Source: a virus | Taxonomy: Duplodnaviria > Heunggongvirae > Uroviricota > Caudoviricetes | Virus record (IMG/VR): IMGVR_UViG_3300029996_000255 | DNA: 64,000 nucleotides | Reading direction: 5' to 3' (one strand) | Part shown: positions 1-64,000 of the stretch, one piece after another | Layout: each line of letters opens with the position of its first letter | Numbering within the stretch: position 1 is the first letter of the stretch | Position numbers and translations under genes: made by a program | Notes under the pieces: model-generated | Databases searched by the model: none | What the model was told of the DNA's origin: nothing | The model's input: only the letters and a program-made list of their open reading frames with translations

Positions 1-471
1 TATGAGGCAGTTCTTACATTTTTAGGACAGCAATCAGCAAGAAAGGCAATGACTGTTGCTGATACATATAGGGCAGGTGTAAAGGCAAACATAAGAGAAT
101 ATATAGATTTTAAAAATTTATTTGAATCTTATAATATTCAGATTGTGACAGATGATGACAAGCTAGAAAACCCAATAGGTAAAGTCACACCATCAAGAAC
201 ATTGTTGAGAATGGTAAGAAATAATACAGATATATTAGAACTTACAATTAAGACAATTAAAGCCCTTAATTGGACAGGAAGTGAAAAGAATGCATTTACA
301 CTTAGAACATTCCATATATTCAAGAAACTGTTTGCAAATTACGAAAATAATACAGTTATTGAGGGACTTCTTATGAATTGTAAGGGAGCTTCATATTTTG
401 AAAATAAGATTGCACCTGTTAAGAGTAATGCTGAAATGTATGATATTTTAGCGAAAGCAATTACAGCTTAA
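1..471 (+). CDS. hypothetical protein; reading frame is open from the window edge, so possibly 5'-partial (first ATG at 49)
   Basis: ORF track 49..471; frame 1 has no stop from nt 1. Confidence 0.45.
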   Translation, partial: YEAVLTFLGQQSARKAMTVADTYRAGVKANIREYIDFKNLFESYNIQIVTDDDKLENPIGKVTPSRTLLRMVRNNTDILELTIKTIKALNWTGSEKNAFTLRTFHIFKKLFANYENNTVIEGLLMNCKGASYFENKIAPVKSNAEMYDILAKAITA

Positions 472-544
472 CGAGAATAATCATATATAAAGCTGTGATA
501 ACGGCTATACGGTCACATTATAATAAGGAAAGGATTGAATCAAT

Positions 545-1009
545 ATGAAATGGATAACAATTTTACGGAATGACAAATATGCTTTGTTACAAAGCGAAAG
601 CGATACACAGTATGCGGTTGTTAGTGGATATGATCCAACACAACCTGAAAATCAGCAATGGGTGAATGGAAATTATTTCTCTTATGGATTGTTTGGTAAA
701 AATGTAGAATTAAAAACACTATACCTTGCAAACGCCTTAGACTGTTTTAGGCAAAAGGTAGAAGAGAATTTTATCCCACGTTGCAGGCTTGAAGAACTTG
801 CAACATTCTTTGCGGATAGACTTATCTCTGACGACAGAGAAAGTGCAATGGAATATTTTGATGAATATTGCGAGATGTCAGAGGAAGAGAAATCTTTCTT
901 TGGTATTGAAGAAGATTCACCTATTGCAAATACAAAATTTGAGAATCCTATGTATAACAAGGGTTACGATGACGGATTTGCAGATGGAGCAAACAGCATA
1001 GAAGAGTAA
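545..1009 (+). CDS. hypothetical protein (154 aa, acidic C-terminus)
   Basis: ORF track; GGAAAGGA upstream; tight + strand packing. Confidence 0.55.
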   Translation: MKWITILRNDKYALLQSESDTQYAVVSGYDPTQPENQQWVNGNYFSYGLFGKNVELKTLYLANALDCFRQKVEENFIPRCRLEELATFFADRLISDDRESAMEYFDEYCEMSEEEKSFFGIEEDSPIANTKFENPMYNKGYDDGFADGANSIEE

Positions 1010-1044
1010 ATGGATATTTCATAGTGAAAGGTAGGTAAAAAAGA

Positions 1045-1395
1045 ATGGATAAATTAAGAGTATGGTGGATTCCACAAGCAGGTGCAACAGAGAATTCATT
1101 TTATGTTCCTGTAGAAACAGTTGAAGAAGGCAAAAAAGTAATGGATATGTTAGCAGCATATGATGCATATCAAAGACAGAATAGAATTAAGCCTGATTAT
1201 TGTAATTGCGGTGGAATTCAGAGATGGGATGAAGACTCTCAGGACTGGGAAGATTGGCATATGGAAACAGAAGATGGCTACTTTGATGATGTGGATGATT
1301 ATTGTGAGCAGTGTGAAAAGGCAGATAAACTTGAAGAGTTTAGAAATGAATTGTTTAAACAGATTGATTGGGAAAAGATAATGGAAATGTCTTAA
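1045..1395 (+). CDS. hypothetical acidic protein with CxC...CxxC motif
   Basis: ORF track; RBS AAAGGTAGG. Confidence 0.55.
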   Translation: MDKLRVWWIPQAGATENSFYVPVETVEEGKKVMDMLAAYDAYQRQNRIKPDYCNCGGIQRWDEDSQDWEDWHMETEDGYFDDVDDYCEQCEKADKLEEFRNELFKQIDWEKIMEMS

Positions 1396-1428
1396 TAAAT
1401 GCATGTTTTTTGGATTGGAGGTATTTAT

Positions 1429-1677
1429 ATGAAAACATATTTTGATAAAAAAACAGATGAAATAAAAAGTTATTGGTATAAGAGATGTGAAAAACTTCTT
1501 AAAAAGTGCGAGAAGTTAGAAAGTGAAGCAGACAAACTTAATGAAAAGGCAGAAGAGCATCTTTCTAATGGCAATGAGTTAGAATGGGAAGAAGCCATAA
1601 AAGAAGCCATTGAAAAAGAGAACTATGCTTTAGGTATTAAAGAAGCGTTAAAAGAACTTGGATTCTTTTTAGAGTAA
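1429..1677 (+). CDS. hypothetical coiled-coil protein (start refined to MKTYFDKK)
   Basis: GGAGGT RBS 8 nt upstream of ATG 1429. Confidence 0.5.
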   Translation: MKTYFDKKTDEIKSYWYKRCEKLLKKCEKLESEADKLNEKAEEHLSNGNELEWEEAIKEAIEKENYALGIKEALKELGFFLE

Positions 1678-1708
1678 ATGCGTGATTCATTAGAAAGGAG
1701 AAATAAAA

Positions 1709-1921
1709 ATGGCAAGAACAAATTTTGATATTATTAGAGGTTTAATGATTGCAGATAATACTCTTGACTCTTGGATTTGTGAAACAGAAGCAGAAGAGAA
1801 AAGAAATTTGACAGCAGAAGAAGAGAATACATATATTCAGAATACTGTGGATATATGCAAAGAGATAATGCAGGATTTGTCTTGTAGTTTAGTAGAAGCA
1901 TATAAAGAGATTTCGGAGTAA
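1709..1921 (+). CDS. hypothetical protein
   Basis: ORF track; AAAGGAGA RBS. Confidence 0.5.
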   Translation: MARTNFDIIRGLMIADNTLDSWICETEAEEKRNLTAEEENTYIQNTVDICKEIMQDLSCSLVEAYKEISE

Positions 1922-1954
1922 ATAAATGTGTGATTTTTTGTAGGAGGTGTCGAT

Positions 1955-2152
1955 TTGAAAAGACAGAATGTTAATAGAAAAAATAATATGATGGAAACAA
2001 GAATTAATGGAATTAACGAATTTGCAAAGGAAACAGCAAGTAATCTTCTTAAAAAATATCCAGATATTGATTTTTACGATTTGATGTTTCAATTTGAAAT
2101 GCAATTCAGACATGAATACTTGAAGGCTATGTTAAAAGAAACAACAGACTAA
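1955..2152 (+). CDS. hypothetical protein
   Basis: ORF track; TAGGAGGTG RBS. Confidence 0.45.
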   Translation: MKRQNVNRKNNMMETRINGINEFAKETASNLLKKYPDIDFYDLMFQFEMQFRHEYLKAMLKETTD

Positions 2153-2188
2153 ATTCGTGTTTCATTAGAAAGGTAAAAGGTAAATATT

Positions 2189-2476
2189 ATGATTAAATTT
2201 TATAATGAATGTATTGATAGTGCTGATTGGATAGAAGAAATTACTGGTTATAGACCTGTTGACAATGTTATTACTTTAGAAAAACTCGATGAAATTGCAA
2301 AAAATCTTCAGTTAAATGGTGGACTTGATAATGAACTTCCTAATCATTGGGATTATTATCCTTTAAGTGAAATTCCTAATCTTGTGCATAATGAAGATTA
2401 TGATAGAAGCGAATTTACACTTGTAAGATTTGAAGATATATACGGTGGTTATAAATACAGAGTATGTAAAATTTAA
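2189..2476 (+). CDS. hypothetical protein
   Basis: ORF track; RBS. Confidence 0.5.
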   Translation: MIKFYNECIDSADWIEEITGYRPVDNVITLEKLDEIAKNLQLNGGLDNELPNHWDYYPLSEIPNLVHNEDYDRSEFTLVRFEDIYGGYKYRVCKI

Positions 2477-2487
2477 GGAGATAAAAA

Positions 2488-2823
2488 ATGATTGGAAATA
2501 GATATGAATTAAAGCAAAATGAAAAGGAACTTCTTGAAATCGAAAAAAATTTAGCTGAATATTTAAAAGTTCCATTCGTAAAATGTAGTTATGATAGTGT
2601 GAATAGTCATAAATACAAAGACAAACACGAAATAGAATATAGAAAGAAAGAAGCAAGAGAAACTGGATTATGGGATATGTGCGATTTCATAATCAACTAT
2701 GAAAAATATAAGACAAAAGAAGATTACGAAGCAAATGATGGTGGTTATGATGGAGAAGTGTATGAGTTACTTTATCTCAAAGGTAACGGAAACTACATTG
2801 TAATTACTGGATGTGCAGAGTAA
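2488..2823 (+). CDS. hypothetical protein
   Basis: ORF track; AAGGAGA RBS. Confidence 0.5.
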   Translation: MIGNRYELKQNEKELLEIEKNLAEYLKVPFVKCSYDSVNSHKYKDKHEIEYRKKEARETGLWDMCDFIINYEKYKTKEDYEANDGGYDGEVYELLYLKGNGNYIVITGCAE

Positions 2824-2859
2824 ATTCGCATTTACTAGAAAAAATGGAGGGAAAAAATA

Positions 2860-3102
2860 ATGAATGAGGAAATGAATAGAATAAAAGATTATTTTAAAGA
2901 ACATAGATGTGTTTTTTTAGCTAAACAATGCAAGCAAGAATATATTGTATATTCTTATTTTTTGAATTATGACGGCACAGCTATAGTTAGGTTGAATAAG
3001 CAGCATTTTAAAAATAGAGATTTAGAAAGTGGAAAAAGCAAAAGAAAAAAATTAAAATTCCTATCAAAAAATTCTTTGATGATACAATTTATGATTTGTT
3101 AA
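2860..3102 (+). CDS. hypothetical basic protein
   Basis: ORF track; TGGAGGG RBS. Confidence 0.45.
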   Translation: MNEEMNRIKDYFKEHRCVFLAKQCKQEYIVYSYFLNYDGTAIVRLNKQHFKNRDLESGKSKRKKLKFLSKNSLMIQFMIC

Positions 3103-3166
3103 TTCGTGGTTATAAATTGGAAGATTGGACTTGAAACTAAGATTTCTTAGGAAGGAGTGAAGGGAA

Positions 3167-3358
3167 ATGGCAAAATATACATGTAGCAAGACAAAGGATG
3201 AAATTCTTGAAATTATTGCAGAGGAATTTAGAAAAGTAAATAAGGATTATGATGATGCAATGCAGAACGACAATGATAAACTCAAAGAACGGAATCAGGG
3301 TAGATATGTAGCAATGTTTGATTTGTTACATAAGTTAGAAATTTATGAAAAGGAGTGA
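3167..3358 (+). CDS. hypothetical protein
   Basis: ORF track; AGGAGTGAAGGG RBS. Confidence 0.5.
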   Translation: MAKYTCSKTKDEILEIIAEEFRKVNKDYDDAMQNDNDKLKERNQGRYVAMFDLLHKLEIYEKE

Positions 3359-3364
3359 AGCGAA

Positions 3365-3580
3365 ATGACAACTATTGAAAAGTCAAAAGAGGATGCACGG
3401 AACTTAAATGAACTCACGGATCATCTGATTAAGCTGCTTGAATCGGATGACAAGCGGTTCTCATTTGAATTTTGTGCAGGTGGCACAATGGAGATTTACG
3501 ACAAAGAAAAAGAAATCGGTTATGCAGTTCACATTGCACCGATTGAATATGATGAGAACGGAAAAGCAATAAATTTATAG
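3365..3580 (+). CDS. hypothetical protein
   Basis: ORF track; AAGGAGTGAAG RBS. Confidence 0.5.
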   Translation: MTTIEKSKEDARNLNELTDHLIKLLESDDKRFSFEFCAGGTMEIYDKEKEIGYAVHIAPIEYDENGKAINL

Positions 3581-3587
3581 TAACCGC

Positions 3588-3632
3588 AAGGCAGTTAGGA
3601 GAATAATCTACTAGCTGCCTATTTTATTACAA
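3588..3632 (+). terminator. putative intrinsic terminator (7-bp stem AAGGCAG/CTGCCTT followed by a T-rich run)
   Basis: inverted repeat read directly, followed by ATTTTATT. Confidence 0.4.
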
Positions 3633-3650
3633 GAAAGCGAGGTTGATTTT

Positions 3651-5279
3651 ATGAGTACCTATTATGAATATCAGGATGTAGGCGTAATGATGGCACATAA
3701 GCTTATGGCAATGGACGGATGGGAAGTGTTCGGATATCATGCAGACCATAGCGACATGATGACAGATTATTATGATCCTGCTTATTGGGGTGGAATTGCT
3801 ACAAAGAATGGATATATATTAGTTGTAAATTGGAGCAGAGATGCAAAGCCAGAAGAAATACGCAAATATAATTATGATGGAATACTTCAGGATAGAAGTA
3901 TTTCAGAAAAGATTGCAAAGCTTGAACAGATGACAATGGAAAGAGGAGCAAGTGAACAGGAAGAAGAATCAGCAAAGAAAATGATTGAGAAGTTACGGAG
4001 TAAGGCAAACGAAACTTCTGAAAAATATATTGTAACTGGTATTATTCCTGGACATATGGCAAACCCACCTAGAATGAATTGGCATATTGAAAAAGATGGT
4101 GTCTATGTAGCGAAAGGAAATGGAATTTTAAAGTTCGCTCATATTGATAACTATTATAGATATGAAGGCTACATGAAAGATATGCAGAATTTCAGAACTA
4201 TGAAGCGAGAAGAATATAAAAAATCTTTGATAACAACCTATATGGGTAGATGGAATGATGATGAAGAAAGTGCAGCACGACAGGCAGACAGTCATATTGA
4301 ATCAATGGAAAAAGATAAGGCACTTATGGATCAGTTCGAGGCATTTATCAATAAAATTGATACTACTTGTGGTGGAATGCTTGGAGAAGGAGATGGAGTT
4401 GTATATGAGAAGGTAAAAGTTACTGAATATAAAAAGGAAAACAAAGCTGTTGAAACAGAAAACGGATGTGTCAAAGATGGTCAGTGCTTTATCTTAAAAA
4501 CATCATTCAATTATGGCAGAAATAAGGGATATGTTTACAGAATTAAAGCAACTGTGTATGAGGATGGAAAAACTTCTTATCATGCATATAAACTTAATGG
4601 AAAACTTACAAAAGAATGTACAGGAAATGCAAATCAGGCTAATCACTGGTTTATTGGTACTATGACCGATGGATTTATGAAGTGGGTAAATAAAGGTGCT
4701 ATTGCATGGTGTGAAATTCAGGAAGTTAAAACACCTTATGAGGTTGAAAAGGTTGTAAAGAAAGTTATCAAGTCTAATACAAATAAGACAGAAACAAAGG
4801 CGACTGAAACTGATGTGGACGTAAATAAATATACCTACGAAGTAACAGAAGATACAGACACACGAACAGGAGAAAAGATATATCTTGCAAAGGTAATTGA
4901 GAAATTAAGCCGTGAAGAATATATCAAGGTAAATCAGTATATCAAATCTCTTGGAGGCTATTATAGTAAGTTCAAACATGCTTTCTTATTCAAAGAGAAT
5001 CCATGTGAAAAATTAAATGTAACTATTAAAGAGACAGAGAATAATACAGTGGACGATGCAACAGAACGTACAGAAACACAAATCACATACACTGTAACAG
5101 AAGATGTACACACCAAGACAGGTGAAAAGCTATTTGTAGTAAAGCCTGATACAGAATTATCAAAATCAGACTTTGCAGATGTAAAGCGAAAGCTGGCAAC
5201 ATTACAGGGATTTTACAGTAGCTTTAAGAAGGGATTTATATTCAAATATGATCCAACTGAAAAACTTAGTACAGTATAA
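3651..5279 (+). CDS. large hypothetical protein (542 aa) with two C-terminal tandem ~60-aa repeats (TGEK[IL]..K...LS..[DE][FY]..VK..L..L.G[FY]YS.FK.[AG]F[LI]FK..P.EKL)
   Basis: ORF track; GCGAGGTTGA RBS; internal repeat read from the translation. Confidence 0.7.
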   Translation: MSTYYEYQDVGVMMAHKLMAMDGWEVFGYHADHSDMMTDYYDPAYWGGIATKNGYILVVNWSRDAKPEEIRKYNYDGILQDRSISEKIAKLEQMTMERGASEQEEESAKKMIEKLRSKANETSEKYIVTGIIPGHMANPPRMNWHIEKDGVYVAKGNGILKFAHIDNYYRYEGYMKDMQNFRTMKREEYKKSLITTYMGRWNDDEESAARQADSHIESMEKDKALMDQFEAFINKIDTTCGGMLGEGDGVVYEKVKVTEYKKENKAVETENGCVKDGQCFILKTSFNYGRNKGYVYRIKATVYEDGKTSYHAYKLNGKLTKECTGNANQANHWFIGTMTDGFMKWVNKGAIAWCEIQEVKTPYEVEKVVKKVIKSNTNKTETKATETDVDVNKYTYEVTEDTDTRTGEKIYLAKVIEKLSREEYIKVNQYIKSLGGYYSKFKHAFLFKENPCEKLNVTIKETENNTVDDATERTETQITYTVTEDVHTKTGEKLFVVKPDTELSKSDFADVKRKLATLQGFYSSFKKGFIFKYDPTEKLSTV

Positions 5280-5283
5280 AACA

Positions 5284-5312
5284 AAGGTGGTTGAAATATA
5301 CCACCTTTTATA
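5284..5312 (+). terminator. intrinsic terminator (stem AAGGTGG / CCACCTT plus TTTTAT)
   Basis: hairpin plus T-run immediately after the 3651..5279 stop. Confidence 0.55.
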
Positions 5313-5322
5313 GTGAAAGGAA

Positions 5323-5529
5323 ATGGTAAATATGGTAATTGGAAATTATGAATATGGAATTAGTTATCTTCCAGATAATTGTATGGCTTATAAAGATGGT
5401 TATAGATATGGTGCATATAAAGAAAATATTAATGACAAAAATGATGCACATATAACAGAATGGTTCAAAACAAAAGATGAGATACAAAAATTCGTAAATC
5501 AACATAGAGAATATGGAAAAGAGGTATAG
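5323..5529 (+). CDS. hypothetical protein
   Basis: ORF track; AAAGGAAATGG RBS. Confidence 0.45.
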   Translation: MVNMVIGNYEYGISYLPDNCMAYKDGYRYGAYKENINDKNDAHITEWFKTKDEIQKFVNQHREYGKEV

Positions 5530-5532
5530 ATT

Positions 5533-7167
5533 ATGTTTACAGATAACAAAGATTTCTACCCAACGCCACAAAATCTTATAGATAAAATGCTTGATGGATT
5601 GGATTGGAAAATGATACATACAGTTCTTGAACCATCAGCAGGTAAGGGAAATATTGTTGAAGCATTAAAGAAAAAGGAAGATTTTAATAACAGATGGTAC
5701 ACAACAATCAAGTTAAATATTGACTGTATAGAGAATGACGTAAACTTACGAGCAGTATTAAAGGAAAAGAATTTCAGAGTTGTACATGATGATTTTTTGA
5801 CATACGACACAATGAAGGAATATGACTTAATTATTATGAATCCTCCGTTCTCAAATGGATGTAAACATCTGTTAAAAGCATTGGAAATGCAACAGAGAAA
5901 TGGCGGTGCTGTTATTTGTCTACTTAACGCAGAGACATTAAAAAATGAATGCAACAATGAAAGAATAATGCTGAATAGAATGTTAGAAGAATACAATGCA
6001 GACATTCAGTATATTCAGGATGCTTTTATGGATGCAGAGAGAAAAACAAACGTTGAAATTGCATTGATAAAAGTAAAACTTCCAGATGTACAGAGAGATT
6101 CTTTTATCTTTGATAGCTTAGAGAAAGCCAAGGAACAGAGAGAATATACATATAACACAGAAAACACGCAGCTTGCAGAAAATGATTTTTTAAAGGCAAT
6201 AGTCGAACAGTATAAAATGGAAGTTGAAGCAGGCGTGAAACTCATTAAAGAGTATTATGCAATGTCACCACATATCCTATATCAGTTTGGAAAAGACAAG
6301 CAGACAGGACAGACAATACAGACTGGCGGTTGCGTGTTAAATCTTAGTATTGGAAAAGATAGTGCATCAGTAAACGGATATATAAGAGAAATTCGTGGTA
6401 AATATTGGTCAGCATTATTTGATAATCCGAAGTTCATTGGTCAGCTCACAAATAATTTGCAGAGAGAATACTATAACAAGGTCGAAGAATTAAAAGACTA
6501 TGAATTTTCGCTGCACAATATATACGAACTGAAAATTGATATGAGCAAGAAAATCATAAAGGGAATTGAAGATACAATTATTTCACTCTTTGAAGAACTG
6601 AGTAATAAATATTCCTATTATGATGAATGCAGTAAGAACATTCATTATTTTAATGGATGGAAAACAAATAAAGCATGGATTATAAATAAAAAAGTAATCA
6701 TTCCATTAAGAGGATGGAGAGATTTGGAATATTCATGGGGTGGATTTAAACCAACCGATCACGATGTAGTAAGCAAATTAAGAGATATTGAAAAGTGCTT
6801 CAATTATCTTGATGGCGGCTTGACAGAAGCAGTTGATTTATTCCAGTCACTAGAATTTGCTGAAGAATATGGAGAGTCAAAAGATATTGTATTGAAGTAT
6901 TTCAATGTAACTTTTTATAAGAAGGGAACTTGCCACATTACATTTACAAATGAAGAGTTATTGAAAAAGTTCAATATATTTGGAGCACAACATAAAGGAT
7001 GGCTGCCACCTTCATATGGAAAGAAAAAATATTCTGATATGACATTAGAAGAAAAAGCAGTTGTAAATGACTTTGAAGGTGAAGTTGAATACAACAAGGT
7101 AATGTGCAACACAAGTTATTATCTGGCAGACACAAACAGTATGTTGATGTTGGATATGGCAGAATAG
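5533..7167 (+). CDS. N6-adenine DNA methyltransferase. The N-terminal domain has the AdoMet-binding motif LEPSAGKGN and catalytic motif IV, IIMNPPFS; a ~340-aa C-terminal extension is a putative target-recognition region
   Basis: motifs I and IV read from the translation; motif order I then IV (gamma-like). Confidence 0.7.
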   Translation: MFTDNKDFYPTPQNLIDKMLDGLDWKMIHTVLEPSAGKGNIVEALKKKEDFNNRWYTTIKLNIDCIENDVNLRAVLKEKNFRVVHDDFLTYDTMKEYDLIIMNPPFSNGCKHLLKALEMQQRNGGAVICLLNAETLKNECNNERIMLNRMLEEYNADIQYIQDAFMDAERKTNVEIALIKVKLPDVQRDSFIFDSLEKAKEQREYTYNTENTQLAENDFLKAIVEQYKMEVEAGVKLIKEYYAMSPHILYQFGKDKQTGQTIQTGGCVLNLSIGKDSASVNGYIREIRGKYWSALFDNPKFIGQLTNNLQREYYNKVEELKDYEFSLHNIYELKIDMSKKIIKGIEDTIISLFEELSNKYSYYDECSKNIHYFNGWKTNKAWIINKKVIIPLRGWRDLEYSWGGFKPTDHDVVSKLRDIEKCFNYLDGGLTEAVDLFQSLEFAEEYGESKDIVLKYFNVTFYKKGTCHITFTNEELLKKFNIFGAQHKGWLPPSYGKKKYSDMTLEEKAVVNDFEGEVEYNKVMCNTSYYLADTNSMLMLDMAE

Positions 7168-7176
7168 GAGGTCATA

Positions 7177-7443
7177 ATGGAAATTCACAAAACTACAGAT
7201 TATTTTAACATTACGAAAGAAGAAGCAGGTAAGATTCGTAACGGACATGATACACGAGAAGAAGCAGAAGTGTTAGATTCTGGGCTTGAGCATTATTTCT
7301 TTGAAACTTTAGAAGGTCTTACGAAGGAATATAATTCTAAAGAACGTAAGGAATATATCAAGAAAAAGGGTTATGACGTAATCTTGTTTGAATTTGTAGC
7401 AGACAATAGTAATCATAATAAATATTGCATGGTCTTTAGATAG
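7177..7443 (+). CDS. hypothetical protein
   Basis: ORF track; AGGAGGTCATA RBS. Confidence 0.5.
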   Translation: MEIHKTTDYFNITKEEAGKIRNGHDTREEAEVLDSGLEHYFFETLEGLTKEYNSKERKEYIKKKGYDVILFEFVADNSNHNKYCMVFR

Positions 7444-7455
7444 GAGCGTGATTAT

Positions 7456-7629
7456 ATGGCATATTACAGTAGTCCACGAAAGTATGAAAACGCAACAGGT
7501 AAAAGATTTACAACAAATTGTAGTTGTATTCATGTAACAGGTAGTGTTAGAGGTATGGTAAAGTTAGGATTTTGGAGTAAATATAGCGACAAGGTAAGAC
7601 ATGGAAACTGGATTTATCAGCAACCATAG
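7456..7629 (+). CDS. small hypothetical protein (57 aa, absent from the ORF track)
   Basis: TAGGAGCGTGA RBS upstream of ATG 7456; fills the gap. Confidence 0.35.
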   Translation: MAYYSSPRKYENATGKRFTTNCSCIHVTGSVRGMVKLGFWSKYSDKVRHGNWIYQQP

Positions 7630-7642
7630 AAAGGATGATTAT

Positions 7643-7918
7643 ATGGCACAACAAATATATTACTTGCATAGCTGCAATGAATGGAAAGAATATTCTAGTA
7701 TGAGTCTTTTATTCATTGGCACATCACAACAGAAGTTAAAGATGAAAATCTCGAAAGAGATTGAAGAAGGCAATATGGAATATTATGATGGCGACTTATC
7801 TCAAAAAGAGCAAGCTAAAAAGTTTCGCAAAGACTGGAAAACTGAAACAAGAGCTACAATTAATTCAAGATTAACATATGGAGATTTTGATTATACATAT
7901 AATAATGAAGAAATGTAA
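7643..7918 (+). CDS. hypothetical protein (start refined to MAQQIYY)
   Basis: GAAAGGATGA RBS before ATG 7643; track ORF 7601..7918. Confidence 0.5.
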   Translation: MAQQIYYLHSCNEWKEYSSMSLLFIGTSQQKLKMKISKEIEEGNMEYYDGDLSQKEQAKKFRKDWKTETRATINSRLTYGDFDYTYNNEEM

Positions 7919-7956
7919 TCAAAGGAAATTGTAATTTCCAAAGGAGAGTGATTAAA

Positions 7957-8250
7957 GTGAAAATAATAAAATGTTATGAAGATTATACAGAATTATGCAA
8001 AGCATTAAAGTCAAAACAATACAATTTAACGAATGATAGCATCGGTCAGTACAATACAGATGAATACAGCGTAGATATTACATTAAGAGATTATGATGGA
8101 AATTGGTGTATTGATTATGATGTGTACAAGCCAAATGGAAATCCAAACTATCTTGACGGTGGTAAGGTATGTGATGTATCTAAAATGCCATTGACCGACA
8201 AAGGATTTTGGAAATTGATTAAAAAGAAATTTGAAAAGCATATAAAATAA
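7957..8250 (+). CDS. hypothetical protein
   Basis: AAAGGAGAG RBS; GTG start. Confidence 0.5.
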   Translation: MKIIKCYEDYTELCKALKSKQYNLTNDSIGQYNTDEYSVDITLRDYDGNWCIDYDVYKPNGNPNYLDGGKVCDVSKMPLTDKGFWKLIKKKFEKHIK

Positions 8251-8264
8251 GGAAGGTGAATGAT

Positions 8265-8810
8265 ATGAAAATTGTAACAGTGAGAATTGAAGATAACTTT
8301 TGTAAAATTAACGAGGTTACAAAACTCGAAAATGTTAAACAGGAAGTAATTGAAAATATTTCTAACAAAATAGATGAGTTGCAGGAAGAAGGTTTTTTGC
8401 AAATTTTAGCTTACGTGAAATGTGCATATGAAGATTATGCCAGTATTGTAGGAAAAAGAAGATACGTTGATGATGGTACTGGCTGGCATGTAAATTTATT
8501 AGATGTATCAAATGTATCAAGAAGTATTAGAATATGTGCAAGGGATGATAGTGTGTTCATTGATTTCAATTATAATGGTTTACCAATCGAACAGCCACCT
8601 AGAATGAGAGCAAAATTTAAAGATAACAATATTATAATTACAGATTCTACAAGACAAGGTATTTGCGATTTAATGAATAAATGGGGAGATATGAAACAAA
8701 AAATTCAAGAAAGGATAGATGCTGTATATAAACAAAAAACAGCAGAAATAAAATCTGATATAAGCAATCTGGAACATCTTTTAAAAGTTGCAGAAAATTT
8801 TAAAGCATAA
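8265..8810 (+). CDS. hypothetical protein (182 aa)
   Basis: AAGGAAGGTGA RBS; ATG 8265. Confidence 0.55.
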   Translation: MKIVTVRIEDNFCKINEVTKLENVKQEVIENISNKIDELQEEGFLQILAYVKCAYEDYASIVGKRRYVDDGTGWHVNLLDVSNVSRSIRICARDDSVFIDFNYNGLPIEQPPRMRAKFKDNNIIITDSTRQGICDLMNKWGDMKQKIQERIDAVYKQKTAEIKSDISNLEHLLKVAENFKA

Positions 8811-8825
8811 TACAGAGAATAATAA

Positions 8826-8858
8826 GGCAGATGCAAATTATTGTGTCTGCCTTTTGTA
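8826..8858 (+). terminator. intrinsic terminator (stem AGGCAGA/TCTGCCT followed by TTTTGT)
   Basis: hairpin plus T-run after the 8810 stop. Confidence 0.5.
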
Positions 8859-8876
8859 ATGGAAGGAGAATTTAGA

Positions 8877-9113
8877 ATGAAGTTAATAGCAAAGACAATT
8901 AAAGGAAAAGAGTTTTTTCATTCACGGAAAGATGCAGCTTTCGCACCTGAATCAAGTGCAAATAAAATATGCAGAATAATGAATGATGAACGATTCAGAT
9001 TAAACAATGAAAACGAAGTATGGCATGTATATGATTATGATTTTACGATGGAAGATTATGTGCTGTATAGATTATGTATCTATAAAGGAATTGTAAAAAT
9101 GAAATTTTTGTAA
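8877..9113 (+). CDS. hypothetical protein
   Basis: GGAAGGAGAA RBS; ATG 8877. Confidence 0.5.
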   Translation: MKLIAKTIKGKEFFHSRKDAAFAPESSANKICRIMNDERFRLNNENEVWHVYDYDFTMEDYVLYRLCIYKGIVKMKFL

Positions 9114-9130
9114 TTGGAGGAGAAAGCGAA

Positions 9131-9322
9131 ATGAAAATACCAAAAGACAATTGGAGAAAATTTGCACGTAGAATCGTTGAAAAGGGGAATAGGATATCTG
9201 TTAAAGACGCAAAGGAATGTGGTATTCCTACAGTATATTTTATAGAAATATGTATGAGAGGATTGTCGGAAGAACAGCTCATAAAAAATGCAAAAACATT
9301 ATTAGAAAGGCTAGGTGAATAA
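9131..9322 (+). CDS. hypothetical protein
   Basis: TTGGAGGAGAAAG RBS. Confidence 0.5.
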   Translation: MKIPKDNWRKFARRIVEKGNRISVKDAKECGIPTVYFIEICMRGLSEEQLIKNAKTLLERLGE

Positions 9323-9323
9323 A

Positions 9324-9635
9324 ATGATTGAATTAAAAGACTTATTAGAAGATGGAGAAGTAATTGTACGGTATCATTTATGTAATGAATATTGGTCACG
9401 GAATGCAATCACAGTAAAAGGAAGTGATGATATTTCTGGTGCATTAGAAATGACATTACATAGAATACTTGAAGCTGGTGGAACAGAAAATGATGTAAAG
9501 AGAATTATGGGTGCTGAAATTCCAACAGAAGATGAACTAAAAGAACTTGAAGAGTTTGATGAATTTAGCTGGATAGATTTAGGTTATGTATTACCTGGTT
9601 TAATTGATTTATGGGAAGAAAGCGAGGTTGATTGA
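9324..9635 (+). CDS. hypothetical acidic protein
   Basis: AGGTGA RBS; ATG 9324. Confidence 0.5.
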   Translation: MIELKDLLEDGEVIVRYHLCNEYWSRNAITVKGSDDISGALEMTLHRILEAGGTENDVKRIMGAEIPTEDELKELEEFDEFSWIDLGYVLPGLIDLWEESEVD

Positions 9636-9636
9636 T

Positions 9637-10611
9637 ATGACAATGGAAATATTAAAAACCAGAATAGATGAAATATTAAAGAAAATGTGGGGTATAAATG
9701 AAGATGGTGGCATCGAAATTTATACTGACTATAGAGAAAGGGAACTTTCTGATAGTTTTTTAAAAGAGATACTTGAGCATGATAATCCAAGGGAAGCTTT
9801 TAATGATAAATTGGCTGATTGGGCTATGGATTATAAGATGGAGTACGGAGAAGATGAGTTTGAAAATAATATTCGTAAAGAACTGACAGATGAAGAAGAA
9901 AAATACTTTACAGATAATTTTGATGAAATATGGGAATATGTGAGAGAAAATACATATTTCTATTATAATTCAGAAGATTTTAATAATAAAGTCAAAGTAA
10001 ATATTATGGTGGATTGTGGTAATTGGAATTACGATTGTGTTTGCGATAATGTTCTGAATTGGTATGGAAATTCAGGAGATGGAAGTATTGATAAAGAGTC
10101 ATCTATGCTGTGGTTAGCGAAAACACAAGGTAAAGCAACTGCATTAAGAAAAGCTTGTAAACAAGTACATAGGAATGACGGATATTATGTAGATAGAGAT
10201 AAGAATAAAGACAAATTTGTTGAAAGCTGCATACAGGAATTTGAAAATCTTCCATCACATATGGCAACTGTAACATTTCTTGTAAAAATGCCGTTATTTG
10301 ATTTATTTGATTTAATCGAATTACAGAATAAAGAATATGACGAAAAGGGAAAATATGATCCACGAAAAAATGAAAAATCAAAATCTTATATAGTTCTTGG
10401 GAAAGAAACAATGTGTGGTTTATATGATTCTTGGTCTGGCAGTGGTTCTGTATTAGAAGTAGAACTGGATAAGGATGTTAAACTTCCTATTAAATATGCA
10501 ATCTTTTGTGTAGAGGGTTGTAAAATGCATGGATATGATATTGATGAAGTCTATGGACTGATTGATAGTTGTTGGAAAGAAACAGTAAAGGAAATAAAAG
10601 AGGTTGCATAA
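9637..10611 (+). CDS. hypothetical protein (324 aa)
   Basis: GCGAGGTTGA RBS; ATG 9637. Confidence 0.6.
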   Translation: MTMEILKTRIDEILKKMWGINEDGGIEIYTDYRERELSDSFLKEILEHDNPREAFNDKLADWAMDYKMEYGEDEFENNIRKELTDEEEKYFTDNFDEIWEYVRENTYFYYNSEDFNNKVKVNIMVDCGNWNYDCVCDNVLNWYGNSGDGSIDKESSMLWLAKTQGKATALRKACKQVHRNDGYYVDRDKNKDKFVESCIQEFENLPSHMATVTFLVKMPLFDLFDLIELQNKEYDEKGKYDPRKNEKSKSYIVLGKETMCGLYDSWSGSGSVLEVELDKDVKLPIKYAIFCVEGCKMHGYDIDEVYGLIDSCWKETVKEIKEVA

Positions 10612-10653
10612 AACCAAAGGAAAGAACTGTTTATTTAGAAAGAGAGGCAAATT

Positions 10654-10827
10654 ATGGTAACAAACGAAATGAAAGAACTGTTAAAGAAAATAGCAGACTT
10701 AGCTTATCGGGCATCAGATGAAGTTTATGATGATGATAATGAAAATGGAACAGCAGGGATATTAAATCTTTGTGACGAATTATATGAAAAAATTGATGAA
10801 TATTTAGGAGGTAATGCAAATGTATAG
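10654..10827 (+). CDS. small hypothetical protein (57 aa)
   Basis: AGAGAGG upstream; ATGTATAG stop/start overlap with the next small ORF at 10820. Confidence 0.35.
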   Translation: MVTNEMKELLKKIADLAYRASDEVYDDDNENGTAGILNLCDELYEKIDEYLGGNANV

Positions 10828-10951
10828 AAGCGCAATAGTAAACGAACTTGGGCATGTAATGTTTTGGTGTGATGAATTACAGGGAGACGAACAGATTGAG
10901 TGTATCTTAAATGGACATCCTGAATGGTCTGTTAAATGTATGGAAATATAG
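10820..10951 (+). CDS. small hypothetical protein (43 aa)
   Basis: translationally coupled ATG overlapping the upstream stop; TAGGAGGTAATGC RBS. Confidence 0.3.
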   Translation: MYRSAIVNELGHVMFWCDELQGDEQIECILNGHPEWSVKCMEI

Positions 10952-10968
10952 AAAGCGAGGTACAAAAT

Positions 10969-11292
10969 ATGAAAACAATAATTGATAAAAGCGAATGTAA
11001 ACCATTAAGTGACAACATTGAAGGTAAGTTGGTAGTAATTAAACCAAATTTTTTCAAACCAGAATTTAGAGAGGCAAAATATCAGATTGTGCTTGCATCT
11101 GGAGGTTTTGGTTGCGATGCAAGTAAGATGGGAAATGCAGTATTTGTAGAAGAAGTTCATACTGATAACCCAGAGCATTACAGACAGGAAAGATATAATC
11201 TTATTGGCGAACCAACAGAAGAGATTATTAAGGAATGGAAATCAATGTATGGTGAATTTAATGAGAAAGTACAGAAAGTATTGGAGGTATAG
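10969..11292 (+). CDS. hypothetical protein
   Basis: GCGAGGTACAAAAT ATG; track ORF 10936..11292. Confidence 0.5.
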   Translation: MKTIIDKSECKPLSDNIEGKLVVIKPNFFKPEFREAKYQIVLASGGFGCDASKMGNAVFVEEVHTDNPEHYRQERYNLIGEPTEEIIKEWKSMYGEFNEKVQKVLEV

Positions 11293-11297
11293 GAATT

Positions 11298-11474
11298 ATG
11301 ATGACGAGAGAAAGGTTTGCAGAGACAAACTGGAAAATGAGTTATGAGGAATATCAGAAATGCGATTGTACTGAATGTAAAAAAGAAGAATGTTCACACA
11401 GAGGAGCATATAGAAGAGTACCTGAAATTGATGGCGGTCTTGGATTATGTCCTAATCTGAAGGAGAGTGATTAA
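11298..11474 (+). CDS. small Cys-containing hypothetical protein (58 aa)
   Basis: GGAGGTATAGG RBS; ATG 11298. Confidence 0.35.
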   Translation: MMTRERFAETNWKMSYEEYQKCDCTECKKEECSHRGAYRRVPEIDGGLGLCPNLKESD

Positions 11475-11475
11475 A

Positions 11476-11670
11476 ATGTGCAAACATAAACCGAAAAATC
11501 TACGAGAATTTGAACCGATTCTCAAAGCAAATGGCTATCACGAAATCAGAAGTCGTGGTAGTCATTTTATTTATGGGAATGGTAAGAATCAGATTACAGT
11601 AAATAAGGATCTGAATAAGATGGTGCAGTTACGGTTGATTAAAGAGAATAACTTAGTGGAGGTGAAATGA
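11476..11670 (+). CDS. hicA: HicA-like mRNA interferase toxin (GSH-containing core NLREFEPILKANGYHEIRSRGSHFIY)
   Basis: size and motif pattern typical of the YcfA/HicA family; AGGAGAGTGA RBS. Confidence 0.5.
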   Translation: MCKHKPKNLREFEPILKANGYHEIRSRGSHFIYGNGKNQITVNKDLNKMVQLRLIKENNLVEVK

Positions 11671-11813
11671 TGGAATTACGGAGCGTAATTGTAGATGAAT
11701 GTGGAACTATCAAGAGATATTGCGGTGATTATTCTGATGTGGAAAATGAAAAATATTTAAAAGAGCATTCTGAGTATTATATGACTATTAGAGAAAGTGA
11801 GGGATTAGAGTGA
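11670..11813 (+). CDS. small hypothetical protein overlapping the hicA stop (TGATG); candidate antitoxin partner
   Basis: translational coupling; 47 aa. Confidence 0.3.
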   Translation: MELRSVIVDECGTIKRYCGDYSDVENEKYLKEHSEYYMTIRESEGLE

Positions 11814-12007
11814 AAATTACACAGACAAGAGTAAAACAGTATAACAGTACATACAAAACAGTTGTTTCAGTTGACGGAGTGCCTGTTTGTATTACAAGGA
11901 GCAATAAGAGAGCCAGTGATATCATGTCTTATCTTTCAGGATATGAAGTTGAAATTAATGATGGAAAATTAAAGAAACAGTTGGATAAAATTAGAAATGG
12001 AAAGTGA
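11810..12007 (+). CDS. hypothetical protein
   Basis: ORF track; GTGA overlap. Confidence 0.45.
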   Translation: MKITQTRVKQYNSTYKTVVSVDGVPVCITRSNKRASDIMSYLSGYEVEINDGKLKKQLDKIRNGK

Positions 12008-12017
12008 GGTTGAGTGA

Positions 12018-12272
12018 ATGATAGTTGATGGAGTATTTACATCTGTGTGGGCAGATGAGGGAGAGCTTAGAACAACATGTAAGGTAAACACAGAAACACA
12101 TGAAGTATTTGATATTAAAAGAGTTGATCCTGCTGATTATGATATGGAGTGTGAAATTCTTGAATATGAATATGTAGAATATGGTGATGGAAATAAATTA
12201 CATCGTTATCCTGTTTATTTTAAAGAAGGTAAAGGCGAAATCGAATTTAGCGATGCATATTGGAGAGAATGA
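12018..12272 (+). CDS. hypothetical acidic protein
   Basis: ORF track; GAGGTTGAGTGA RBS. Confidence 0.5.
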   Translation: MIVDGVFTSVWADEGELRTTCKVNTETHEVFDIKRVDPADYDMECEILEYEYVEYGDGNKLHRYPVYFKEGKGEIEFSDAYWRE

Positions 12273-12316
12273 AAGAAAGAAATAGCAATTTCATTTTAAG
12301 ATTGGAGGAACAGAAT

Positions 12317-12631
12317 ATGTTAGATTATACAAAAATTACATTCAATGAGTTAGATGACACAGACAAGCCATTACAGGCATTTTACAATTATGATTTAAAA
12401 GAAAGCGAAATTGATAGTTTTTTGGAAGAGTACGCAACAGTTGAAGAAGTTCCAGAAGGTGTATCTATTCAGAAAGTAGAATTATGCTTAACAATTTACG
12501 CACAGCATGATTTCAAATTAGAAGCTTGTTGTACAGATACAAATAACGAACAGTATTGGGTTGAAATCAATAAACAGTTTACAAATGCAGATGAATTTAT
12601 TCAGATGATTCCTAACTATGGAAAGGAGTGA
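12317..12631 (+). CDS. hypothetical protein
   Basis: TTGGAGGAACAGAAT ATG. Confidence 0.5.
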   Translation: MLDYTKITFNELDDTDKPLQAFYNYDLKESEIDSFLEEYATVEEVPEGVSIQKVELCLTIYAQHDFKLEACCTDTNNEQYWVEINKQFTNADEFIQMIPNYGKE

Positions 12632-12635
12632 TTAT

Positions 12636-12866
12636 ATGTTAAAGAAGAAACTAAAAACTGGTTCTGTAATTGAGGCATGGAACTATGATACTGGTATTTA
12701 TACAGGAATGTCAATTGGGGCTTATGACAGAATGACATGTAATTCAAAGTCAATAGTTTCTGTAGAAAGTGTAGATTCTGCTGATGGAATTGTAAACAGA
12801 ATTGTTATTAATAAAAAGAAAGCTGAAAAATATGGATTTAGAATTGTAATTGACGAAGAAAATTAA
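12636..12866 (+). CDS. hypothetical protein
   Basis: GGAAAGGAGTGA RBS. Confidence 0.5.
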   Translation: MLKKKLKTGSVIEAWNYDTGIYTGMSIGAYDRMTCNSKSIVSVESVDSADGIVNRIVINKKKAEKYGFRIVIDEEN

Positions 12867-12888
12867 ATAGAAAGGATGGTTGATTTAT

Positions 12889-13107
12889 ATGAGATTACAT
12901 CTGTTTTGGCTTGATAAGAATTGGAAGAAACGTGGTGATTGTGCAAATAATTATAATCTCATTGTTGATATGGAAAATAAAACATATAAGGTATATACGA
13001 ATGCTTTTTATGGATATTATCATCCAGAAGATATTGAGATTAAAAAGAAATCGGATATTGAAGATTACATAGAGTATTTAAAGAGAAATGGATTCAGAGG
13101 AGAGTAA
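12889..13107 (+). CDS. hypothetical protein
   Basis: AAAGGATGG RBS. Confidence 0.45.
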   Translation: MRLHLFWLDKNWKKRGDCANNYNLIVDMENKTYKVYTNAFYGYYHPEDIEIKKKSDIEDYIEYLKRNGFRGE

Positions 13108-13111
13108 TCAT

Positions 13112-13423
13112 ATGAGTAATGAATTTAAAAACGCAGATTTTCTTGATGATAAAGAAAAAATGAGAGATTTTACATATCTTACAAAGGAAGAATTCTTAAG
13201 CAGTTACAGTTATCTTACAGAAGATGAATATAACAACACATATAATAGGTATTATGCAAAACAAATAGCTGATGTATTAAGGAAATTTGCAGAGAAACCA
13301 CAAAACATAGACAATTTTGAGAACTATCTTGAAAATTGTTTTACTGGTTGGAAAGAAAAATTTGCAAATACACCTGAAAAGATGATTGAAGATATGAAGC
13401 ATTTTGCAGAGATGGAGGTATAA
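13112..13423 (+). CDS. hypothetical protein
   Basis: GGAGAGTAATCAT ATG. Confidence 0.5.
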   Translation: MSNEFKNADFLDDKEKMRDFTYLTKEEFLSSYSYLTEDEYNNTYNRYYAKQIADVLRKFAEKPQNIDNFENYLENCFTGWKEKFANTPEKMIEDMKHFAEMEV

Positions 13424-13426
13424 GAT

Positions 13427-13678
13427 ATGCTGAAATTAAGAGAATGGAACGAAGTATTAGATTATGCAGACCAGATAGAAGAAGAACTCACATCTGAAGG
13501 ATACAATGTAAGACTACATGAGTATTCAATGTATGATGGAAGAAAAGGAATTTACCTTACTTTATATGACAATCATAATAAGGTACATCAACAGTATGCA
13601 AGTGGTGTGCATAACAGCGTAAAAGAATATAAAAGATATATTGACTATTATAAGAGAAAACTTATAGAAGAATGTTAG
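13427..13678 (+). CDS. hypothetical protein
   Basis: ORF track; GGAGGTATAAG RBS. Confidence 0.5.
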   Translation: MLKLREWNEVLDYADQIEEELTSEGYNVRLHEYSMYDGRKGIYLTLYDNHNKVHQQYASGVHNSVKEYKRYIDYYKRKLIEEC

Positions 13679-13695
13679 AAATGGAGTGATGATAT

Positions 13696-13884
13696 ATGTA
13701 CAAATGTGGAAATTATGTAAAGCCTGAAATAGATGATTGTAGTTACAAAGATGATAGATGTTGTTACTACTGTGATAAGAAATGGGACTGTAAAGCAAAA
13801 TCAAAATGTGAATTTAATTGTTGGGATGATGACGATGATAATAAAGATGATATAAATGCTTATTGGGAAGATGAAAAGGAGTGA
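13696..13884 (+). CDS. small acidic Cys-rich protein
   Basis: ORF track; TGGAGTGA RBS. Confidence 0.45.
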   Translation: MYKCGNYVKPEIDDCSYKDDRCCYYCDKKWDCKAKSKCEFNCWDDDDDNKDDINAYWEDEKE

Positions 13885-13890
13885 TTTATT

Positions 13891-14067
13891 ATGGCGAAAA
13901 CATTAAGAGATTTTTGGAATAAGGCAGATGGTGTTTATGATTTTGTAGATAAGAATGGAGTTTCTATTGATGATATGAATTATCCCTTAGAAACAGAAGT
14001 GTTAAATGAACGGTTGATTAAAGGTGAACAGTATGAGATTACATTAAATGTAGAAGTAAAGGAGTGA
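13891..14067 (+). CDS. small hypothetical protein (58 aa)
   Basis: AAAGGAGTGA RBS; fills the gap. Confidence 0.35.
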   Translation: MAKTLRDFWNKADGVYDFVDKNGVSIDDMNYPLETEVLNERLIKGEQYEITLNVEVKE

Positions 14068-14073
14068 TGAAGT

Positions 14074-14313
14074 ATGCAGATTGTAAAAGAAAGTATTATC
14101 AAGAAACATTCATATGAAAATGGAATTCATACTTCTTATACAGAAGTGATAGAACAGTACCATTATGATTCAAAAGAGGAACGTAATAAACATGCAGAAC
14201 AAATGACTGAAAAAGGATTTAAAGATAGTGGTCAGGTTAAAGAAAATGTTGGTACGATTATGAATCCAGAGTTGGTCTGGTTTGGAAGTTACTATAAATA
14301 TGAAAGAAATTAG
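14074..14313 (+). CDS. hypothetical protein
   Basis: ORF track; AAGGAGTGA RBS. Confidence 0.5.
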   Translation: MQIVKESIIKKHSYENGIHTSYTEVIEQYHYDSKEERNKHAEQMTEKGFKDSGQVKENVGTIMNPELVWFGSYYKYERN

Positions 14314-14349
14314 CCAAGCAAACAAGAGTTTCAAGGGAAAGGCAAATAT

Positions 14350-14538
14350 ATGAAAGTAAAAGAATTTTTAGAAAATTTCACAGGAGATAATCATATTAAA
14401 ATTTATGATATGCATAGCTTTGATACGCATAGATATAATAATGCAAATGAAGCTATAAGACAATTTGGTTATTATACAGTCAGAGAATGGAAAATTATTG
14501 ATAATGTCTTAAAAATAACTATTAGAACACAATTCTAA
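14350..14538 (+). CDS. hypothetical protein
   Basis: ORF track. Confidence 0.45.
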   Translation: MKVKEFLENFTGDNHIKIYDMHSFDTHRYNNANEAIRQFGYYTVREWKIIDNVLKITIRTQF

Positions 14539-14554
14539 AAATGAGGTGAATTAT

Positions 14555-14734
14555 ATGCACATAACAAAGGAAATGAATATGCATAATTGTCAATTATGTA
14601 GAAAAGAATGGCTTGGAAGATGTTTCGGAAAGAAATATGGGAAAGATGTATCTGTTGATAATGAACCATGTAAGTGTTACGAATTTGGCGGTTCAGAAGA
14701 GAGACTAAAAGAAATTGAGAACAATATGAAATGA
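14555..14734 (+). CDS. small Cys-containing protein
   Basis: ATGAGGTGAATTAT ATG. Confidence 0.45.
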   Translation: MHITKEMNMHNCQLCRKEWLGRCFGKKYGKDVSVDNEPCKCYEFGGSEERLKEIENNMK

Positions 14735-14758
14735 GGATTTACTTGGAAAGGAAATATT

Positions 14759-15001
14759 ATGAAGAATGGAATTTATCACATAAAAGACGATAAAATTTAT
14801 AAAATGTCATTAGATAAGCCAGAAGAACAGATAGGCACTGTTGCGAGTATTGAGGATAGAAACAATCTTATAGATGGTTTTGCAAACAATCTCATAAACA
14901 AAATTGAATTAAAATATTGTAATGGAGATTTAACCAGTCAATATCTTGGAATACAAACTTGTGATTGGATTAGAGAGATTGCAGAAACAATGAAACGATG
15001 A
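14759..15001 (+). CDS. hypothetical protein
   Basis: ORF track; GGAAAGGAAAT RBS. Confidence 0.5.
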   Translation: MKNGIYHIKDDKIYKMSLDKPEEQIGTVASIEDRNNLIDGFANNLINKIELKYCNGDLTSQYLGIQTCDWIREIAETMKR

Positions 15002-15031
15002 TTTATTGAGATTACGAAAGGAGGAACAGCT

Positions 15032-15313
15032 ATGGATTCAAGGTTCTTTGAGAGAAAATGCTTTACAACAACATCTGATTGTTTATTGGAATTTATGAAG
15101 GAACAAAAAGATGATTCAAGCCTTATATTTAATATAGAAGAAGATACAAAAGAAGTATTCTTATATAGTCCAGCGTTTGATGTTGAATATAATGAGGATG
15201 ATATTATGGATTGTGTTGGCAGAGAGTTGGGTGTTGAAATAAATAATCTGTTCGTAGATGGAGACAAATATTGTGCAGCAATTTATTTTACTGTAAGAAA
15301 ATTAGAACAATGA
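15032..15313 (+). CDS. hypothetical protein
   Basis: AAAGGAGGAACAGCT ATG. Confidence 0.5.
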   Translation: MDSRFFERKCFTTTSDCLLEFMKEQKDDSSLIFNIEEDTKEVFLYSPAFDVEYNEDDIMDCVGRELGVEINNLFVDGDKYCAAIYFTVRKLEQ

Positions 15314-15337
15314 ATCGGAAGATTGGAGGTTGATTAC

Positions 15338-15520
15338 ATGAACGAAACACAAGAAAAAATATATGGCTTATTGGAAAGTTATTTAGAATACTGTAGGACA
15401 AACGGATATACAGAGTTTGAGGTGTGGTGTGAAGATAATATTGATACTATTAATGAGGATGTATTAATACAAGATATATATCAGGAAGTAAACTATATAG
15501 CTGATAAATTATTTGAATAG
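15338..15520 (+). CDS. hypothetical acidic protein
   Basis: TTGGAGGTTGA RBS. Confidence 0.45.
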   Translation: MNETQEKIYGLLESYLEYCRTNGYTEFEVWCEDNIDTINEDVLIQDIYQEVNYIADKLFE

Positions 15521-15536
15521 AAAGTGAGGAAATAAT

Positions 15537-15833
15537 ATGGTAAAAAAAATTAACAATAGATTGTATAAAGTTAATACATATGCTTCTGCACACATTATTG
15601 AAGTAGATGATAATTATGATGAAGAAGTACAGAAACTAAGAAAAGAAATCCAACTTGACAGTATTGGATACAAATTGAACTTACTTGCATATCTTGCCAC
15701 ATTAACGGTACAAGGATATGCAATTTTAAGCGTAACAGAATTTAATATTGATGGAAGTAAACCTAGAGTTGCTTATGCAAGTAGTAAAGATTTTAAAAAG
15801 ATTGTTAAGTATTATTTTAAGAAGAAAGCGTAG
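15537..15833 (+). CDS. hypothetical protein
   Basis: AGTGAGGAAAT RBS. Confidence 0.5.
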   Translation: MVKKINNRLYKVNTYASAHIIEVDDNYDEEVQKLRKEIQLDSIGYKLNLLAYLATLTVQGYAILSVTEFNIDGSKPRVAYASSKDFKKIVKYYFKKKA

Positions 15834-15872
15834 GAAACGGAAATTTACAGTGAAGAAAGGCAAGTAAAATTT

Positions 15873-16067
15873 ATGGATAGGAAAGAATATTTACTAAGAC
15901 AGGTACTAAAGTTATTTAAGCAACAGAAAGAAAGCCGTTATGTTTTAAATATTGAAGAGATGACTGTTATGTATGATGGAGCTGAATGCGATGGAAGTTG
16001 TCTTTGTGATGATATTATGGAAGAGTTAGGAATTGACAGCTTAGAAGATATTGAGGATGAGAAATAA
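15873..16067 (+). CDS. hypothetical acidic protein
   Basis: ORF track. Confidence 0.45.
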   Translation: MDRKEYLLRQVLKLFKQQKESRYVLNIEEMTVMYDGAECDGSCLCDDIMEELGIDSLEDIEDEK

Positions 16068-16189
16068 AGTGTGATATAATATGTAAGAAAGAAGGTTAAT
16101 AATATTTTCTGTAGAGTATGGTGTTCAGATACCAAAGGAAGCGGCAATGTTAATGAATTAAAGTAACAAATAGAATAATAGAGAATATA

Positions 16190-16226
16190 GTAAGAGACTT
16201 GTAAAAACAAGTCTCTTATTTTTATG
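16190..16226 (+). terminator. strong intrinsic terminator (10-bp stem AAGAGACTTG/CAAGTCTCTT, loop TAAAAA, then ATTTTTAT)
   Basis: perfect hairpin plus T-run in the 170-bp intergenic region. Confidence 0.75.
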
Positions 16227-16245
16227 GAAAGGAACGGTGATTACT

Positions 16246-16470
16246 ATGTTTGATTACAAAGAATTTAAGAAGGAAATGTCTAAAAGAGGACATGAAGTAC
16301 ATAAACGTGGAGATTATATAACTATTGAACCCAATAATAATTATAAAGGATATAATAAAGGATTTTTATATGCATCAGATGTCATTAAAGGATTTGAGCA
16401 TGAATTAAGACTTATTTATATGCATCATTTTAACACTTGGATATATAGTGTAAGATTTAAAATCGTATGA
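16246..16470 (+). CDS. hypothetical protein
   Basis: GGAACGGTGA RBS. Confidence 0.5.
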   Translation: MFDYKEFKKEMSKRGHEVHKRGDYITIEPNNNYKGYNKGFLYASDVIKGFEHELRLIYMHHFNTWIYSVRFKIV

Positions 16471-16524
16471 TATAATTAATACAGTAACTGTGGAAACGTG
16501 AATTAAAAAACGGAGGTAATTGTT

Positions 16525-16638
16525 ATGATAGAATTAATTAGTGTAATTATAGCTTGGATTGTTGTATTTACAATCCCAAACAGATTTCTAAGTAAATCAG
16601 AAGCTAAGAAAAGAGAAGAAAGATATAAAAATATGTAA
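16525..16638 (+). CDS. very small single-transmembrane protein (37 aa)
   Basis: CGGAGGTAAT RBS; hydrophobic IELISVIIAWIVVFTI segment. Confidence 0.3.
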   Translation: MIELISVIIAWIVVFTIPNRFLSKSEAKKREERYKNM

Positions 16639-16643
16639 GGAGA

Positions 16644-17303
16644 GTGATGAATATGTTAGGATTATTGTTGTCTTTAGGATTATTTGGTGGAGCTGCTGTA
16701 AAAAATGCTTACGATAATGCAGCAATGAAGAAGTATACAAGCTCTTATGATAATAATGGAAATCATCATTATTGTGACAATAACATGAGAGAATACATTA
16801 ATGGTGAGAGAGTAAGGAGTGATGGCTATACTGATAATGATGGAATTTATCATAGGACGGAAATTGGACTGAATAGTGGAAAGACATATACAGATTATGT
16901 ATGTCCATCTGAACAGTTGAAAAAGAAATACGATGACGAAGATAGGGAATATTACCGTAAAAAAGGATTTCCTGCATATCCCGCTTATAATCTACGATTT
17001 AAGAGAAAAGTAACAACTGAATTTGAAACAGGCAAAGTGGTAGCTGCTGTAGTATGGTTTCATAACATATTTACTCAGGAAAATCATTGGGTTAAGTTTT
17101 ATGTTAAGCCTGATGCAAAAGAATATGAATACAATGTACCAGGAGAATATGATAAAGGTATAGAAATTACCAAGGAAGAAGCAGAGTTATATGATAGAAT
17201 ATTAGGGAAATCTCATAGCGGCATGGCATTTAGAAATAAAATCTGGGAAGGGTTTGACACTAGAAAACCTGAAGGATGGGATGAGGCACATAAGAAAAAT
17301 TAA
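16644..17303 (+). CDS. hypothetical protein with N-terminal hydrophobic/signal segment (LGLLLSLGLFGGAAV)
   Basis: ORF track; AAGGAGAGTGA RBS. Confidence 0.55.
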   Translation: MMNMLGLLLSLGLFGGAAVKNAYDNAAMKKYTSSYDNNGNHHYCDNNMREYINGERVRSDGYTDNDGIYHRTEIGLNSGKTYTDYVCPSEQLKKKYDDEDREYYRKKGFPAYPAYNLRFKRKVTTEFETGKVVAAVVWFHNIFTQENHWVKFYVKPDAKEYEYNVPGEYDKGIEITKEEAELYDRILGKSHSGMAFRNKIWEGFDTRKPEGWDEAHKKN

Positions 17304-17334
17304 TAGTTTCATTTGAAGATTGGAGAGAAAATAT

Positions 17335-17778
17335 ATGAAAATTGTGAGTATTGAATGGCTAACAGACGAAATAACGGAACAATTAAATAATGAAGAAACC
17401 TGTTATTTGTCAAGTGATAAAGAATATTGGTTATTTACAGATGATATTGTGTTTAATAAAATTGACAAAGAGTTACATTCGATTTCTGTTGCAGAATGGT
17501 TGTATGGAAAGTGTGAAGACAATGATTTATATACAACATTTATGAATACACAATATGATTGGAGTGATTATAATATGGATGCAGCCGCCGATGTAGATGT
17601 GTCTAAATGCTGCAACAATCAATGGGATCAGGTTATGATAAACTATGTAAGAAATGTAGTTGAAGAATCCATTTCGTATAAATTAGAAGAATCGTTAAGA
17701 GAAATGGTGAATTACAAATTTGAAATGGATTATATAAAAGATGCTGTAAAAAATGTTTTGGACTTAGAAGACAAATAA
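17335..17778 (+). CDS. hypothetical acidic protein
   Basis: TTGGAGAGAAAATAT ATG. Confidence 0.5.
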   Translation: MKIVSIEWLTDEITEQLNNEETCYLSSDKEYWLFTDDIVFNKIDKELHSISVAEWLYGKCEDNDLYTTFMNTQYDWSDYNMDAAADVDVSKCCNNQWDQVMINYVRNVVEESISYKLEESLREMVNYKFEMDYIKDAVKNVLDLEDK

Positions 17779-17877
17779 TAGCCAATGAATCCAAGTTTTC
17801 ATAAAACGGTAACGATGTCCGTAGGCAGAAAATCTCTGATGTGTTATAGTTAATTAAAAACACAAGGAGAATTTAGG

Positions 17878-18120
17878 ATGAAGAATATTGATAGAATGAA
17901 GCTGGCTCTTATAGATCAGATTACAAATATGACAACGGAACAATTTAAAAGATTAAACGATATATTGTGTGAAGAATATGACTTTAATTCTAAGTATGTT
18001 AATAAAGCTGCAATATTTACTTGTGAAGATTGCAGGAGATTATATGGAAAATGTATTGAATCTGAACGAACAGAAGAATGCGATGAACGATTTATGAAGT
18101 ATTTGGAAAGTGAAGAGTAA
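17878..18120 (+). CDS. hypothetical protein
   Basis: ORF track; AAGGAGAATTTAGG RBS. Confidence 0.5.
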   Translation: MKNIDRMKLALIDQITNMTTEQFKRLNDILCEEYDFNSKYVNKAAIFTCEDCRRLYGKCIESERTEECDERFMKYLESEE

Positions 18121-18163
18121 TTTAAATGAAATCTAAGTTTACTATCGAATTAAGGAGAAAAAT

Positions 18164-18388
18164 ATGTCGAAGAAAATTATATATATAGATGAATTTGGAA
18201 ACAAAATAGATATTAATTCAATCGAGGGTATTCATGTTATACTTAATGATATTTTTACAACATGCGATAATGAGAACAGCTGTTTATGCGTTAAAGAGAA
18301 TATCAAAGCAAGCGTAGAAAAATGTTGTGAAACCAGAAAACTAGAAATTAAAACTGGCAAACATCAAGATAAAAGTAGCATTTGGTAA
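18164..18388 (+). CDS. hypothetical protein
   Basis: ORF track; TAAGGAGAAAAAT RBS. Confidence 0.5.
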   Translation: MSKKIIYIDEFGNKIDINSIEGIHVILNDIFTTCDNENSCLCVKENIKASVEKCCETRKLEIKTGKHQDKSSIW

Positions 18389-18432
18389 GGAAATTTAACT
18401 TTCCTTTTATTTTAAAGACGAGGTAAACAAAT

Positions 18433-18633
18433 ATGTCAAATGTAATAGAAAAATTAGTACATGAAATTATAAACCCAACAAAAATTTCTGACTTGGTTAA
18501 ATATGACGCTCCATCAAACCTATTATTAGCAGGTAACGATAAGACAATTTTATATGATCAAAATTGGTTCGTAGATGGAATTCAAAGAACTTCTATAATA
18601 AAAGAATATAAAAATGGGAGTATGAAAATATAA
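18433..18633 (+). CDS. hypothetical protein
   Basis: ORF track; GACGAGGTAAAC RBS. Confidence 0.45.
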   Translation: MSNVIEKLVHEIINPTKISDLVKYDAPSNLLLAGNDKTILYDQNWFVDGIQRTSIIKEYKNGSMKI

Positions 18634-18680
18634 TGATTAGAAATTCGACTTTCATTGGAAGATAGGAGGAAATTAAAAAT

Positions 18681-18938
18681 ATGAAGAAATTTGGAATTAA
18701 TGAGATAGAAGAAGATAGTGAAAGTAAAGTAGGTACTGTAATAGCAGAAGACATTTATGAAGCTGCAAAAATATTTAAAGGTATTACAGATAAAAATTCA
18801 GACAGCAATTATAAAATATATGAAATAAATGATACGTCTGGTAATTATTTAATTATTGGAAATTCAAAGAATGATTTAATGTTTTATAACGCATTGAGAT
18901 GGCAGTTATTAGATGAAGGAAAATTGGAAATGGAATGA
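18681..18938 (+). CDS. hypothetical protein
   Basis: ORF track; TAGGAGGAAAT RBS. Confidence 0.5.
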   Translation: MKKFGINEIEEDSESKVGTVIAEDIYEAAKIFKGITDKNSDSNYKIYEINDTSGNYLIIGNSKNDLMFYNALRWQLLDEGKLEME

Positions 18939-18948
18939 GGTGATATTA

Positions 18949-19125
18949 ATGAAAGAAACAGAGACAAAGAAAATTATTGCAGAAGAGATTTTAAATCGTA
19001 TGAATGATCAAGGCGCAGCAGATGTACTAAGAGACATTTTAAGTAATAATGACAACAAAATTGATTGGGATAAGGCATTTGAGTCTATTCAGAAACATAT
19101 GCCTGAGTTGAAAATGTTTGATTGA
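18949..19125 (+). CDS. hypothetical protein
   Basis: ATGAGGTGATATTA ATG. Confidence 0.45.
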   Translation: MKETETKKIIAEEILNRMNDQGAADVLRDILSNNDNKIDWDKAFESIQKHMPELKMFD

Positions 19126-19146
19126 TTGTGAATTGAGGTGAAGTAA

Positions 19147-19410
19147 ATGGAAAATAAAAAAACATTAAAATATTTAAATGATATGAAGAATAGTAAAATG
19201 CCACCATTTGTTAGTCAATATGAATTTTTCTTTGCTACACTGGAAGATTATTATATTGCAAAATCAAATGGTGCAAAGATAATAAAAGAGGAGCTTATGG
19301 AATGGGATTCTGAAGCGCAAAAAGAAATTGTTAATATATTGGCTGATATTATAGAATCTGATGAATTGATTGGCTTTGATAAAAATGATATTTTATCGTT
19401 AGCTGATTAA
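19147..19410 (+). CDS. hypothetical protein
   Basis: ORF track; TTGAGGTGAAGTAA RBS. Confidence 0.5.
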   Translation: MENKKTLKYLNDMKNSKMPPFVSQYEFFFATLEDYYIAKSNGAKIIKEELMEWDSEAQKEIVNILADIIESDELIGFDKNDILSLAD

Positions 19411-19471
19411 ATGACGATTTACTTGGCTTTTAAACAGAGAATAATACTATATAAAATTGAAATGGAGTGTG

Positions 19472-19681
19472 ATGCATATGTCAAAGCTTATATTACAAAG
19501 AAAAGACAGAAAACTCATAGATAATATTTTCGAGCATCCTGGAAATATTTTCAGTGTACATTTTGCAGGATATGAAGATACAGTTTGGTGTAAATCTATT
19601 TCAGAAATTTATATGGCATTAGAGCAATTTAAGAAAAATGGATTTGTGAAGACAGATGAAAATGCAGAGTTATTAGTATAG
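19472..19681 (+). CDS. hypothetical protein
   Basis: AATGGAGTGTG RBS. Confidence 0.45.
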   Translation: MHMSKLILQRKDRKLIDNIFEHPGNIFSVHFAGYEDTVWCKSISEIYMALEQFKKNGFVKTDENAELLV

Positions 19682-19693
19682 AAAGTGAGAATT

Positions 19694-20002
19694 ATGAGAG
19701 AAGAATGTAAGGCATTAAAGCAATTACTATCTGAACTATATCCATCATCAAAATTCAGTATTCGATTCAAACGGGCGAGAAATTATATAGATACATCGGA
19801 TATGATAATTGTAAGATGTCTATCAAGCATAGATACAGATGAACTTATAAAGCAAATCAAACATTATTCTTCTGGAATAGCAGTATTTAAAGATGGTTCT
19901 TGTGAATCTATATGGAATCGAAAAATTGAACCTAAAATTCTCATACCATCTACAAAAACTGTAATAGATTTAGATACAACAGAATTTATAAAAATAATAT
20001 AG
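19694..20002 (+). CDS. hypothetical protein
   Basis: AAAGTGAGAATT ATG. Confidence 0.5.
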   Translation: MREECKALKQLLSELYPSSKFSIRFKRARNYIDTSDMIIVRCLSSIDTDELIKQIKHYSSGIAVFKDGSCESIWNRKIEPKILIPSTKTVIDLDTTEFIKII

Positions 20003-20019
20003 AAAAGAGGGGAAATATA

Positions 20020-20298
20020 ATGACAAAAAATCAGATAGAAAAATTCGCAGTAGGTTATCCTTATTATCCCACAGATTATGTTGAAGCAGTATTAAAAGTT
20101 TCAAATTTTGATACGGAGATAGCTGAAGAAATTTTAGATGATAAAGAGAAAACATTGGCAATTTGGCAAAATGGAACAATTATGATTGATGGAATTACAT
20201 CTTGTTGTGGTTATGATTTTGGAGAAGATGCATTTAGCAAAAAGATAAATATTGGTTATTGTCCGATTTGTGGAAGAAAAATTGTAATTAAAAAGTAA
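20020..20298 (+). CDS. hypothetical protein with C-terminal CxxC...CPICG zinc-ribbon-like motif
   Basis: ORF track; AGAGGGGAAAT RBS. Confidence 0.5.
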   Translation: MTKNQIEKFAVGYPYYPTDYVEAVLKVSNFDTEIAEEILDDKEKTLAIWQNGTIMIDGITSCCGYDFGEDAFSKKINIGYCPICGRKIVIKK

Positions 20299-20329
20299 TG
20301 AAAGAATTGATTCAAAAGGAGGCATAGTG

Positions 20330-20581
20330 ATGAATGCTTTTGATATAAATAAATATATAATTGAAGAAATGGGATCAGCAGAAGAAAAAGGAGAAGATGT
20401 CACCGTCAGATTATATTTATCAAACAGTGAAATTATAGAGATATGGTTTGATAAGGAAAATGATTATTATACATGGAGTAATGCTTCTTATGGGTATGAA
20501 GATACACTTGCAATTATGAATGATATATTTGAATGGCTTCACGAAGAATCGTTATCTGTAATTAATATGGAAACGATTTAG
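20330..20581 (+). CDS. hypothetical protein
   Basis: AAAGGAGGCATAGTG ATG. Confidence 0.5.
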   Translation: MNAFDINKYIIEEMGSAEEKGEDVTVRLYLSNSEIIEIWFDKENDYYTWSNASYGYEDTLAIMNDIFEWLHEESLSVINMETI

Positions 20582-20670
20582 TATAATAGCTGCTAGTAGA
20601 AATGCTGGCAGTTATTTTTATTGTAAGAGAGAATATTATAATATAAAATAAAAGAAAGGTTGTGATATGA

Positions 20671-20850
20671 ATGATAACAACAGGAATTGTAAGACGCTTT
20701 GACGACTTAGGGAGAATACATATTCCAAAAGAAATTAGAAAAAAGGTGTTTGGAAAATATAATGTAGAAGGTACACCTATGGAAATTTTTTATGATAAGG
20801 ATGGAAATATTATTATAAAACTATACAAGGAGAGCAATGTCAATGAGTAA
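20671..20850 (+). CDS. AbrB/SpoVT/MazE-type swapped-hairpin DNA-binding protein (59 aa; GIVRRFDDLGRIHIPKEIRKKV)
   Basis: near-canonical AbrB N-domain motif; GAAAGGTTGTGATATGA RBS; absent from the ORF track because under 60 aa. Confidence 0.55.
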   Translation: MITTGIVRRFDDLGRIHIPKEIRKKVFGKYNVEGTPMEIFYDKDGNIIIKLYKESNVNE

Positions 20851-21166
20851 ATTAGTACAGAAAGTCAAATGGAATTTAGATGGTTCTAATATAGAAATGT
20901 ATACATATGGCGAAGCTGATTTTGAGGCAAACAAAGCAATGCAAGAACCATTGGAAAAGCTGTATCAGTATGAGAATAAACCTGATATGAGAGAAAAGGT
21001 TGTTGAATATATTGGTGAGCTTGAAATGGAAATTGATAGATGTGAACAATGTATTATTGATAATGGTATTGAAGCAGAAACTACAAATAATATGCTATTA
21101 GCACGTTGTGAGACTCTTCATGAAATTATAGGCGATTTAAAAGGTAGATTGGAGGAAAGAATATGA
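20837..21166 (+). CDS. hypothetical protein
   Basis: ORF track; overlaps the upstream stop. Confidence 0.5.
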   Translation: MSMSKLVQKVKWNLDGSNIEMYTYGEADFEANKAMQEPLEKLYQYENKPDMREKVVEYIGELEMEIDRCEQCIIDNGIEAETTNNMLLARCETLHEIIGDLKGRLEERI

Positions 21167-21387
21167 AATTTAATAATGGAGATAGAGTCTTTCATAAAGG
21201 ATTGCATTTATTTGGAGTTTTCATCGAATATGCATGGAATAGTGATGATGAAGCTATTGTAAGATTTGATAATTGTGATAATCCAGACGATTGTAGACAT
21301 ATTAGTGTTAATCAGTTAGAAAAACTTCCAAATGGTAGTGAGATTGTTAAGAGAATAATCAAATATAACAATTCTAAAAAAGATTGA
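21163..21387 (+). CDS. hypothetical protein
   Basis: ORF track; ATGA overlap coupling. Confidence 0.5.
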   Translation: MKFNNGDRVFHKGLHLFGVFIEYAWNSDDEAIVRFDNCDNPDDCRHISVNQLEKLPNGSEIVKRIIKYNNSKKD

Positions 21388-21416
21388 AAGAGTTATTTCA
21401 AATGGGAGGTGTAATT

Positions 21417-21638
21417 ATGGAAAGAGTATATCCTTCAGATTTTAACATGTCGAAAAATAAATCACAAGAATCCTTTGTTAGAGTGAGCGAAATAAATGAT
21501 ATGATTGCATATGGTGTATTCAAATTAGATAGAAATAAATTAAAAGAATATAAGTTTGATACAACAGTAATATACAATAAGGAAAGATATACGAGAGAGG
21601 AAGCAATGAATTTGTTCGGAAGTTTGGTTGGATTATAA
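21417..21638 (+). CDS. hypothetical protein
   Basis: AATGGGAGGTGTAATT ATG. Confidence 0.5.
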   Translation: MERVYPSDFNMSKNKSQESFVRVSEINDMIAYGVFKLDRNKLKEYKFDTTVIYNKERYTREEAMNLFGSLVGL

Positions 21639-21861
21639 ACCCAAAGGAAAATTGCTTTCAATAGCAGAACGGAGGATAATAAAAATGGAAAGACAGTACA
21701 TTGTAGAAGTGACAATAACGGTTGATGACAAAGATTTGTTTCATGGACAAACAGTTGATGAATTAGTTTTTGGATAGTTTAGAAGAAGCTCCTTTCCAAG
21801 TTGATACTATAGTGGTAAAATAAAGACAGTTGAAGATTGTTTTCAAGAGGAAAGTAATTAT

Positions 21862-22476
21862 ATGGAAATAAATATAGGTGATAAATTTGGTGATTGGACT
21901 GTGCTAGCTTTGTCAGATAAAACAGATTCGTCACACAATAAGTATTACACATGTCAATGTGTGTGTGGGACAATTAGAGCAATTAACAAAGGAAAATTAA
22001 TTTCAGGAAAGTCTAAGTCTTGTGGTTGTAAAAGAAAATTAGATATGACTAGGAAAATCGTAAAAGATTTATTGTTTTTAGAGCCTTTTGGCTATGAAAA
22101 TGGAAAAGTTATATGGAAATGTAAATGTCTAAAATGTGGAAGAATGTGCTACAGAACGGTATCTGAGGCAAAAAAGGTTGGTACTTGTGGAAATCATAGA
22201 GATGGGAAAACATTAAATGAAAATAGAAAAAAGCGTACACAGGTCGATGGAACGATTGTACAAACTTTAACTCAAAAAGTTTCAAAAAATAATACTTCAG
22301 GTATAAAAGGAGTTTCTTTTGACAAAACCAGAAAATTGTGGGTTGCTCAAATTGGATTTCAAGGAAAGAATTATAGTCTCGGTAAATTTAAAAAAATTGA
22401 AGATGCAGAAAAAGCTAGAAAAGATGCAGAAGATAGATTTTTTAAACCGATTATAGATAAGTATAAAAAAGACTGA
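21862..22476 (+). CDS. HNH-family homing-endonuclease-like protein with a C-terminal AP2 DNA-binding domain (GIKGVSFDKTRKLWVAQIGFQGKNYSLGKF) and N-terminal Cys clusters
   Basis: AP2-domain signature and Cys clusters read from the translation. Confidence 0.5.
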   Translation: MEINIGDKFGDWTVLALSDKTDSSHNKYYTCQCVCGTIRAINKGKLISGKSKSCGCKRKLDMTRKIVKDLLFLEPFGYENGKVIWKCKCLKCGRMCYRTVSEAKKVGTCGNHRDGKTLNENRKKRTQVDGTIVQTLTQKVSKNNTSGIKGVSFDKTRKLWVAQIGFQGKNYSLGKFKKIEDAEKARKDAEDRFFKPIIDKYKKD

Positions 22477-22493
22477 TTTGAAAGGAAGGAAAA

Positions 22494-22829
22494 ATGCCAA
22501 GAATTAGAGATTGTGTTATTTGTGGTAAGAGGTTTACAAGTTACCATGGAATAAATGTATGTAGTGAACAATGTAAAATAGAAAAAAAGAAACGACAAGA
22601 TGAAAATTCGAATAAAAGAAGATATAGTAAGGAATCGAATACACCAATAATTAAAATCTGTCCTATTTGTGGAGAAAAGTTTGAAACACTTAGAAGAACA
22701 TATTGTTCAGAAGAGTGTTCTGAGAAAGCACATAAAATACATGTAAAGGAAATTTCAGATCAATACTATAAAGATCATAGAGAAGAAATAATTGATAAAG
22801 TAAAAGAAAGAAAGAGTAATAAATATTAA
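22494..22829 (+). CDS. hypothetical protein with two tandem zinc ribbons (C.ICG[KE][RK]F...CSE[QE]C repeated)
   Basis: ORF track; GGAAGGAAAA RBS; internal repeat. Confidence 0.5.
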   Translation: MPRIRDCVICGKRFTSYHGINVCSEQCKIEKKKRQDENSNKRRYSKESNTPIIKICPICGEKFETLRRTYCSEECSEKAHKIHVKEISDQYYKDHREEIIDKVKERKSNKY

Positions 22830-22844
22830 TCATAAGGAAGCAGA

Positions 22845-22876
22845 AATCAACTGCTTCTTTTTTATTGCAAAAATGA
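22845..22876 (+). terminator. intrinsic terminator (GAAGCAG/CTGCTTC stem, loop AAATCAA, then TTTTTTATT)
   Basis: perfect 7-bp stem plus T6. Confidence 0.7.
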
Positions 22877-22888
22877 GGTGAATAATGT

Positions 22889-23146
22889 TTGAGTAGATAT
22901 AAGAATGGAAACCCAAAACATGCAAGTCGATTCATATGTTTAAAATGTATGAATGAAAATATGTTAGCCAGTGGAATTCAGAGACAGAGACAAAGAGAAC
23001 GAAAACATATTAAGGATTTGTATTGTTTGAAGTGTGGAGAGGTAACGAAGTGCATCGAAGTAAGATTTTGTGATTCTTATGAAGAAATTTTTGAGGTTGC
23101 AAAGATAAAAAGAGAGAATTATTACATAGACAATTATGAAAGGTAG
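22889..23146 (+). CDS. hypothetical zinc-ribbon protein (CLKCMN...CLKCGE)
   Basis: ORF track; AATGAGGTGAATAATG RBS. Confidence 0.45.
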   Translation: MSRYKNGNPKHASRFICLKCMNENMLASGIQRQRQRERKHIKDLYCLKCGEVTKCIEVRFCDSYEEIFEVAKIKRENYYIDNYER

Positions 23147-24152
23147 GTTGATGATAATGTGTTATAAAATAGAAGTGCAGAATAAAAATGCGGAGAAGCT
23201 TAATAAAAAATTAGATGAGTTAAATGCACCACAATTTTTAAGAGATTACTTAAATGAGTTGGAAAGCAAAAACGGAGCGCTAAATTATTTAGTGGCAATT
23301 AAAGATTTTTTACAGTGGTTGATTGAAAGTAATATTATTAATAAGAAATCAATTTCTGAAATAGAAGTTTCTGATTTTAATGACCTAAGACCACAAAATA
23401 TTAGTTCATATCTTAGATATAAGGAAACAAATGGAATGTCACCAACCACAACAGAAACAAGGAAAAATATCATTAAAAGTTTTATACAGGATATTTATTC
23501 ATACAGAGAGTGTTTGTTAAGAGAAGTTTATAGTAATATAGAAGATTTTTACAAAATGATTAAATATAAGGGAATCCCATCTGGAAACAACTTAATAAAA
23601 AAACTTCCAACAGAAAAGCAGCTTAATGACATGGAAGAGAAGATAATGTGGAAAAAGGATATTGCAGTAAAAAATAGGAATATTGCTATCTTTAGGGTAT
23701 TAAGGGGCACTGGTATAAGAGAGTCAGAGCTTGCTGGCTTAGATTTATCTGATTTACATTTGAAGGAAGAAATGCCATACATTACTATTCTTGGCAAAGG
23801 TGTGTACAGAGAAATGCAAAATAGAACCGTATATCTTAGCGGATCAGCCTTAAAAGCATTGAAAGAGTGGTTAGAGTATAGGTTGACATTGGATAATATT
23901 ATTGATACAGAAGCAGTTTTTATTAATAAAAACGGAACACGTACAACAGAGAAAAATATTAAGCAGATATTTGAAAATTACGGAAATGGTATTACTGCAC
24001 ATATGATGAGACATTATTATGCTACTGTAATGAATCAAAATGGAAATCTTGCATTCGTACAACAGCAGCTTGGGCATAGTAGTGTAAAAACAACTGTCAA
24101 AAATTATGCAAATGGAGCAGTGGGAATGAAAGATGTACTAAATAATATGTGA
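23136..24152 (+). CDS. int: tyrosine site-specific recombinase / phage integrase (alternative starts at 23151 and 23157)
   Basis: C-terminal catalytic motifs R..ELAGL, HMMRHYYAT, LGHSSVKTTVKNY read from the translation. Confidence 0.85.
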   Translation: MKGRLMIMCYKIEVQNKNAEKLNKKLDELNAPQFLRDYLNELESKNGALNYLVAIKDFLQWLIESNIINKKSISEIEVSDFNDLRPQNISSYLRYKETNGMSPTTTETRKNIIKSFIQDIYSYRECLLREVYSNIEDFYKMIKYKGIPSGNNLIKKLPTEKQLNDMEEKIMWKKDIAVKNRNIAIFRVLRGTGIRESELAGLDLSDLHLKEEMPYITILGKGVYREMQNRTVYLSGSALKALKEWLEYRLTLDNIIDTEAVFINKNGTRTTEKNIKQIFENYGNGITAHMMRHYYATVMNQNGNLAFVQQQLGHSSVKTTVKNYANGAVGMKDVLNNM

Positions 24153-24186
24153 TATGTAAAGGACAATACAGATTAGTTTGTGTCGT
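24153..24186. terminator. possible bidirectional hairpin between the convergent int and repressor genes (AAGGAC...GTCCTT)
   Basis: 6-bp stem with a long loop. Confidence 0.3.
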
Positions 24187-24439
24187 CCTTATTATTTAAT
24201 TTATAAAATTCATTTGTATAAGCTAGTAATCGTTTCATTTGAGCATCATCTGTATCAAGTATTTCAATTGGTGAACAGTTTAATTCTTTGCAGATTGATT
24301 CTAAAATATCAAATTTAATCGAGGTTGATTCACCTTTATAGATTTTGTCGATTGTTGGATATGTTACTCCTATTTTTTTAGCCAGTTCATAACGTGTCAT
24401 ATTTTTTTCTTTTAACTTATTTTGAATAGATAATCTCAT
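24173..24439 (-). CDS. XRE/cI-like helix-turn-helix repressor (MTRYELAKKIGVTYPTIDKIYKGE...). The upstream part of the track ORF (to 24595) is read-through into the promoter region
   Basis: HTH_XRE motif; AGGAGG RBS before ATG 24439 (minus strand). Confidence 0.8.
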   Translation of the reverse strand: MRLSIQNKLKEKNMTRYELAKKIGVTYPTIDKIYKGESTSIKFDILESICKELNCSPIEILDTDDAQMKRLLAYTNEFYKLNNKDDTN

Positions 24440-24515
24440 AAATGCAATCCTCCTATATACATAGAGTACCATATATAAAAGAAAAAATAAATATAAAAAA
24501 TAATTGTAATAATAC

Positions 24516-24544
24516 TTGACAATATATATAGTGAAGTATATAAT
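24516..24544 (+). promoter_or_regulatory. consensus sigma-70 promoter (TTGACA, 17-bp spacer, TATAAT) driving the mazF-like gene; the spacer contains the recurrent ATATATATAGTG element
   Basis: -35 at 24516-24521, -10 at 24539-24544, read directly. Confidence 0.6.
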
Positions 24545-24587
24545 ACAAAATATCAAAGGAACAAACAGAGAAAGGAGGGCTAAAGCA

Positions 24588-24938
24588 ATGGACATAAAAC
24601 GTGGTGAAATATACTTCGCAGATGTAGGTAGATATGATTCTCAGGGTTCTGAACAGAGTGGTAGAAGACCAGTGTTAATACTTCAGAATGACATTGGAAA
24701 TAAATTTAGCCCTACCACTATTATTGCCATTATAACTACGAAGTCTAAAAGGGAATTACCAACTCACGTTGAGTTACATAAAGATAAATTCAACGGATTA
24801 AAACACGATTCTGTTGTAGCTCTTGAACAAATTACCACAATAGATAAAGATAGACTAAAGTTTAAGATTGGTAATTTATCTAATGATGATAATGTTCGTG
24901 TTATGGAAGCGATGAAAATAAGTCTGGCTATGATATAG
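24588..24938 (+). CDS. mazF: MazF/EndoA(NdoA)/PemK-family endoribonuclease toxin (116 aa), very similar in sequence pattern to B. subtilis EndoA
   Basis: RGEIYFADVG...GSEQSGRRPVLILQNDIGNKFSPTTIIAIITT...LPTHVEL...DSVVALEQITTIDKDRL; AAAGGAGGG RBS. Confidence 0.85.
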   Translation: MDIKRGEIYFADVGRYDSQGSEQSGRRPVLILQNDIGNKFSPTTIIAIITTKSKRELPTHVELHKDKFNGLKHDSVVALEQITTIDKDRLKFKIGNLSNDDNVRVMEAMKISLAMI

Positions 24939-24953
24939 GAGAGAGGAGAGAAT

Positions 24954-25253
24954 ATGTTTATGAAGACAGAAGCATATGATTATTCAACAATTGATGAAGC
25001 TATAGAAAGATTACAGAAGTTGAAAACTGAAGGTAAAAATCCTAAAAATGTAGTAATACTTACAATGGATTTTGATAATAATACTTCGTCAAAAAAAATT
25101 GCGTCACCTGATGATGGATGTCTTTTAGTAAAGAAGTCAAAGACAATTATTATGAATGAAGATGAATATATTCCACACATGCAGCTTTTTAATACAGAAC
25201 AGAATATAAAGAATATCATTAGAAGAGGAATAATGCATGACATACTATTATAA
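24954..25253 (+). CDS. hypothetical protein (99 aa) downstream of mazF-like
   Basis: ORF track; GGAGAGAGGAGAGAATATG RBS. Confidence 0.45.
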   Translation: MFMKTEAYDYSTIDEAIERLQKLKTEGKNPKNVVILTMDFDNNTSSKKIASPDDGCLLVKKSKTIIMNEDEYIPHMQLFNTEQNIKNIIRRGIMHDILL

Positions 25254-25402
25254 TAATTTGTCCAGATAATAGAATAGAAAATATGATAAAATATAGTATT
25301 CGTAATAATTCTGCTATATTTTATCTTTACATAATTTGAGATTTTATGCAGTGTGTATAAAATAAAATGCAAAATTGTTTCGAATATATGTTTGTGTTCT
25401 AT

Positions 25403-25431
25403 TGACATCGAATACATGTTCGGATTATAAT
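25403..25431 (+). promoter_or_regulatory. sigma-70-like promoter (TTGACA, 17 nt, TATAAT) with an overlapping imperfect palindrome ATCGAATACATGTTCGGAT and an upstream TTCGAATA direct repeat
   Basis: read directly; lies in a 450-bp AT-rich intergenic region. Confidence 0.45.
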
Positions 25432-25708
25432 ATGCAATATGGAAATGGAAATAAGAAATAAAAGAGACTATACGGATGCTCGTGCGACCAAACACTTTTT
25501 GAACATCATCATATATAGCCTCTTTCTACGAAGGAGAAGAGCAACAATGTACTCTACTCACATTTATTATATGATATTTCTTTATTTTTAGTCAATGTAC
25601 TTTCGTACATTTTTTCCAAAAATTACCAAATTTAATAGTGTTTTAATTTTTCTTTGGTATACCCAAAGTTTATTAAAGTACGCCAAAAATCAGAAGGGAG
25701 TGATTTTT

Positions 25709-26302
25709 TTGGATTATGTAATAAGAAGTGGCAAAGTTTATATCCGTGTCAATAATGGGAAAACAGAAACTTGTGCAGAAAAAATGAAAGGTATATTTAG
25801 TGAAACAAAAGCAAGAAATATATTACATTCATTACCAAAAACATTAAAGAGATATGGTTTTCATATCGAAGCAATACCTGATATACCACCTAAAACCATA
25901 GAAAATAATACATATAAAATACCCGAATCCGTTTCACAATGGATTGATAAATTCGGTTCAATTGGACAGACGTTAAATGAAGCGGAAGCGAGAAGTAACA
26001 TACTCATAGCTGAACTTAATACTTGTGATGATGAACTTATAGATATTGTTCATGATGCTGAATTAGAGAATGATATGAATATGTATAAAGGATATCTGTT
26101 ATATGTCAGACTTCGTAAGAATCGTAGAAGAAGACGTGAATTAAAGGATGAACTAATGATTATATCTGATGTATTGGATGAAATAAAGCAACCATCAAAA
26201 TTTCAAAAAGAGCGTATTCAGAAAGCTGTTGATGGATTATTACATAGAAAATATAAGTATCGTGTTACGGAAATAGAAGAAGATGAAAAAAGTGCGAAGT
26301 AA
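25709..26302 (+). CDS. hypothetical protein; start refined to TTG 25709 with AGGGAG RBS, since the upstream portion of the track ORF looks like non-coding read-through
   Basis: RBS spacing; codon usage shifts after 25709. Confidence 0.45.
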   Translation: MDYVIRSGKVYIRVNNGKTETCAEKMKGIFSETKARNILHSLPKTLKRYGFHIEAIPDIPPKTIENNTYKIPESVSQWIDKFGSIGQTLNEAEARSNILIAELNTCDDELIDIVHDAELENDMNMYKGYLLYVRLRKNRRRRRELKDELMIISDVLDEIKQPSKFQKERIQKAVDGLLHRKYKYRVTEIEEDEKSAK

Positions 26303-26338
26303 ATCGAGAATATATAAATGGAAAGGTAGGTAGATGGC

Positions 26339-26995
26339 ATGATTAATAAAGAAATGATGTTGGTTATTAAAAACAATCCTAAATTGTCAGAAATACTTGA
26401 TTTATATATGGCAAATGAAATGAAGAAGTTAAAAAATATTTGCTATAAAATATGGAAAGGTAAGGTTGATAATTACGAAGAAGATGAATTGCTTGACGAT
26501 GCTATAGAAGTATTAATAGAATCTTTAGTTACATATGACGCTAAAAGTAAGGCAAAATTTGAAACTTACCTAACGGGTAATATTTCAAGATCGTCTTACA
26601 GTTGGTTTCGGGATAATAAATATACAGGCTGCCGAAATAATCTTGCCAGAGATGGTAATGGAAAGATTATATATGAAGATGTTAATGGCAAGAAAAGACC
26701 TATAAGAATTGACAATGTTTCATTTGACTTGGATAGTGACGAAATACAGAATTTAAAAGAAACACTATCATCCAAGATAAACATAGAAGATATTCTCATT
26801 GCGGAGGAATATACAGATAAGGTTGAACTATATCTTAGCAATTTACCTAAAAGAGTTAGAGGCGTAGCAAAGTTATTTTCTCAAGAATACAATCGAGATG
26901 AAATTATGGAATTATTACATATAACAGAACAACAATTATTAGACTGTATGAAGATTCTAAAGTCATACGAATACATATCATTATTATTTAATTAA
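26339..26995 (+). CDS. sigma-70-family (ECF/phage-type) RNA polymerase sigma factor-like protein; region-2-like segment DDAIEVLIESLVTYDAKSKAKFETYLTGNISRS and region-4-like HTH segment LPKRVRGVAKLFSQEYNRDEIMELLHITEQQL
   Basis: motif resemblance read from the translation. Confidence 0.5.
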   Translation: MINKEMMLVIKNNPKLSEILDLYMANEMKKLKNICYKIWKGKVDNYEEDELLDDAIEVLIESLVTYDAKSKAKFETYLTGNISRSSYSWFRDNKYTGCRNNLARDGNGKIIYEDVNGKKRPIRIDNVSFDLDSDEIQNLKETLSSKINIEDILIAEEYTDKVELYLSNLPKRVRGVAKLFSQEYNRDEIMELLHITEQQLLDCMKILKSYEYISLLFN

Positions 26996-27013
26996 AGAAG
27001 GGAGAATATTACA

Positions 27014-28558
27014 ATGGCAGTAATGTTAGGAAGAGATAAGGTAGTAAAGACACAATTAATGTTAGGAACGGTGATTAAGCAGTTTAGAACAAATGTAATC
27101 AATAAGAATCATCCATTACAGAGAAAACCTGATCAGTGGTCGGACGAAGCAAAATCTGGACTTGCTGCCAGTGTAATTAAACATGAAGATATTGATTCAA
27201 TTAAATTATGTGAACAGATTTACGAAAATAGTTTCACAAACTGGCTTATTGATGGATTACAGAGATTAACTGTATTGGAAGAGTTTAAAAATAATGTCTT
27301 TGCAATGGGAAAATCATTGAGAATGCCTATGATAGCTTATCAAGCTGAAGATGGAAGTGGTAATGTTGTTGAGTATGATTTAAGAGGTAAGAAATACAAA
27401 GACCTTCCAGATGAGTTAAGAGAAGAATTTGATAATTTCCAGGTAGATATAGTTAAGCATCTTGATTGTACTAATGAAGAGATAGCTTATCATATTGATA
27501 GATATAATAAGCAGACAAGTATGAATACAAATCAGAAAAATGTTTTGATGATGTATAAAGTGGTAGATTCACTTAAAAGGGTTACAAAGAATAGATTCTT
27601 CTTGGACTGTGGTGAATATACAGCACCTGAAAGAAAGAAAGAAGTATTAAATAGAGTAGTTGAAGAGTCATTAATGTTAATGTTCCATTCTGATTCTTGG
27701 AAGAAAAACGCAGCTATGGCTAAGTATCTTAATGAAAATGCCGCAGAAGAGGAATTCAATATATTAGAAGAGGAACTTAATAGATTACAAAAAGTAATAG
27801 ATCAAGATACTAACGGACAGTTATTTAATAGCAAGAATAGCTTTATTTGGTTGGCAGCTTTTCATAAGTTTACTTCATATAACATAGAAGATATTAAATT
27901 TGCTGATTTCTTAAATGAATTTCAGGGAATATTACATAGCATGACATTTAAAGAATATGATAATGAATCATTTGATACATATGATAGCAACCGAAGCACA
28001 AAGGATAAAAAAGTTGTAATGGCTAAGTTAGATATGGTTACTAAGCTTATGGAAGAATATTTACATATAAATAAGGAAGAAACTCATTCAGAAATCGAAG
28101 AAGTTGTTGAAAATACAACAGAAAACACAGTACAAATTATCTCTGGAACAGAGAATAATACTATGTCTTCTAATGAAGACGATGAAACAGATAGTAATAT
28201 ATCAGAACAGAATACGGGTAGTTCTGATGTATTACAGTTTGTTCAAAATAGTGTGGCAGAAGATATAGAGAATGAAGATATAAGTGAATATCAAGATTTT
28301 GTTGATGTATATATTGATATAAATTCATCGTTATATAAACAGTGTGAAGCAGCGTTAATGGCATTAACAGCTTATGCTTATAAAACTGATAAGGATGAAG
28401 AACTTGCAACTTGGATTGAACAGTATCAGAAGAATTCAATTGATAAGACATATAGTTCTTCGCAGGAAGTAAATTATAGATATATGAAGAGAGATTTTGA
28501 TAATTACATAAATTTCTTAAATAATATGGAGAAAGGAAGAACAGCTAGTGTTAATTAA
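27014..28558 (+). CDS. DUF262 (ParB/GmrSD-N-like) domain protein with the IDGLQRLT motif; long acidic low-complexity C-terminal tail and no recognisable HNH/DUF1524 domain
   Basis: DGQQR-type motif at residues ~79-86. Confidence 0.55.
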   Translation: MAVMLGRDKVVKTQLMLGTVIKQFRTNVINKNHPLQRKPDQWSDEAKSGLAASVIKHEDIDSIKLCEQIYENSFTNWLIDGLQRLTVLEEFKNNVFAMGKSLRMPMIAYQAEDGSGNVVEYDLRGKKYKDLPDELREEFDNFQVDIVKHLDCTNEEIAYHIDRYNKQTSMNTNQKNVLMMYKVVDSLKRVTKNRFFLDCGEYTAPERKKEVLNRVVEESLMLMFHSDSWKKNAAMAKYLNENAAEEEFNILEEELNRLQKVIDQDTNGQLFNSKNSFIWLAAFHKFTSYNIEDIKFADFLNEFQGILHSMTFKEYDNESFDTYDSNRSTKDKKVVMAKLDMVTKLMEEYLHINKEETHSEIEEVVENTTENTVQIISGTENNTMSSNEDDETDSNISEQNTGSSDVLQFVQNSVAEDIENEDISEYQDFVDVYIDINSSLYKQCEAALMALTAYAYKTDKDEELATWIEQYQKNSIDKTYSSSQEVNYRYMKRDFDNYINFLNNMEKGRTASVN

Positions 28559-28742
28559 AACATTGTTAAAAAGTATTGTATTAAAAAAGAAAATGCAAAT
28601 TGAAATAATGGAAACCTTGTCTGATATTTGTTTATATATGCAATTAGACGGATTCAAAAAAGATAATGGGTATGGTCAATTTATGTATACACATTATAGC
28701 AATTTACAGGATATTTTAAAAGAGTATAAGGGAGAAAAATAA
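28548..28742 (+). CDS. hypothetical protein
   Basis: ORF track. Confidence 0.35.
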   Translation: MLIKTLLKSIVLKKKMQIEIMETLSDICLYMQLDGFKKDNGYGQFMYTHYSNLQDILKEYKGEK

Positions 28743-28744
28743 CT

Positions 28745-28945
28745 ATGCCAGATATTACAATGTGTACAAGCAAAACATGTGAAAGAAGAAAACAGTGTTA
28801 TAGAGCAATAGCAAAGCCAGATAAGATACAAAGTTATGCTGATTTTACTTCGTTATGTGCAGATAGAGATTTTAGATGTCAATGGATTGTTACTGACAGA
28901 GAAGTACTTGCTGATGATATAAGTAGCTTGTTAGTAAGATGCTAA
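28745..28945 (+). CDS. small Cys-rich protein
   Basis: ORF track; ATGC overlap. Confidence 0.4.
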   Translation: MPDITMCTSKTCERRKQCYRAIAKPDKIQSYADFTSLCADRDFRCQWIVTDREVLADDISSLLVRC

Positions 28946-28964
28946 AATACAGGAGAATAATAAA

Positions 28965-29108
28965 ATGGATAAAGATACAAATAAGCGAAATGAACTTAGA
29001 AAACAGTTACAAGCCTTATCAAAGGAGCGAATTATTGAATTATATATTCACTTATTCATGAATTTTTCTAATGATAAGGATGAAACCGATTGGGAAGATA
29101 TTAAATAG
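28965..29108 (+). CDS. small hypothetical protein (47 aa)
   Basis: AGGAGAATAATAAA ATG. Confidence 0.3.
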   Translation: MDKDTNKRNELRKQLQALSKERIIELYIHLFMNFSNDKDETDWEDIK

Positions 29109-29244
29109 AAGAGAACAGATTGCAAAAGTTTGCCGACCTAAACAATCTGCTCAGAGAATAAAATATAGGATAAACTATATATGTTCTATTATAACAAATC
29201 TATTTGGCTAATTCAAGCCAGTTTATCCTATAACAATTAGTCTT

Positions 29245-29324
29245 TTGACTACGGGCTATTTTGAGTCCGAATAGTGAGGATTATATCACTCACTGAAAAG
29301 TATGTAATTTATATGTAATTTGAA
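29245..29324 (+). repeat. module A: ~80-bp structured prefix (..CCGAATAGTGAGG hairpin CTCACTGAAAAGTATGTAATT..TTTGAA) directly preceding repeat unit 1; a ~65%-identical copy (module B) lies at 29508-29587
   Basis: alignment of the two segments by eye. Confidence 0.5.
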
Positions 29325-29688
29325 GTTTTGGAAGTATATGAAATTACATACTAACAAAATACCTGGCAACAGAGAGGAGATGTTTCAGTTGTTTTGGAAG
29401 TATAGTTACATACTAGCAAAATTACATGATATATATCGACACAAGTTATAAAATTTTAGAAGTATATAAAATTACATCTCATTAAAAGAATATATAAATG
29501 AAATTAAAATCAATTCTATTGCGGTAGATTTTACTGCCGAATCGTGAGTGCAATGCAACTCATGAAAATCTATGTAATAAGTTTGAGGTTTTAGATACAT
29601 ATAAAATTACATAGGTATAAAACTAAAAATATGAAAATAAAAGTTAATGACAGTTTTAGATACATATAAAATTACATAGGTATAAAAC
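29325..29688 (+). CRISPR. CRISPR-like mini-array with five 32-36-bp direct repeats: 29325-29360, 29391-29422, 29453-29488, 29588-29623 and 29653-29688, the last two identical (GTTTTAGATACATATAAAATTACATAGGTATAAAAC). Spacers are 30, 30 and 29 bp, plus one ~99-bp interval occupied by module B
   Basis: repeat/spacer periodicity of 62-66 bp; repeats begin GTTTTRGA and end AAAA[CT]/AAAG with GTTTTA...TAAAAC terminal complementarity. Confidence 0.55.
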
Positions 29689-29769
29689 ACTTGCGTTGTT
29701 GTACTTGTAAACTGTTTAATTTTAGAGATATTTAAAATTACAAAAAATATAAAAGGAGATTTACAAATT

Positions 29770-31158
29770 ATGGGAAACAATAGAATGACAATTTGTAGAA
29801 AAATTAAATTATTTCCAGTAGGAGATAAGGATGAAATCAATAGAGTATATGACTTTATTAGAAATGGTCAGTATGCTCAATATCAGGCTTGTAACCTGCT
29901 TATGGGACAGCTTATGAGTGAATATTACAAATATAATCGTGATATTAAGAATGAAGAATTTAAGGCAAGACAGAAAGAAATAATGACAAACTCTAATATC
30001 ATATTAAAAGATATTGATTTTGCAACTGGTGTAGACACTCCATCAGCCGTTACTCAGAAAGTCAAGCAGGATTTCAGCACAGCTTTAAAGAATGGATTGG
30101 CTAAAGGTGAACGAACTGTAACAAATTATAAGAGAACTAATCCACTTATTACAAGAGGCAGAAACTTAACTTTTTATCATGAGTATGAAACATATCATGA
30201 TTTTTTAGACAAGATTAATGATTCTGATTTGGCGGTATATGTCAAGTGGGTTAATAAAATTGTATTTAAGGTTGTGTTTGGCAATCCGCATAGGTCATTA
30301 GAGTTAAGATCTGTTATTCAGAATATATTAGAAGAGAATTATAAAGTGCAAGGAAGTAGCATTGAAATTGATGGTAAGTCAATCATTTTAAATCTCTCAA
30401 TATCTATTCCAAAACAACTTAGAGAGCTGGATGAAAATATAGTAGTAGGTGTTGATTTAGGCATTGCAGTTCCTGCTATGTGTGCTTTAAACAATAATCT
30501 TTACGAGAGATTGGCAATTGGAAATGCAGATGATTTTCTAAGAATAAGAACTAAAATGCAAGCTCAGAGAAAAAGATTACAGAAGTCATTACGAAATACT
30601 TCTGGTGGTCATGGTAGAGCAAAGAAACTGAAAGCATTAGAAAGATTGCAGAAAGCAGAAGTACATTTTGTTGAAACATATTGTCATATGATAAGTAAAA
30701 GAGTCGTTGATTTTGCTTTAAAACATAATGCTAAATACATAAATATTGAGAATTTAACAGGATATGATACAAGTGATTTTATCCTGAGAAATTGGAGTTA
30801 TTATAAACTTCAAGATTATATTACATATAAAGCAGCTAAATACGGAATAGAAGTAAGAAAAATCAATCCTTGTTATACATCACAGATTTGTAGTGTATGT
30901 GGTAATTGGGAGTTTGGTCAGAGAAAGTCACAGTCAGTATTTGAATGTGCAAATGAGAATTGTGATAGTCATAAAAAATATGAAAAAACTGGTTTTAATG
31001 CAGACTTCAATGCTGCCAGAAACATTGCAATGTCAACTCTTTGGATGGGAAGTGGACAAGTTACTGAAAAGAGTAAACAGGAAGCAAGAGAATATTATGA
31101 TATCTCTGAAAAATATGAACAAAGTAAGAATGGTTCAGAGAATAATAAAGTAGCTTAA
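29770..31158 (+). CDS. TnpB/Cas12f-like RuvC nuclease (462 aa): RuvC-I VVGVDLGIAVPAM, Arg-rich helix, RuvC-II YINIENLTG, CxxC...CxxC zinc ribbon (CYTSQICSVCG...FECANENCDSH), RuvC-III NADFNAARNIA; catalytic D/E/D all present
   Basis: domain order and motifs match OrfB_IS605 plus the Zn-ribbon architecture; AAAAGGAGA RBS. Confidence 0.8.
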   Translation: MGNNRMTICRKIKLFPVGDKDEINRVYDFIRNGQYAQYQACNLLMGQLMSEYYKYNRDIKNEEFKARQKEIMTNSNIILKDIDFATGVDTPSAVTQKVKQDFSTALKNGLAKGERTVTNYKRTNPLITRGRNLTFYHEYETYHDFLDKINDSDLAVYVKWVNKIVFKVVFGNPHRSLELRSVIQNILEENYKVQGSSIEIDGKSIILNLSISIPKQLRELDENIVVGVDLGIAVPAMCALNNNLYERLAIGNADDFLRIRTKMQAQRKRLQKSLRNTSGGHGRAKKLKALERLQKAEVHFVETYCHMISKRVVDFALKHNAKYINIENLTGYDTSDFILRNWSYYKLQDYITYKAAKYGIEVRKINPCYTSQICSVCGNWEFGQRKSQSVFECANENCDSHKKYEKTGFNADFNAARNIAMSTLWMGSGQVTEKSKQEAREYYDISEKYEQSKNGSENNKVA

Positions 31159-31268
31159 GTGCTACTTAATCAATCGTAAGATTGCAGGTGATTTTGCACC
31201 TGAATGGCGAGGTTGTTAATTAATGGCACTCGTTAGAATCTATGTTAATAGTATCTGTGTGATTTGAG

Positions 31269-31304
31269 GTTTTAGATATGTTTAATTTAACATAGATACA
31301 AAAC
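31269..31304 (+). repeat. solitary 36-bp repeat downstream of the nuclease gene (GTTTTAGATATGTTTAATTTAACATAGATACAAAAC, ~78% identical to the upstream units), preceded by a partial module-like prefix (AATCTATGTTAATA..GATTTGAG)
   Basis: direct comparison with units 4 and 5. Confidence 0.5.
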
Positions 31305-31419
31305 ACGGTTAAGACAACATTTTACTCAGTAAAATGATTATTCAATATAGATACTACAGAAATGTTGAGATTATCAAGCTAATGGAAGAAAAATATAATA
31401 CGAAAAGGAGAATAGTTAA

Positions 31420-31581
31420 ATGTCAGTATTTTTTATATTAGTTTTAATAGGATTAATAATTTTATGGTTTCTACTGTCACCTTTATTTGAAAAAATTGGT
31501 AAGTTTGTTATCAATGTTATAAATAAAGTATTTTCGACAGATGAAATAAATAATAACGAAGAAAAGGAGACAAAAGAATGA
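31420..31581 (+). CDS. NfeD-like small membrane protein (53 aa), translationally coupled (ATGA) to the SPFH gene
   Basis: hydrophobic N-terminus FFILVLIGLIILWFLL; classic NfeD-SPFH operon arrangement; AAAGGAGAATAG RBS. Confidence 0.4.
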   Translation: MSVFFILVLIGLIILWFLLSPLFEKIGKFVINVINKVFSTDEINNNEEKETKE

Positions 31582-32447
31582 AGAAAACAATCGGAGGAGT
31601 AGTAACAGTAGTAGTAATTGTTGTTGTAGCAATATTATTATTTATGTCAAGTGTGCGTGTACCTGCTGGCTATATTGCCGTACAGTACAGTATGTCGGGT
31701 GGAGTAAAAGGCGATATTCTTACACAAGGATGGCATTTAAAGTCACCAACTGTAAAAACGACACTTTACTCGGTGAGTCTTGAACAGAGTTATTTAACAT
31801 CTGGTAAGGACGGAGACTCTAAAGATGATGACAGCTTTTCAGCGAGTTCATCTGAGGGTAAGGCTATGCAGATAGATCTTACATTTACATATCAGTATAG
31901 TCCTGATAAGGTAGCTGATCTATTTACAAGATTTAGAGGACAATCTGGAAAGGAAGTAAGAGACAGTTTTATTAAACCTAACATTATTTCTTGGACTAAA
32001 GAAATTGTTGCTAACTATAAGGTGTCAGATATTCTTGGTTCTGAAAGAGCAAATGTAAATACAGCATTAACTGATTATCTTAATAAGAAGTTTGAACCAT
32101 ATGGTATAGCGATTAGTAATGTATCATTGATTAATATTTCCGTTGATACAAAGACACAGGAAGCTATTAATGCAAAGATTACAGCACAGCAGGCAGCCGA
32201 AACTCAGGAAATTAATAATCAGACAGCTATTAATAAGGCAAAGGCTGATGCAGAAGTAACTAAGGCAGAAGCACAAGCAAAGGCTGATGCACAGTTAATC
32301 GAAGCCAAAGCACAGGCAGAGGCGAATAATAAGTTAAGTTCTTCTATTACAGATGAGCTTATAAGAATGAAGGAAGCCGAAGCAAGAAATAAATTTGGTT
32401 GGGTTACTATTTCTGGAACTAACAATACAGTTGTAACAGATAAGTAA
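31578..32447 (+). CDS. SPFH/band-7 (HflC/HflK/prohibitin-like) membrane protein with N-terminal TM helix and C-terminal Ala/Gln-rich coiled coil
   Basis: PAGYIAVQYSMSGGVKGDILTQGWHLKSP SPFH core motif. Confidence 0.7.
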   Translation: MKKTIGGVVTVVVIVVVAILLFMSSVRVPAGYIAVQYSMSGGVKGDILTQGWHLKSPTVKTTLYSVSLEQSYLTSGKDGDSKDDDSFSASSSEGKAMQIDLTFTYQYSPDKVADLFTRFRGQSGKEVRDSFIKPNIISWTKEIVANYKVSDILGSERANVNTALTDYLNKKFEPYGIAISNVSLINISVDTKTQEAINAKITAQQAAETQEINNQTAINKAKADAEVTKAEAQAKADAQLIEAKAQAEANNKLSSSITDELIRMKEAEARNKFGWVTISGTNNTVVTDK

Positions 32448-32468
32448 TTATTAATATTAATTAAAAGG

Positions 32469-32490
32469 TGTGATATAACTCACACCTTAC
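32469..32490 (+). terminator. hairpin (AGGTGTGA / TCACACCT, 8 bp) between the SPFH gene and tRNA-Gln; no T-run, so a terminator or processing structure
   Basis: read directly. Confidence 0.35.
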
Positions 32491-32493
32491 TAA

Positions 32494-32566
32494 TGGGATG
32501 TGGTGAAGTGGTCAACACATCAGATTTTGATTCTGACATTCGTGGGTTCGAATCCCACCATCCTAG
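32494..32566 (+). tRNA. tRNA-Gln (anticodon TTG)
   Basis: manual cloverleaf: acceptor TGGGATG/CATCCTA (U1:A72, typical of bacterial tRNA-Gln), anticodon stem TCAGA/TCTGA with loop TTTTGAT, T-arm GTGGG-TTCGAAT-CCCAC. Confidence 0.7.
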
Positions 32567-32570
32567 CTGT

Positions 32571-32643
32571 GTGCTATTAGATCAATAGGTAGAGCACTTG
32601 ACTTTTAATCAAGATGTTACGAGTTCAAGCCTCGTATGGCACA
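32571..32643 (+). tRNA. tRNA-Lys (anticodon TTT)
   Basis: acceptor GTGCTAT/ATGGCAC, D-loop with GG, anticodon stem CTTGA/TCAAG with loop CTTTTAA, T-arm ACGAG-TTCAAGC-CTCGT. Confidence 0.7.
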
Positions 32644-32672
32644 TTATTTATTATATTAGGAGGTATTTCAAA

Positions 32673-33047
32673 ATGAAAACAATATACAATAAATTTGAGA
32701 TTGGCGAAGAATGTTATACATATGCAAGAAAGAATGTAGAAATTGATTGTTCTGTATGCAAAGGGACAAAGAAAATTATCTACAATTGTTACGAAATTCC
32801 TTGTAAACAGTGCAATATGTCTGGGAAAATTATTATTAAACAGACCGTTGTTGCTCCACATAAGGTTAGAATCAGAAGAATCAACGCAAGCATTTGGCAA
32901 GATGTAACAACTGTTAAATATAAGGTTGATCCTATTGGAGAATATGTAAATATCAGGAATAGAAGTGAAAATGCGTTATTCAAAACGTTGGAAGAATGTG
33001 AACAGAAATGTAAGGAAATCAATCAAGGTGAAGCTGGTGAGTTTTAG
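32673..33047 (+). CDS. small zinc-ribbon protein (CSVCKG...CKQCNMSG); start refined, since the track ORF 32598.. overlaps tRNA-Lys
   Basis: AGGAGGTATTTCAAA ATG. Confidence 0.5.
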   Translation: MKTIYNKFEIGEECYTYARKNVEIDCSVCKGTKKIIYNCYEIPCKQCNMSGKIIIKQTVVAPHKVRIRRINASIWQDVTTVKYKVDPIGEYVNIRNRSENALFKTLEECEQKCKEINQGEAGEF

Positions 33048-33087
33048 TAAGAAATGTGGTTTTCTTTGGATTGCTTGGAGGTGCAAT

Positions 33088-33396
33088 ATGATAGATATGC
33101 TTAATATTTTTGCGTTTTCTTTGTTAGAAAGTAAATATAGAGCAGATTTAGAACACTATGACAAAAAGAAAAATAAATATTTTTTAAAAGAATGTATAAA
33201 AGCAAATTCTGATTATTTAGACCTAATGAAAGATACACAAAAAATACTAGCAGAGAGTATTTTGGTTCAAAATAAATCAGAGGAACAATTTGAAAAAATA
33301 AAAGAATTGAAACAAATTTTTGATGAATATTTGGAATACATGAATAGGTTATCAAAGTGTCTTGATATAGTAATTACACCACCTAACCCACATTAA
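33088..33396 (+). CDS. hypothetical protein
   Basis: TGGAGGTGCAAT ATG. Confidence 0.45.
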   Translation: MIDMLNIFAFSLLESKYRADLEHYDKKKNKYFLKECIKANSDYLDLMKDTQKILAESILVQNKSEEQFEKIKELKQIFDEYLEYMNRLSKCLDIVITPPNPH

Positions 33397-33430
33397 AATC
33401 AAATAAAAGTTTTGTTTCAACAGAAGCGAG

Positions 33431-33760
33431 GTGATTATATTGAAATTAATTAACAAATATACTGACAACAAATATAGTAAAATGGAAGAATATTTTTGTG
33501 ATATTACATCAGAGCTGGATAAGTTGGCAGGAATTAACGCAGATGATCTTTGGAAACATTATATATTGGTTGATAAATATTGCATTAATGAAAAATGTTT
33601 AGCAATCAGAATACCAGGAGGTACACTTGGAGGAATTTGGTTTGATGACAATAATATTATCACAAAAATAAAAGTTGATAAAAATTATGTTGTAAAAACT
33701 TATCCAAGTGATGTAAATGAACAAATTCAGAAATTTGTAGGACAGAAAATTGAATTTTAA
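33431..33760 (+). CDS. hypothetical protein, paralog of 55958..56281 (KLINKY..YSKM.EY.C.IT.ELDKLAG......WKHY.L.D......IRIPGGTLG.I..DDN..ITKI.V...YVVKTYP.DVN.Q.QKF.GQKIE)
   Basis: about 55-60% identity between the two translations. Confidence 0.55.
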   Translation: MIILKLINKYTDNKYSKMEEYFCDITSELDKLAGINADDLWKHYILVDKYCINEKCLAIRIPGGTLGGIWFDDNNIITKIKVDKNYVVKTYPSDVNEQIQKFVGQKIEF

Positions 33761-33802
33761 GGAGAATAAATATTGAAATTTCTCTTTCAAGCGGAGGTGA
33801 AC

Positions 33803-34591
33803 ATGAAAAAACATTATTTTATTGATACTATTCACATCATGACAGATTACATGGGTGGATGGTCAAATCAATGGAAAGAAGTTGGTTGGTATGATGATAG
33901 AACAGAAAAATATTTTAATCCAGATGAAGTAAAAGAAATTTTCTTGCAAGGACAAGCAGATAACGTGAATATTGACGAAGACGGGAATTTATATATGGAA
34001 AAACACTGGCTTGATGCAAGAACGGCATTTTCTATTATATGTGGAATTCCATTTGGTGTAACTGATAAATATGAAAATTTACTAAGTTACGCTAAGAAAG
34101 AAAAATGGATAACAGAAACTCCAATTCCAATTCAAATGTATTCTGGAACAAAAACACTTCAAATTAATGATAATAATACATATACAATTAAATACACATT
34201 AGATAAAAATAAATATAATTCTCCGAATATTGATTTTATTCGTAAAATATGTGTTGGTAAAATAAATAAATTAAAAAATAGTGTGTATTTATATTGTCAT
34301 GATGGAATACAAGAAAGTAAAAATTGGTTTACATGTGGAGAAGTTATTTTTGATAGTAAAAATTTAACTCTTGTTATTAATGATATTCCATATTCAGAAG
34401 TATATAAAAGAGAATTAATTGATGCGATAAGAAATTTAGATTTAGAACTTTTGGTATCAAATCGTAATATAGTTAATTTTTCAAATGTGCTATCTGCTTG
34501 TAAAAATTGGTGTAGAGATTGTGGGCAGTATCATTGGATTGATGAAAGTCCAGAAGATAAAAATTCAAATATATATTGGTATGATAAGTAG
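33803..34591 (+). CDS. hypothetical protein (262 aa)
   Basis: GCGGAGGTGAAC ATG. Confidence 0.55.
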   Translation: MKKHYFIDTIHIMTDYMGGWSNQWKEVGWYDDRTEKYFNPDEVKEIFLQGQADNVNIDEDGNLYMEKHWLDARTAFSIICGIPFGVTDKYENLLSYAKKEKWITETPIPIQMYSGTKTLQINDNNTYTIKYTLDKNKYNSPNIDFIRKICVGKINKLKNSVYLYCHDGIQESKNWFTCGEVIFDSKNLTLVINDIPYSEVYKRELIDAIRNLDLELLVSNRNIVNFSNVLSACKNWCRDCGQYHWIDESPEDKNSNIYWYDK

Positions 34592-34630
34592 TTTTGAAAT
34601 TTTCATTTCTTTGGATTGTGAGGTAAAAAT

Positions 34631-35002
34631 ATGCAAATAAATATTAGTTATACATTATATACAGACGGGGATTACAGTTTAAGGAATGCCGAAGATTTTG
34701 GTTGTACTAATAGAGACGTAGTAGTTGATGATTTTGAATATTATGATTATGTTGGTTCTATAGAATTTAAATATGAAGAGGAGTGGCGTTGTAAAAGCGA
34801 AGCAAAAAATTTTCTTTGGAGATTTTTATGTGATGGAATTCATATATCTTATACACATCCTTGGTTACTTAAAGATTTTTATGACATTATGGAATCTTTA
34901 GAGAATATTATTAATGAATATCAAGAGGGAATATCTGTAGCCAAAAAGCATATAACAGGTAACTATGAGGGAACAGAAATTAAAATAGAAATATTGAAGT
35001 AA
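34631..35002 (+). CDS. hypothetical protein
   Basis: ORF track; conserved 5'UTR TTCTTTGGATTGTGAGGT. Confidence 0.5.
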   Translation: MQINISYTLYTDGDYSLRNAEDFGCTNRDVVVDDFEYYDYVGSIEFKYEEEWRCKSEAKNFLWRFLCDGIHISYTHPWLLKDFYDIMESLENIINEYQEGISVAKKHITGNYEGTEIKIEILK

Positions 35003-35030
35003 AGTTCTTTGGATTGTGAGGTGAAAAAGG

Positions 35031-35276
35031 ATGTTTAGAAGAAAAACAAAACTTAAGAAAGTATTAGACAAGAGAACAAATTATGTAACATTTAGAGATT
35101 TTCTAAAATCGTTATCACACAAGGAGTTACATATCTTGGCAGAAGAAATTATCTGGAAAGAATACGATGGATATAATGGTTCATCTTGTCGTATGGAACA
35201 AAATCATTATGACTTAATGGACAGGTGGCAGAAAGAATTTTATATAAAGGAAAGAGAGTATTTATTACCATGGTAA
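35031..35276 (+). CDS. hypothetical protein
   Basis: ORF track; identical 5'UTR TTCTTTGGATTGTGAGGT. Confidence 0.45.
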   Translation: MFRRKTKLKKVLDKRTNYVTFRDFLKSLSHKELHILAEEIIWKEYDGYNGSSCRMEQNHYDLMDRWQKEFYIKEREYLLPW

Positions 35277-35313
35277 AGTTCGATTTATTTTGGAAAAATG
35301 AAAGGAGATTTAT

Positions 35314-35706
35314 ATGGGCGTATCATGTGATATTTGTAAATATGGATGTGAACATGATTATGTGAGAAATAATTATTATTGTTCAAATAAGAACAGCTGC
35401 CATCCAATAGCAGATTCCCCAATTGTTAAGAATTGTAGATATGGAGAAATAGACCAATGGAAATATGATTTTAAATATAAACCAAATAAGAGTGATAAAA
35501 ATGTATCAAAAAAACTTATGTATGAAGAATTGAAAAAGATTCTTTTTGGAATTAAGTTAAAAGATATTGATACTATTATGAAAGAAATTAATGAACTACA
35601 AGATAAAATTACATCATACAGAGAACCATATAAATGTGAAACTTGTGCGGTTAAAGAGTGTGATGTATATGCATTAGGTTGTAGAGATTGTAGTGGTTGG
35701 AAGTAG
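35314..35706 (+). CDS. Cys-rich hypothetical protein
   Basis: ORF track; AAAGGAGATTTAT ATG. Confidence 0.5.
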   Translation: MGVSCDICKYGCEHDYVRNNYYCSNKNSCHPIADSPIVKNCRYGEIDQWKYDFKYKPNKSDKNVSKKLMYEELKKILFGIKLKDIDTIMKEINELQDKITSYREPYKCETCAVKECDVYALGCRDCSGWK

Positions 35707-35799
35707 AAAGAAAACTTCGTTTCCTTTGGATTATAAACGGAGAATATAACAGTAGAAACCATTAACAAAAATAAATATAAGAAAGAAGAGGTACAAAAC

Positions 35800-37911
35800 A
35801 TGGATGGATTTATGATGTTTAAAAAGGCTTTACAGAAGCACTTCGATGAAATGCAGAAAGAGGCAACACATTTATTTGAGGTAAATGTAGATAAGGATGA
35901 ATTATGGAATACATATCTTGATAGCTTCCCTGCTGGTACAAATGAGATTTTCAGAGAGCGTAGAGAACATGATTGTAGTTGTTGTAGACAGTTTATTAAG
36001 AATATTGGTTCTGCTGTCACTATCAAGGATAACCGGATTCATACAATTTGGGAACTGAATCTTGGTGATACAACATATCAGCCAGTATGTGACGCACTTG
36101 ACGCATTTGTAAAGGCTCATACAGTAACAGATATTTACACAACTAAGTTTTCTAAGGTTGGTACAGATTTTAATTTCGAGGAAATCAATGGCAAGTCTCA
36201 TCAGTGGGATCATTTCTTCTTAAAGTTGCCAAGTAAGTTTGTGAACAGAACAAGTCGTTCTAATGAGGAAGTTAAGGGACAGTTTAGAGATACAAGAAAT
36301 GTATTTAAGCGTTCTCTTGATGAAATTACTATGGAAGCACTTGATACAATTCTTGAACTTATCAATTCCAATACTCTTTATAAGGGTGAAGAGTGGAAGG
36401 GTGTTCTCACAGAGTTTAAGAGATATAAGAAGGAATATGATAAGCTCACTTCTGATTCAGAGAAGGAATTATATGCTTGGGAGAAGTCAGTAACAGCAGG
36501 CATGGCTATTGGTAGAATCAGAAATCATTCTATTGGTACACTTCTTATTAATGTAAGCGAGGATATGGACTTAGATACAGCAGTTAAGAAGTATGAGCAG
36601 ATTACCGCTCCGAGCAATTATAAAAGACCAAAGGCTATTTTCACAAAGAAGATGCTTGAAGATGCAAAGAAAACAATCACAGAGCTTGGATATATGGATT
36701 CATTACAGAGAAGATTTGCTAATCTGAATGATATTACTGTGAATAATGTGCTGTTTTCGAATAAAAGTGCTGCAAGAAGAATGGTTGGAGCTGATGATAT
36801 TTTTGGTCAGATGGAGAAGGATGTAGCTGTAAGTCCTAAGAAGTTCTCAAAGGTTGAAGAGATCTCAGCACAGGATTTTATTGATAAGGTACTTCCAACT
36901 GCAAAGGAAATTGAAGCATTTATAGAGAATAAACATGAGAAGAACTTTGTGTCTATGATTGCACCAGTTAATCCAGATGCTAAGACAATGTTCAAGTGGA
37001 ATAATGGATTATCTTGGGCTTATTCAGGAAACATTACTGACTCTGAAATTACAGAAAAAGTGAAAGCTGCTGGTGGAAGAACTGATGGTGTTTTAAGATT
37101 TTCACATAGTTGGAATTATGATGGAATGAGAAATGCTTCTCTTATGGATTTACATGTATTTATGCCTGGTTCAAATCAGAATGTTGTTATCAAGAATGGA
37201 AAAGAAATTCATGATAATTATGGAAATGATGAAAGAGTTGGATGGAATCATAGAAGACATTATGCTTCTGGTGGAGTTCAGGATGTAGATTATACCGCTC
37301 CTGCTCCTATTGGATATGTTCCAGTTGAAAACACAACGTTTCCTTCAATTGATAAATTGAAAGAGGGTGTATACACTTTTAAAATCCATAATTGGAATTT
37401 TAGAAATCCGACAACAGGTGGTTTTAAAGCAGAAATTGCATTTGGCGGTAATGTTTATAGATTTGTAAGAAGAGAACCATTACAGCACAAGGAATGGATT
37501 ACTCTTGCAAAATTAGAATTAAAAAATGGCGAGTTTAGTATTCTTGAGATGGCAGAAAATGATAGTACACCTATTGAAAAGTGGAATATCAAAACAAATC
37601 AGTTTGTGCCTGTATCAGTAATCAGCTATAGTCCAAACTACTTTGATGAGCAGGATGGAATTGGTCATAGACATTTGTTCTTCTTCCTGAAGGATTGTGT
37701 GAATAACGAAGAGCCAAACGGTTACTACAATGAGTTCTTAAAGAGTGACCTTGAAAAGCACAAGAGAGTATTTGAAGCATTAGGTGCTAAGTGTCATGTA
37801 GAAGATACAGATGATCAGCTTTCAGGAATTGGTTTTTCTATGACAAAGAGAGCAGATTTAGTTGTTAAGGTTAAAGGCGCAACAGAGCGTGTAATGAAGA
37901 TTAAATTTTAA
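35800..37911 (+). CDS. large hypothetical protein (703 aa) with an N-terminal HDCSCC motif
   Basis: ORF track; AAGAGGTACAAAAC ATG. Confidence 0.7.
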   Translation: MDGFMMFKKALQKHFDEMQKEATHLFEVNVDKDELWNTYLDSFPAGTNEIFRERREHDCSCCRQFIKNIGSAVTIKDNRIHTIWELNLGDTTYQPVCDALDAFVKAHTVTDIYTTKFSKVGTDFNFEEINGKSHQWDHFFLKLPSKFVNRTSRSNEEVKGQFRDTRNVFKRSLDEITMEALDTILELINSNTLYKGEEWKGVLTEFKRYKKEYDKLTSDSEKELYAWEKSVTAGMAIGRIRNHSIGTLLINVSEDMDLDTAVKKYEQITAPSNYKRPKAIFTKKMLEDAKKTITELGYMDSLQRRFANLNDITVNNVLFSNKSAARRMVGADDIFGQMEKDVAVSPKKFSKVEEISAQDFIDKVLPTAKEIEAFIENKHEKNFVSMIAPVNPDAKTMFKWNNGLSWAYSGNITDSEITEKVKAAGGRTDGVLRFSHSWNYDGMRNASLMDLHVFMPGSNQNVVIKNGKEIHDNYGNDERVGWNHRRHYASGGVQDVDYTAPAPIGYVPVENTTFPSIDKLKEGVYTFKIHNWNFRNPTTGGFKAEIAFGGNVYRFVRREPLQHKEWITLAKLELKNGEFSILEMAENDSTPIEKWNIKTNQFVPVSVISYSPNYFDEQDGIGHRHLFFFLKDCVNNEEPNGYYNEFLKSDLEKHKRVFEALGAKCHVEDTDDQLSGIGFSMTKRADLVVKVKGATERVMKIKF

Positions 37912-37932
37912 TTAGAAAAGGAGATTATTATT

Positions 37933-38322
37933 ATGACAAACAATGAATTATTTATCAATGCAACAAGAGCAAACTATCAGTTCCCATTCAGAGGAATGAT
38001 TAACGTAATTGATTTGTGGGATTTATCTCTCACAAATCTGGACTCAGTATTTAAGACACTCAATGCGGAAGTAAAGAAGTCTGAGGAAGAGAGTCTTCTG
38101 AATACTAAGTCAAAGGAAGACGAGGAGATTTCTAACAAGATTGAAATTGTTAAGTATATTGTTAGCGTAAAGCTTGATGAAAAGAAGAAGAGAGAAGACG
38201 CTAAGAAAAACGCTGAGATGAGACAGAGATTGCTTGGAATCAAAGCTAAGAGACAGGATGCAGCACTTGAGAATATGTCTGATGAGGATCTTGATAAGGC
38301 ACTTGCAGAGTTAGCTGAGTAA
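37933..38322 (+). CDS. hypothetical charged/coiled-coil protein
   Basis: ORF track; AAAGGAGATTATTATT ATG. Confidence 0.5.
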   Translation: MTNNELFINATRANYQFPFRGMINVIDLWDLSLTNLDSVFKTLNAEVKKSEEESLLNTKSKEDEEISNKIEIVKYIVSVKLDEKKKREDAKKNAEMRQRLLGIKAKRQDAALENMSDEDLDKALAELAE

Positions 38323-38436
38323 TTGTTATAAATATACCATATATAGTATTAAAAATAAGCATTGCATACTATATATGGTATATATTTTATATTAGAATGA
38401 ATCGCACATTTCTTGAGAGATTTTGGAGGCTAAGAC

Positions 38437-38808
38437 ATGAAAAATAGAAATAGTTATGAACGATTAAAAAGTATTCAGGTATCGTTATCTGAATTGTCAA
38501 AGAGTCTTGACGAGCAGTATTACAAGATGCGTCAGGAATGTATGGATGAAATTATTGAGGATAGAAAAGAATTTGTGACAAAGAAAAATGAAATGTATTC
38601 ACTGTATGAGAAAATTTCTGAAAGCGATTCTATGAGAATGACATGGATTAAGAATAAATTACCATGGTATATTACAAAATTTTGTAAGATTTCAAGTACA
38701 GAAATATCATTGAGAGATACAAGTATTTTAATTGGTGTAAATTTTGGAAAATCATATAGACCAAATTGTTATATTGAGATTACACCAAGAGATATTGGAT
38801 GGATTTAA
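38437..38808 (+). CDS. hypothetical protein
   Basis: ORF track; TTGGAGGCTAAGAC ATG. Confidence 0.5.
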   Translation: MKNRNSYERLKSIQVSLSELSKSLDEQYYKMRQECMDEIIEDRKEFVTKKNEMYSLYEKISESDSMRMTWIKNKLPWYITKFCKISSTEISLRDTSILIGVNFGKSYRPNCYIEITPRDIGWI

Positions 38809-38822
38809 GGAGAATAAATACA

Positions 38823-39377
38823 ATGTCAAATTTATATGTATATTTAATTCGTTCTCGAAATAAAGACAATAAGGATATTCCAAATTTCAAAGAACGAGCC
38901 GAAACAATTCTTGAATGTAGAGAGAATGAAGACAAGGTAATTGAAGATTTTAAGAGTTTTGCAGCTGAAGGAGTTCCTGGTGAACAGACAAGGTTGTATA
39001 GGTCGGTTAATTCAAGAAACGAAGAGAAAATCAGAGAAGAGTTTGTTATTCGTCTGTTAAGAGATAAACCAAGTATGACCCGGTTAAATCGCACATTAGC
39101 ATCTGTTGCACAACAGGTACAGAATCGTGATGAGAGTAAGTGGTTGTTTGATTTTGATGTGGATGATGATAGTTTAGTTTTAGAATTTATCTATGATATT
39201 ACAAATTATGGAATCGTGTTTAATCAAATCAAATTGTATAAGACACCGAATGGGTTTGCCGTTATAGTTCCGCATGGATTTGATACAAGAGAGCTGATGG
39301 AAAAGTGGAAAGATTATGACATTACATTGAAAAAAGATGAGTTGTTGTTTTTGAATATGATAACGAATGGAGAATAG
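38823..39377 (+). CDS. hypothetical protein (184 aa)
   Basis: TAAGGAGAATAAATACA ATG. Confidence 0.5.
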   Translation: MSNLYVYLIRSRNKDNKDIPNFKERAETILECRENEDKVIEDFKSFAAEGVPGEQTRLYRSVNSRNEEKIREEFVIRLLRDKPSMTRLNRTLASVAQQVQNRDESKWLFDFDVDDDSLVLEFIYDITNYGIVFNQIKLYKTPNGFAVIVPHGFDTRELMEKWKDYDITLKKDELLFLNMITNGE

Positions 39378-39378
39378 T

Positions 39379-40119
39379 ATGTACGAAAAATTGAGAGAAT
39401 ATATAGAAGAATCAAATGATATTGTATTCTTTGGTGGAGCAGGTGTATCTACTGAAAGTGGTATTCCAGATTTTCGTTCCAAGGATGGATTATATAATCA
39501 GCATGATGTTCAGTTTGATAAATACGAGCCAGAGTATCTTTTGAGTAGAGAATGTTTATATAACAATCCAAAAGTATTTTATGAATTCTATCGTCAGAAG
39601 ATGGATACAAGAAACATTGAGCCAAACATTACTCATAAGGTACTTGCTAAAATGGAAAAGATGGGTAAGCTGAAGGCTATTGTTACACAGAATATTGATG
39701 GACTTCATCAGAAGGCTGGCAGTAAAAATGTATTTGAGATTCATGGAACTACTCAGAAAAATTATTGTAGCAAATGCAAAATGGAATATCATCCTGATTT
39801 CTTATTCGATACTAAAGAAGCTATCCCAAAGTGTAAATGTGGTGGACTAATCAGACCTGATGTGACTTTATATGGAGAAAAATTGCCTGATGAAGCTGTA
39901 AATGGTGCTGTTGAAGCAATTAGTAAAGCCGATATGTTGATTATTGGTGGTACTTCATTACAGGTTTATCCAGCAGCAAATTACATCTCATATTTTAGTG
40001 GTAGACATTTGATTGTTATCAATAGAGAAAAAATCCATGTGCTATTGAACGGAGATACTGATTTGATGATTGTTGATTCGTTGGGTAATGTATTTACTGA
40101 GATTGAGAAATGGATGTGA
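39379..40119 (+). CDS. Sir2-family NAD+-dependent protein deacylase / ADP-ribosyltransferase-like protein (CobB-like, 246 aa)
   Basis: GAGVSTESGIPDFRS NAD-binding motif; Zn-binding CSKCK...CKCGG; GTSLQVYPAA motif. Confidence 0.85.
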   Translation: MYEKLREYIEESNDIVFFGGAGVSTESGIPDFRSKDGLYNQHDVQFDKYEPEYLLSRECLYNNPKVFYEFYRQKMDTRNIEPNITHKVLAKMEKMGKLKAIVTQNIDGLHQKAGSKNVFEIHGTTQKNYCSKCKMEYHPDFLFDTKEAIPKCKCGGLIRPDVTLYGEKLPDEAVNGAVEAISKADMLIIGGTSLQVYPAANYISYFSGRHLIVINREKIHVLLNGDTDLMIVDSLGNVFTEIEKWM

Positions 40120-40127
40120 GGTGAACT

Positions 40128-40289
40128 ATGGCGGTATATGTGACAGGTGACATACATGGAACTCCTATAAGATTAAGTAAGGATAGTTTTTATGAACAGA
40201 AAGATTTTTCTGGTAATAAAGATGAAAATATCTTAATTATCCTTGGTGATTTTGGTCTTGTATGGAGCAGAGATGAAGAAAGCAAATAA
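40128..40289 (+). pseudogene. N-terminal fragment (53 aa) of a metallophosphoesterase (GDIHG...ILGDFG), followed by ~290 bp of non-coding DNA; likely a gene remnant
   Basis: only motifs I and II are present; downstream frames do not continue the domain. Confidence 0.4.
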
Positions 40290-40576
40290 GAAAAATATAA
40301 ATCTTATTCATGATCAGTTAATACATATTCTTCAAATTGTTATAACATGGATTGTGTTTATAGCAATTCGATAGAGAATAATTATATATAGAAATTTCTA
40401 TCTTGGCGATTCAGCCAAATTTTCCAAATAAAAGTAACAAGAAATATTTTTTCTTATGGTTTTTGCAGACGTGCAAATTCCATAGGATTTTACAACAAAA
40501 TAATATTAAGAAGAAAGGAATTAAGCAGTAACTCCTAGGTAATTATGGTTACGTAACCTCTGTAAAATAATGTATT

Positions 40577-41065
40577 TTGACAGAGAATAATAAAAAAAAT
40601 AATTCTCAAGGGCTACGAGTGTTAAGTTTATGTGGTGGTGTAGAAACAGGATTATATGCGTTACAACAACTTGGAATACCTATAAGAGAATATCATACAT
40701 ATGAAATTTTACCAGAAGCCATAGCAGTTTCTCAGTATCATTTTCCGCTTGTGGTACATCATGGTGATTTATATGAAGCGGATTTTGAACAGTTCAAAGG
40801 ATTTGATCTTCTATTGGCAGGTACGTGCTGTCAGTCTCTTTCAAGAGTACGAATTGAAAATAAAGAAGTCAACAATGGTCTCGATGGTAAGTCAGGAATT
40901 TTCTTTAAAGCGATTGAGTGTCTTAGGGTAATTCAACCCAAATGTTTCATGTTTGAAAATGTAATACCAAGCAGTGATGAAGATCTAAAGACAATGACAG
41001 ATGAAATTATACATAATTATTACAATGATGATGAATGGGAGATGGTGGAAGATATTACTTACTAA
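40577..41065 (+). CDS. C5-cytosine DNA methyltransferase, N-terminal half (motif I LSLCGGVETG, catalytic-Cys motif IV GTCCQSLS, motif VI FMFENV). The last ~19 codons are insertion-derived
   Basis: motifs read from the translation. Confidence 0.7.
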   Translation: MTENNKKNNSQGLRVLSLCGGVETGLYALQQLGIPIREYHTYEILPEAIAVSQYHFPLVVHHGDLYEADFEQFKGFDLLLAGTCCQSLSRVRIENKEVNNGLDGKSGIFFKAIECLRVIQPKCFMFENVIPSSDEDLKTMTDEIIHNYYNDDEWEMVEDITY

Positions 41066-41699
41066 AGAAGTTAAAGTAAAAGCAAGAAGTAGAAATACAA
41101 AATTATTCGAGAGTTTGGGGTATAAGATTCCAAGAGACAAAGATGATCGAGGAAGAACTCGTGTAGTCCCTAATGCTACCATCATGGTTAAAATAGAGGA
41201 TCTACCAGAAGGGAGCAATGCAATAGTTAAATATCAATGTGATGATTGCGGTTCAATACATACAGTACATTATTCAGATTTAGCATATAGAAAAAATAGT
41301 CGTTTTAAGAAAAATGGTGAGACGTTATGTATTTATTGTTCTAATCATAGAAATTCTGGACAAAATAATCCTCAATATAAACATGGAGAACAAAGGTATT
41401 CTGAATATAGAAGTAACGCACGAAATAGGGGAATAGAGTTTAAACTGTCAGTTGAAGAGTTTAAAAATATAGTAAAACAACCTTGTCATTATTGTGGAGG
41501 ATTTTCATCAGAGTGGAATAAAAATAGCAGAGGTAATGGAATAGATAGAAAAAATAGTGACATAGGTTATATTTATGAAAATTGTGTTCCGTGTTGTAGT
41601 AAATGTAATTTTGTAAAAAACAATACCCCATATGATAAATTTTTGATATATATACGGAGGTTATATGAGACAACAAAGAATTATAAAATTTCGAAATAG
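41001..41699 (+). CDS. HNH homing endonuclease inserted inside the C5-methyltransferase gene (CHYCGG...NGIDRKNSDIGYIYENCVPCCSKCNFVK). Start uncertain; alternative ATGs at 41025-41031
   Basis: HNH motif; sits in a different frame from both methyltransferase halves. Confidence 0.7.
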   Translation: MKLYIIITMMMNGRWWKILLTKEVKVKARSRNTKLFESLGYKIPRDKDDRGRTRVVPNATIMVKIEDLPEGSNAIVKYQCDDCGSIHTVHYSDLAYRKNSRFKKNGETLCIYCSNHRNSGQNNPQYKHGEQRYSEYRSNARNRGIEFKLSVEEFKNIVKQPCHYCGGFSSEWNKNSRGNGIDRKNSDIGYIYENCVPCCSKCNFVKNNTPYDKFLIYIRRLYETTKNYKISK

Positions 41700-42210
41700 A
41701 AAGACAGGTGAAATTCAAACTTTTTCAGTAAGATTGATAGACTCTTCTTTATTTGGTTCTCAGAATCGTGAGAGATATTATTGGACAAACATACCGCTAG
41801 GTGAATTGCCTGAAGAATCTCCATTAGTTTTGAAAGATATTATGGAAAATAATGTAGGTGAGAAGTATTTCTACAAGAAGGACTTTGAGATTTTGGATAT
41901 GAATAAGCGTGTATGTGCTGAACTAAAGGTCAACACAACAGAAATGTGTAAAAGAATTTATAATCCAGATTTCAAAATGTCAACATTAACATGCGTGTCA
42001 GGTGGATATCACGAAAAGAAAGTATTAGATAGTGGTAGACCACGAAAACTTACAGAAGTTGAATATGAAAGATTACAGGGATTGCCTGATAATTTTACAA
42101 AAATTCAGCTTAACAATCGTTGGTTATCATACTCAAAAAGATGTAGTTTGATGGGCAATGGATGGAATGAACCTACTATTGAATGGATTTTGAGTGGGTT
42201 AAGAGAATAA
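41665..42210 (+). CDS. C5-cytosine DNA methyltransferase, C-terminal half (motif VIII QNRERYYW, target-recognition domain, motif IX RKLTEVEYERLQGLPDNF, motif X GNGW), with its own RBS (ACGGAGG) and ATG
   Basis: motifs read from the translation. Confidence 0.7.
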   Translation: MRQQRIIKFRNRKTGEIQTFSVRLIDSSLFGSQNRERYYWTNIPLGELPEESPLVLKDIMENNVGEKYFYKKDFEILDMNKRVCAELKVNTTEMCKRIYNPDFKMSTLTCVSGGYHEKKVLDSGRPRKLTEVEYERLQGLPDNFTKIQLNNRWLSYSKRCSLMGNGWNEPTIEWILSGLRE

Positions 42211-42267
42211 AAGAAAGGAGTAAGAGGTTTGGTATACCGAAAACGCAGCGTTTACTCCTGATACATA

Positions 42268-42771
42268 ATGATAATAAATAGAGTCTGGCAGATGCCAAAT
42301 AGCAACACATTTTCAATTAAGCCAATTAAGGAATTAATTGAGAAATATGCAACTGGTAAGATTGTTGATCCGTTTGCTAATAGCAATAAATTGGCAACAG
42401 TGACAAATGACTTAGATACACAATATGATACTGATTACCATATGGATGCATTGGATTTCTTAAAGATGTTCGATGATAACTCAGTAGATACAGTGTTATA
42501 TGATCCACCATACTCGCCACGACAGGTAAGCGAATGTTACAAAAATCTTGGACAGACAGTAAATATGCAGACAACACAAGCTTCATATTGGTCTAAACAG
42601 AAGGAGCAGATAGGAAGAATTGTAAAGAAAGATGGCATTGTAATTACTTGTAGCTGGAATAGTGGTGGTATTGGTAAGAAGTATGGCTTTGAAATTCAGG
42701 AAATTTTACTTGTTCCGCATGGCGGCTGGCACAATGATACAATTGTTGTGGTTGAGAAGAAGATCGAGTAG
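42268..42771 (+). CDS. small N6-adenine/N4-cytosine DNA methyltransferase-like protein (VDPFANSN ... LYDPPYSP)
   Basis: DPPY catalytic motif and FxGxG-like motif. Confidence 0.5.
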   Translation: MIINRVWQMPNSNTFSIKPIKELIEKYATGKIVDPFANSNKLATVTNDLDTQYDTDYHMDALDFLKMFDDNSVDTVLYDPPYSPRQVSECYKNLGQTVNMQTTQASYWSKQKEQIGRIVKKDGIVITCSWNSGGIGKKYGFEIQEILLVPHGGWHNDTIVVVEKKIE

Positions 42772-42867
42772 AGAATAACATAATATGAAGTTCGCAGGAA
42801 AGCGGAATTTCTTCTAAGTTTTCAGAGAATAAATACATATAAAAAACAAGAAAAGAGGATTAAATGT

Positions 42868-43173
42868 ATGAGTAAAGCTATTTTAGTGTTAGATATGCCT
42901 GGAACTTGTTGTGATTGTAATTTTTGTAGAGAAATACAAGAAGGTATCGAAGCATGTTGTGAATTAATGGATGAGCCAAATGATAATACTCTTTGTAGAA
43001 TGGTTGATAGTAAAAATGAATATTGTCAAGAAAAACCAAATTGGTGTCCATTAAAAGAATTGCCAGAAGAGACTCACAATGATGAATATATGGATGAATA
43101 TTGTGATGGCTACGATGATGGTTGGAACTCATTAAGAAAGAAAATTTTAGGTGAAGATGAAGAGAATAAATAG
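42868..43173 (+). CDS. Cys-rich acidic protein
   Basis: ORF track; AAAGAGGATTAAATGT ATG. Confidence 0.45.
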   Translation: MSKAILVLDMPGTCCDCNFCREIQEGIEACCELMDEPNDNTLCRMVDSKNEYCQEKPNWCPLKELPEETHNDEYMDEYCDGYDDGWNSLRKKILGEDEENK

Positions 43174-43521
43174 ATGACAATTGGTGTAAAAATATGTGAA
43201 GCAAAAGATACAATTAAGAAATACGAAAACCTTGGGTATAGATTTGTTAGTGAAGAAAATGTGGGTGAAGGATACCTAAAGCTCATATTCAGAGAACCAA
43301 TTATTCCAAAAGAGACTTTGATTAAAATACCGAATGTTTCATCTGCTGTTACAGGTACAATTCCAAGAGTATTTCTTTTTAAAACTGATTTACCATTTGA
43401 CGAAGCCGAGAGAACAGGTGAATGGATTTATAAAAACATTAAGAAAGGTGTGCTTGTTATTCCAGAATGTGTTGAATTCATAGGTGTAGAAGATCTATTT
43501 AAGACAGAAAGGATAGAATAA
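43174..43521 (+). CDS. hypothetical protein
   Basis: ORF track; TAGATG coupling. Confidence 0.5.
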   Translation: MTIGVKICEAKDTIKKYENLGYRFVSEENVGEGYLKLIFREPIIPKETLIKIPNVSSAVTGTIPRVFLFKTDLPFDEAERTGEWIYKNIKKGVLVIPECVEFIGVEDLFKTERIE

Positions 43522-43728
43522 ATGAATAAAGAAAAACAAATTGAGGTATTAGAAGATCTAAAATCTTATGTAAATGAAGAGTGGGATGAGTATGAATACG
43601 CAGATGATATAAAGGATGCCAATGTAGTACTGGATGTAGCGATAGCTTTAATCAAATCGTCTAATGTTGCAGGTACATTATCTATAAATGATAAAAATTA
43701 TATAGTTCTTGAAGGTCAAGAATCATAG
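43522..43728 (+). CDS. hypothetical acidic protein
   Basis: ORF track; TAAATG coupling. Confidence 0.45.
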   Translation: MNKEKQIEVLEDLKSYVNEEWDEYEYADDIKDANVVLDVAIALIKSSNVAGTLSINDKNYIVLEGQES

Positions 43729-43755
43729 ATTTCTTTTGGAGTTTAGGAGGGTTTT

Positions 43756-43905
43756 ATGAGAATATATACTGAAATGGAATGCGATATTGGTTGTGAAGAT
43801 GGATTTTTTTGCGAATATTACAATGAAGAAACAAAAAGTTGTAATTATCCAAATGTTTGTAATGTTTATAAAGAAAATAAAAAGAAACATTGGTGGCAGA
43901 AATAA
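43756..43905 (+). CDS. small Cys-rich protein (49 aa)
   Basis: TTAGGAGGGTTTT ATG. Confidence 0.3.
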   Translation: MRIYTEMECDIGCEDGFFCEYYNEETKSCNYPNVCNVYKENKKKHWWQK

Positions 43906-43936
43906 TAGAGAATAAAACAACAGGAGGTGCAAATAA

Positions 43937-44350
43937 ATGCAGAATATTAGTATTAAAGGAGTTTGCGATTGTGTAGACTTAGACAGAAATATCAAATTAA
44001 CAAATGGTGCAGTCGTAGTGCAGAAAGAAAATAATAATGTAATAGGTGTTTATTTAGTGATTTCGTTCAGAGATAATAAAAACAAATATGGTAGCGATAG
44101 TACATCAACATACTGTAGTTTGGTAAATCTCGACAATGGACAATTAGCTTTTGAAGAAAGATGTAGTCGTGCTACAACAGAGAGACGTGTTCTTAGACAT
44201 CTAACAAGAGCAGGTTTTAGTTATCCTTATAATCCAAATTCTCATGAGCAGGATAGTAAGTTTTACAATATGAGAGTTCAGGTTTATAACAATGGAAATT
44301 ACAAAATGAATCTTGAACTTGGTGACGAATACATTATGTATGGTAGATAG
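43937..44350 (+). CDS. hypothetical protein
   Basis: ORF track; CAGGAGGTGCAAATAA ATG. Confidence 0.5.
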   Translation: MQNISIKGVCDCVDLDRNIKLTNGAVVVQKENNNVIGVYLVISFRDNKNKYGSDSTSTYCSLVNLDNGQLAFEERCSRATTERRVLRHLTRAGFSYPYNPNSHEQDSKFYNMRVQVYNNGNYKMNLELGDEYIMYGR

Positions 44351-44363
44351 GAGAATAAATCAT

Positions 44364-44576
44364 ATGAAGAAGAAAATTTTAGCAGTTGTATTAGGATTGA
44401 CATTATGCTTTGGATTATCTGGATGTGCGAATAAACATGAAACAATCACTATAAGTAGTCATGATGATTTTATCTTTGATGATATTACTATCAATTTGAA
44501 AGAAGGATATTGGGTAAGAGATTATAATATTGACTATGAAAATGGGGTTGTAATCATAAATTTGGACAAAGATTAA
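44364..44576 (+). CDS. small lipoprotein (signal peptide MKKKILAVVLGLTLCFGLSGC with lipobox LSGC); candidate superinfection-exclusion-type surface protein
   Basis: lipobox read from the translation; TAGGAGAATAAATCAT ATG. Confidence 0.55.
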   Translation: MKKKILAVVLGLTLCFGLSGCANKHETITISSHDDFIFDDITINLKEGYWVRDYNIDYENGVVIINLDKD

Positions 44577-44675
44577 GAAGCACAAGAATCCGACATTTCA
44601 TGGTAAGTTTAACACTACATATACTGGTTAGATAAAATAATAATAACAAGATATAGTATAGAAAGGAAAAACATT

Positions 44676-45188
44676 ATGAGTAAAACACTAATTGTAATTG
44701 ATATGCAGAATGACTTTATTGATGGCTCACTTGGCACAAATGAAGCACAGAGTATTGTACTTAATGTGGCAAAGAAAATCAAGGAGTACAGAGAAAATGG
44801 TGATAGTGTAATTTTTACAAGAGATACACACCCAAATAATTATTTAGAAACATATGAAGGAAAGCATCTCCCAGTTGTCCATTGTGTAAAAAATACAATC
44901 GGATGGCAGATTTCAGATAAGTTAGATTTTGATATTGAGAATGACGTAGTTATTGATAAGCCGACTTTCGGATGGACACATTGGGATGATTTTGATTTTA
45001 CAGAAGTAGAAGTTTGTGGTCTTTGTACAGACATTTGTGTAGTGTCAAATGCACTTATGATTAGAGCAAATTATCCTAATATTGATATTACAGTGGATGC
45101 AAGTTGCTGTGCAGGTGTTACACCTGAGACGCATAAGGCTGCATTAGAGACAATGAAGATGTGTCAGATTAACGTGATTGGAGAGTAG
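44676..45188 (+). CDS. pncA: isochorismatase-family cysteine hydrolase, nicotinamidase (PncA)-like
   Basis: LIVIDMQNDFIDGSLG N-terminal motif, catalytic Cys in VCGLCTDICV, Zn-binding H...H. Confidence 0.7.
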   Translation: MSKTLIVIDMQNDFIDGSLGTNEAQSIVLNVAKKIKEYRENGDSVIFTRDTHPNNYLETYEGKHLPVVHCVKNTIGWQISDKLDFDIENDVVIDKPTFGWTHWDDFDFTEVEVCGLCTDICVVSNALMIRANYPNIDITVDASCCAGVTPETHKAALETMKMCQINVIGE

Positions 45189-45191
45189 AAT

Positions 45192-46028
45192 ATGATTAAA
45201 ATTAATGGTGAAATTGTAGCAATCAACAAGTTCCCAGATGGAACACCAAGAGTAAATATTGATACAAACAACATCGAGGAAGACACTTATGATGGCTCTC
45301 CTTGCATTTGGATTGAATGGATTTATGAGAGTAACGATGAGATGTTTTATCTGATGTTAGTAAGGAAACATCTTGAAAGATTTTTTACTAATGTGGATTA
45401 TTATTTATATCTTCCATATATTCCTAATGCACGAATGGATAGAGTAAAAAATGATGATGAAGTATTCACATTGAAGTATTTTTGCGATTTTATCAATTGG
45501 TTAGGATTTTCATCAGTTTATGTTTTAGATGCTCATAGCGATGTTTCTACTGCATTACTCAATAATTGTGTAAAAGAAAATCCAAAAGAGTATGTTGATA
45601 AAGCTATTTCAAAGATTGGCATGAGAAATCTTGTACTTTATTTCCCAGACGCAGGTGCAGCTAAGAGATATTCAGATTTATTCCCTGAGTTACCATATTG
45701 TTATGGTGAAAAGAAAAGAGATTGGAAGACTGGCAAAATCCTTGGATTAGACATTATAACAAATGGTATTGATTTGAAGGACAAAGCTGTGTTAATGATT
45801 GATGATATTATCGCATATGGCGGTTCACTTTATTATAGCGCAGAAGAATTAAAGAAGATTGGTGTAAATGAGATTTATGCTTATGCAACACATACAGAAA
45901 ATTCAATTCTTGATAAAGAAAAGGGTACGTTGATTAAGTCTTTGGAGAATAATACAGTGAGAGCATTATTCACAACAAACAGTATTTTTACTGGCAAGCA
46001 TGAAAAGATTACAGTTATGGAGGTTTAA
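45192..46028 (+). CDS. ribose-phosphate pyrophosphokinase (PRPP synthetase)-family protein; candidate ADP-ribose pyrophosphokinase (Adps) of an NARP1-type NAD+ reconstitution pathway
   Basis: PRPP/phosphoribosyl-binding loop VLMIDDIIAYGGSL; adjacent to a NAMPT homolog. Confidence 0.65.
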   Translation: MIKINGEIVAINKFPDGTPRVNIDTNNIEEDTYDGSPCIWIEWIYESNDEMFYLMLVRKHLERFFTNVDYYLYLPYIPNARMDRVKNDDEVFTLKYFCDFINWLGFSSVYVLDAHSDVSTALLNNCVKENPKEYVDKAISKIGMRNLVLYFPDAGAAKRYSDLFPELPYCYGEKKRDWKTGKILGLDIITNGIDLKDKAVLMIDDIIAYGGSLYYSAEELKKIGVNEIYAYATHTENSILDKEKGTLIKSLENNTVRALFTTNSIFTGKHEKITVMEV

Positions 46029-46032
46029 AATT

Positions 46033-47493
46033 ATGGATAACACAATGGCTTTATTACTTAGTGATACTTATAAGCAGTGTCATGATCGTATGTACCCAAA
46101 GGGATTAACTAAGTTAGTCTCATATTGGGTGCCTCGTAAATCAATGTTGGAAAATCAGAATCATATGGTTTTCTTCGGATTACAGGCTTTTATTAAGGAA
46201 TATCTAATTGGATATTTCCAGAAGAATTTCTTTGAATTATCAGAGAATGAGATGTTATCTCTTTATACAGATTCAATGGATGTGCAGATTGGCAGAGATA
46301 ATTACGACTTAGAGAAGATTGTAGAACTTCACAGACTTGGTTATCTGCCACTTGAAATTAGAGCTTTACCAGAGGGAACACTTGTACCAATGGGAGTTCC
46401 TTGTATTGAAATTACCAATACAGATGACAAATTTGCATGGCTTGTTCAGTGGATTGAGTGTATCCTTCAGGTTGAATTATGGAAGCCTTGCTGTCACGCA
46501 ACTATTGGTCATATGTATCGTGAGATTGCAGATTATTGGTATAACAAAACAACAGACGGTTTACCTGGCAATATGGCTTGTGCCGATTTTGGTATGAGAG
46601 GTATGTCTTGTATGGACGAAGCTACAAGATGTTCTGCTTCATGGTTATTATCTTTCAATAAGACTTCAACTATTCCTGCCATTACATATATTGATAAATA
46701 TTACAATGCTGATTGTAAGAATAATGGTATTGGAATTGGTGCAGTGTCAACAGAACATTCCGTAATGGGAGCAAATTACTCAATTGATGGTGATGAGATT
46801 ACATTTGTTAAGAGATTGCTTACAGAATTATATCCAAATACTTCATTCAGTATGGTTTCAGATACTTATGATTATTGGAATATGGTAAACAATATTCTTC
46901 CACAGTGCAAGGAAGAAATTATGAATCATAATGGCAAGTTACTTGTTCGTCCTGATAGTGGTGATATTGTAGAGATTTCAGTTAAGACAGTAGAAAGATT
47001 ATGGGATATCTTTGGTGGTTCTATCAATGGCAAGGGTTATAAGGTGTTAGATCCACATATTGGTATTATCTATGGTGACGGATGTACTCTTTCTAATGTA
47101 GAAACTATTTGGAAAGAATTAGAAAAGCGTGGATTTGCAGCTAATAACATTGCTTATGGTGTAGGTGCATTTTGTTTTACAGCTATTGTCGAGAATGGAA
47201 AGATGATTGTTGTTACAAGAGATACTTTTGGAATTGCAATGAAGGCTACTTATGGAGTTATTGATGGTAAGAAGCTTATGATCTTCAAAGATCCGAAGAC
47301 TGATACAAGCCATTTAAAGAAATCTCATAAGGGGTGTTGCAAAGTATATGAAGAAGATGGAGAACTGAAGTGTCAGGATCAGTTACTCGATATGAATGAA
47401 GATAGTTTGCTTACAACTGTATTCAAGAATGGAGAATTAGTAAGAGAGGATACATTTGAGGACATTAGGAACAGAATGTATGGAGGAAAGTAA
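46033..47493 (+). CDS. nadV: nicotinamide phosphoribosyltransferase (NAMPT/NadV) family protein; candidate Namat
   Basis: N-terminal LLLSDTYKQCHDRMYPKG...VSYWVPR pattern and ~490-aa size typical of NAMPT. Confidence 0.7.
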   Translation: MDNTMALLLSDTYKQCHDRMYPKGLTKLVSYWVPRKSMLENQNHMVFFGLQAFIKEYLIGYFQKNFFELSENEMLSLYTDSMDVQIGRDNYDLEKIVELHRLGYLPLEIRALPEGTLVPMGVPCIEITNTDDKFAWLVQWIECILQVELWKPCCHATIGHMYREIADYWYNKTTDGLPGNMACADFGMRGMSCMDEATRCSASWLLSFNKTSTIPAITYIDKYYNADCKNNGIGIGAVSTEHSVMGANYSIDGDEITFVKRLLTELYPNTSFSMVSDTYDYWNMVNNILPQCKEEIMNHNGKLLVRPDSGDIVEISVKTVERLWDIFGGSINGKGYKVLDPHIGIIYGDGCTLSNVETIWKELEKRGFAANNIAYGVGAFCFTAIVENGKMIVVTRDTFGIAMKATYGVIDGKKLMIFKDPKTDTSHLKKSHKGCCKVYEEDGELKCQDQLLDMNEDSLLTTVFKNGELVREDTFEDIRNRMYGGK

Positions 47494-47494
47494 T

Positions 47495-47902
47495 ATGGAT
47501 TTTTATCTTCAAGCCAATAATTCCTACAATAGATTAGAGGAAGAATTTAAGAAATATGGCAAGCTTATTTTTTGTGTAGATTTCGATGATACGATTTATG
47601 ACTTCCATAAGAAGGGTAGGACATATGAGAATGTCATTAATCTTTTACAAAGATGGGAGAATTATTCAGAGATAATTATTTTTACTGGGAATGGTGAAGA
47701 TAAATACGGAATGATTGAGCAGTATCTAAAGGACAACAATATCAAGTATAGAGGTATCAATTGTGACGCATCTGTAGCTTTTGCAAGTAGAAAAATATAT
47801 GCAAATGTTTATATTGATGACAGAGGCGGTTTAATTCAGGTGTACAATGAATTACTTACATTGATTGAGAAGATTGAAAAAGGAGAGATAAAGCATGAGT
47901 AA
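47495..47902 (+). CDS. HAD-superfamily hydrolase-like protein (motif I FCVDFDDTIY)
   Basis: DxDxT motif; GGAAAGTAAT ATG. Confidence 0.5.
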   Translation: MDFYLQANNSYNRLEEEFKKYGKLIFCVDFDDTIYDFHKKGRTYENVINLLQRWENYSEIIIFTGNGEDKYGMIEQYLKDNNIKYRGINCDASVAFASRKIYANVYIDDRGGLIQVYNELLTLIEKIEKGEIKHE

Positions 47903-48638
47903 TTTTGACGCAAAGACAGTAAAGAATGAAGTAGTACAGTGGATCAGAGATTGGTTTGAGAAGAATGGCAAGGATTGTAATGCAGTAGTTGGGATTTCAG
48001 GAGGTAAGGACTCAAGTGTTGTAGCTGCTCTGTGCGTAGAAGCTCTTGGAAAGGATAGAGTGTTTGGTGTACTTATGCCACAGGGAGAACAGTCAGACAT
48101 TAGTTATTCTCATATGCTTGTTGAACATCTTGGAATTGATAGTTGTGTTGTTAATATTGGTAACACAGTTCGTACATTAAAGCATGAGATTAAGCCACAG
48201 TTAGGAGATCATTGGTCAAAACAGACATCTACAAATCTTCCAGCTCGTATCAGAATGGCTACACTTTATGCAGTATCTCAGACAATCAATGGTCGTGTTG
48301 CTAATACGTGCAATCTTTCAGAGGATTGGGTAGGTTATGCGACCAGATATGGAGATGCAGCAGGTGATTTCAGTCCACTATCGCAGCTCACAGTTTCGGA
48401 AGTTAAGGCGATTGGTCGTGAATTAGGACTTCCATCTGAGTTAGTAGATAAGACACCTACTGACGGTCTTTGTGGAAAGACTGACGAGGACAACCTTGGA
48501 TTCACTTATTACACTCTTGATAGATATATCAGAACAGGGGAGATTGATGATGAGGATGTAAAAGCGAAGATTGATTCAATGCATGAGAAGAATTTATTCA
48601 AGCTTCAGCTTATGCCATCATTTCATCCAAATTTTTAA
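47895..48638 (+). CDS. nadE: NH3-dependent NAD+ synthetase (NadE, PP-loop ATP pyrophosphatase)
   Basis: GISGGKDSSVVAAL PP-loop; typical ~245-aa size. Confidence 0.8.
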   Translation: MSNFDAKTVKNEVVQWIRDWFEKNGKDCNAVVGISGGKDSSVVAALCVEALGKDRVFGVLMPQGEQSDISYSHMLVEHLGIDSCVVNIGNTVRTLKHEIKPQLGDHWSKQTSTNLPARIRMATLYAVSQTINGRVANTCNLSEDWVGYATRYGDAAGDFSPLSQLTVSEVKAIGRELGLPSELVDKTPTDGLCGKTDEDNLGFTYYTLDRYIRTGEIDDEDVKAKIDSMHEKNLFKLQLMPSFHPNF

Positions 48639-48894
48639 AAAAATATATATTATATATAGTGATACATAAAGACAAATACAACTATATATAGTGTTAAATT
48701 GAAAGCGATATTTCATTAGTTTGTAGGAGTTTATTACGGGCTTAGGATTTAGATGGTTTAAAGATTATAAAATATTAGATTCTGGTGAAACATATCAGGC
48801 ATTTGGACATTGTTATTATGATGAATACTCAATTAAATATATCAACTGCGACTCTACATCTCATTCTTATTATAATGTAAGTCTGGTAAGAGAA

Positions 48895-49119
48895 TTGTTT
48901 GAAAAGACGATTGGTGTTCAGTTCCCTAAATTACCAAACGAGGAGTGGATTGACTCAAAGAATTATAAATTAAAATTAATTGAACCAATCGACATGTCCA
49001 AATATTGTGAAAAGATACTAGAGGGAACGGAAGTCGATGCTATTGATATGAGAAATAGATTTGAATGCTTTAAAAAGTTATCAGATCAAGGATATTATAT
49101 AGCGTATGATTGGGAATAA
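48895..49119 (+). CDS. hypothetical protein
   Basis: ORF track. Confidence 0.45.
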   Translation: MFEKTIGVQFPKLPNEEWIDSKNYKLKLIEPIDMSKYCEKILEGTEVDAIDMRNRFECFKKLSDQGYYIAYDWE

Positions 49120-49589
49120 CACCATTTTATATGGTTGCAGGAGGTAAAATAGTGAAAATTAAAGATAAAATACGAGACAAATTAAAACAATGGTTATTTT
49201 CAAAAGAGTTATCAAAATTTGAATCGGCTGAACAGAATTATAAAGATGCAGAAGACTTATATAATAGGGCAAAAGGGTATCTAAATGCTGCAAAGGATGA
49301 ATATAGCTGGTCATTTAAATTAGTTGATGATTGTCATAAGCTAATGAATTCTATGATAGACGTTGGAACAGATGTAGGATTTCTTTCTAATGAGCATTCG
49401 TGGGCGGTTGTATGTATTAAAGGTCATCCAGAATATGTGAAATTTATTCCATTGTCGCATAAAGACGCACGAGATGTATTGGATTTTCTGAAACATTTTA
49501 AATATTCAGATAGAATTGTAGATTCTTCATTTGCGTTTAGAGGTATGGTTGACCATTATATTGTGGAAAATCCGTTTTTGAAAAAATAA
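49110..49589 (+). CDS. hypothetical protein (possible GTG start at 49152 after GCAGGAGGTAAAATA)
   Basis: ORF track. Confidence 0.5.
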   Translation: MGITPFYMVAGGKIVKIKDKIRDKLKQWLFSKELSKFESAEQNYKDAEDLYNRAKGYLNAAKDEYSWSFKLVDDCHKLMNSMIDVGTDVGFLSNEHSWAVVCIKGHPEYVKFIPLSHKDARDVLDFLKHFKYSDRIVDSSFAFRGMVDHYIVENPFLKK

Positions 49590-49737
49590 AGCTATAATGA
49601 AATTTTGGTTTCTTGGCTTGTCACGAAAACTACACAATATTCGAGACAAAAAGAGAATATAACAATATAATTACAAATTAATGAAAGGATTAGAGTTCAC
49701 ATGTGAGTAAAGCTGCGCAGCTACCAGGTGAACAAAT

Positions 49738-50610
49738 TTGAAAAATACATATATCAAATCGCCTCTAAATTATGTCGGAGGCAAGTATAAGTTACTGCCA
49801 CAGATTATACCCCTTATACCAAAAGATATTAATACATTTGTAGATTTATTTGGTGGTGGATTTAATGTTGGGATTAACATTGAAGTAAAGCATTTGGTTT
49901 ACAATGATATTTGTAAACAGGTGGTAGATTTATTGGAACATTTCTACAATAATGATTCTGAGTATATTCATAATATGATTTTAAAAACCATATCTGATTT
50001 TGGATTAAGCAGGTCTGATCTTAATGGTTATGAAGTATATGGATGTGAGTCAAGTAAAGGTCTTGGCGAATATAATAAGCCTAAATACTTTGAATTAAGA
50101 AAAGCATACAACTCTAATCCTGATTGGATTAAATTCTATACACTTATAACGTGTTCGTTTAGTAATCAGATACGATTCAATTCTAAAGGTGAATTTAATA
50201 TGCCTTATGGAAAACGTGATTATAATATTTCCCTACAAGAAAAATTAAAGACTTTTGTTGATGAAATGCATAAAAAAGACATTCAATTTTGGAATAAAGA
50301 TTTTAGAGAATGTAATTTTTTTGCAGACGATTTTATATATGTTGATCCACCATATTACAACTCAGTTGCTACTTATAACGAAAATGGCGGTTGGTCAGAA
50401 CAGGACGAGAAAGATTTGTTAAGTGTGTTAGATGTTGTGGACAAGCATGGCAGATTTGCACTAAGCAACAATCTTAAATATGATAATCCGTTATTAGATG
50501 AATGGAAAAATAAATATAACATTCATTATCTTAATGGTGATTATAGCAACTGTAATTATCAGAAAAAGGACAAGAGTGCCGATTGCGAGGTATTAATCAC
50601 AAATTATTAA
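49738..50610 (+). CDS. dam: Dam-family (D12 class) N6-adenine DNA methyltransferase
   Basis: SPLNYVGGKYKLLPQI, DLFGGGFNVG and YVDPPY motifs. Confidence 0.75.
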   Translation: MKNTYIKSPLNYVGGKYKLLPQIIPLIPKDINTFVDLFGGGFNVGINIEVKHLVYNDICKQVVDLLEHFYNNDSEYIHNMILKTISDFGLSRSDLNGYEVYGCESSKGLGEYNKPKYFELRKAYNSNPDWIKFYTLITCSFSNQIRFNSKGEFNMPYGKRDYNISLQEKLKTFVDEMHKKDIQFWNKDFRECNFFADDFIYVDPPYYNSVATYNENGGWSEQDEKDLLSVLDVVDKHGRFALSNNLKYDNPLLDEWKNKYNIHYLNGDYSNCNYQKKDKSADCEVLITNY

Positions 50611-50626
50611 ATAGGAGAATAAAAAC

Positions 50627-50827
50627 ATGAGAATGTATGAATGCACCAAAGAATTTAAAACAACTCTATTTGATAAAAATGAGTTAGAAAGAATAAAAAT
50701 AGAAATTGGTTCTGTTTGGTTTGTAGCAAAAAAATTATCAGATGGTAGATATATTCTCAGTAATAACAAAATAGAACTTATTCTATGTGAAAATTTATTA
50801 AAAAATAATTTTGAGCAATACGGATAG
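50627..50827 (+). CDS. hypothetical protein
   Basis: ORF track; TAGGAGAATAAAAAC ATG. Confidence 0.45.
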   Translation: MRMYECTKEFKTTLFDKNELERIKIEIGSVWFVAKKLSDGRYILSNNKIELILCENLLKNNFEQYG

Positions 50828-50992
50828 TTTTATTAAAATCCCAATCTCTGAAATGCCCTAAAATCAAGGCTTTCAGAGGTTGAAAACAGCAAGAATTAAA
50901 AGAATATATAAATGTAATTACAAAAAATATTAAGAAAGGTATAGGTTTCTTGCAAGAATTAAACAACGTTGTACCTTTTTGAAAAAATAATA

Positions 50993-51514
50993 ATGATTAA
51001 TAGTCAAGAAGTATTATATAGTAAAGGAAATAATGACGAATGTATGACACCAAATTACGGTGTTAAACCGATAGTAAAATATATACCAAAAGAAGCAACG
51101 GTTTGGTGTCCATTTGACAAGGAAAATAGTGAATTTGTTAAACAAATTAGAGAAGCAGGTCACAAAGTAATCGCTACTCATATAGATAATGGACAAGACT
51201 TCTATACATATGAACCTGATGAGAACTGGGATTGTATTGTGTCTAATCCACCATTTACTAATAAAAGAAAAATCTTTGAAAGAGCATTAAGTTTTGGCAA
51301 ACCATTTGCGCTTATTGCACCCAATACTTGGTGGAATGATGCAGCTCCATATCATTTGTTTAAAGATAAAGAATTACAAATATTATCTTTTAACAAGAGA
51401 ATGAAATTTTTAAATAATGGTGTTATTCAAAATAAAATCACTTTTATGAGTGCTTATTGGTGCTATAAATTATTACCTAAACAAATTGTATTTGAGGAGT
51501 TATATATGGAATGA
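50993..51514 (+). CDS. small phage-type N6-adenine DNA methyltransferase (MTP..., IVSNPPF motif IV)
   Basis: NPPF motif; ~170 aa as in T1 Dam-like phage methyltransferases. Confidence 0.55.
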   Translation: MINSQEVLYSKGNNDECMTPNYGVKPIVKYIPKEATVWCPFDKENSEFVKQIREAGHKVIATHIDNGQDFYTYEPDENWDCIVSNPPFTNKRKIFERALSFGKPFALIAPNTWWNDAAPYHLFKDKELQILSFNKRMKFLNNGVIQNKITFMSAYWCYKLLPKQIVFEELYME

Positions 51515-51721
51515 TTAATATAATTGAAGATTTAGGAAAAATATATTATAAAAATAATTTTAAACAAAGAGTATCATGTGTTTTGGTAGAGTGTAATATC
51601 TGTAAAATTAAAAATATTATATCTAAAACACGATTTAAAAAATAAAGATGTATATATATGCAAACCCTGTGCTGCAAGAATAAAGTAGGAAAACCACGTT
51701 TCATTCGGGGGAGGTGATTGA

Positions 51722-51883
51722 GTGGATACATCATGTGAAACTTGTAAATGTAATACCTGTAAGATGAATGAAAATGGTGGCATTTATGGTGGATGTTTCG
51801 ATTGTGAGGATTGCAAAGAACAAAATTTATACAGTGAAGATTGTTCAATGTATGAATATGACAAATATAGACTGAGTAATTAG
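51722..51883 (+). CDS. small Cys-rich protein (53 aa)
   Basis: GGGGGAGGTGA RBS; preceded by a CGTTTCATT element. Confidence 0.35.
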   Translation: MDTSCETCKCNTCKMNENGGIYGGCFDCEDCKEQNLYSEDCSMYEYDKYRLSN

Positions 51884-51895
51884 GAGAATAACAAT

Positions 51896-52174
51896 ATGAA
51901 CAAAAGACAGAAAAAGAAATTATTTAAGCAGACACTTATCAAGGTTAGAAAATTGCATCCACAGAAGGGCGATGTAATTTGTTTTCAGTTAGATTTAGAT
52001 CGGGTTGATGCTGAAACTATGTGCCAGTTTATGAAAGTTTATTCGAATAATGATGTTTTCGGTGAATCGAAGTTAGCTTTTGTACCTGTTGATATTAAGC
52101 AACTTAAACATAAAAAGGACGCTCAGATATATATTGACAAGTTACAGAGTATTGTAGATCAGATGGGAGAATAA
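51896..52174 (+). CDS. hypothetical protein
   Basis: ORF track; TAGGAGAATAACAAT ATG. Confidence 0.5.
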   Translation: MNKRQKKKLFKQTLIKVRKLHPQKGDVICFQLDLDRVDAETMCQFMKVYSNNDVFGESKLAFVPVDIKQLKHKKDAQIYIDKLQSIVDQMGE

Positions 52175-52178
52175 AACT

Positions 52179-52403
52179 ATGGGTAAAGTTGTAGATATGA
52201 GTAATTTTGATCCGTTATTTGATAATTTGGAAAAGTATGTGAATAAACAAGGATGTACTCTCGGTAAAGACGCTGAGAGATTACAAAAGTTATTATATTC
52301 AATTCAGTATTGTTATATACATGGAGTATTAACAGATAGTCAAAATGAATCGGCTTGTAAGAAATTTAGAAAACAATTTCAGAAAGCTTTATATGAGAAA
52401 TAA
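52179..52403 (+). CDS. hypothetical protein
   Basis: ORF track. Confidence 0.45.
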   Translation: MGKVVDMSNFDPLFDNLEKYVNKQGCTLGKDAERLQKLLYSIQYCYIHGVLTDSQNESACKKFRKQFQKALYEK

Positions 52404-52486
52404 GAAAGAAGCATTTCTTTCGAGTTTTTGAATGACAAAGAGAGAATAAATATATAGAAAATAGAAAGAGAGGTACTGAAAATTTG

Positions 52487-53089
52487 ATGACTCATGAATT
52501 GTATGATGACATACCAAATGCAAATGCTACACCAGAAATGCATTATAGATATGCACATAGATATGATAATTTGAATACTGATATGCTTAAGAATACAGGA
52601 ATCAAAATAGTTAAAAACAATTTTATTCAAAATGATTTGAATAAAAAAGTTGAAACAAAATTAGAGAGAATACATATCTTCTGTGAACATTGTGATTCAG
52701 AATTGGAAATTTCTAAAGAAGATACCCATATTGGATGGCTTGGTGCAGCATTTGTTAAGTGTCCTTGTTGTGGACAAGAATCAATGGTTGATGAATTAGA
52801 AGGAATCACATTAACAAAAAACAATATTGATTATCCTATACATTTCAATAGAACTAACAAGGATCTGAGAAATGTTGTTGAAGTGAAAAAAGATGAAGTA
52901 ATTAAAGAAATTCAGAGAGGTATTGATTATTTTAGAGTAAATAAAAATGAGTTCTATTGGTATACATGTCATGGAGACTTGTTTTTAATTGTATTCAGGT
53001 ACGAAGGTGATGAGGAATATTTTGTCTTAGTAACAAGAGATTTTTACGAGACAGATATTCCCTTTGAAAAGGAGGATTATAATGACTGA
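52487..53089 (+). CDS. hypothetical protein with CxxC...CPCCG zinc ribbon
   Basis: AGAGAGGTACTGAAAATTTG ATG. Confidence 0.55.
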   Translation: MTHELYDDIPNANATPEMHYRYAHRYDNLNTDMLKNTGIKIVKNNFIQNDLNKKVETKLERIHIFCEHCDSELEISKEDTHIGWLGAAFVKCPCCGQESMVDELEGITLTKNNIDYPIHFNRTNKDLRNVVEVKKDEVIKEIQRGIDYFRVNKNEFYWYTCHGDLFLIVFRYEGDEEYFVLVTRDFYETDIPFEKEDYND

Positions 53090-53131
53090 TTTTAAATTTA
53101 CATATTTCCCCGATGACGATAGTATTGAGAA

Positions 53132-54037
53132 TTGGGAGTGAAAATTATGAATAAACCTACATTGTATATCATGTGCGGTTTGAGTGGTAGTGGCAAGTCA
53201 ACCATTGCCGCTCAGATTGCCAACGAGAATCCAAACACAGTAATTGTATCATCAGATGCAATTCGTGAAGAATTGACAGGCAATTACGAAGACCAAGAAC
53301 ATAATGAAGAAGTGTTTAAATTTTTCACGATAGAATCCGCAAGAATTTAGAGAATAAAAAGAATGTAATTGCTGATGCAACTAATCTGACTATGAAATCT
53401 CGCAGAACAATTATCATGAAAGTAAATGGTTTTAAATGTCAGAAAAGTATGTGTAATTATTCCAAAGCCATTTGAACAGTGTAAAGAAGATAATTTACAT
53501 AGAGAACATCCTGTACCTAACTTTGTGTTGGATAAGCAGATTAGAAAATTTCAGATTCCGTTCTACGAGGAAGGATTCGATGAGATTATTATTCATAAAT
53601 TTCATAATACTAATGCAATGACTACAGGTGAATTGATTGCTAAAATGAAAGATTTTGACCAGAAGAATCCCCATCATACTATGACTTTGGAAAATCATTG
53701 TTTTAATACATATGATTTATTTACAGAAAAAGAATATAAGGCTGAATACAATATGGGAGCAGTTCTTCATGATTATGGCAAATTATACTGTCAGATCATT
53801 GATGAAAATGGTATAGCTCATTATTATGACCATCCATCTGTCGGCTGTTATTTGGTTTTAGAGAGCTTAGTGGAAGAGTTTAATAAGGTTGTTTTAGATA
53901 TATGTTTCCTCATCAATTACCATATGATGCCTTTTAGTTGGGATACTGATAAAGCAAAGCAGCGTTGGAAAGAAAGGTTTGGAGAATATAAATATAAGAT
54001 GCTTTTAGATTTCAATGAATGTGATAAAGCGAGGTAA
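53132..54037 (+). pseudogene. P-loop kinase (GLSGSGKST; ...NVIADATNL...RRTII...) fused to an HD phosphohydrolase (H...H, LHDYGK, YYDHP). It is interrupted by two compensating frameshifts at homopolymers, a -1 shift near 53320 (T5) and a +1 shift near 53437 (A4), so it currently reads as three ORF pieces
   Basis: conserved kinase segment is readable only in the alternate frame between the two shift points. Confidence 0.5.
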
Positions 54038-54041
54038 GTGT

Positions 54042-54233
54042 ATGAGATCGGAGATTAAAAGACGACAATTTTCTGAAAATCATCAATCTTGGTTCTCCCA
54101 CGATTATGCTTGTTGGGCAAATAATCACAATGGTTGGAGAAAGATGAAAAAGAAGAATCGTAGATTATTTAAAAAGAAGTATAGAAGAGAAGTTGAGAAA
54201 GATATTAATAAAGAATTGAATGATATGCAATAA
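54042..54233 (+). CDS. small basic protein
   Basis: GCGAGGTAAGTGT ATG. Confidence 0.45.
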   Translation: MRSEIKRRQFSENHQSWFSHDYACWANNHNGWRKMKKKNRRLFKKKYRREVEKDINKELNDMQ

Positions 54234-54302
54234 CAATAAATTCAGGTTTCCTTTGGACGCAAAGAGAGGATAGGAGTTAGAAAAGATAAAAGAGGTGAAT
54301 TA

Positions 54303-54923
54303 ATGTCTTTAGTATATAAAAATGATACATATAGCTATAATGGCGAATATGAAATGGGTTCATTAAATAAGTTTGCACAAGCAGAAAGAAGATTGTCAGC
54401 AAAGAAACAAGCATTGGATGACATAAAAAATGAATATGATCTTATTGAACAACAGGCATTTCGCACTTATAAAGAGAACATTCAGTATATGCTACTCGAT
54501 CAGTCGTCTACAATTAAAATGTGTAGAGAATGGTTAAATATGTTATCAAAGAATCAGGATACTGATGGTAACAAGCTTGATAAAAGAAAGAAGTATAAAG
54601 AAAGGGAAATGTATGATTGGTATATTGATTATATTAAAAAACTTCTTGATATTGAGTATATGAATAACGTTAAATTCATTGATTATAATTTTGGTCAAGC
54701 TACTAATATCCAGTTTGAATATAAAGAGCATAATTGGTATTTAGAAATTCCTCATATTAAAGCTATCAAATTAGATGCATATAAGAATTATGGTGGCAGT
54801 GTATTTAAACTTGCGTTAGTACACAATGATACAGAATGTAGTTGGTCGCAGTTTGGCTCTACATATGAAGAAGACGAATTAAGAGATATTATGACACAAG
54901 GTATTGAAAAATATTGTAATTAG
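54303..54923 (+). CDS. hypothetical protein
   Basis: ORF track; AAGAGGTGAATTA ATG; GGTTTCCTTTGGA element upstream. Confidence 0.55.
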   Translation: MSLVYKNDTYSYNGEYEMGSLNKFAQAERRLSAKKQALDDIKNEYDLIEQQAFRTYKENIQYMLLDQSSTIKMCREWLNMLSKNQDTDGNKLDKRKKYKEREMYDWYIDYIKKLLDIEYMNNVKFIDYNFGQATNIQFEYKEHNWYLEIPHIKAIKLDAYKNYGGSVFKLALVHNDTECSWSQFGSTYEEDELRDIMTQGIEKYCN

Positions 54924-54980
54924 TTGTGGTAGCTTCACAAGAATGCAACATATCATTGGATTATAGAAAAGAGGTATCAA

Positions 54981-55274
54981 ATGGAAGATTATAAAAAGCT
55001 AATTGATTCAACCGAATTACAGAAAACAGTATTGAATTTCATTGGTTCTGAAGAATTTAACAAGATGGTCAATTGTTCAATATTCAAGGATAATCAAGAG
55101 TGTAAATCTGCTATTATTTACGGAATGTCAATCGCATCAATGTTGGTCTGTGATTGTACTCCATTTTATATTAAATTTAATGAAGAAACTGATGAAGACG
55201 ATAACAGACCACAATGCTGCATAGATCACGATAAGTATTTTTCAACATGTGACACTTGTGAGTTTGGAGAATAA
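54981..55274 (+). CDS. Cys-rich hypothetical protein
   Basis: ORF track. Confidence 0.5.
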   Translation: MEDYKKLIDSTELQKTVLNFIGSEEFNKMVNCSIFKDNQECKSAIIYGMSIASMLVCDCTPFYIKFNEETDEDDNRPQCCIDHDKYFSTCDTCEFGE

Positions 55275-55302
55275 CAAAAAATTATAAAGGAGAATATTAA
55301 AC

Positions 55303-55614
55303 ATGGAAACAATTTTAAGATTATTAGCAGAGAACCCAGAAAGTTTAGGAGAGGTAGTAAAGACATACATTACAAAGTATAAAGAGCCTGTATATGATGT
55401 TCTGAAGGAACTTATGATCATTGCAAAGGATTATTCTGAGAATACTGAGTATCCTGCAATTCAGGCGAAAACTAAGAAAAATATGTTTGACGCATATATA
55501 AATGTTGGATTTACAGAGGATCAGGCATTAGCACTTATGATTAACGACAATATTCAGCTTATGAAGAATATTCAGAAGTCAGTTAATAATACTTCTGCAA
55601 AGAAGATCAAGTAG
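55303..55614 (+). CDS. hypothetical protein
   Basis: ORF track; AAAGGAGAATATTAAAC ATG. Confidence 0.5.
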   Translation: METILRLLAENPESLGEVVKTYITKYKEPVYDVLKELMIIAKDYSENTEYPAIQAKTKKNMFDAYINVGFTEDQALALMINDNIQLMKNIQKSVNNTSAKKIK

Positions 55615-55662
55615 TGGTTTCGAAGTAAACCAATCTTTCATTTGGCAGATTGGAGGTGTGAA

Positions 55663-55920
55663 ATGAGAAACTTCTATAGTGGTATCAGTAATGATAAAAC
55701 ACAATTTTTGATAAATATGAATTGGTATAAGGATAATGATGTAGAGACTTGTTTTAACCTTAATAAAAATTTTCATGGATTGTCTAAAAAATGCAGTATT
55801 GAAAAAAATGATTTTGAATTAGTATATTTAAAATTTAAATGGGTTGGTAATACATATTACCCACAAGAAAGTAATAAAAGTGAAGGACAACCAATTAGAG
55901 TATATAAAATTAAGACATAA
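55663..55920 (+). CDS. hypothetical protein
   Basis: TTGGAGGTGTGAA ATG. Confidence 0.5.
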   Translation: MRNFYSGISNDKTQFLINMNWYKDNDVETCFNLNKNFHGLSKKCSIEKNDFELVYLKFKWVGNTYYPQESNKSEGQPIRVYKIKT

Positions 55921-55957
55921 ATAATAAATATATAATTTTGAATCGGAGAATAATATT

Positions 55958-56281
55958 ATGAAATTGATTAACAAATATGCAAATTCAAGATATTCAAAAA
56001 TGAATGAATATTATTGTGGAATCACAACAGAATTGGACAAGCTTGCTGGACTTGATCCTAATGGATATTGGAAACATTATGTGCTTTGCGATTGTGAGGA
56101 TGGTTATTTGTATATCAGAATTCCAGGTGGAACACTTGGAAGTATTGAGTATGATGATAATAGGGTTATTACAAAAATTCATGTTTGCACTGATTATGTT
56201 GTGAAAACTTATCCTGATGATGTAAATAAACAGCTTCAGAAATTCATTGGTCAGAAGATAGAAATAGGAGAAGCAAAATGA
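55958..56281 (+). CDS. hypothetical protein, paralog of 33431..33760
   Basis: alignment of the two translations. Confidence 0.55.
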   Translation: MKLINKYANSRYSKMNEYYCGITTELDKLAGLDPNGYWKHYVLCDCEDGYLYIRIPGGTLGSIEYDDNRVITKIHVCTDYVVKTYPDDVNKQLQKFIGQKIEIGEAK

Positions 56282-56550
56282 GATTAATTGAAGCGGACAA
56301 GTTGAGTTTTCATTGCAACTACGAAGGTGATTGTTCAGGAGATATATCACACTGTCAAGAGTGTAGTAATTATGTGTTAGATTATAGAGATATAAAAGAC
56401 CAACCAGCAGCTTATGATATTGATGGTGTTGTAGGGCAGTTGAAAACGGACTCTTCTGTAAAACTGTATGGAAGTGGCAACAGTAATAATTATCTTATTC
56501 CTCTCAAAAAGGCAATTGAGATAGTGAAAGCAGGTGGAATAAATGGATAA
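56278..56550 (+). CDS. hypothetical protein
   Basis: ORF track; ATGA coupling. Confidence 0.5.
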   Translation: MRLIEADKLSFHCNYEGDCSGDISHCQECSNYVLDYRDIKDQPAAYDIDGVVGQLKTDSSVKLYGSGNSNNYLIPLKKAIEIVKAGGING

Positions 56551-57286
56551 TTTAACACACAGAGAAGAAGTAAATCTTTATGAGGCAATTCAAAAATCGT
56601 TCCCTAAAATTCTAATCAAGGATCTTACAGAACATGAAAGAATTTGTCCTGTCTGCAATGGTCTTGGAATGAGAATTGAAGATAATGCTTATGGAATTAA
56701 AGGTGACACATCCGAAGTTGGCAGAAAATATCATTTTCCATACAAGCATCAATCACTTTCATTCTGCCATAGTTGTTTTAATGGTGTACAGAGATTGTGT
56801 CCTTATTGTGGACATCCTTATAAGAATCAGGCGTATATGTATTGTGACTGTGAAGGACAGAAGAAAGCTGACGAAGAAGAGAGAATAAAGAAGTGGAATG
56901 AGAAAGTAGCAAATGCAGTAGCTGTTGATGAAAAAGATATAGATACAATGCTTTACTGTGAGGAATTTGACGAGTATTACGATACAGTTGATGATTTCTT
57001 TGACGATTATTTTGGGCGTTATACAGATGAAGAATTTAATAATGATGGCAGACCTGAGAGATTATGGGTGTGCAGCGTGGAGAAGATTCATATTGATGCT
57101 GATAATGTAGTTGACAATGCTTGCGAAGAGTTACATGAAGATGCTTATGAACAGTGTGATATTGGTGGTCTGCAAAATTTGTTAGATACCTGGTGTAAAG
57201 ATCAGACAGGAGCTACTACATATTATCCATGTTATAAGCAGTATGTAGAAATTGATTGGAGTGAATATGAAGATTGTAGCAGGTAA
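56543..57286 (+). CDS. DnaJ-type CxxCxGxG zinc-finger-like protein with acidic C-terminal half
   Basis: CPVCNGLG, CHSCFNG and CPYCGHPY repeats. Confidence 0.45.
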   Translation: MDNLTHREEVNLYEAIQKSFPKILIKDLTEHERICPVCNGLGMRIEDNAYGIKGDTSEVGRKYHFPYKHQSLSFCHSCFNGVQRLCPYCGHPYKNQAYMYCDCEGQKKADEEERIKKWNEKVANAVAVDEKDIDTMLYCEEFDEYYDTVDDFFDDYFGRYTDEEFNNDGRPERLWVCSVEKIHIDADNVVDNACEELHEDAYEQCDIGGLQNLLDTWCKDQTGATTYYPCYKQYVEIDWSEYEDCSR

Positions 57287-57581
57287 TTATTTTGGTAAAA
57301 ATATTCAGTTTGTATGTAGATGCTGCAACTGTGTATATGAAGTTGAATCAAAGGATGATTGGAATGTTCAGATGATATTTCCTAATTATTGTAGTTTTAA
57401 ATATAAAGTTCCTGAATATGGAGTAACTTGTCCTAATTGTGGTCATGAAGAATATCTTGGTTGCGATCAAGATGACTTGATAGGAACTGAATCTGAAAAC
57501 CTACACTGTTCTTGGATTCCATTATTAAAGAAGAGAGCAGATTGGAATGAACGATATAGGGTTGAGCCAATAAGAGAATAA
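57267..57581 (+). CDS. Cys-rich hypothetical protein
   Basis: ORF track 57252..57581; ATG 57267. Confidence 0.45.
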   Translation: MKIVAGNYFGKNIQFVCRCCNCVYEVESKDDWNVQMIFPNYCSFKYKVPEYGVTCPNCGHEEYLGCDQDDLIGTESENLHCSWIPLLKKRADWNERYRVEPIRE

Positions 57582-57626
57582 ATTAACAGGAAAGATTCGT
57601 TTCTTGTGGAAATGTGGAGATAAAAA

Positions 57627-58199
57627 ATGGAGAAATTTTATATTGTAACAAATGAGAAATTCCTCAAAGAGATTGATGATTATAGAAAACATGAGGAAGA
57701 AAGAAGAATATTAGTAAATAATTTTTTTGAGAATAAAGGTATTGCTGGAAAAGAATATCATATTAGTGGAGATGGATTTGTAAATCGTCCATTTAAAGAG
57801 CATGAGAAACATAATATTAGATTATATATTGCCCATTGCGATGAAAACAATCAGAAATTTGGTAAGGAATTACTAAAACCAACTAAGTTATTCTGCGATT
57901 CTAATGTATTAATGAGAAAATTTAGAGCCAATAGCAAAACATTAAAAGAGTTCCAGGATTTGTGCATTGAAAAAGAAATTGTTATTAATAATCATCCAAT
58001 TCAAGAAGGAGATTATTTCAAGGAATTACATTTAGGGGGATATTCAATTTTAAAATTTGAGTATGGAAATAAATTATATTTGAAGATTTCTACAACAAAA
58101 TATGAAACTATTACACCAGATAATGATATAGGTTTTACAGAAATTAAAGGTAGTGAATTTTATAAAGCACTTGAAGAATTTGAATCGAAGAACGGATAA
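57627..58199 (+). CDS. hypothetical protein
   Basis: ORF track; TGGAGATAAAAA ATG; TCGTTTCTTGTGG element upstream. Confidence 0.5.
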   Translation: MEKFYIVTNEKFLKEIDDYRKHEEERRILVNNFFENKGIAGKEYHISGDGFVNRPFKEHEKHNIRLYIAHCDENNQKFGKELLKPTKLFCDSNVLMRKFRANSKTLKEFQDLCIEKEIVINNHPIQEGDYFKELHLGGYSILKFEYGNKLYLKISTTKYETITPDNDIGFTEIKGSEFYKALEEFESKNG

Positions 58200-58251
58200 A
58201 TATCGTTTCCTTTAGAAATAATTTTGCACAAAGAAAGGAGAGAATAATAGA

Positions 58252-59514
58252 TTGAACAGTAGTATTTTTGTTCCTAAAACGATAAATGTTGGGTATCAAA
58301 ATCGTTCAGGAACTTACACAGGAAAACTTGCCTATGTCATTTACTATGACGAAAAAGGCAAGCTGCGAAAAGAAGCATCATGGAATAGTTGGCGTGATGA
58401 TAAAATTCCGAATGATGAATTTGACAATATTCCAACAGAAGGATTTGTACTAAATAAGAAAGCTGGTGATTACTCTACAGGATGGGATCACAGACATGCT
58501 TATTGTAGAGTATATGATCCAAGAGGATTTGAGTTTGAAATTACCATTGAAAATTTATTGTATATTCTCGAAAATGCAAACTGTATCAAAGGTAAGGGGC
58601 TTGAAGGAGAATTTATATATGGATGGGACGGTAAGGATTTAGTTCTTATGCCAGTTGAATCACCTGATTATAAGCAGATTGCAGCTTATAATAAGATTGT
58701 ACATAATAATGAGTCCATTAAGACAAAAGATTTAATTCTTGGTGCAACATATCTTACAAAAGAGAATATTGAATGGATTTACATGGGACGTTTCGAAACA
58801 TATGGATATGGTTATGAATTTATGCAGAATGGTAAAATTGTAAGAATAAAATCTTATAAAGATATTCCAACCGAACCAACTCGTTTTGGATATACAAAAA
58901 TTTCTTATAAAGGAATTAACAATCTCTCATATGGTAAAATGCATTGGTTCGCAAGATTAAGCGATGAAAAGTATGAATTTGAGCAATTCAAAAGTGTTCC
59001 TAAAAACAAACTTATTAGTTGTCTTGATGATAAATGCACATCTAAATATTCTGAAATTTATGATTCAATGGAATCATCTTATCAATTTTCCCCTATAGAC
59101 GATAGCAAGGATAAAATTGTAAATATCTCATTTGAAGATTTTTATGAAAAAGCAATTAATACATATGTCGATGATGATATAACAAGAAAATATGTCAATG
59201 TTCGTTTTATGGTAAACAACAATGGAGAATATATTAAATATGAAATGACAACGCCATATAGGTCAGAAGATAACGGCAAATATACTGTTTATAAATATAG
59301 TGTCAAGAATATCTATCATGGAGATAAGGAAGCAATTGATATTTTCCCGACAGAAGAAAGAGAAGTGGAAGTACGTTATAGTCAAAAAGAAATTCAGACG
59401 CATATGATTCCAGTTTCTATTGAAACAGTTTTTGAAAAGTTAAAACCAGTATGTAAGCAGAAATATTTAGCAAATGGCAGAGAATATAAAAAGGAGTACG
59501 AGTTTAATGAGTAA
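58252..59514 (+). CDS. hypothetical protein (420 aa)
   Basis: ORF track; AAGGAGAGAATAATAGA TTG. Confidence 0.6.
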   Translation: MNSSIFVPKTINVGYQNRSGTYTGKLAYVIYYDEKGKLRKEASWNSWRDDKIPNDEFDNIPTEGFVLNKKAGDYSTGWDHRHAYCRVYDPRGFEFEITIENLLYILENANCIKGKGLEGEFIYGWDGKDLVLMPVESPDYKQIAAYNKIVHNNESIKTKDLILGATYLTKENIEWIYMGRFETYGYGYEFMQNGKIVRIKSYKDIPTEPTRFGYTKISYKGINNLSYGKMHWFARLSDEKYEFEQFKSVPKNKLISCLDDKCTSKYSEIYDSMESSYQFSPIDDSKDKIVNISFEDFYEKAINTYVDDDITRKYVNVRFMVNNNGEYIKYEMTTPYRSEDNGKYTVYKYSVKNIYHGDKEAIDIFPTEEREVEVRYSQKEIQTHMIPVSIETVFEKLKPVCKQKYLANGREYKKEYEFNE

Positions 59515-59914
59515 AAATGATGACAGAATTTTAGAATTAAAGAAACAAATTGAAACTAAGAAGAAATCAATTTCTGAGAAGAAGGTTAGGTTTATTCCTG
59601 AAACAAACTGTGTTCTTAATATGGATGGAATGACAATTAATCTCAATGTGTGTTCAGACGATGCATTATTATTACTTTTGATTAGATTGAATTCATATTT
59701 AATGTCTGCAAAAGATCTTGATATGACTGATTTTGAAATTTCAGGATACAGTGTAACAGCATGGATTAAAGATATTAAAAGTAAGTTAGAGGTATCTGAT
59801 CTGAAGAAAGAAGAGTCTGATTTGAAGAAAATGGAGAGCAAGTTGGACAAGCTGCTTTCTGATGATAAGAAAACAGAGCTGGAAATTGATGAGATTGCTG
59901 CTTTATTGAAGTAA
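59507..59914 (+). CDS. hypothetical coiled-coil protein (ATGAGTAA overlap with the upstream stop)
   Basis: translational coupling. Confidence 0.5.
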   Translation: MSKNDDRILELKKQIETKKKSISEKKVRFIPETNCVLNMDGMTINLNVCSDDALLLLLIRLNSYLMSAKDLDMTDFEISGYSVTAWIKDIKSKLEVSDLKKEESDLKKMESKLDKLLSDDKKTELEIDEIAALLK

Positions 59915-60047
59915 AAGAGAGAATAATACAATAGGTGGTATATTTCATAAAATCGCATACTATATATAGTGGTTATATAAATTTAAACTACTATATATAG
60001 TAATAAAAAGGACAAGAAATATCGGTTTCCTTAGGAGGTGAAAAATG

Positions 60048-60224
60048 GACATTAAATACATAGGTGGTGCATATCAAATTTCAATATCAGACTTGCAATG
60101 TACAATTGGTTGCGACAATGTAATGAAATGTAAGCAGAGATTTTTAGATATAATGTCAAAAGAATTTGACAAAGTTGTGAATGAAAAACTTGGTGACTAC
60201 GGTTTCTATAAAGAGGATAATTAA
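60048..60224 (+). CDS. small hypothetical protein (58 aa)
   Basis: TTAGGAGGTGAAAA ATG. Confidence 0.35.
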   Translation, partial: DIKYIGGAYQISISDLQCTIGCDNVMKCKQRFLDIMSKEFDKVVNEKLGDYGFYKEDN

Positions 60225-60590
60225 ATGACTTGCAAATATCCAGTAAATAGCAGAAGTTATAAATTTTGTATAGGCTGTAACGATATAGATTGTTGTAAAG
60301 ACGCAGTTACTCCAATCATTTCTATACCAAAATTTCAGTCACCAAAGAATGTTATTCCGTCTGCATCAGAAGCAAATAAAATGACAAACAATGCAATTGA
60401 TAGTTGCACGACACAGCAATTAGCAGAATTATCTAAATTGATTAGAGATGCGGTTGCAGATGGCAAATTTTCAATCAGTGAAGATGGTTGTTTAAAACCT
60501 GAAATACGAAAGAAATTAGAGGAACTTGGTTATAAAGTTGAAACTGGCAATCAATATAATGAATCGTATTACAGTATAAGTTGGAGATAA
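60225..60590 (+). CDS. hypothetical protein
   Basis: ORF track; TAAATG coupling. Confidence 0.5.
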   Translation: MTCKYPVNSRSYKFCIGCNDIDCCKDAVTPIISIPKFQSPKNVIPSASEANKMTNNAIDSCTTQQLAELSKLIRDAVADGKFSISEDGCLKPEIRKKLEELGYKVETGNQYNESYYSISWR

Positions 60591-60613
60591 ACGAAGCAAA
60601 GGAGATTTAAAAA

Positions 60614-60907
60614 ATGATGAATTTTGGACAGGCAATTGAAGCATTAAAGAATGGTAAGAAAGTAGCAAGAGTTGGATGGAATGGTAAGGGTGTGTTTTTG
60701 TATATGACAACAGGAAGTGTTGTTCATTTAGATGAAATGAAATCAGAAACAGCAAATTATTTAAGAAGTTTTTGTAAAGATAAAGGTATGGACGAAATTG
60801 AAATTTGCCCACATATTGATATGAAGACAGCAGACAATAAGTTAGTTATTGGATGGCTTGCAAGTCAGACAGATATGCTTGCTAAAGATTGGAACGTGGT
60901 AGAGTAA
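60614..60907 (+). CDS. DUF2829-like protein (MNFGQAIEALKNGKKVARVGWNGKGVFLYM); candidate Tad2-type signalling-nucleotide sponge
   Basis: N-terminal sequence pattern characteristic of DUF2829/Tad2 proteins. Confidence 0.5.
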   Translation: MMNFGQAIEALKNGKKVARVGWNGKGVFLYMTTGSVVHLDEMKSETANYLRSFCKDKGMDEIEICPHIDMKTADNKLVIGWLASQTDMLAKDWNVVE

Positions 60908-61011
60908 AATAAGATACTATATACAGTGTGTATTAAATAAATATACACTATATATAGTAATAAAAGTACCATGAAATTTCGATTTCTTTTGGAGAATATA
61001 CATAAGGAGGA

Positions 61012-61905
61012 TTGATACATACGAATTTAGTACAAGCATTAGAAAAGCAGATTAGGTTCTGTGAACAATATGAGAGATATAAATGTGGAGTATTCGTAAG
61101 AACACAAATTCAACGTGAGATTGCAGCGAAATGTATTTCCAATTTATTGTCATCTTCTGTACAAGTTCAGCACAGAGCTAGTAGTCATGAGACAAGATTT
61201 TGGTGGGAGAACGGAAGTTGTATTACGGTTCTTCAAGTTAGTGATTATGTGCGAGGACATAAATTTAATGGTGTAGTAATTGATGGTGAAATTGATAGAG
61301 ATGTTGCTAATTATTCAATTATGCCATATTTAACAACCATTACATACAATATCGAAGATAAACGAATAGAAAATTTTGACAATGTTGAAGAAAGAGTATT
61401 TGTTGTAGATATTAAATGCAAAGATATTAAGGAGTCAGAATTAGCTCAAATTATAAAGCCACTTGTTTATTGTTCTAGTAAAATTGATTTCTCAGAAATG
61501 AGACGATATGACGAAGTATTAAGAAATGCAATAACAGTCGGTAAAGAATTGGGTTTATTTAAGAAGGAGAATAAAAGTATGTTTAATAATTATACAGCAG
61601 CTTTTAGAGTTGCACAGGTAGGAACAGATAAGATTTATATTTACAATGCGATTGGTATTCCAAAGGAGAATATTAAATATGAGACAGAGTTTGTTAATAG
61701 AACTAAGGAAACTTATTTAAATATCAAAGGCGAACATAAAGTTGAAGGTATTGGATTTGAGAATGAAATTGATATTCATTTACTAATTGATACTGATGTA
61801 TATGATAAGTATGAAGTTGATTTCCATGATGGTCTTGTTTTTGTGTTTTTACATGAGATTATCAATGAGAAGCCTGTTTTAGAGGATGTTTCAGGTGAAA
61901 AATAA
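61012..61905 (+). CDS. hypothetical protein (297 aa)
   Basis: ORF track; TAAGGAGGA TTG. Confidence 0.55.
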   Translation: MIHTNLVQALEKQIRFCEQYERYKCGVFVRTQIQREIAAKCISNLLSSSVQVQHRASSHETRFWWENGSCITVLQVSDYVRGHKFNGVVIDGEIDRDVANYSIMPYLTTITYNIEDKRIENFDNVEERVFVVDIKCKDIKESELAQIIKPLVYCSSKIDFSEMRRYDEVLRNAITVGKELGLFKKENKSMFNNYTAAFRVAQVGTDKIYIYNAIGIPKENIKYETEFVNRTKETYLNIKGEHKVEGIGFENEIDIHLLIDTDVYDKYEVDFHDGLVFVFLHEIINEKPVLEDVSGEK

Positions 61906-61955
61906 AACACAAGAATCTGACATTTCTTGGTTCAATTTTAAAGGAGAGTTATAAA

Positions 61956-62126
61956 ATGAGCGATATTTGTAAAGATAGAGAAGCTTTAAGACCTAAATAC
62001 GAACATTTTATTCAGACTGAGAGAGGTAAAGAATGGAAACACTTTTGGCAGAGTCAAATAGGTTCAGATATAGGTGGAGATTTTGGAGATTATTTGTATG
62101 ACTTTTATCCAGAAATGTTGCAGTAA
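61956..62126 (+). CDS. small hypothetical protein (56 aa)
   Basis: AAAGGAGAGTTATAAA ATG. Confidence 0.35.
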   Translation: MSDICKDREALRPKYEHFIQTERGKEWKHFWQSQIGSDIGGDFGDYLYDFYPEMLQ

Positions 62127-62138
62127 GGAGAAAAATAA

Positions 62139-62387
62139 ATGGCGAAAAAGAAAGGTTTTGGTGTAAGTCCAATAACAAATACAATCTACTATGGAACACA
62201 GGATACAGAAAAACATATGTGGGTTGGACAGAAAACAGATGTTACGAATGATGTGATAGCTGCTGTATATGAATGGTTTATGGGTAATATGGAAGACTCT
62301 GAAGGTAAGAAAGAAGAATATCAGATCACATATCCTAATACAGAGTTTGAATTAGTAATGAGAAGAAAGAAAACAGAGAGCATATAG
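62139..62387 (+). CDS. hypothetical protein
   Basis: ORF track; TAAGGAGAAAAATAA ATG. Confidence 0.5.
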   Translation: MAKKKGFGVSPITNTIYYGTQDTEKHMWVGQKTDVTNDVIAAVYEWFMGNMEDSEGKKEEYQITYPNTEFELVMRRKKTESI

Positions 62388-62402
62388 TTGGAGGTGAGAA
62401 AT

Positions 62403-62687
62403 GTGATTCAAGTAATTGAGACAAATTTGAGCATTGATAATGATAATATTATAAGAGATCATCAGTCACTAATTGTTGAAGTTGAAGATTGGGATACATA
62501 TTGCAAAGCATTTGAAAAATACAATGGCAAAGCTGTTTATTTCAAGTCAAAGACTATGCCTGGTAACAGTATCTTATCGAATTGCTCTATAACAGATCTG
62601 ATATATGATGACATTCATCTATCTTGTATAATCTTACACCAATCAGGTTTTATTACGAAGAAACTTGCATATAGAATTGTTTTATAA
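62403..62687 (+). CDS. hypothetical protein
   Basis: TTGGAGGTGAGAAAT GTG. Confidence 0.45.
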   Translation: MIQVIETNLSIDNDNIIRDHQSLIVEVEDWDTYCKAFEKYNGKAVYFKSKTMPGNSILSNCSITDLIYDDIHLSCIILHQSGFITKKLAYRIVL

Positions 62688-62800
62688 TCTATGATTCATT
62701 CGAATCACAATTTCCAATAAAAATGAAAATCGAATAGAGAATAAGTAAGTGAAAGGAGTGAGTGGCAGCCTTAAAGATATATCGCTCTGAGTAAATTACA

Positions 62801-63625
62801 ATGTACGAACCAGTAATTAAATGGAGTGGAAGTAAAAGAAGTCAGGCTGAAAAGATTTTAACATTTTTTCCAAAAGAGATTGATACCTATTATGAACCGT
62901 TTTGTGGTGGAGCTTCAGTTTTAAGGAGACTTCTCGATAGTGATATACGAGTTAAGCATTATATATGTAGTGATTTGAATAGTGGGTTGATTGACTTATG
63001 GAATGAAATTATTAACAATCCGTTAGAAGTTTCTTCTTATTATAAGAAGCTTTGGAATGAATTAAATACAGATGACGACAAGCAACGAAAGAAAGAATAT
63101 TTTGCCAATGTTAGGGACAGATACAACAAAGAGCATAATCCATTAGATTTTATGTTTATTATGAGAACAACAACTAATGGTATGCCAAGATATAACCGTA
63201 ATGGTGAATTTAACAATTCATTTCATGTGACTAGAAATGGTATTATTCCTGAAACATTTGAGAAGATAATTTTTGAATGGAGTCAATTATTAAAACAGAA
63301 TGATGTTAAATTTATCAGTTGTTTGTATGAAGATATAAAACCAACAGAGAATGATTATATGTATCTTGATCCACCTTATGCGAATACAAAAGGCATGTAT
63401 TATGGAACTATTGATTATGAAAAATTTTGGGACTATTTAAGGCAGTTGCCATGCAGATATGCTTTATCTTTTGATGGTAAGAGTGGTGATATAGATAATA
63501 CTTGGAATGTCCCTAAAGACATATATACAACACATGAGTATTTGCTAAGTGGTAATAGCAGTTTTAAGCGTACAATTGGTAAATCAAACGACAGCATTGT
63601 TTACGAAAGTTTGTATGTAAAGTAG
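62801..63625 (+). CDS. dam: Dam-family (D12 class) N6-adenine DNA methyltransferase
   Basis: IKWSGSKRSQAEKIL, EPFCGGASV and LDPPYANT motifs. Confidence 0.8.
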   Translation: MYEPVIKWSGSKRSQAEKILTFFPKEIDTYYEPFCGGASVLRRLLDSDIRVKHYICSDLNSGLIDLWNEIINNPLEVSSYYKKLWNELNTDDDKQRKKEYFANVRDRYNKEHNPLDFMFIMRTTTNGMPRYNRNGEFNNSFHVTRNGIIPETFEKIIFEWSQLLKQNDVKFISCLYEDIKPTENDYMYLDPPYANTKGMYYGTIDYEKFWDYLRQLPCRYALSFDGKSGDIDNTWNVPKDIYTTHEYLLSGNSSFKRTIGKSNDSIVYESLYVK

Positions 63626-63884
63626 AGAATATATAAGTAGTAAGAAACCTGCGTTTCATTGGCTTTGCAAACATAGTATTTACAAGGGTTTTAGAGGTCA
63701 AAAATTTCAAAAAATGCTCAAATCGAGCTAAATTCCATAATTTTCAATGATTTTTAGAGAATAACAAAAATGAGGTGCTAAAAACCCTTATAAATCAATG
63801 GTTTTATAGCATCAATATCAAGAAACAGAGAATATAAGAATAGCAAGAAATCACTGTTTCTTTGGAATTTGAGGAGGTGAGAAA

Positions 63885-64000
63885 GTGTCACAATTTATAT
63901 TTAATGAAGACTTTGCAAATAATTGGAAGTCAGGTCAGATAGTTACTTGTGAAGAAAAAGAGGATGGTTATTTAATTAATAAAGTTGCACTTATTGAAAA
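63885..64000 (+). CDS. hypothetical protein, 3'-partial at the window end
   Basis: GAGGAGGTGAGAAA GTG; open to the end of the window. Confidence 0.4.
   Translation, partial: MSQFIFNEDFANNWKSGQIVTCEEKEDGYLINKVALIE

Follow-up and report, generated by a model that had tools for sequence, protein, structure and literature searches.

A gene for a C5-cytosine DNA methyltransferase in the window, as the whole 64,000-nucleotide stretch of virus DNA analysed here (IMG/VR record IMGVR_UViG_3300029996_000255) is called, has most probably been invaded by a free-standing homing-endonuclease cassette, which substituted approximately 47 bp of a surface loop of the enzyme and gave rise to two separately translated halves. 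The nuclease would spread by homing, and the two halves would re-associate non-covalently. The features seen directly are the anatomy of the locus, a presence/absence polymorphism, the low divergence of the cassette, its recurrence in diverged methyltransferases, and the protein-level conservation of two peptides, a tail on the first half and a head on the second. Annotation pipelines and gene callers would label such loci as two methyltransferase fragments and a hypothetical protein.

Organization of the split methyltransferase locus

The three overlapping ORFs proposed in an earlier note on this DNA, which encode the N-terminal half of the enzyme (N-half), the nuclease and the C-terminal half (C-half), were recovered by ORF translation, each in its own frame (Table 1). 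They appear to be co-transcribed. A scan of positions 40100-42900 found no terminator-like site on the plus strand between them, and the promoter and terminator counts in this region were not above those of shuffled sequences. The good ribosome-binding site and ATG reported for the C-half were found in place.

Table 1. Coordinates of the features of the split methyltransferase locus in the window.
Feature	Position	Strand	Details and evidence
C5-cytosine DNA methyltransferase N-half, DNMT3-like, motifs I/IV/VI	40577..41065	+	162 aa, TTG start, stop 41063-41065; PF00145
Left copy of 12/13 direct repeat, GACAGATGAAATT, encodes TDEI	40996..41008	+	Sequence reading; lineage-specific
Mobile block: tail-coding segment, nuclease gene, ribosome-binding site, head-coding segment, ~45 bp substituted methyltransferase sequence	41002..41758	+	Empty-site comparison
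Acidic C-terminal tail of N-half, IHNYYNDDEWEMVEDITY, net charge -6	41009..41062	+	Cassette-encoded; missing from uninterrupted orthologs
Free-standing homing-endonuclease gene, predicted PacI-like His-Me-finger nuclease	41025..41699	+	224 aa; PHROG, PacI profile, AF2/Foldseek
First Cys4 zinc site of nuclease: C72, C75, C102, C105 (224-aa numbering)	41238..41339	+	Invariant columns, 39-sequence alignment
Nuclease beta-beta-alpha-metal core CHYCGG...GNGIDRKNSDIGY...NCVPCCSKCNFVK, with second Cys4 site	41484..41618	+	Invariant columns; aligns to PacI core
Shine-Dalgarno GGAGG for C-half, within nuclease ORF	41656..41660	+	Sequence reading; 4 nt 5' of ATG 41665
Methyltransferase C-half, motifs VIII/IX/X and target-recognition region	41665..42210	+	181 aa; PF00145
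Basic N-terminal head of C-half, MRQQRIIKFRNRKTGEIQTFSVR, first 20 aa net charge +5	41665..41733	+	Cassette-encoded; conserved head motif
Right copy of 12/13 direct repeat, GACAGGTGAAATT, encodes head's conserved TGEI	41703..41715	+	Sequence reading; inside mobile block

The distribution of methyltransferase motifs described in the earlier note was also borne out. Motifs I (LCGGVETG), IV (TCCQ) and VI (ENV) lie in the first ORF and motifs VIII (QNRER), IX (RKLTEVEYERLQGLPD) and X (GNGW) in the second, in canonical order across both halves, and both halves match the PF00145 profile, at positions 2-127 (E 9e-14) and 176-309 (E 7e-6), respectively. Motif IV reads TCCQ and not PCQ, as it does in all close orthologs, and the closest solved relatives of the enzyme are the catalytic domains of DNMT3A/3B (E 1e-19). 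As the note had stated, deletion of 41009-41715 fuses the two halves in frame (TMTDEI-QTFSV), and this in-silico fusion, which is 1 aa longer than the closest ortholog, is matched end to end by more than 100 uninterrupted orthologs of 307-313 aa (74-89% identity, 99-100% coverage). The N-half is collinear with residues 1 to approximately 143 of these orthologs (P0001-P0120), and the split point is a surface loop between motif VI (ENV) and motifs VII/VIII. A protein identical to the C-half is recorded in 36 blocks of sample assemblies, with the split arrangement every time.

Extent and spread of the mobile block

Related phages with an uninterrupted gene define the limits of the foreign DNA. 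In three empty alleles (L008, L010 and L011), homology to the window ends at 41001 and resumes at 41759-41770 (at 41759 or 41770 in L010 and L011). The block is therefore approximately 757 bp long (41002-41758) and stands in place of 47 bp of native sequence, which revises the 707-bp, repeat-flanked insertion (41009-41715) originally proposed. Presence/absence polymorphism at one site is seen between occupied alleles (the window, L001-L007 and L012-L015) and empty alleles (L010 and L011).

The cassette is much less diverged than the DNA around it. Between the window and its relatives L012-L015, only 5 of 761 positions differ in the cassette (40988-41748), whereas the flanks differ by 7.5% in the N-half, 9.7% in the C-half and ~8.8% overall (Poisson P ~1e-22), and pS is 0.035 in the cassette versus ~0.3 in the flanks. 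Such a near-identical cassette, with a divergence roughly 10-fold below that of its flanks, points to recent horizontal spread by homing. Three diverged carriers were found in one metagenome, and IMG 3300045988 is an example of a metagenome with several carriers. C5-methyltransferases that are highly diverged from one another are interrupted in this loop by nucleases of the one family in many other loci (L021, L022, L023, L024, L025-L027, L029, L111-L116 and L187), and the carriers come from gut, freshwater and other metagenomes. In two loci the nuclease has decayed, leaving an in-frame remnant (L024) or carrying a nonsense codon (L223), yet both methyltransferase halves are intact. A nuclease fold, presence/absence polymorphism, an element less diverged than its host and no sign of an intron or intein are together the features of a free-standing homing endonuclease. 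This part of the earlier note, which favoured such a gene over a self-splicing intron as the cause of the two separately translated ORFs, is upheld by the uninterrupted orthologs, the low divergence of the cassette and a search for Rfam introns.

Several searches were directed at empty or healed sites. A pattern for an empty-site allele with the cassette's own flanks (ACAGRTGAAATTCAAACTTTTTCAGT) retrieved only four occupied alleles from IMG/VR, a degenerate DNA pattern for an in-frame scar joining tail to head had 0 matches in IMG/VR, and a short tail-head junction query of a protein database returned halves and native orthologs only. Methyltransferases of Vibrio 1.225.O, Vibrio 1.079.O and Pseudomonas Epa40, which were picked because they matched the head from residue 1-5, were rejected as scars, being ordinary uninterrupted genes with weak similarity to the head; another candidate (P0043, 378 aa) was a C-terminal fusion.

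A putative PacI-like nuclease

The earlier note had described a 232-aa HNH endonuclease. The nuclease ORF is indeed open from the ATG at 41001 (41001-41699, 232 aa) and the protein belongs to the HNH superfamily, but translation probably starts at 41025 or 41031, as the lengths of 224 or 222 aa predicted by gene callers and the aligned N-termini of homologs indicate. The protein matches PHROG families annotated as endonuclease VII, HNH or homing endonuclease (E ~1e-13) and the profile of PacI (3LDY, E 5e-5), and its AF2 model (pLDDT 88.8) has PacI as the best Foldseek match (E 3e-5, probability 1.00). An extra N-terminal domain of ~120 aa is common to homing endonucleases of T4-like phages.

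The assignment to HNH has to be narrowed. Pfam HNH gave no match for the window nuclease and matched only 2 of 39 family members, at E 0.29. In the canonical HNH motif (PF01844), a general-base His in D-H is followed by an Asn and then by His/Asn on the helix; here the position of this first His is occupied by Arg, and G-I/V-D-R is invariant across the 39 members. The protein is therefore placed in the HNH/His-Me superfamily, in a PacI-like group and not among canonical HNH enzymes. The invariant columns of the core are C154, Y156, C157, G172, D174, R175, Y182, N186, C190, C191, C194, N195 and K198; eight invariant Cys form two CxxC...CxxC sets, and the invariant GY (Y182) aligns with the 'EGY' of PacI. 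Judged by its sequence and its predicted fold, the nuclease is a PacI-like His-Me-finger protein with two Cys4 zinc sites and without the canonical catalytic His. In PacI, a Tyr of the omega-loop stands in for the missing catalytic His (PMC5714182), and Y182 may be the catalytic Tyr here. From this substitution in PacI and from the mobility signature, we infer that the protein is an active nuclease.

A relative of the nuclease is encoded on 414 metagenome stretches. By tblastn against deposited phages, only relatives of <40% identity were found, none inside a methyltransferase; bacterial genomes contained only distant relatives, and megablast of the 4.3-kb region against deposited phages gave no match. 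With this locus, the PacI-like branch of the His-Me nucleases, which has few members, comes to include homing endonucleases of phages.

Conserved tail and head peptides

The end of the N-half and the start of the C-half had been taken as incidental read-through, which does not hold: by comparison of sequences, both peptides are conserved and move together with the gene for the nuclease. An acidic tail motif (..DEWExVE / [DN]xEWExV[ED]) recurs at the ends of the N-halves of diverged methyltransferases split by the same nuclease family, and a basic head motif, (M/I)KF[KR]NKKTGEIxE[FW], is present in 11 distinct loci, with codons varying synonymously. When C-halves are clustered at 50% identity, at least 10 separate clusters have the head as their exact N-terminus. 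Both peptides are missing from uninterrupted orthologs, and deposited phage methyltransferases mostly align to the C-half from residue 17 onward only. In IMG/VR, no more than 3 contigs contain the exact pattern MKF[KR]NKKTGEI, which makes the arrangement a rare one in that collection.

Tail and head carry opposite charges. In 11 pairs, the net charge was -1 to -7 for the tail (13-24 aa) and +1 to +5 for the head (~14-23 aa); the window tail has 18 aa and the head 17-23 aa. A model of the C-half alone is of low confidence (AF2, pLDDT 49) and draws the head as a beta-hairpin. The two peptides accompany the nuclease family nearly always and probably let the two halves re-assemble. In one exception (L029) the tail is almost nil and the head short, and long extensions are therefore not obligatory. 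A NUMOD4-like origin was also considered. The NUMOD4 motif (EWKxI...VRNKKTGKIL) resembles the tail and head; the idea was dropped after Pfam returned no NUMOD4 match for four concatenated tail+head peptides at E <= 10.

A wider reading of these peptides may be put forward tentatively. The nuclease family may constitute a self-contained gene-splitting cassette with a protein-level antidote, in which an acidic beta-strand tail and a basic beta-hairpin head act as a portable heterodimerisation tag, permitting colonisation of the same loop in very different C5-methyltransferases without destroying them. If so, nature would have supplied a pair of split-protein tags that can be transferred, and insertions into coding sequence could be made harmless in a way other than by introns or inteins. 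Given the recurrence of the motifs in many diverged hosts, the tails would belong to the mobile element. The locus offers a directly testable system.

Proposed mechanism

According to the preferred explanation, the cassette would bring three parts into the methyltransferase gene: a coding segment that ends the N-half with the acidic tail and a stop codon, the gene for the putative PacI-like His-Me-finger nuclease with its two Cys4 zinc sites, and a ribosome-binding site and start codon followed by a segment that gives the C-half its basic, probably beta-hairpin, head. In mixed infections, the nuclease would act on related phages whose gene is uninterrupted, cutting close to the 47 bp that carriers do not have. 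The occupied allele would be immune to cutting because this target sequence is missing from it, and repair would copy the cassette into the cut allele. The methyltransferase would be made as two polypeptides, of about 19 and 21 kDa, that re-associate non-covalently and may retain 5mC activity in this form, and, by analogy with phage Aeh1, the oppositely charged tail and head would probably help.

Alternative explanations

An unlikely alternative is a dead gene, i.e., that the insertion inactivated the methyltransferase, that the halves are decaying pseudogenes, and that tail and head are conserved merely through the youth of the cassette. The phage has several other DNA methyltransferases, so that a loss could be tolerable, and engineered enzymes cut in two elsewhere than in the region after motif VIII show poor complementation. 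The dN/dS of the halves is low (0.06-0.22), but the cassette is far younger than its flanks, and these values may largely predate the invasion and need not reflect purifying selection after the split in this lineage. On the other hand, the halves are intact in all of the more than 12 diverged lineages examined, including the two with a decayed nuclease, and the exact start of so many separate C-half clusters with the head is hard to reconcile with decay. Nuclease subfamilies with only 42-70% identity also conserve the head as a peptide while its codons differ synonymously, which means that the head is not young DNA.

It is highly improbable that the two genes form a restriction-modification-like or addiction pair, in which the nuclease would cut DNA left unmethylated by the split enzyme surrounding it and nesting would secure co-inheritance. 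Among solved structures, the nearest relative is a restriction enzyme, and the closest paralog (L109/L110) lies directly upstream of an intact C5-methyltransferase, like a restriction-modification gene pair; however, PacI itself has no partner methyltransferase. The presence/absence polymorphism at a fixed site, the low cassette divergence and the decayed copies are what is classically seen over the life cycle of homing endonuclease genes, and the N-terminal domain of the nuclease matches 'homing endonuclease' families of T4-like phages.

A transposon-like element with a target-site duplication, whose ends would be marked by a 7-13-bp repeat that allows precise excision, is very improbable. 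The sequence TGAAATT is present at 41002-41008 and 41709-41715, as had been reported; the exact repeat is 7 bp and not 8 bp, and it extends to 12/13. Most of the insert lies between the two copies, and removing the DNA from one to the other preserves the reading frame. However, in 35 of 500 shuffles (7%) the junction regions matched each other without gaps at least as well, so the repeat is not beyond chance, and its right copy lies ~43 bp inside the block defined by the empty sites. The two-ORF arrangement occurs in other members of the nuclease family without a repeat at equivalent positions; identity there was 5-8/15 in seven of them, against a background of 7.6 +/- 1.8, and a terminal repeat of fixed length in independent insertions, the mark of target-site duplication, was not seen. 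A precise-excision allele (TMTDEIQTFSV) was found neither in 5.8 billion protein clusters nor in IMG/VR, and a transposase is absent. Translational bypass between the repeat copies, as in T4 gene 60, where the gap is 50 nt, was rejected as well, the gap here being 707 nt and containing a translated gene, and the repeat being unconserved.

Splicing at either level has next to no probability. For a self-splicing group I or II intron with an endonuclease ORF, whose removal would restore one methyltransferase mRNA, it may be said that phage HNH endonucleases are often intron-encoded and that an in-frame fusion can be drawn through the 7-bp repeat. However, no Rfam intron was detected at the gathering threshold in the whole window or at E <= 10 in 40500-42300, these searches giving only two tRNAs and noise, and the predicted folding of 40990-41770 does not exceed that of shuffled RNA (z = +0.18). 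Because the nuclease ORF runs into the ORF on either side, at most ~30 nt are left non-coding, which gives no room for a non-coding intron core. Enumeration of all splice registers allowed by the repeat confirmed the earlier remark on boundary rules, in that no register has U as the last base of the 5' exon and also G as the last base of the intron; neither a P3-P9 covariance-model core nor the U/G boundary of group I introns was therefore found. The segments that would be spliced out also encode peptides conserved at the protein level, one of which opens with a conserved Met.

Protein trans-splicing, with tail and head as the N- and C-fragments of a split intein that ligate the halves, is equally remote. 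Oppositely charged fragments are typical of split inteins, and phage metagenomes contain fractured genes in which a free-standing endonuclease separates the halves of a split intein (PMC2677866). Against this, the tail begins with I, L, F, A or G (Ile in the window) and not with Cys/Ser/Thr, and the end of the head has no terminal His-Asn followed by Cys/Ser/Thr. The peptides are also too short for the Hint fold of ~130 aa that the two fragments of an intein build together; to our knowledge, all natural split-intein pairs are far longer.

Comparison with known systems

Endonuclease genes inside coding sequence normally survive only when hidden in an intron or intein. The NrdA of phage Aeh1 represents a third route of survival, in which tails acquired from the element re-assemble the fragments, and the window locus would extend this route beyond a single case. 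The arrangement nrdA-a / mobE / nrdA-b of Aeh1 was reportedly described as 'genes in pieces' by Friedrich and colleagues in 2007. In both systems, a free-standing endonuclease gene of the HNH superfamily splits an enzyme gene into two translated ORFs and overlaps the downstream half, both halves bear oppositely charged extensions that uninterrupted orthologs do not have, and neither RNA nor protein splicing is involved. [quoted passage not shown] 2011), and the authors of that work anticipated that tails of this kind would be idiosyncratic and difficult to detect through sequence similarity (PMC3045599). Unlike in Aeh1, the host is a C5-methyltransferase instead of a ribonucleotide reductase, the nuclease is PacI-like without the catalytic His, and the polarity is reversed, with an acidic tail on the N-fragment and a basic head on the C-fragment. 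Moreover, whereas Aeh1 is a single case, the same tail and head motifs, of putative function, recur here with one nuclease family in many diverged host genes.

A similar likeness is found with the split topoisomerase subunit of T4, gene 39 / mobA / gene 60, where a gene that is undivided in relatives is interrupted by an HNH mob endonuclease gene and its products have tail-like extensions of opposite charge (PMC2988022). The window locus differs in having no translational bypass element, in the enzyme concerned and in the conservation of its tails across many insertions. It also differs from the fractured genes of Dassa et al. 2009 (PMC2677866), since no intein is present, the extensions of 13-24 aa have no intein blocks or splice-junction residues, and re-assembly would be non-covalent.

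PacI (PDB 3LDY/3M7K; His-Me finger group 20, PMC5714182) and the window nuclease appear to share a ββα-metal core flanked by two Cys4 zinc sites, a G(I/V)DR sequence in place of the His-bearing motif, a conserved loop GY at the position of the acting Tyr in PacI, and a CN..K helix. Unlike PacI, the window nuclease has 224 aa with the additional N-terminal domain, lies within another gene, and has the behaviour of a mobile element instead of that of a cellular restriction enzyme.

C5-methyltransferases are known to be active as two non-covalently complementing polypeptides, either naturally (M.AquI and M.EcoHK31I) or after engineered splitting (M.SssI and M.HhaI) (PMC3404938). Engineered M.SssI bisected at 189/191 was inactive without overlap (PMC3404938), and complementation at such positions is therefore not automatic. 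The known split enzymes break after motif VIII in the variable region or detach motif IX only, and have neither a mobile element nor conserved appended peptides, whereas the window enzyme is broken between motifs VI and VIII and has both. The locus adds a naturally split C5-methyltransferase with a break point unlike those of M.AquI and M.EcoHK31I.

A split methyltransferase gene and its uninterrupted counterparts

In the window, a C5-methyltransferase is encoded in two pieces, an N-half and a C-half, with a nuclease gene between them, and the three plus-strand ORFs overlap one another, each in a different frame. The halves match PF00145 over profile positions 2-127 (E 9e-14) and 176-309 (E 7e-6), respectively. 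Motifs I, IV (as TCCQ) and VI were found in the N-half and motifs VIII, IX and X in the C-half, which confirms the division between separate ORFs claimed in the earlier note; the Shine-Dalgarno sequence and ATG assigned there to the C-half are also present. The nuclease start was placed at 41025 or 41031 by gene callers on identical contigs. No recognisable Shine-Dalgarno sequence was found for this gene, and its start lies within the N-half ORF, which suggests low and coupled expression. Such expression is described for the mob and seg genes of T4 (PMC2988022). All three genes seem to be transcribed together, because no terminator-like site was found on the plus strand between them; promoter-like sites around the locus were not more frequent than in shuffles.

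Coordinates of the split locus, the segments compared with IMG/VR carriers, and other genes in the window
Feature	Position	Strand	Remarks
DUF4942 with small methyltransferase domain	5533-7167		
Tyrosine integrase	23136-24152		PF00589, E 1e-27
TnpB-type IS200/605 element	29770-31158		462-aa ORF; Cas12f1-like TNB domain (E 1.7e-15) and OrfB_IS605 domain
Two adjacent tRNA genes	32494-32643		
Sir2-family protein	39367-40119		directly upstream of split gene
Metallophosphoesterase stump	40128-40289		53-aa ORF, N-terminal (MAVYVTGDIHG...)
N-half ORF, C5-methyltransferase	40577-41065	+	162 aa, TTG start
N-half, compared segment	40577-40987		411 bp; 31-33 differences from window, about 7.5%
Motif IV	40835-40846		TCCQ
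Cassette, compared segment	40988-41748		761 bp; 5-9 differences from window
Nuclease ORF	41001-41699	+	232 aa if read from 41001
TGAAATT, left copy	41002-41008		
GGAGG	41656-41660	+	strong Shine-Dalgarno, 5' of C-half ATG at 41665
C-half ORF, C5-methyltransferase	41665-42210	+	181 aa
TGAAATT, right copy	41709-41715		
C-half, compared segment	41749-42210		462 bp; about 45-59 differences from window, about 9.7% or more; three full-length contigs only
DNA methyltransferase	42268-42771		167 aa; phrog_11619, E 8e-54; directly after split gene
NAD-salvage cluster	44676-47493		downstream; isochorismatase/nicotinamidase, phosphoribosyltransferase, NAMPT, NAD synthase

Fusion of the halves in silico yielded 1600 homologs; among the best 120, most are single proteins 307-313 aa long that share 74-89% identity with the fusion. 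Deletion of 41009-41715 had been predicted to restore the reading frame; it does, and uninterrupted orthologs match the product over 99-100% of its length in most of these 120. The locus is thus the split version of a normally continuous gene. At the junction, aligned orthologs read ...DLKTMTECIGVEPILIDSGIFSAQNRER..., and the window reads ...DLKTMTDEI followed by an extension (the tail) and a stop, then a second extension (the head) and QTFSVRLIDSSLFGSQNRER. In three uninterrupted alleles (L008, L010 and L011, the last two from related phages with flanking sequence common to the window), DNA homology to the window ends exactly at 41001 and returns from 41759-41770, so that 757 bp in the window stands in place of about 47 bp of native sequence. 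A foreign block therefore splits the gene, as the earlier note proposed, and its size of 707 bp is to be revised. The closest solved relatives of the methyltransferase are the DNMT3A/3B catalytic domains (E 1e-19), and the break aligns with the DNMT3B connection between ...ISRFL and ECNPVMID, after motif VI and before the conserved ..ID.. segment that precedes motif VIII. By the same comparison, the ortholog group is nearer to these eukaryotic enzymes than to any solved bacterial one. Motif IV, TCCQ in the window, is SCCQ or TNCQ in orthologs, the usual form being PCQ.

Evidence for mobility and decay of the cassette

Sample assemblies contain the identical split locus in 36 blocks, on contigs as long as 185 kb, and the same arrangement occurs in four IMG/VR contigs with 94-96% identity and no indels, three of them from a single metagenome. 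In three of the four, 5 cassette differences were observed versus about 67 expected (Poisson P about 1e-22), and synonymous divergence is 0.035-0.05 in the nuclease gene versus 0.27-0.34 in the halves. The edges of the low-divergence tract are those of the block defined from the empty sites; outside the locus, the same carriers show 89-94% identity to the window. Recent homing into relatives that had already diverged would leave such a pattern.

Two further loci show the nuclease gene in stages of decay. In L223 (1501-1962), the window's nuclease gene carries TGT to TGA at Cys154 (equivalent to window 41486), the first Cys of the nuclease core, which truncates the protein just before the core and leaves both methyltransferase halves intact; this is probably not a read error because the cluster holds seven member sequences. 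In L024 (1158-2379, protein P0188), about 120 residues are missing from the N-terminus of the nuclease, and the core that remains forms an in-frame fusion with the N-half; the locus still has the tail motif KEDWECIDD, and its C-half is intact and carries the head MKFRNIKTGEI.

Intron and intein readings and the direct repeat

An intein is rejected because the insert shares its frame with neither half, and a split intein because tail and head are too short and carry no junction residues. An intron, which the earlier note had considered less likely than a free-standing endonuclease gene, is likewise ruled out. Rfam models detected only two tRNAs in the window and no intron of any kind in 40500-42300 even at E <= 10; the predicted fold of 781 nt spanning the insert is no better than those of shuffled sequences (z = +0.18); and a ribozyme core has no room because the nuclease ORF overlaps both the N-half stop and the C-half start. 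No splice register within the repeat combines a U at the end of the exon with a G at the end of the intron, as had been noted. The strongest argument against splicing is that the sequences to be discarded are conserved peptides.

The direct repeat reported at both junctions is present, although as 7 rather than 8 exact bp (12/13 when extended), and an equal or better match was obtained in 35 of 500 shuffles of the last 120 nt of the N-half versus the opening 100 nt of the C-half. The right copy falls about 43 bp inside the mobile block, where it codes for the conserved TGEI of the head, so the repeat does not flank the insertion. When conservation was measured as N-half-to-head identity at equivalent codons, the window scored 13/15, L021 12/15, L023 10/15 and seven other members 5-8/15, against a background of 7.6 +/- 1.8. 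The repeat is therefore a lineage-specific similarity of uncertain origin and does not mark insertion as such. Neither the protein homologs of the fusion nor IMG/VR yielded a precise-excision allele. L021 has a different 12/13 repeat, ATGACACAACAAA at 2949-2961 (N-half, MTQQ) and ATGAAACAACAAA at 3620-3632 (C-half start, MKQQ). Only the window/L021/L187 subfamily has the six-residue N-terminal extension MRQQRI/MKQQRI, in which Ile stands in place of the Met that is usual in MKF.

Recurrent tail and head peptides

Nuclease homologs with 42-70% identity occupy the same position in highly diverged methyltransferases (L021/L022, L187, L023, L025-L027, L029 and L111-L116), some with a canonical GSPC motif IV. 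In L023 (3632-5980), the C-half is a 782-aa protein that joins a normal C-half to another complete C5-methyltransferase, which has motifs I-X of its own. In nearly all of these loci, the N-half ends with an acidic tail, ..[DN]x[DE]WEx[VI][DE] (such as DDEWEMVED, NEWEVVED, PDEWEVIEE, NDWERVD, DDWELISD and SDWVAVE), and the C-half starts with (M/I)KF[KR]NKKTGEIxE[FW], whose codons vary synonymously (TTT/TTC, AAA/AGA/AGG/CGA, ACA/ACT/ACC, GGT/GGA/GGG). Since neither motif overlaps the nuclease ORF in several loci, it is the peptide sequence itself that is under selection. When the C-half was used as query in an exhaustive search, at least 10 separate 50%-identity clusters starting exactly with MKFKNKKTGEI were revealed; uninterrupted enzymes align to the C-half only from about residue 20 on, and with the L025 head construct the match to deposited phage methyltransferases in most cases begins only at residue 17. 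Net charges are -1 to -7 for tails and +1 to +5 for heads. The extensions are usual rather than universal, as the tail is almost absent and the head short in L029. An AF2 model of the C-half alone gave the head as a beta-hairpin (strands 5-10 and 17-26, pLDDT 49), which is only a hint. Either independent insertions or vertical descent with divergence would fit these recurrent loci.

The nuclease family

The designation as an HNH endonuclease holds in part. The protein matches endonuclease VII, HNH endonuclease and homing endonuclease families in PHROGs (E about 1e-13); no HNH match was found in Pfam, and in a 39-member family alignment Arg stands where HNH enzymes have the general-base His. 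Two Cys4 sets are invariant in this alignment, as is the core C-x-Y-C ... G-I/V-D-R ... G-Y ... N-C-V-P-C-C-x-x-C-N-x-x-K. The best solved relative of the family profile is the restriction enzyme PacI (3LDY, E 5e-5), which also heads the Foldseek matches of the AF2 model (pLDDT 88.8; E 3e-5, probability 1.00), with HNH nickases and Cas9 HNH domains ranked next. In the His-Me finger group typified by PacI, the His is absent and a loop Tyr acts instead (PMC5714182); the invariant GY aligns with this position. The N-terminal part (residues 9-133 by tblastn, 19-117 by PHROGs) matches "homing endonuclease" ORFs of T4-like Klebsiella phages. The closest paralog (69% identity; L109 2492-4124, also L110) lies outside any gene, directly upstream of an intact 319-aa C5-methyltransferase; some conserved residues of its N-terminus are encoded ahead of the earliest start codon available, so the gene is either in decay or initiated at a non-canonical codon.

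Neighbouring genes

The metallophosphoesterase gene is intact (257 aa) in the related contig L014, where the region to compare is 2556-3733; in the window lineage and in L001-L007, about 1 kb is missing, which held the remainder of this gene and the next 129-aa ORF. At the locus with the Sir2-family gene and the NAD-salvage cluster, the relatives L002 and L004-L007 also have a PARG-like gene. The TnpB-type element lies in a large phage-like genome, and the contig with the integrase and tRNA genes, at least 185 kb long, seems to be that of a phage. Given the further DNA methyltransferase genes in the window, the loss of one such enzyme might be tolerated.

Proposed mechanism and comparison with known systems

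The nuclease would cut or nick the uninterrupted allele of co-infecting relatives in or near the 47 bp missing from carriers, and recombinational repair would copy the cassette in with very short co-conversion tracts. The methyltransferase would act as a two-chain enzyme, whose oppositely charged tail and head may help the fragments to find or hold each other. Both nuclease and split enzyme are presumed active; the halves may have acquired their low dN/dS before the invasion. Fragmentation is tolerated by C5-methyltransferases (M.AquI, M.EcoHK31I and split M.SssI), and complementation across the engineered 189/191 break of M.SssI needed overlapping sequence (PMC3404938), which makes a helper element at the window's break position plausible.

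No deposited phage was found with this arrangement, and no title or abstract describing it was found in the literature searched, the coverage of which is incomplete, so that a prior description is possible. Within the collections and literature searched, three features appear to be new: a C5-methyltransferase as host gene, with its break between motifs VI and VIII; a PacI-like nuclease without the catalytic His; and, above all, the association of one nuclease family with the same tail and head peptides in many diverged host genes. The kind of element, a free-standing homing endonuclease that makes a gene in pieces, is already known from Aeh1 nrdA/mobE (PMC3045599), T4 39/mobA/60 (PMC2988022) and the split-intein "fractured genes" (PMC2677866). 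In Aeh1, NrdA-a and NrdA-b have oppositely charged tails that came with the mobE insertion and that the enzyme needs for activity (PMC3045599), which provides a direct precedent for the role that tail and head may, by analogy, play in the window.

Follow-up and report, generated by a model that had tools for sequence, protein, structure and literature searches.

Canonical NARP1, as carried by Bacillus phage SpβL1 and E. coli phage Bas63, consists of an Adps kinase gene next to a gene for a Namat transferase, which joins ADPR-PP to nicotinamide to give NAD+. In the NARP1-AP system of Vibrio phage Gary, the Macro-domain phosphatase Adpp lies between these two genes (bioRxiv 10.64898/2026.01.28.702374). 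Adps-like and Namat-like pairs are also found on chromosomes, in the NrtR-regulated prs-nadV operons of Shewanella and Acinetobacter and in the bacterial NARP1 of Paenibacillus foliorum. A different, deamidated route is encoded by the classical Preiss-Handler operon nrtR-pncA-pncB-nadD-nadE, for example in Clostridium acetobutylicum, in which PncA is the first enzyme and NadE the last, and the strongest known effector of NrtR is ADP-ribose, ADPR (PMC2330246).

The window analysed here, a stretch of 64,000 nucleotides, belongs to a large, gut-Clostridia phage. As in SpβL1 and Bas63, an Adps-clade kinase gene and a Namat-clade transferase gene lie side by side in a phage genome, however, they are accompanied by PncA and NadE, which are absent from every canonical operon sampled and, by the published descriptions, from the Shewanella, Acinetobacter and Paenibacillus foliorum operons as well. 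The initial annotation had described five consecutive genes and suggested an expanded variant of NARP1, and both points hold. All five open reading frames were confirmed on the plus strand (Table 1), and the same five genes recur in the same order in phage Phass-1, at 32-45% identity, and on a contig of Clostridium sp. Marseille-P7770. Furthermore, 80 IMG/VR relatives were fetched and 79 scored (their NAMPT-like proteins are 83-99% identical), and all 80 keep PncA, Adps, the Namat-like protein and NadE wherever the contig permits, while the HAD gene is present in only 23. The start of the NAMPT-like gene was set at an ATG from homologues (the mechanical ORF begins at 46000), and the HAD-like gene is shorter than its mechanical ORF, which begins at 47456. 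With gaps of 3, 4 and 1 nt and an 8-nt overlap between HAD and NadE, the arrangement is operon-like. A promoter-like site upstream scores 10/12, the highest in the region, although the overall count of such sites is not above that of shuffled sequence.

Table 1. Features of the cluster, in positions of the window.
Feature	Position	Strand	Remark
Promoter-like site TTAACA-18-TAAAAT	44609..44638	+	in the 99-nt gap 5' of the cluster; weak evidence
PncA-like gene	44676-45188	+	170 aa
Prs-like gene	45192-46028	+	278 aa
NAMPT-like gene	46033-47493	+	486 aa
Ser212 codon	46666..46668	+	aligns with SpβL1 Namat D215 = human NAMPT D219
Ser239 codon	46747..46749	+	aligns with SpβL1 A242 = human A244; second nicotinamide-pocket residue
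Nine-residue insertion AIVENGKMI	47182..47208	+	falls within GSxΦxΦxΦTRD, described in the literature as the adenine 'selectivity clamp helix'
HAD-like gene	47495-47902	+	135 aa
NadE gene	47895-48638	+	247 aa

The family matches of the PncA-like, Prs-like, NAMPT-like and NadE proteins are well outside what chance would give, and the first and last gene products are readily assigned. The PncA-like protein matches the isochorismatase family (PF00857, 6e-29), and among solved structures it comes closest to 1ilw, a pyrazinamidase/nicotinamidase of Pyrococcus horikoshii, with yeast Pnc1 next. Its catalytic residues are intact, with Asp in IDMQNDF, Lys in DKPTFG and Cys in GLCTDICV, and the metal site (TRDTH...VHCV) is present; by these marks it is a PncA-type nicotinamidase, which would convert nicotinamide to nicotinate and NH3. 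Similarly, the last protein matches PF02540 (2e-55) and TIGR00552 (184 bits, cutoff 64) and carries no glutaminase domain, which identifies an NH3-dependent NAD+ synthetase predicted to make NAD+ from NaAD, ATP and NH3.

The Prs-like protein hits phrog_619, 'ribose-phosphate pyrophosphokinase' (7e-65), and reaches 91 bits against TIGR01251, under the cutoff of 113. The profile comparison of Adps with Prs that had been proposed as a check favours Adps: SpβL1 Adps scores 137 bits (34.7% identity) and the best solved Prs at most 54, while a profile built from the Adps proteins of canonical operons gives 206 bits, its own members spanning 197-330; a fragment of B. subtilis Prs reaches 142. In addition, the catalytic Lys of SpβL1 Adps, K162, is retained within GEKKRDW, the Adps-type motifs PNARMDR, DDIIAYGGS and THTENS are found, and the C terminus is short, as has been described for Adps (PMC13586617). 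These features support an Adps-clade Prs homologue rather than a housekeeping Prs, which may catalyse the Adps-like reaction ADPR + ATP -> ADPR-PP + AMP.

The NAMPT-like protein (NF006629, 466 bits; phrog_448, 3e-163) scores 395 bits against SpβL1 Namat (9w5x), 315 against 9ke8 and 193 against human NAMPT, which supports placing it in the Namat clade and not with housekeeping NAMPT. The two clade assignments thus bear out the earlier view of the pair as NARP1-type, yet the transferase is Namat-like by clade and not a canonical Namat, since the Asp that reads the amide is gone. All catalytic residues are retained, among the conserved ones being D13, Y15, F189, R192, H245, R306, D308, D361 and R399 in SpβL1 numbering, and nine catalytic or ribose-phosphate residues are invariant while the pocket positions switch. 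In SpβL1 Namat, D215 hydrogen-bonds nicotinamide (PMC12774641), and its counterpart D219 defines the substrate specificity of NAMPT (PMC7096376). Ser occupies this position in 79/79 close relatives scored, and the same exchange in human NAMPT, D219S, 'switches substrate affinity', whereas D219A is inactive (PMC4919578, Table 2). Unlike that engineered, PRPP-using single mutant, the natural enzymes show a concerted remodelling of five positions. The further changes are A244→S, H191→A, G217→K and S241→G in human numbering, and the corresponding positions 242, 187, 213 and 239 switch alongside D215 in all four lineages with Ala or Ser at this site. In the A242 column, which was verified against the human NAMPT alignment, each of the four Ala/Ser lineages has Ser, and Ala stands in 100% of the Asp/Glu-type enzymes. 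A second difference from SpβL1 and Bas63 lies in the adenine clamp, the motif of which is broken by nine residues. This insertion is common to the MT835544 and Clostridia-chromosome lineage and is missing from the Phass-1 and L101 lineages, in which Ala215 occurs together with an intact clamp. As the loop residue matching R40 is also Met in the window's lineage, the use of ADPR-PP is less secure here than in those two.

The identity of the pocket residue covaries with the neighbouring genes. In a non-exhaustive sample of 244 related loci gathered by pattern-seeded scans (168 Ala/Ser-type and 76 Asp/Glu-type), PncA and NadE were both found within 6 kb in 147 of the 168 Ala/Ser-type loci and at least one of them in 166, the majority of the incomplete loci being truncated at contig ends. 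Neither gene lies within 6 kb of the Asp/Glu-type enzymes (0/76), nor in 72 further Asp/Glu-type records, many of which share contigs with the earlier sample. Conversely, when phage loci were anchored on NadE, each of the 64 in which the homologue is full-length had Ala/Ser215 and Ser242. The linkage persists at 32-52% identity, through a change of gene order (PncA is downstream in MT835544), across swaps of NH3- and Gln-dependent NadE and across moves between phage and chromosome; however, the Ala/Ser lineages cluster at the base of a neighbour-joining tree, so the covariation may stem from one ancient event and not from repeated ones. Because Asp gives way to Ser or Ala exactly and only beside PncA and NadE, the window's transferase is not a canonical Namat, and the routing through nicotinic acid that had been raised tentatively is now favoured. 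Models of bacterial NAD pathways performed best if PncA and Nampt excluded each other (PMC9316036); a PncA beside a nicotinamide-using enzyme would compete for its substrate.

The gene between the transferase and NadE encodes what its sequence identifies as a cap-less HAD-superfamily phosphatase, the nearest structural relative of which, BT_0820, has no known function. This slot holds HAD (23 close relatives), Macro of the Poa1p-like kind (53) or Macro together with NADAR (32), and HAD and Macro co-occur in 0 of the 99 loci that have either one. In canonical Asp/Glu-type operons a HAD gene sits between Adps and Namat, the position that the Macro phosphatase gene takes inside the NARP1-AP operon. 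Since sister phages fill the exact slot with a Macro ADPR-1''-phosphatase and the two are exclusive, the HAD protein, for which the initial annotation had offered no role, probably dephosphorylates phosphorylated ADPR, most likely ADPR-1''-phosphate, to ADPR. Having a HAD fold in place of the Macro domain of the Gary system, it would be a non-homologous replacement of Adpp.

Taken together, after the cleavage of NAD+ to ADPR and nicotinamide, PncA would release NH3 and nicotinate, the kinase would pyrophosphorylate ADPR to ADPR-PP, and the transferase is predicted to join ADPR-PP with nicotinate, not nicotinamide, giving NaAD directly where SpβL1 and Bas63 make NAD+; NadE would then re-amidate NaAD. 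The HAD phosphatase would feed this route by stripping phosphate from a phosphorylated ADPR, most likely the ADPR-1''-phosphate left by RES-type NAD+ phosphorylases, the job of Adpp in NARP1-AP. The deamidated route is longer and costs more ATP. The Adps and Namat-like proteins stand where the Preiss-Handler operon has PncB and NadD, and the ADP-ribosyl part would come from ADPR and not from PRPP and ATP, with no NaMN intermediate; a motif search of the 64-kb window for an NMN/NaMN adenylyltransferase gave none. We know of no report of NaAD being made from ADPR-PP.

The four-gene core is not specific to phages. Gut Clostridia chromosomes carry it as the operon pncA-adps-namat(Ala)-nadE-nrtR, the NrtR-like gene adjoining 59 of 80 genome loci, and this parallels the classical operon, with Adps and the transferase in place of PncB and NadD for the segment from nicotinate to NaAD. 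The same chemistry might serve another purpose than counter-defence, with the cluster as an auxiliary metabolic module: ADPR and nicotinamide set free by NAD+-consuming enzymes would be recycled to supply NAD+ for replication, a possibility that we consider less likely. The phage's own CobB-type sirtuin (Sir2, 39367-40119), 4.5 kb upstream, consumes NAD+, and possible housekeeping roles have been suggested for bacterial NARP1 homologues (PMC12774641; bioRxiv 10.1101/2024.02.11.579819). On the other hand, the phage copies have lost NrtR and gained Macro, NADAR or HAD, the Macro type counters aRES defence (bioRxiv 10.64898/2026.01.28.702374), and canonical NARP1 of phages is an anti-defence system by experiment.

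It is unlikely that the cluster is a PRPP-based look-alike of the Preiss-Handler route, in which the kinase would make PRPP, the transferase NaMN from nicotinate and PRPP, and host NadD and phage NadE the rest, with ADPR as no substrate. In its favour, both the altered pocket and the association with PncA and NadE point to nicotinate and not to ADPR-PP, the clamp is disrupted, Namat keeps PRPP activity in vitro (PMC12774641) and hosts universally have NadD. However, the kinase falls with Adps, and SpβL1 Adps is without Prs action (bioRxiv 10.1101/2024.02.11.579819); Ala215 coexists with an intact clamp in Phass-1 and L101; the variable slot holds solely ADPR-handling genes; the regulator that usually adjoins the chromosomal versions belongs to an ADPR-responsive family (PMC2330246); and a host enzyme would be required, whereas the ADPR scheme is self-sufficient. 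A canonical NARP1 to which PncA, HAD and NadE are adjacent by chance, as salvage genes of host type with no part in it, agrees with the homology of the pair and its complete catalytic residues but is very improbable, given the loss of the nicotinamide-binding Asp with four more altered pocket positions, the inactivity of human D219A, the absence of PncA and NadE from the 76 canonical operons sampled and a PncA that would consume the transferase's own substrate.

We therefore favour, with reasonable though not strong confidence, a self-contained deamidated NARP1 with a HAD feed. A nicotinic-acid variant of phage NAD+ rebuilding, of which no description was found in the literature, is most likely new. 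Its core was probably captured from a chromosomal operon with which gut Clostridia recycle ADPR and niacin, and in the phage the cluster most likely upholds NAD+ against NAD+-depleting defences.

The five genes that the initial annotation had assigned to a single NAD+ cluster were all recovered as ORFs on the plus strand. They are separated by 3, 4 and 1 nt, the 4-nt interval making the Adps-like and Namat-like genes immediate neighbours and the 1-nt interval lying between the transferase and HAD genes, while the HAD gene overlaps nadE by 8 nt. The 99-nt gap 5' of the cluster contains the top-scoring promoter-like site of the region; as the promoter and terminator scan yielded sites no more commonly than in shuffled sequence, the limits of the transcription unit are taken solely from gene spacing. 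The window has a G+C content of about 31%, nearly all of its ORFs lie on the plus strand and its GC skew is strongly positive throughout. Closely related viral contigs in IMG/VR reach 178 kb, and all five genes are also present on a contig of Clostridium sp. Marseille-P7770, findings that together point to a phage or prophage of large size with gut Clostridia as hosts. A megablast search of the cluster against GenBank phages returned no match, and the informative searches were those at the protein level only. The window also holds at least five DNA methyltransferase-like genes. A C5 DNA methyltransferase is apparently split around an HNH-like ORF, a pattern suggestive of insertion by a homing endonuclease or an intron-type element. 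The related five-gene cluster of Phass-1 lies directly 3' of a large array of tRNA genes, one of them a CTA suppressor, and Phass-1 uses genetic code 15, but its NAD genes are devoid of in-frame TAG. Recoding of this kind was rejected for the window, where all five genes read through under the standard code.

Coordinates of the NAD cluster, of other features of the window and of selected features of comparison loci
Feature	Sequence	Coordinates	Remarks
PncA	window	44676-45188	plus strand
Prs-like (Adps-like) kinase	window	45192-46028	plus strand
NAMPT-like (Namat-like) transferase	window	46033-47493	plus strand
HAD hydrolase	window	47495-47902	plus strand
NadE	window	47895-48638	plus strand
Integrase-like gene	window	23136-24152	
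Transposase-like gene	window	29770-31158	
tRNA-Gln and tRNA-Lys	window	32494-32644	
CobB/Sir2-type NAD-dependent deacylase	window	39367-40119	NF001752, 311 bits; 4.5 kb upstream of the NAD cluster
C5 DNA methyltransferase, apparently split, first ORF	window	40577-41065	motifs I and IV
C5 DNA methyltransferase, apparently split, second ORF	window	41665-42210	QNRER, GNGW
Cys-rich HNH-like ORF, 232 aa	window	41001-41699	between both methyltransferase ORFs, overlapping each
Five-gene cluster of Phass-1	L001 (OQ749652)	380-5500	
Chromosomal operon	L166 (Pseudoruminococcus massiliensis NZ_OLMR01000003)	4632-10324	Ala215
Macro-carrying slot, example	L007	7461-8332	also in 52 other close-relative loci
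ORF of 214 aa with a CxxxCxxC motif and weak radical-SAM/4Fe-4S matches	L005	4532-5176	between PncA and Adps
The same 214-aa ORF	L164	4541-5185	directly upstream of PncA

The identities of the first and last enzymes are clear. PncA has an isochorismatase fold (6e-29), is closest among solved structures to the nicotinamidases of the archaeon P. horikoshii (PncA, 1ilw) and of yeast (Pnc1), and in alignment with these retains both the catalytic Asp-Lys-Cys and the metal-binding Asp/His/His residues. NadE (247 aa) reaches 184 bits against TIGR00552, above the curated family cutoff of 63.65, carries the loop SGGKDS (SGGxDS in ATP-pyrophosphatases) and has no glutaminase domain, which makes it an NH3-dependent type. 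PncA produces nicotinate and the known substrate of NadE is NaAD, therefore the two genes between them must turn nicotinate into NaAD. The simplest reaction that fits, with no adenylyltransferase required, is the conversion of nicotinate and ADPR-PP to NaAD. Regular expressions for the adenylyltransferase motifs HxGH and ISSTxxR and for the Nudix box matched nowhere in the 64-kb window, whatever the frame, and no family of the NatV/NadM/NadR type occurs among the called genes of the related locus L164. In addition, modelling of bacterial NAD pathways found the best performance with PncA and Nampt mutually exclusive (PMC9316036), and a PncA adjacent to an enzyme that needs nicotinamide would work against it.

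Searches against both Adps and Prs assign the Prs-like protein to the Adps clade by scores, profile and motifs. It matches the validated SpβL1 Adps with 137 bits and 34.7% identity, as against at most 54 bits for solved Prs enzymes, and with TIGR01251 (Prs) it attains 91 bits, under the cutoff of 113. A profile of Adps proteins from canonical operons gives it 206 bits, within the range of the members (197-330), compared to 142 for a B. subtilis Prs fragment. Furthermore, it has the catalytic Lys of SpβL1 Adps (K162) and, in common with that enzyme, the non-Prs motifs PNARMDR, KRxWKTGKI, DDxxxxGG and THxENS. At 278 aa it is without the C-terminal extension of Prs, in keeping with the description of Adps as having lost the C-terminal helices (PMC13586617). 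Judged by sequence, the protein thus groups with Adps rather than with housekeeping Prs.

The neighbouring protein, compared with Namat and NAMPT alike, is twice as similar to Namat, scoring 395 bits with the SpβL1 Namat crystal structure 9w5x and 315 with 9ke8, and 193 with human NAMPT; its 90%-identity protein cluster comprises 2,035 sequences. The nicotinamide pocket of Namat consists of F189, R192, D215, A242, R306, D13' and Y15', and D215 hydrogen-bonds nicotinamide (PMC12774641). According to Khan et al., as cited in PMC7096376, the equivalent D219 sets the substrate specificity of NAMPT, and in the human enzyme D219S 'switches substrate affinity' while D219A is inactive (PMC4919578, Table 2). 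The window transferase retains all catalytic and ribose-phosphate residues, but has Ser212 at D215, and the same Ser falls on D219 in a direct alignment with human NAMPT. The human D219S variant may admit nicotinic acid. In three other lineages this position is Ala, and the Namat core residues are unchanged in three alignments and in 242 of the 244 homologues. The clamp is also altered: the window reads GVGAFCFT[AIVENGKMI]VVTRD at the clamp helix, with Phe at position 3 followed by a 9-residue insertion and no aromatic at position 7, and PRKSMLEN at the clamp loop, with Met at R40, the third-position stacking residue (Arg, Lys or Tyr). Since the window transferase departs from Namat at residue 215, in the helix motif and in the loop residue, it is not filed as a canonical Namat. 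The helix motif is present in the Phass-1 (GAYTYQYVTRD) and L101 lineages, and the R40 position is occupied by Arg in MT835544 and L101 and by Lys in Phass-1; an intact adenine clamp accompanies Ala215 in both the L101 and the Phass-1 lineage. A Namat clade with Glu215 and 'KSRD' for 'TRD' in the clamp motif was found as well (L107, L133, L134, L138, L142, L144-L146, L148, L153, L155, L159, L161); its gene order is often Namat-HAD-Adps and PncA or NadE is never present.

Routing through nicotinic acid by PncA and NadE, which the initial annotation had raised as one possibility, is favoured by the covariation of residue 215 with these genes. Using HMMs built for this analysis, 244 loci were scored for residue 215 and for genes lying up to 6 kb away, namely 3 GenBank phage, 79 close and 80 diverse IMG/VR loci, 80 loci from GTDB species genomes, the P7770 contig and the window. 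Ala or Ser occupies the position at 168 loci, of which 147 have both PncA and NadE, 166 have at least one and 2 have neither. Neither gene, by comparison, accompanies any of the 76 loci with Asp or Glu. The incomplete Ala/Ser loci are mostly cut by contig ends, and a few fully flanked ones are without detected NadE or PncA (e.g., L165, L239). A further 72 Asp/Glu-type records also have neither gene, many of them sharing contigs with the 80 diverse IMG/VR loci, and a viral scan that took SpβL1 Namat as its first seed sampled the same candidates as that set and added few independent loci. In the reverse direction, a scan anchored on phage NadE found Ala or Ser at 215 in 64/64 loci with a full-length homologue. 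The other specificity positions switch together with it in all four Ala/Ser lineages (A242 to S, H187 to A/G, G213 to K/N/R/V and S239 to G/Y), whereas position 242 is Ala in 100% of the Asp/Glu-type enzymes; the human equivalents A244, H191, G217 and S241 line the nicotinamide and inhibitor tunnel. In a neighbour-joining tree the Ala/Ser lineages form three deep basal branches (the Phass-1 group, L101, and MT835544 with the window group), and they and their linkage to PncA and NadE may have a single ancient origin. The linkage holds where identity has fallen to 32-52%, where gene order differs (in MT835544, PncA is found downstream of NadE), where NH3-dependent and Gln-dependent NadE have been exchanged, and after transfer between chromosome and phage.

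The same arrangement occurs in chromosomes. In Pseudoruminococcus massiliensis, pncA, adps-like, namat-like (Ala215), Gln-type nadE and nrtR genes form an operon with ordinary bacterial flanks, and the order pncA - adps-like - namat-like(Ala215) - nadE - nrtR recurs in 58 more GTDB loci; the operon is widespread in genomes of Lachnospiraceae, Ruminococcus and Oscillospiraceae, which suggests that it is a housekeeping route for ADPR and niacin recycling in gut Clostridia. An NrtR homologue adjoins 59 of the 80 genome loci; no phage locus has one alongside. NrtR is a Nudix-related NAD regulator whose most effective effector is ADPR, and in its classical form the Clostridial operon runs nrtR-pncA-pncB-nadD-nadE (PMC2330246). 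The two operons are alike in their first and last enzymes, but Adps and the transferase stand in place of PncB and NadD.

The HAD protein has a Rossmannoid fold in an AlphaFold model built from a 47-sequence alignment (the single-sequence model reached a pLDDT of only 53) and conserved motifs I-IV (DxDxT, S/T, K, DD), and Pfam gave it neither a match of its own nor a Macro match. Among the 79 close relatives, the slot between transferase and NadE contains HAD in 23 and Macro in 53, with NADAR (PF08719, 3e-27) as well in 32 of those 53, and it is a hot spot for the exchange of ADPR-processing genes. The slot Macro is a 153-aa Poa1p-like protein with weak matches to solved Poa1p structures, and its relatives are annotated as ADP-ribose 1''-phosphate phosphatases. 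HAD and Macro occur together in none of the 99 loci having one or the other, nor in later scans. The window's HAD family also lies between Adps and Namat in Asp/Glu-type operons (L091, L163, L133, L145, L146, L159), an interval that Macro occupies in L111 and L113. In NARP1-AP, the Macro phosphatase Adpp has the same layout and converts ADPR-1''-P to ADPR, so that NARP1 overcomes aRES (bioRxiv 10.64898/2026.01.28.702374). Furthermore, the 628-aa homologue P0102 is a natural fusion of a Ser-type transferase with a C-terminal HAD of the window's family, and in P0117 (646 aa; cluster of 2,406 sequences) a Ser-type transferase is joined to a different, DxDG-type HAD-like domain that Pfam did not convincingly recognise. 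Slot sharing, mutual exclusivity, the Adps-Namat position and the fusions point to a role for the HAD protein on the ADPR side, and by analogy with Adpp it is most likely an ADPR-1''-phosphate phosphatase, although it might instead act on 2'-phospho-ADPR or ADPR cyclic phosphate.

In the proposed mechanism, PncA would convert nicotinamide to nicotinate, the Adps-like kinase would supply ADPR-PP from ADPR, the Namat-like transferase would join the two into NaAD, bypassing NaMN and NadD, and NadE would complete NAD+, with the HAD phosphatase predicted to feed the pathway by returning phosphorylated ADPR, most likely ADPR-1''-P, to ADPR. This deamidated mechanism as a whole is considered rather probable. 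The main rival is a PRPP-based scheme in which nicotinate and PRPP would give NaMN for the host NadD, and the clamp-helix insertion and the Met for the loop Arg in the window lineage speak for it. With the clamp so altered, ADPR-PP use by this phage rests on the Adps partner, the ADPR-handling genes of the slot and the NrtR context of the nearest chromosomal relatives, all three of which count against the PRPP scheme and leave it unlikely. As to purpose, canonical NARP1 and the phage-specific gain of Macro, NADAR and HAD lead us to infer, by analogy, a role in counter-defence. Plain NAD+ boosting is possible instead, perhaps in the service of the phage sirtuin encoded upstream. This enzyme is a consumer of NAD+, and its products, nicotinamide and O-acyl-ADPR, could enter the proposed pathway directly or nearly so.

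Published phage pathways include NARP1 (Adps and Namat), NARP1-AP (with a Macro phosphatase added) and NARP2 (NadV and NatV), and NARP1 with RyDEP has been published as well (bioRxiv 10.64898/2026.05.28.727677). Identity with the published NARP3 was rejected, that pathway being PnuC and NadR (PMC13464706). None of these five involves PncA, NadE or a nicotinate-specific transferase, in agreement with the expanded, non-canonical layout that the initial annotation had suggested. The cluster shares with NARP1 an Adps-clade kinase and an adjacent Namat homologue, but departs from it at D215 and both clamp signatures; it resembles NARP1-AP in its operon-embedded phosphatase, which has a HAD fold in place of the Poa1p-like Macro. 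Unlike in NARP2, no NMN adenylyltransferase partner was found by the motif search of the window, and the transferase, with Ser212 for Asp219, is closer to Namat than to NAMPT. A full-text literature search found no paper linking Namat or NARP1 with NadE, PncA, nicotinic acid, NaAD or a deamido route, and the Phass-1 genome paper names 'nicotinamidase' only as a difference between genomes.

To conclude, an unrecognised activity, nicotinate + ADPR-PP -> NaAD, may define a deamidated pathway of PncA, Adps, nicotinate ADPR-transferase and NadE that is common in gut Clostridia, as an NrtR-adjacent chromosomal operon, and in the large phages that infect them, as a captured module. In these phages HAD would independently have taken over the role of the Macro ADPR-1''-phosphatase; the case for this broader claim as a whole is evenly balanced. 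If true, NAD+ metabolism would gain a new reaction, yielding NaAD straight from ADP-ribose pyrophosphate without NaMN or NadD, and the phage NAD+ reconstitution repertoire a third layout. Asp215 to Ala/Ser together with Ala242 to Ser would be a simple sequence rule for separating the variant from canonical NARP1. The HAD protein would be a second, non-homologous candidate ADPR-1''-phosphatase countering RES-type defences. An explanation would be at hand for a gene cluster, currently annotated as 'Prs' and 'NAMPT', that is very abundant among Clostridia of the human and animal gut and among the phages of these bacteria, and the response of NrtR to ADPR would acquire a direct metabolic logic in these bacteria.
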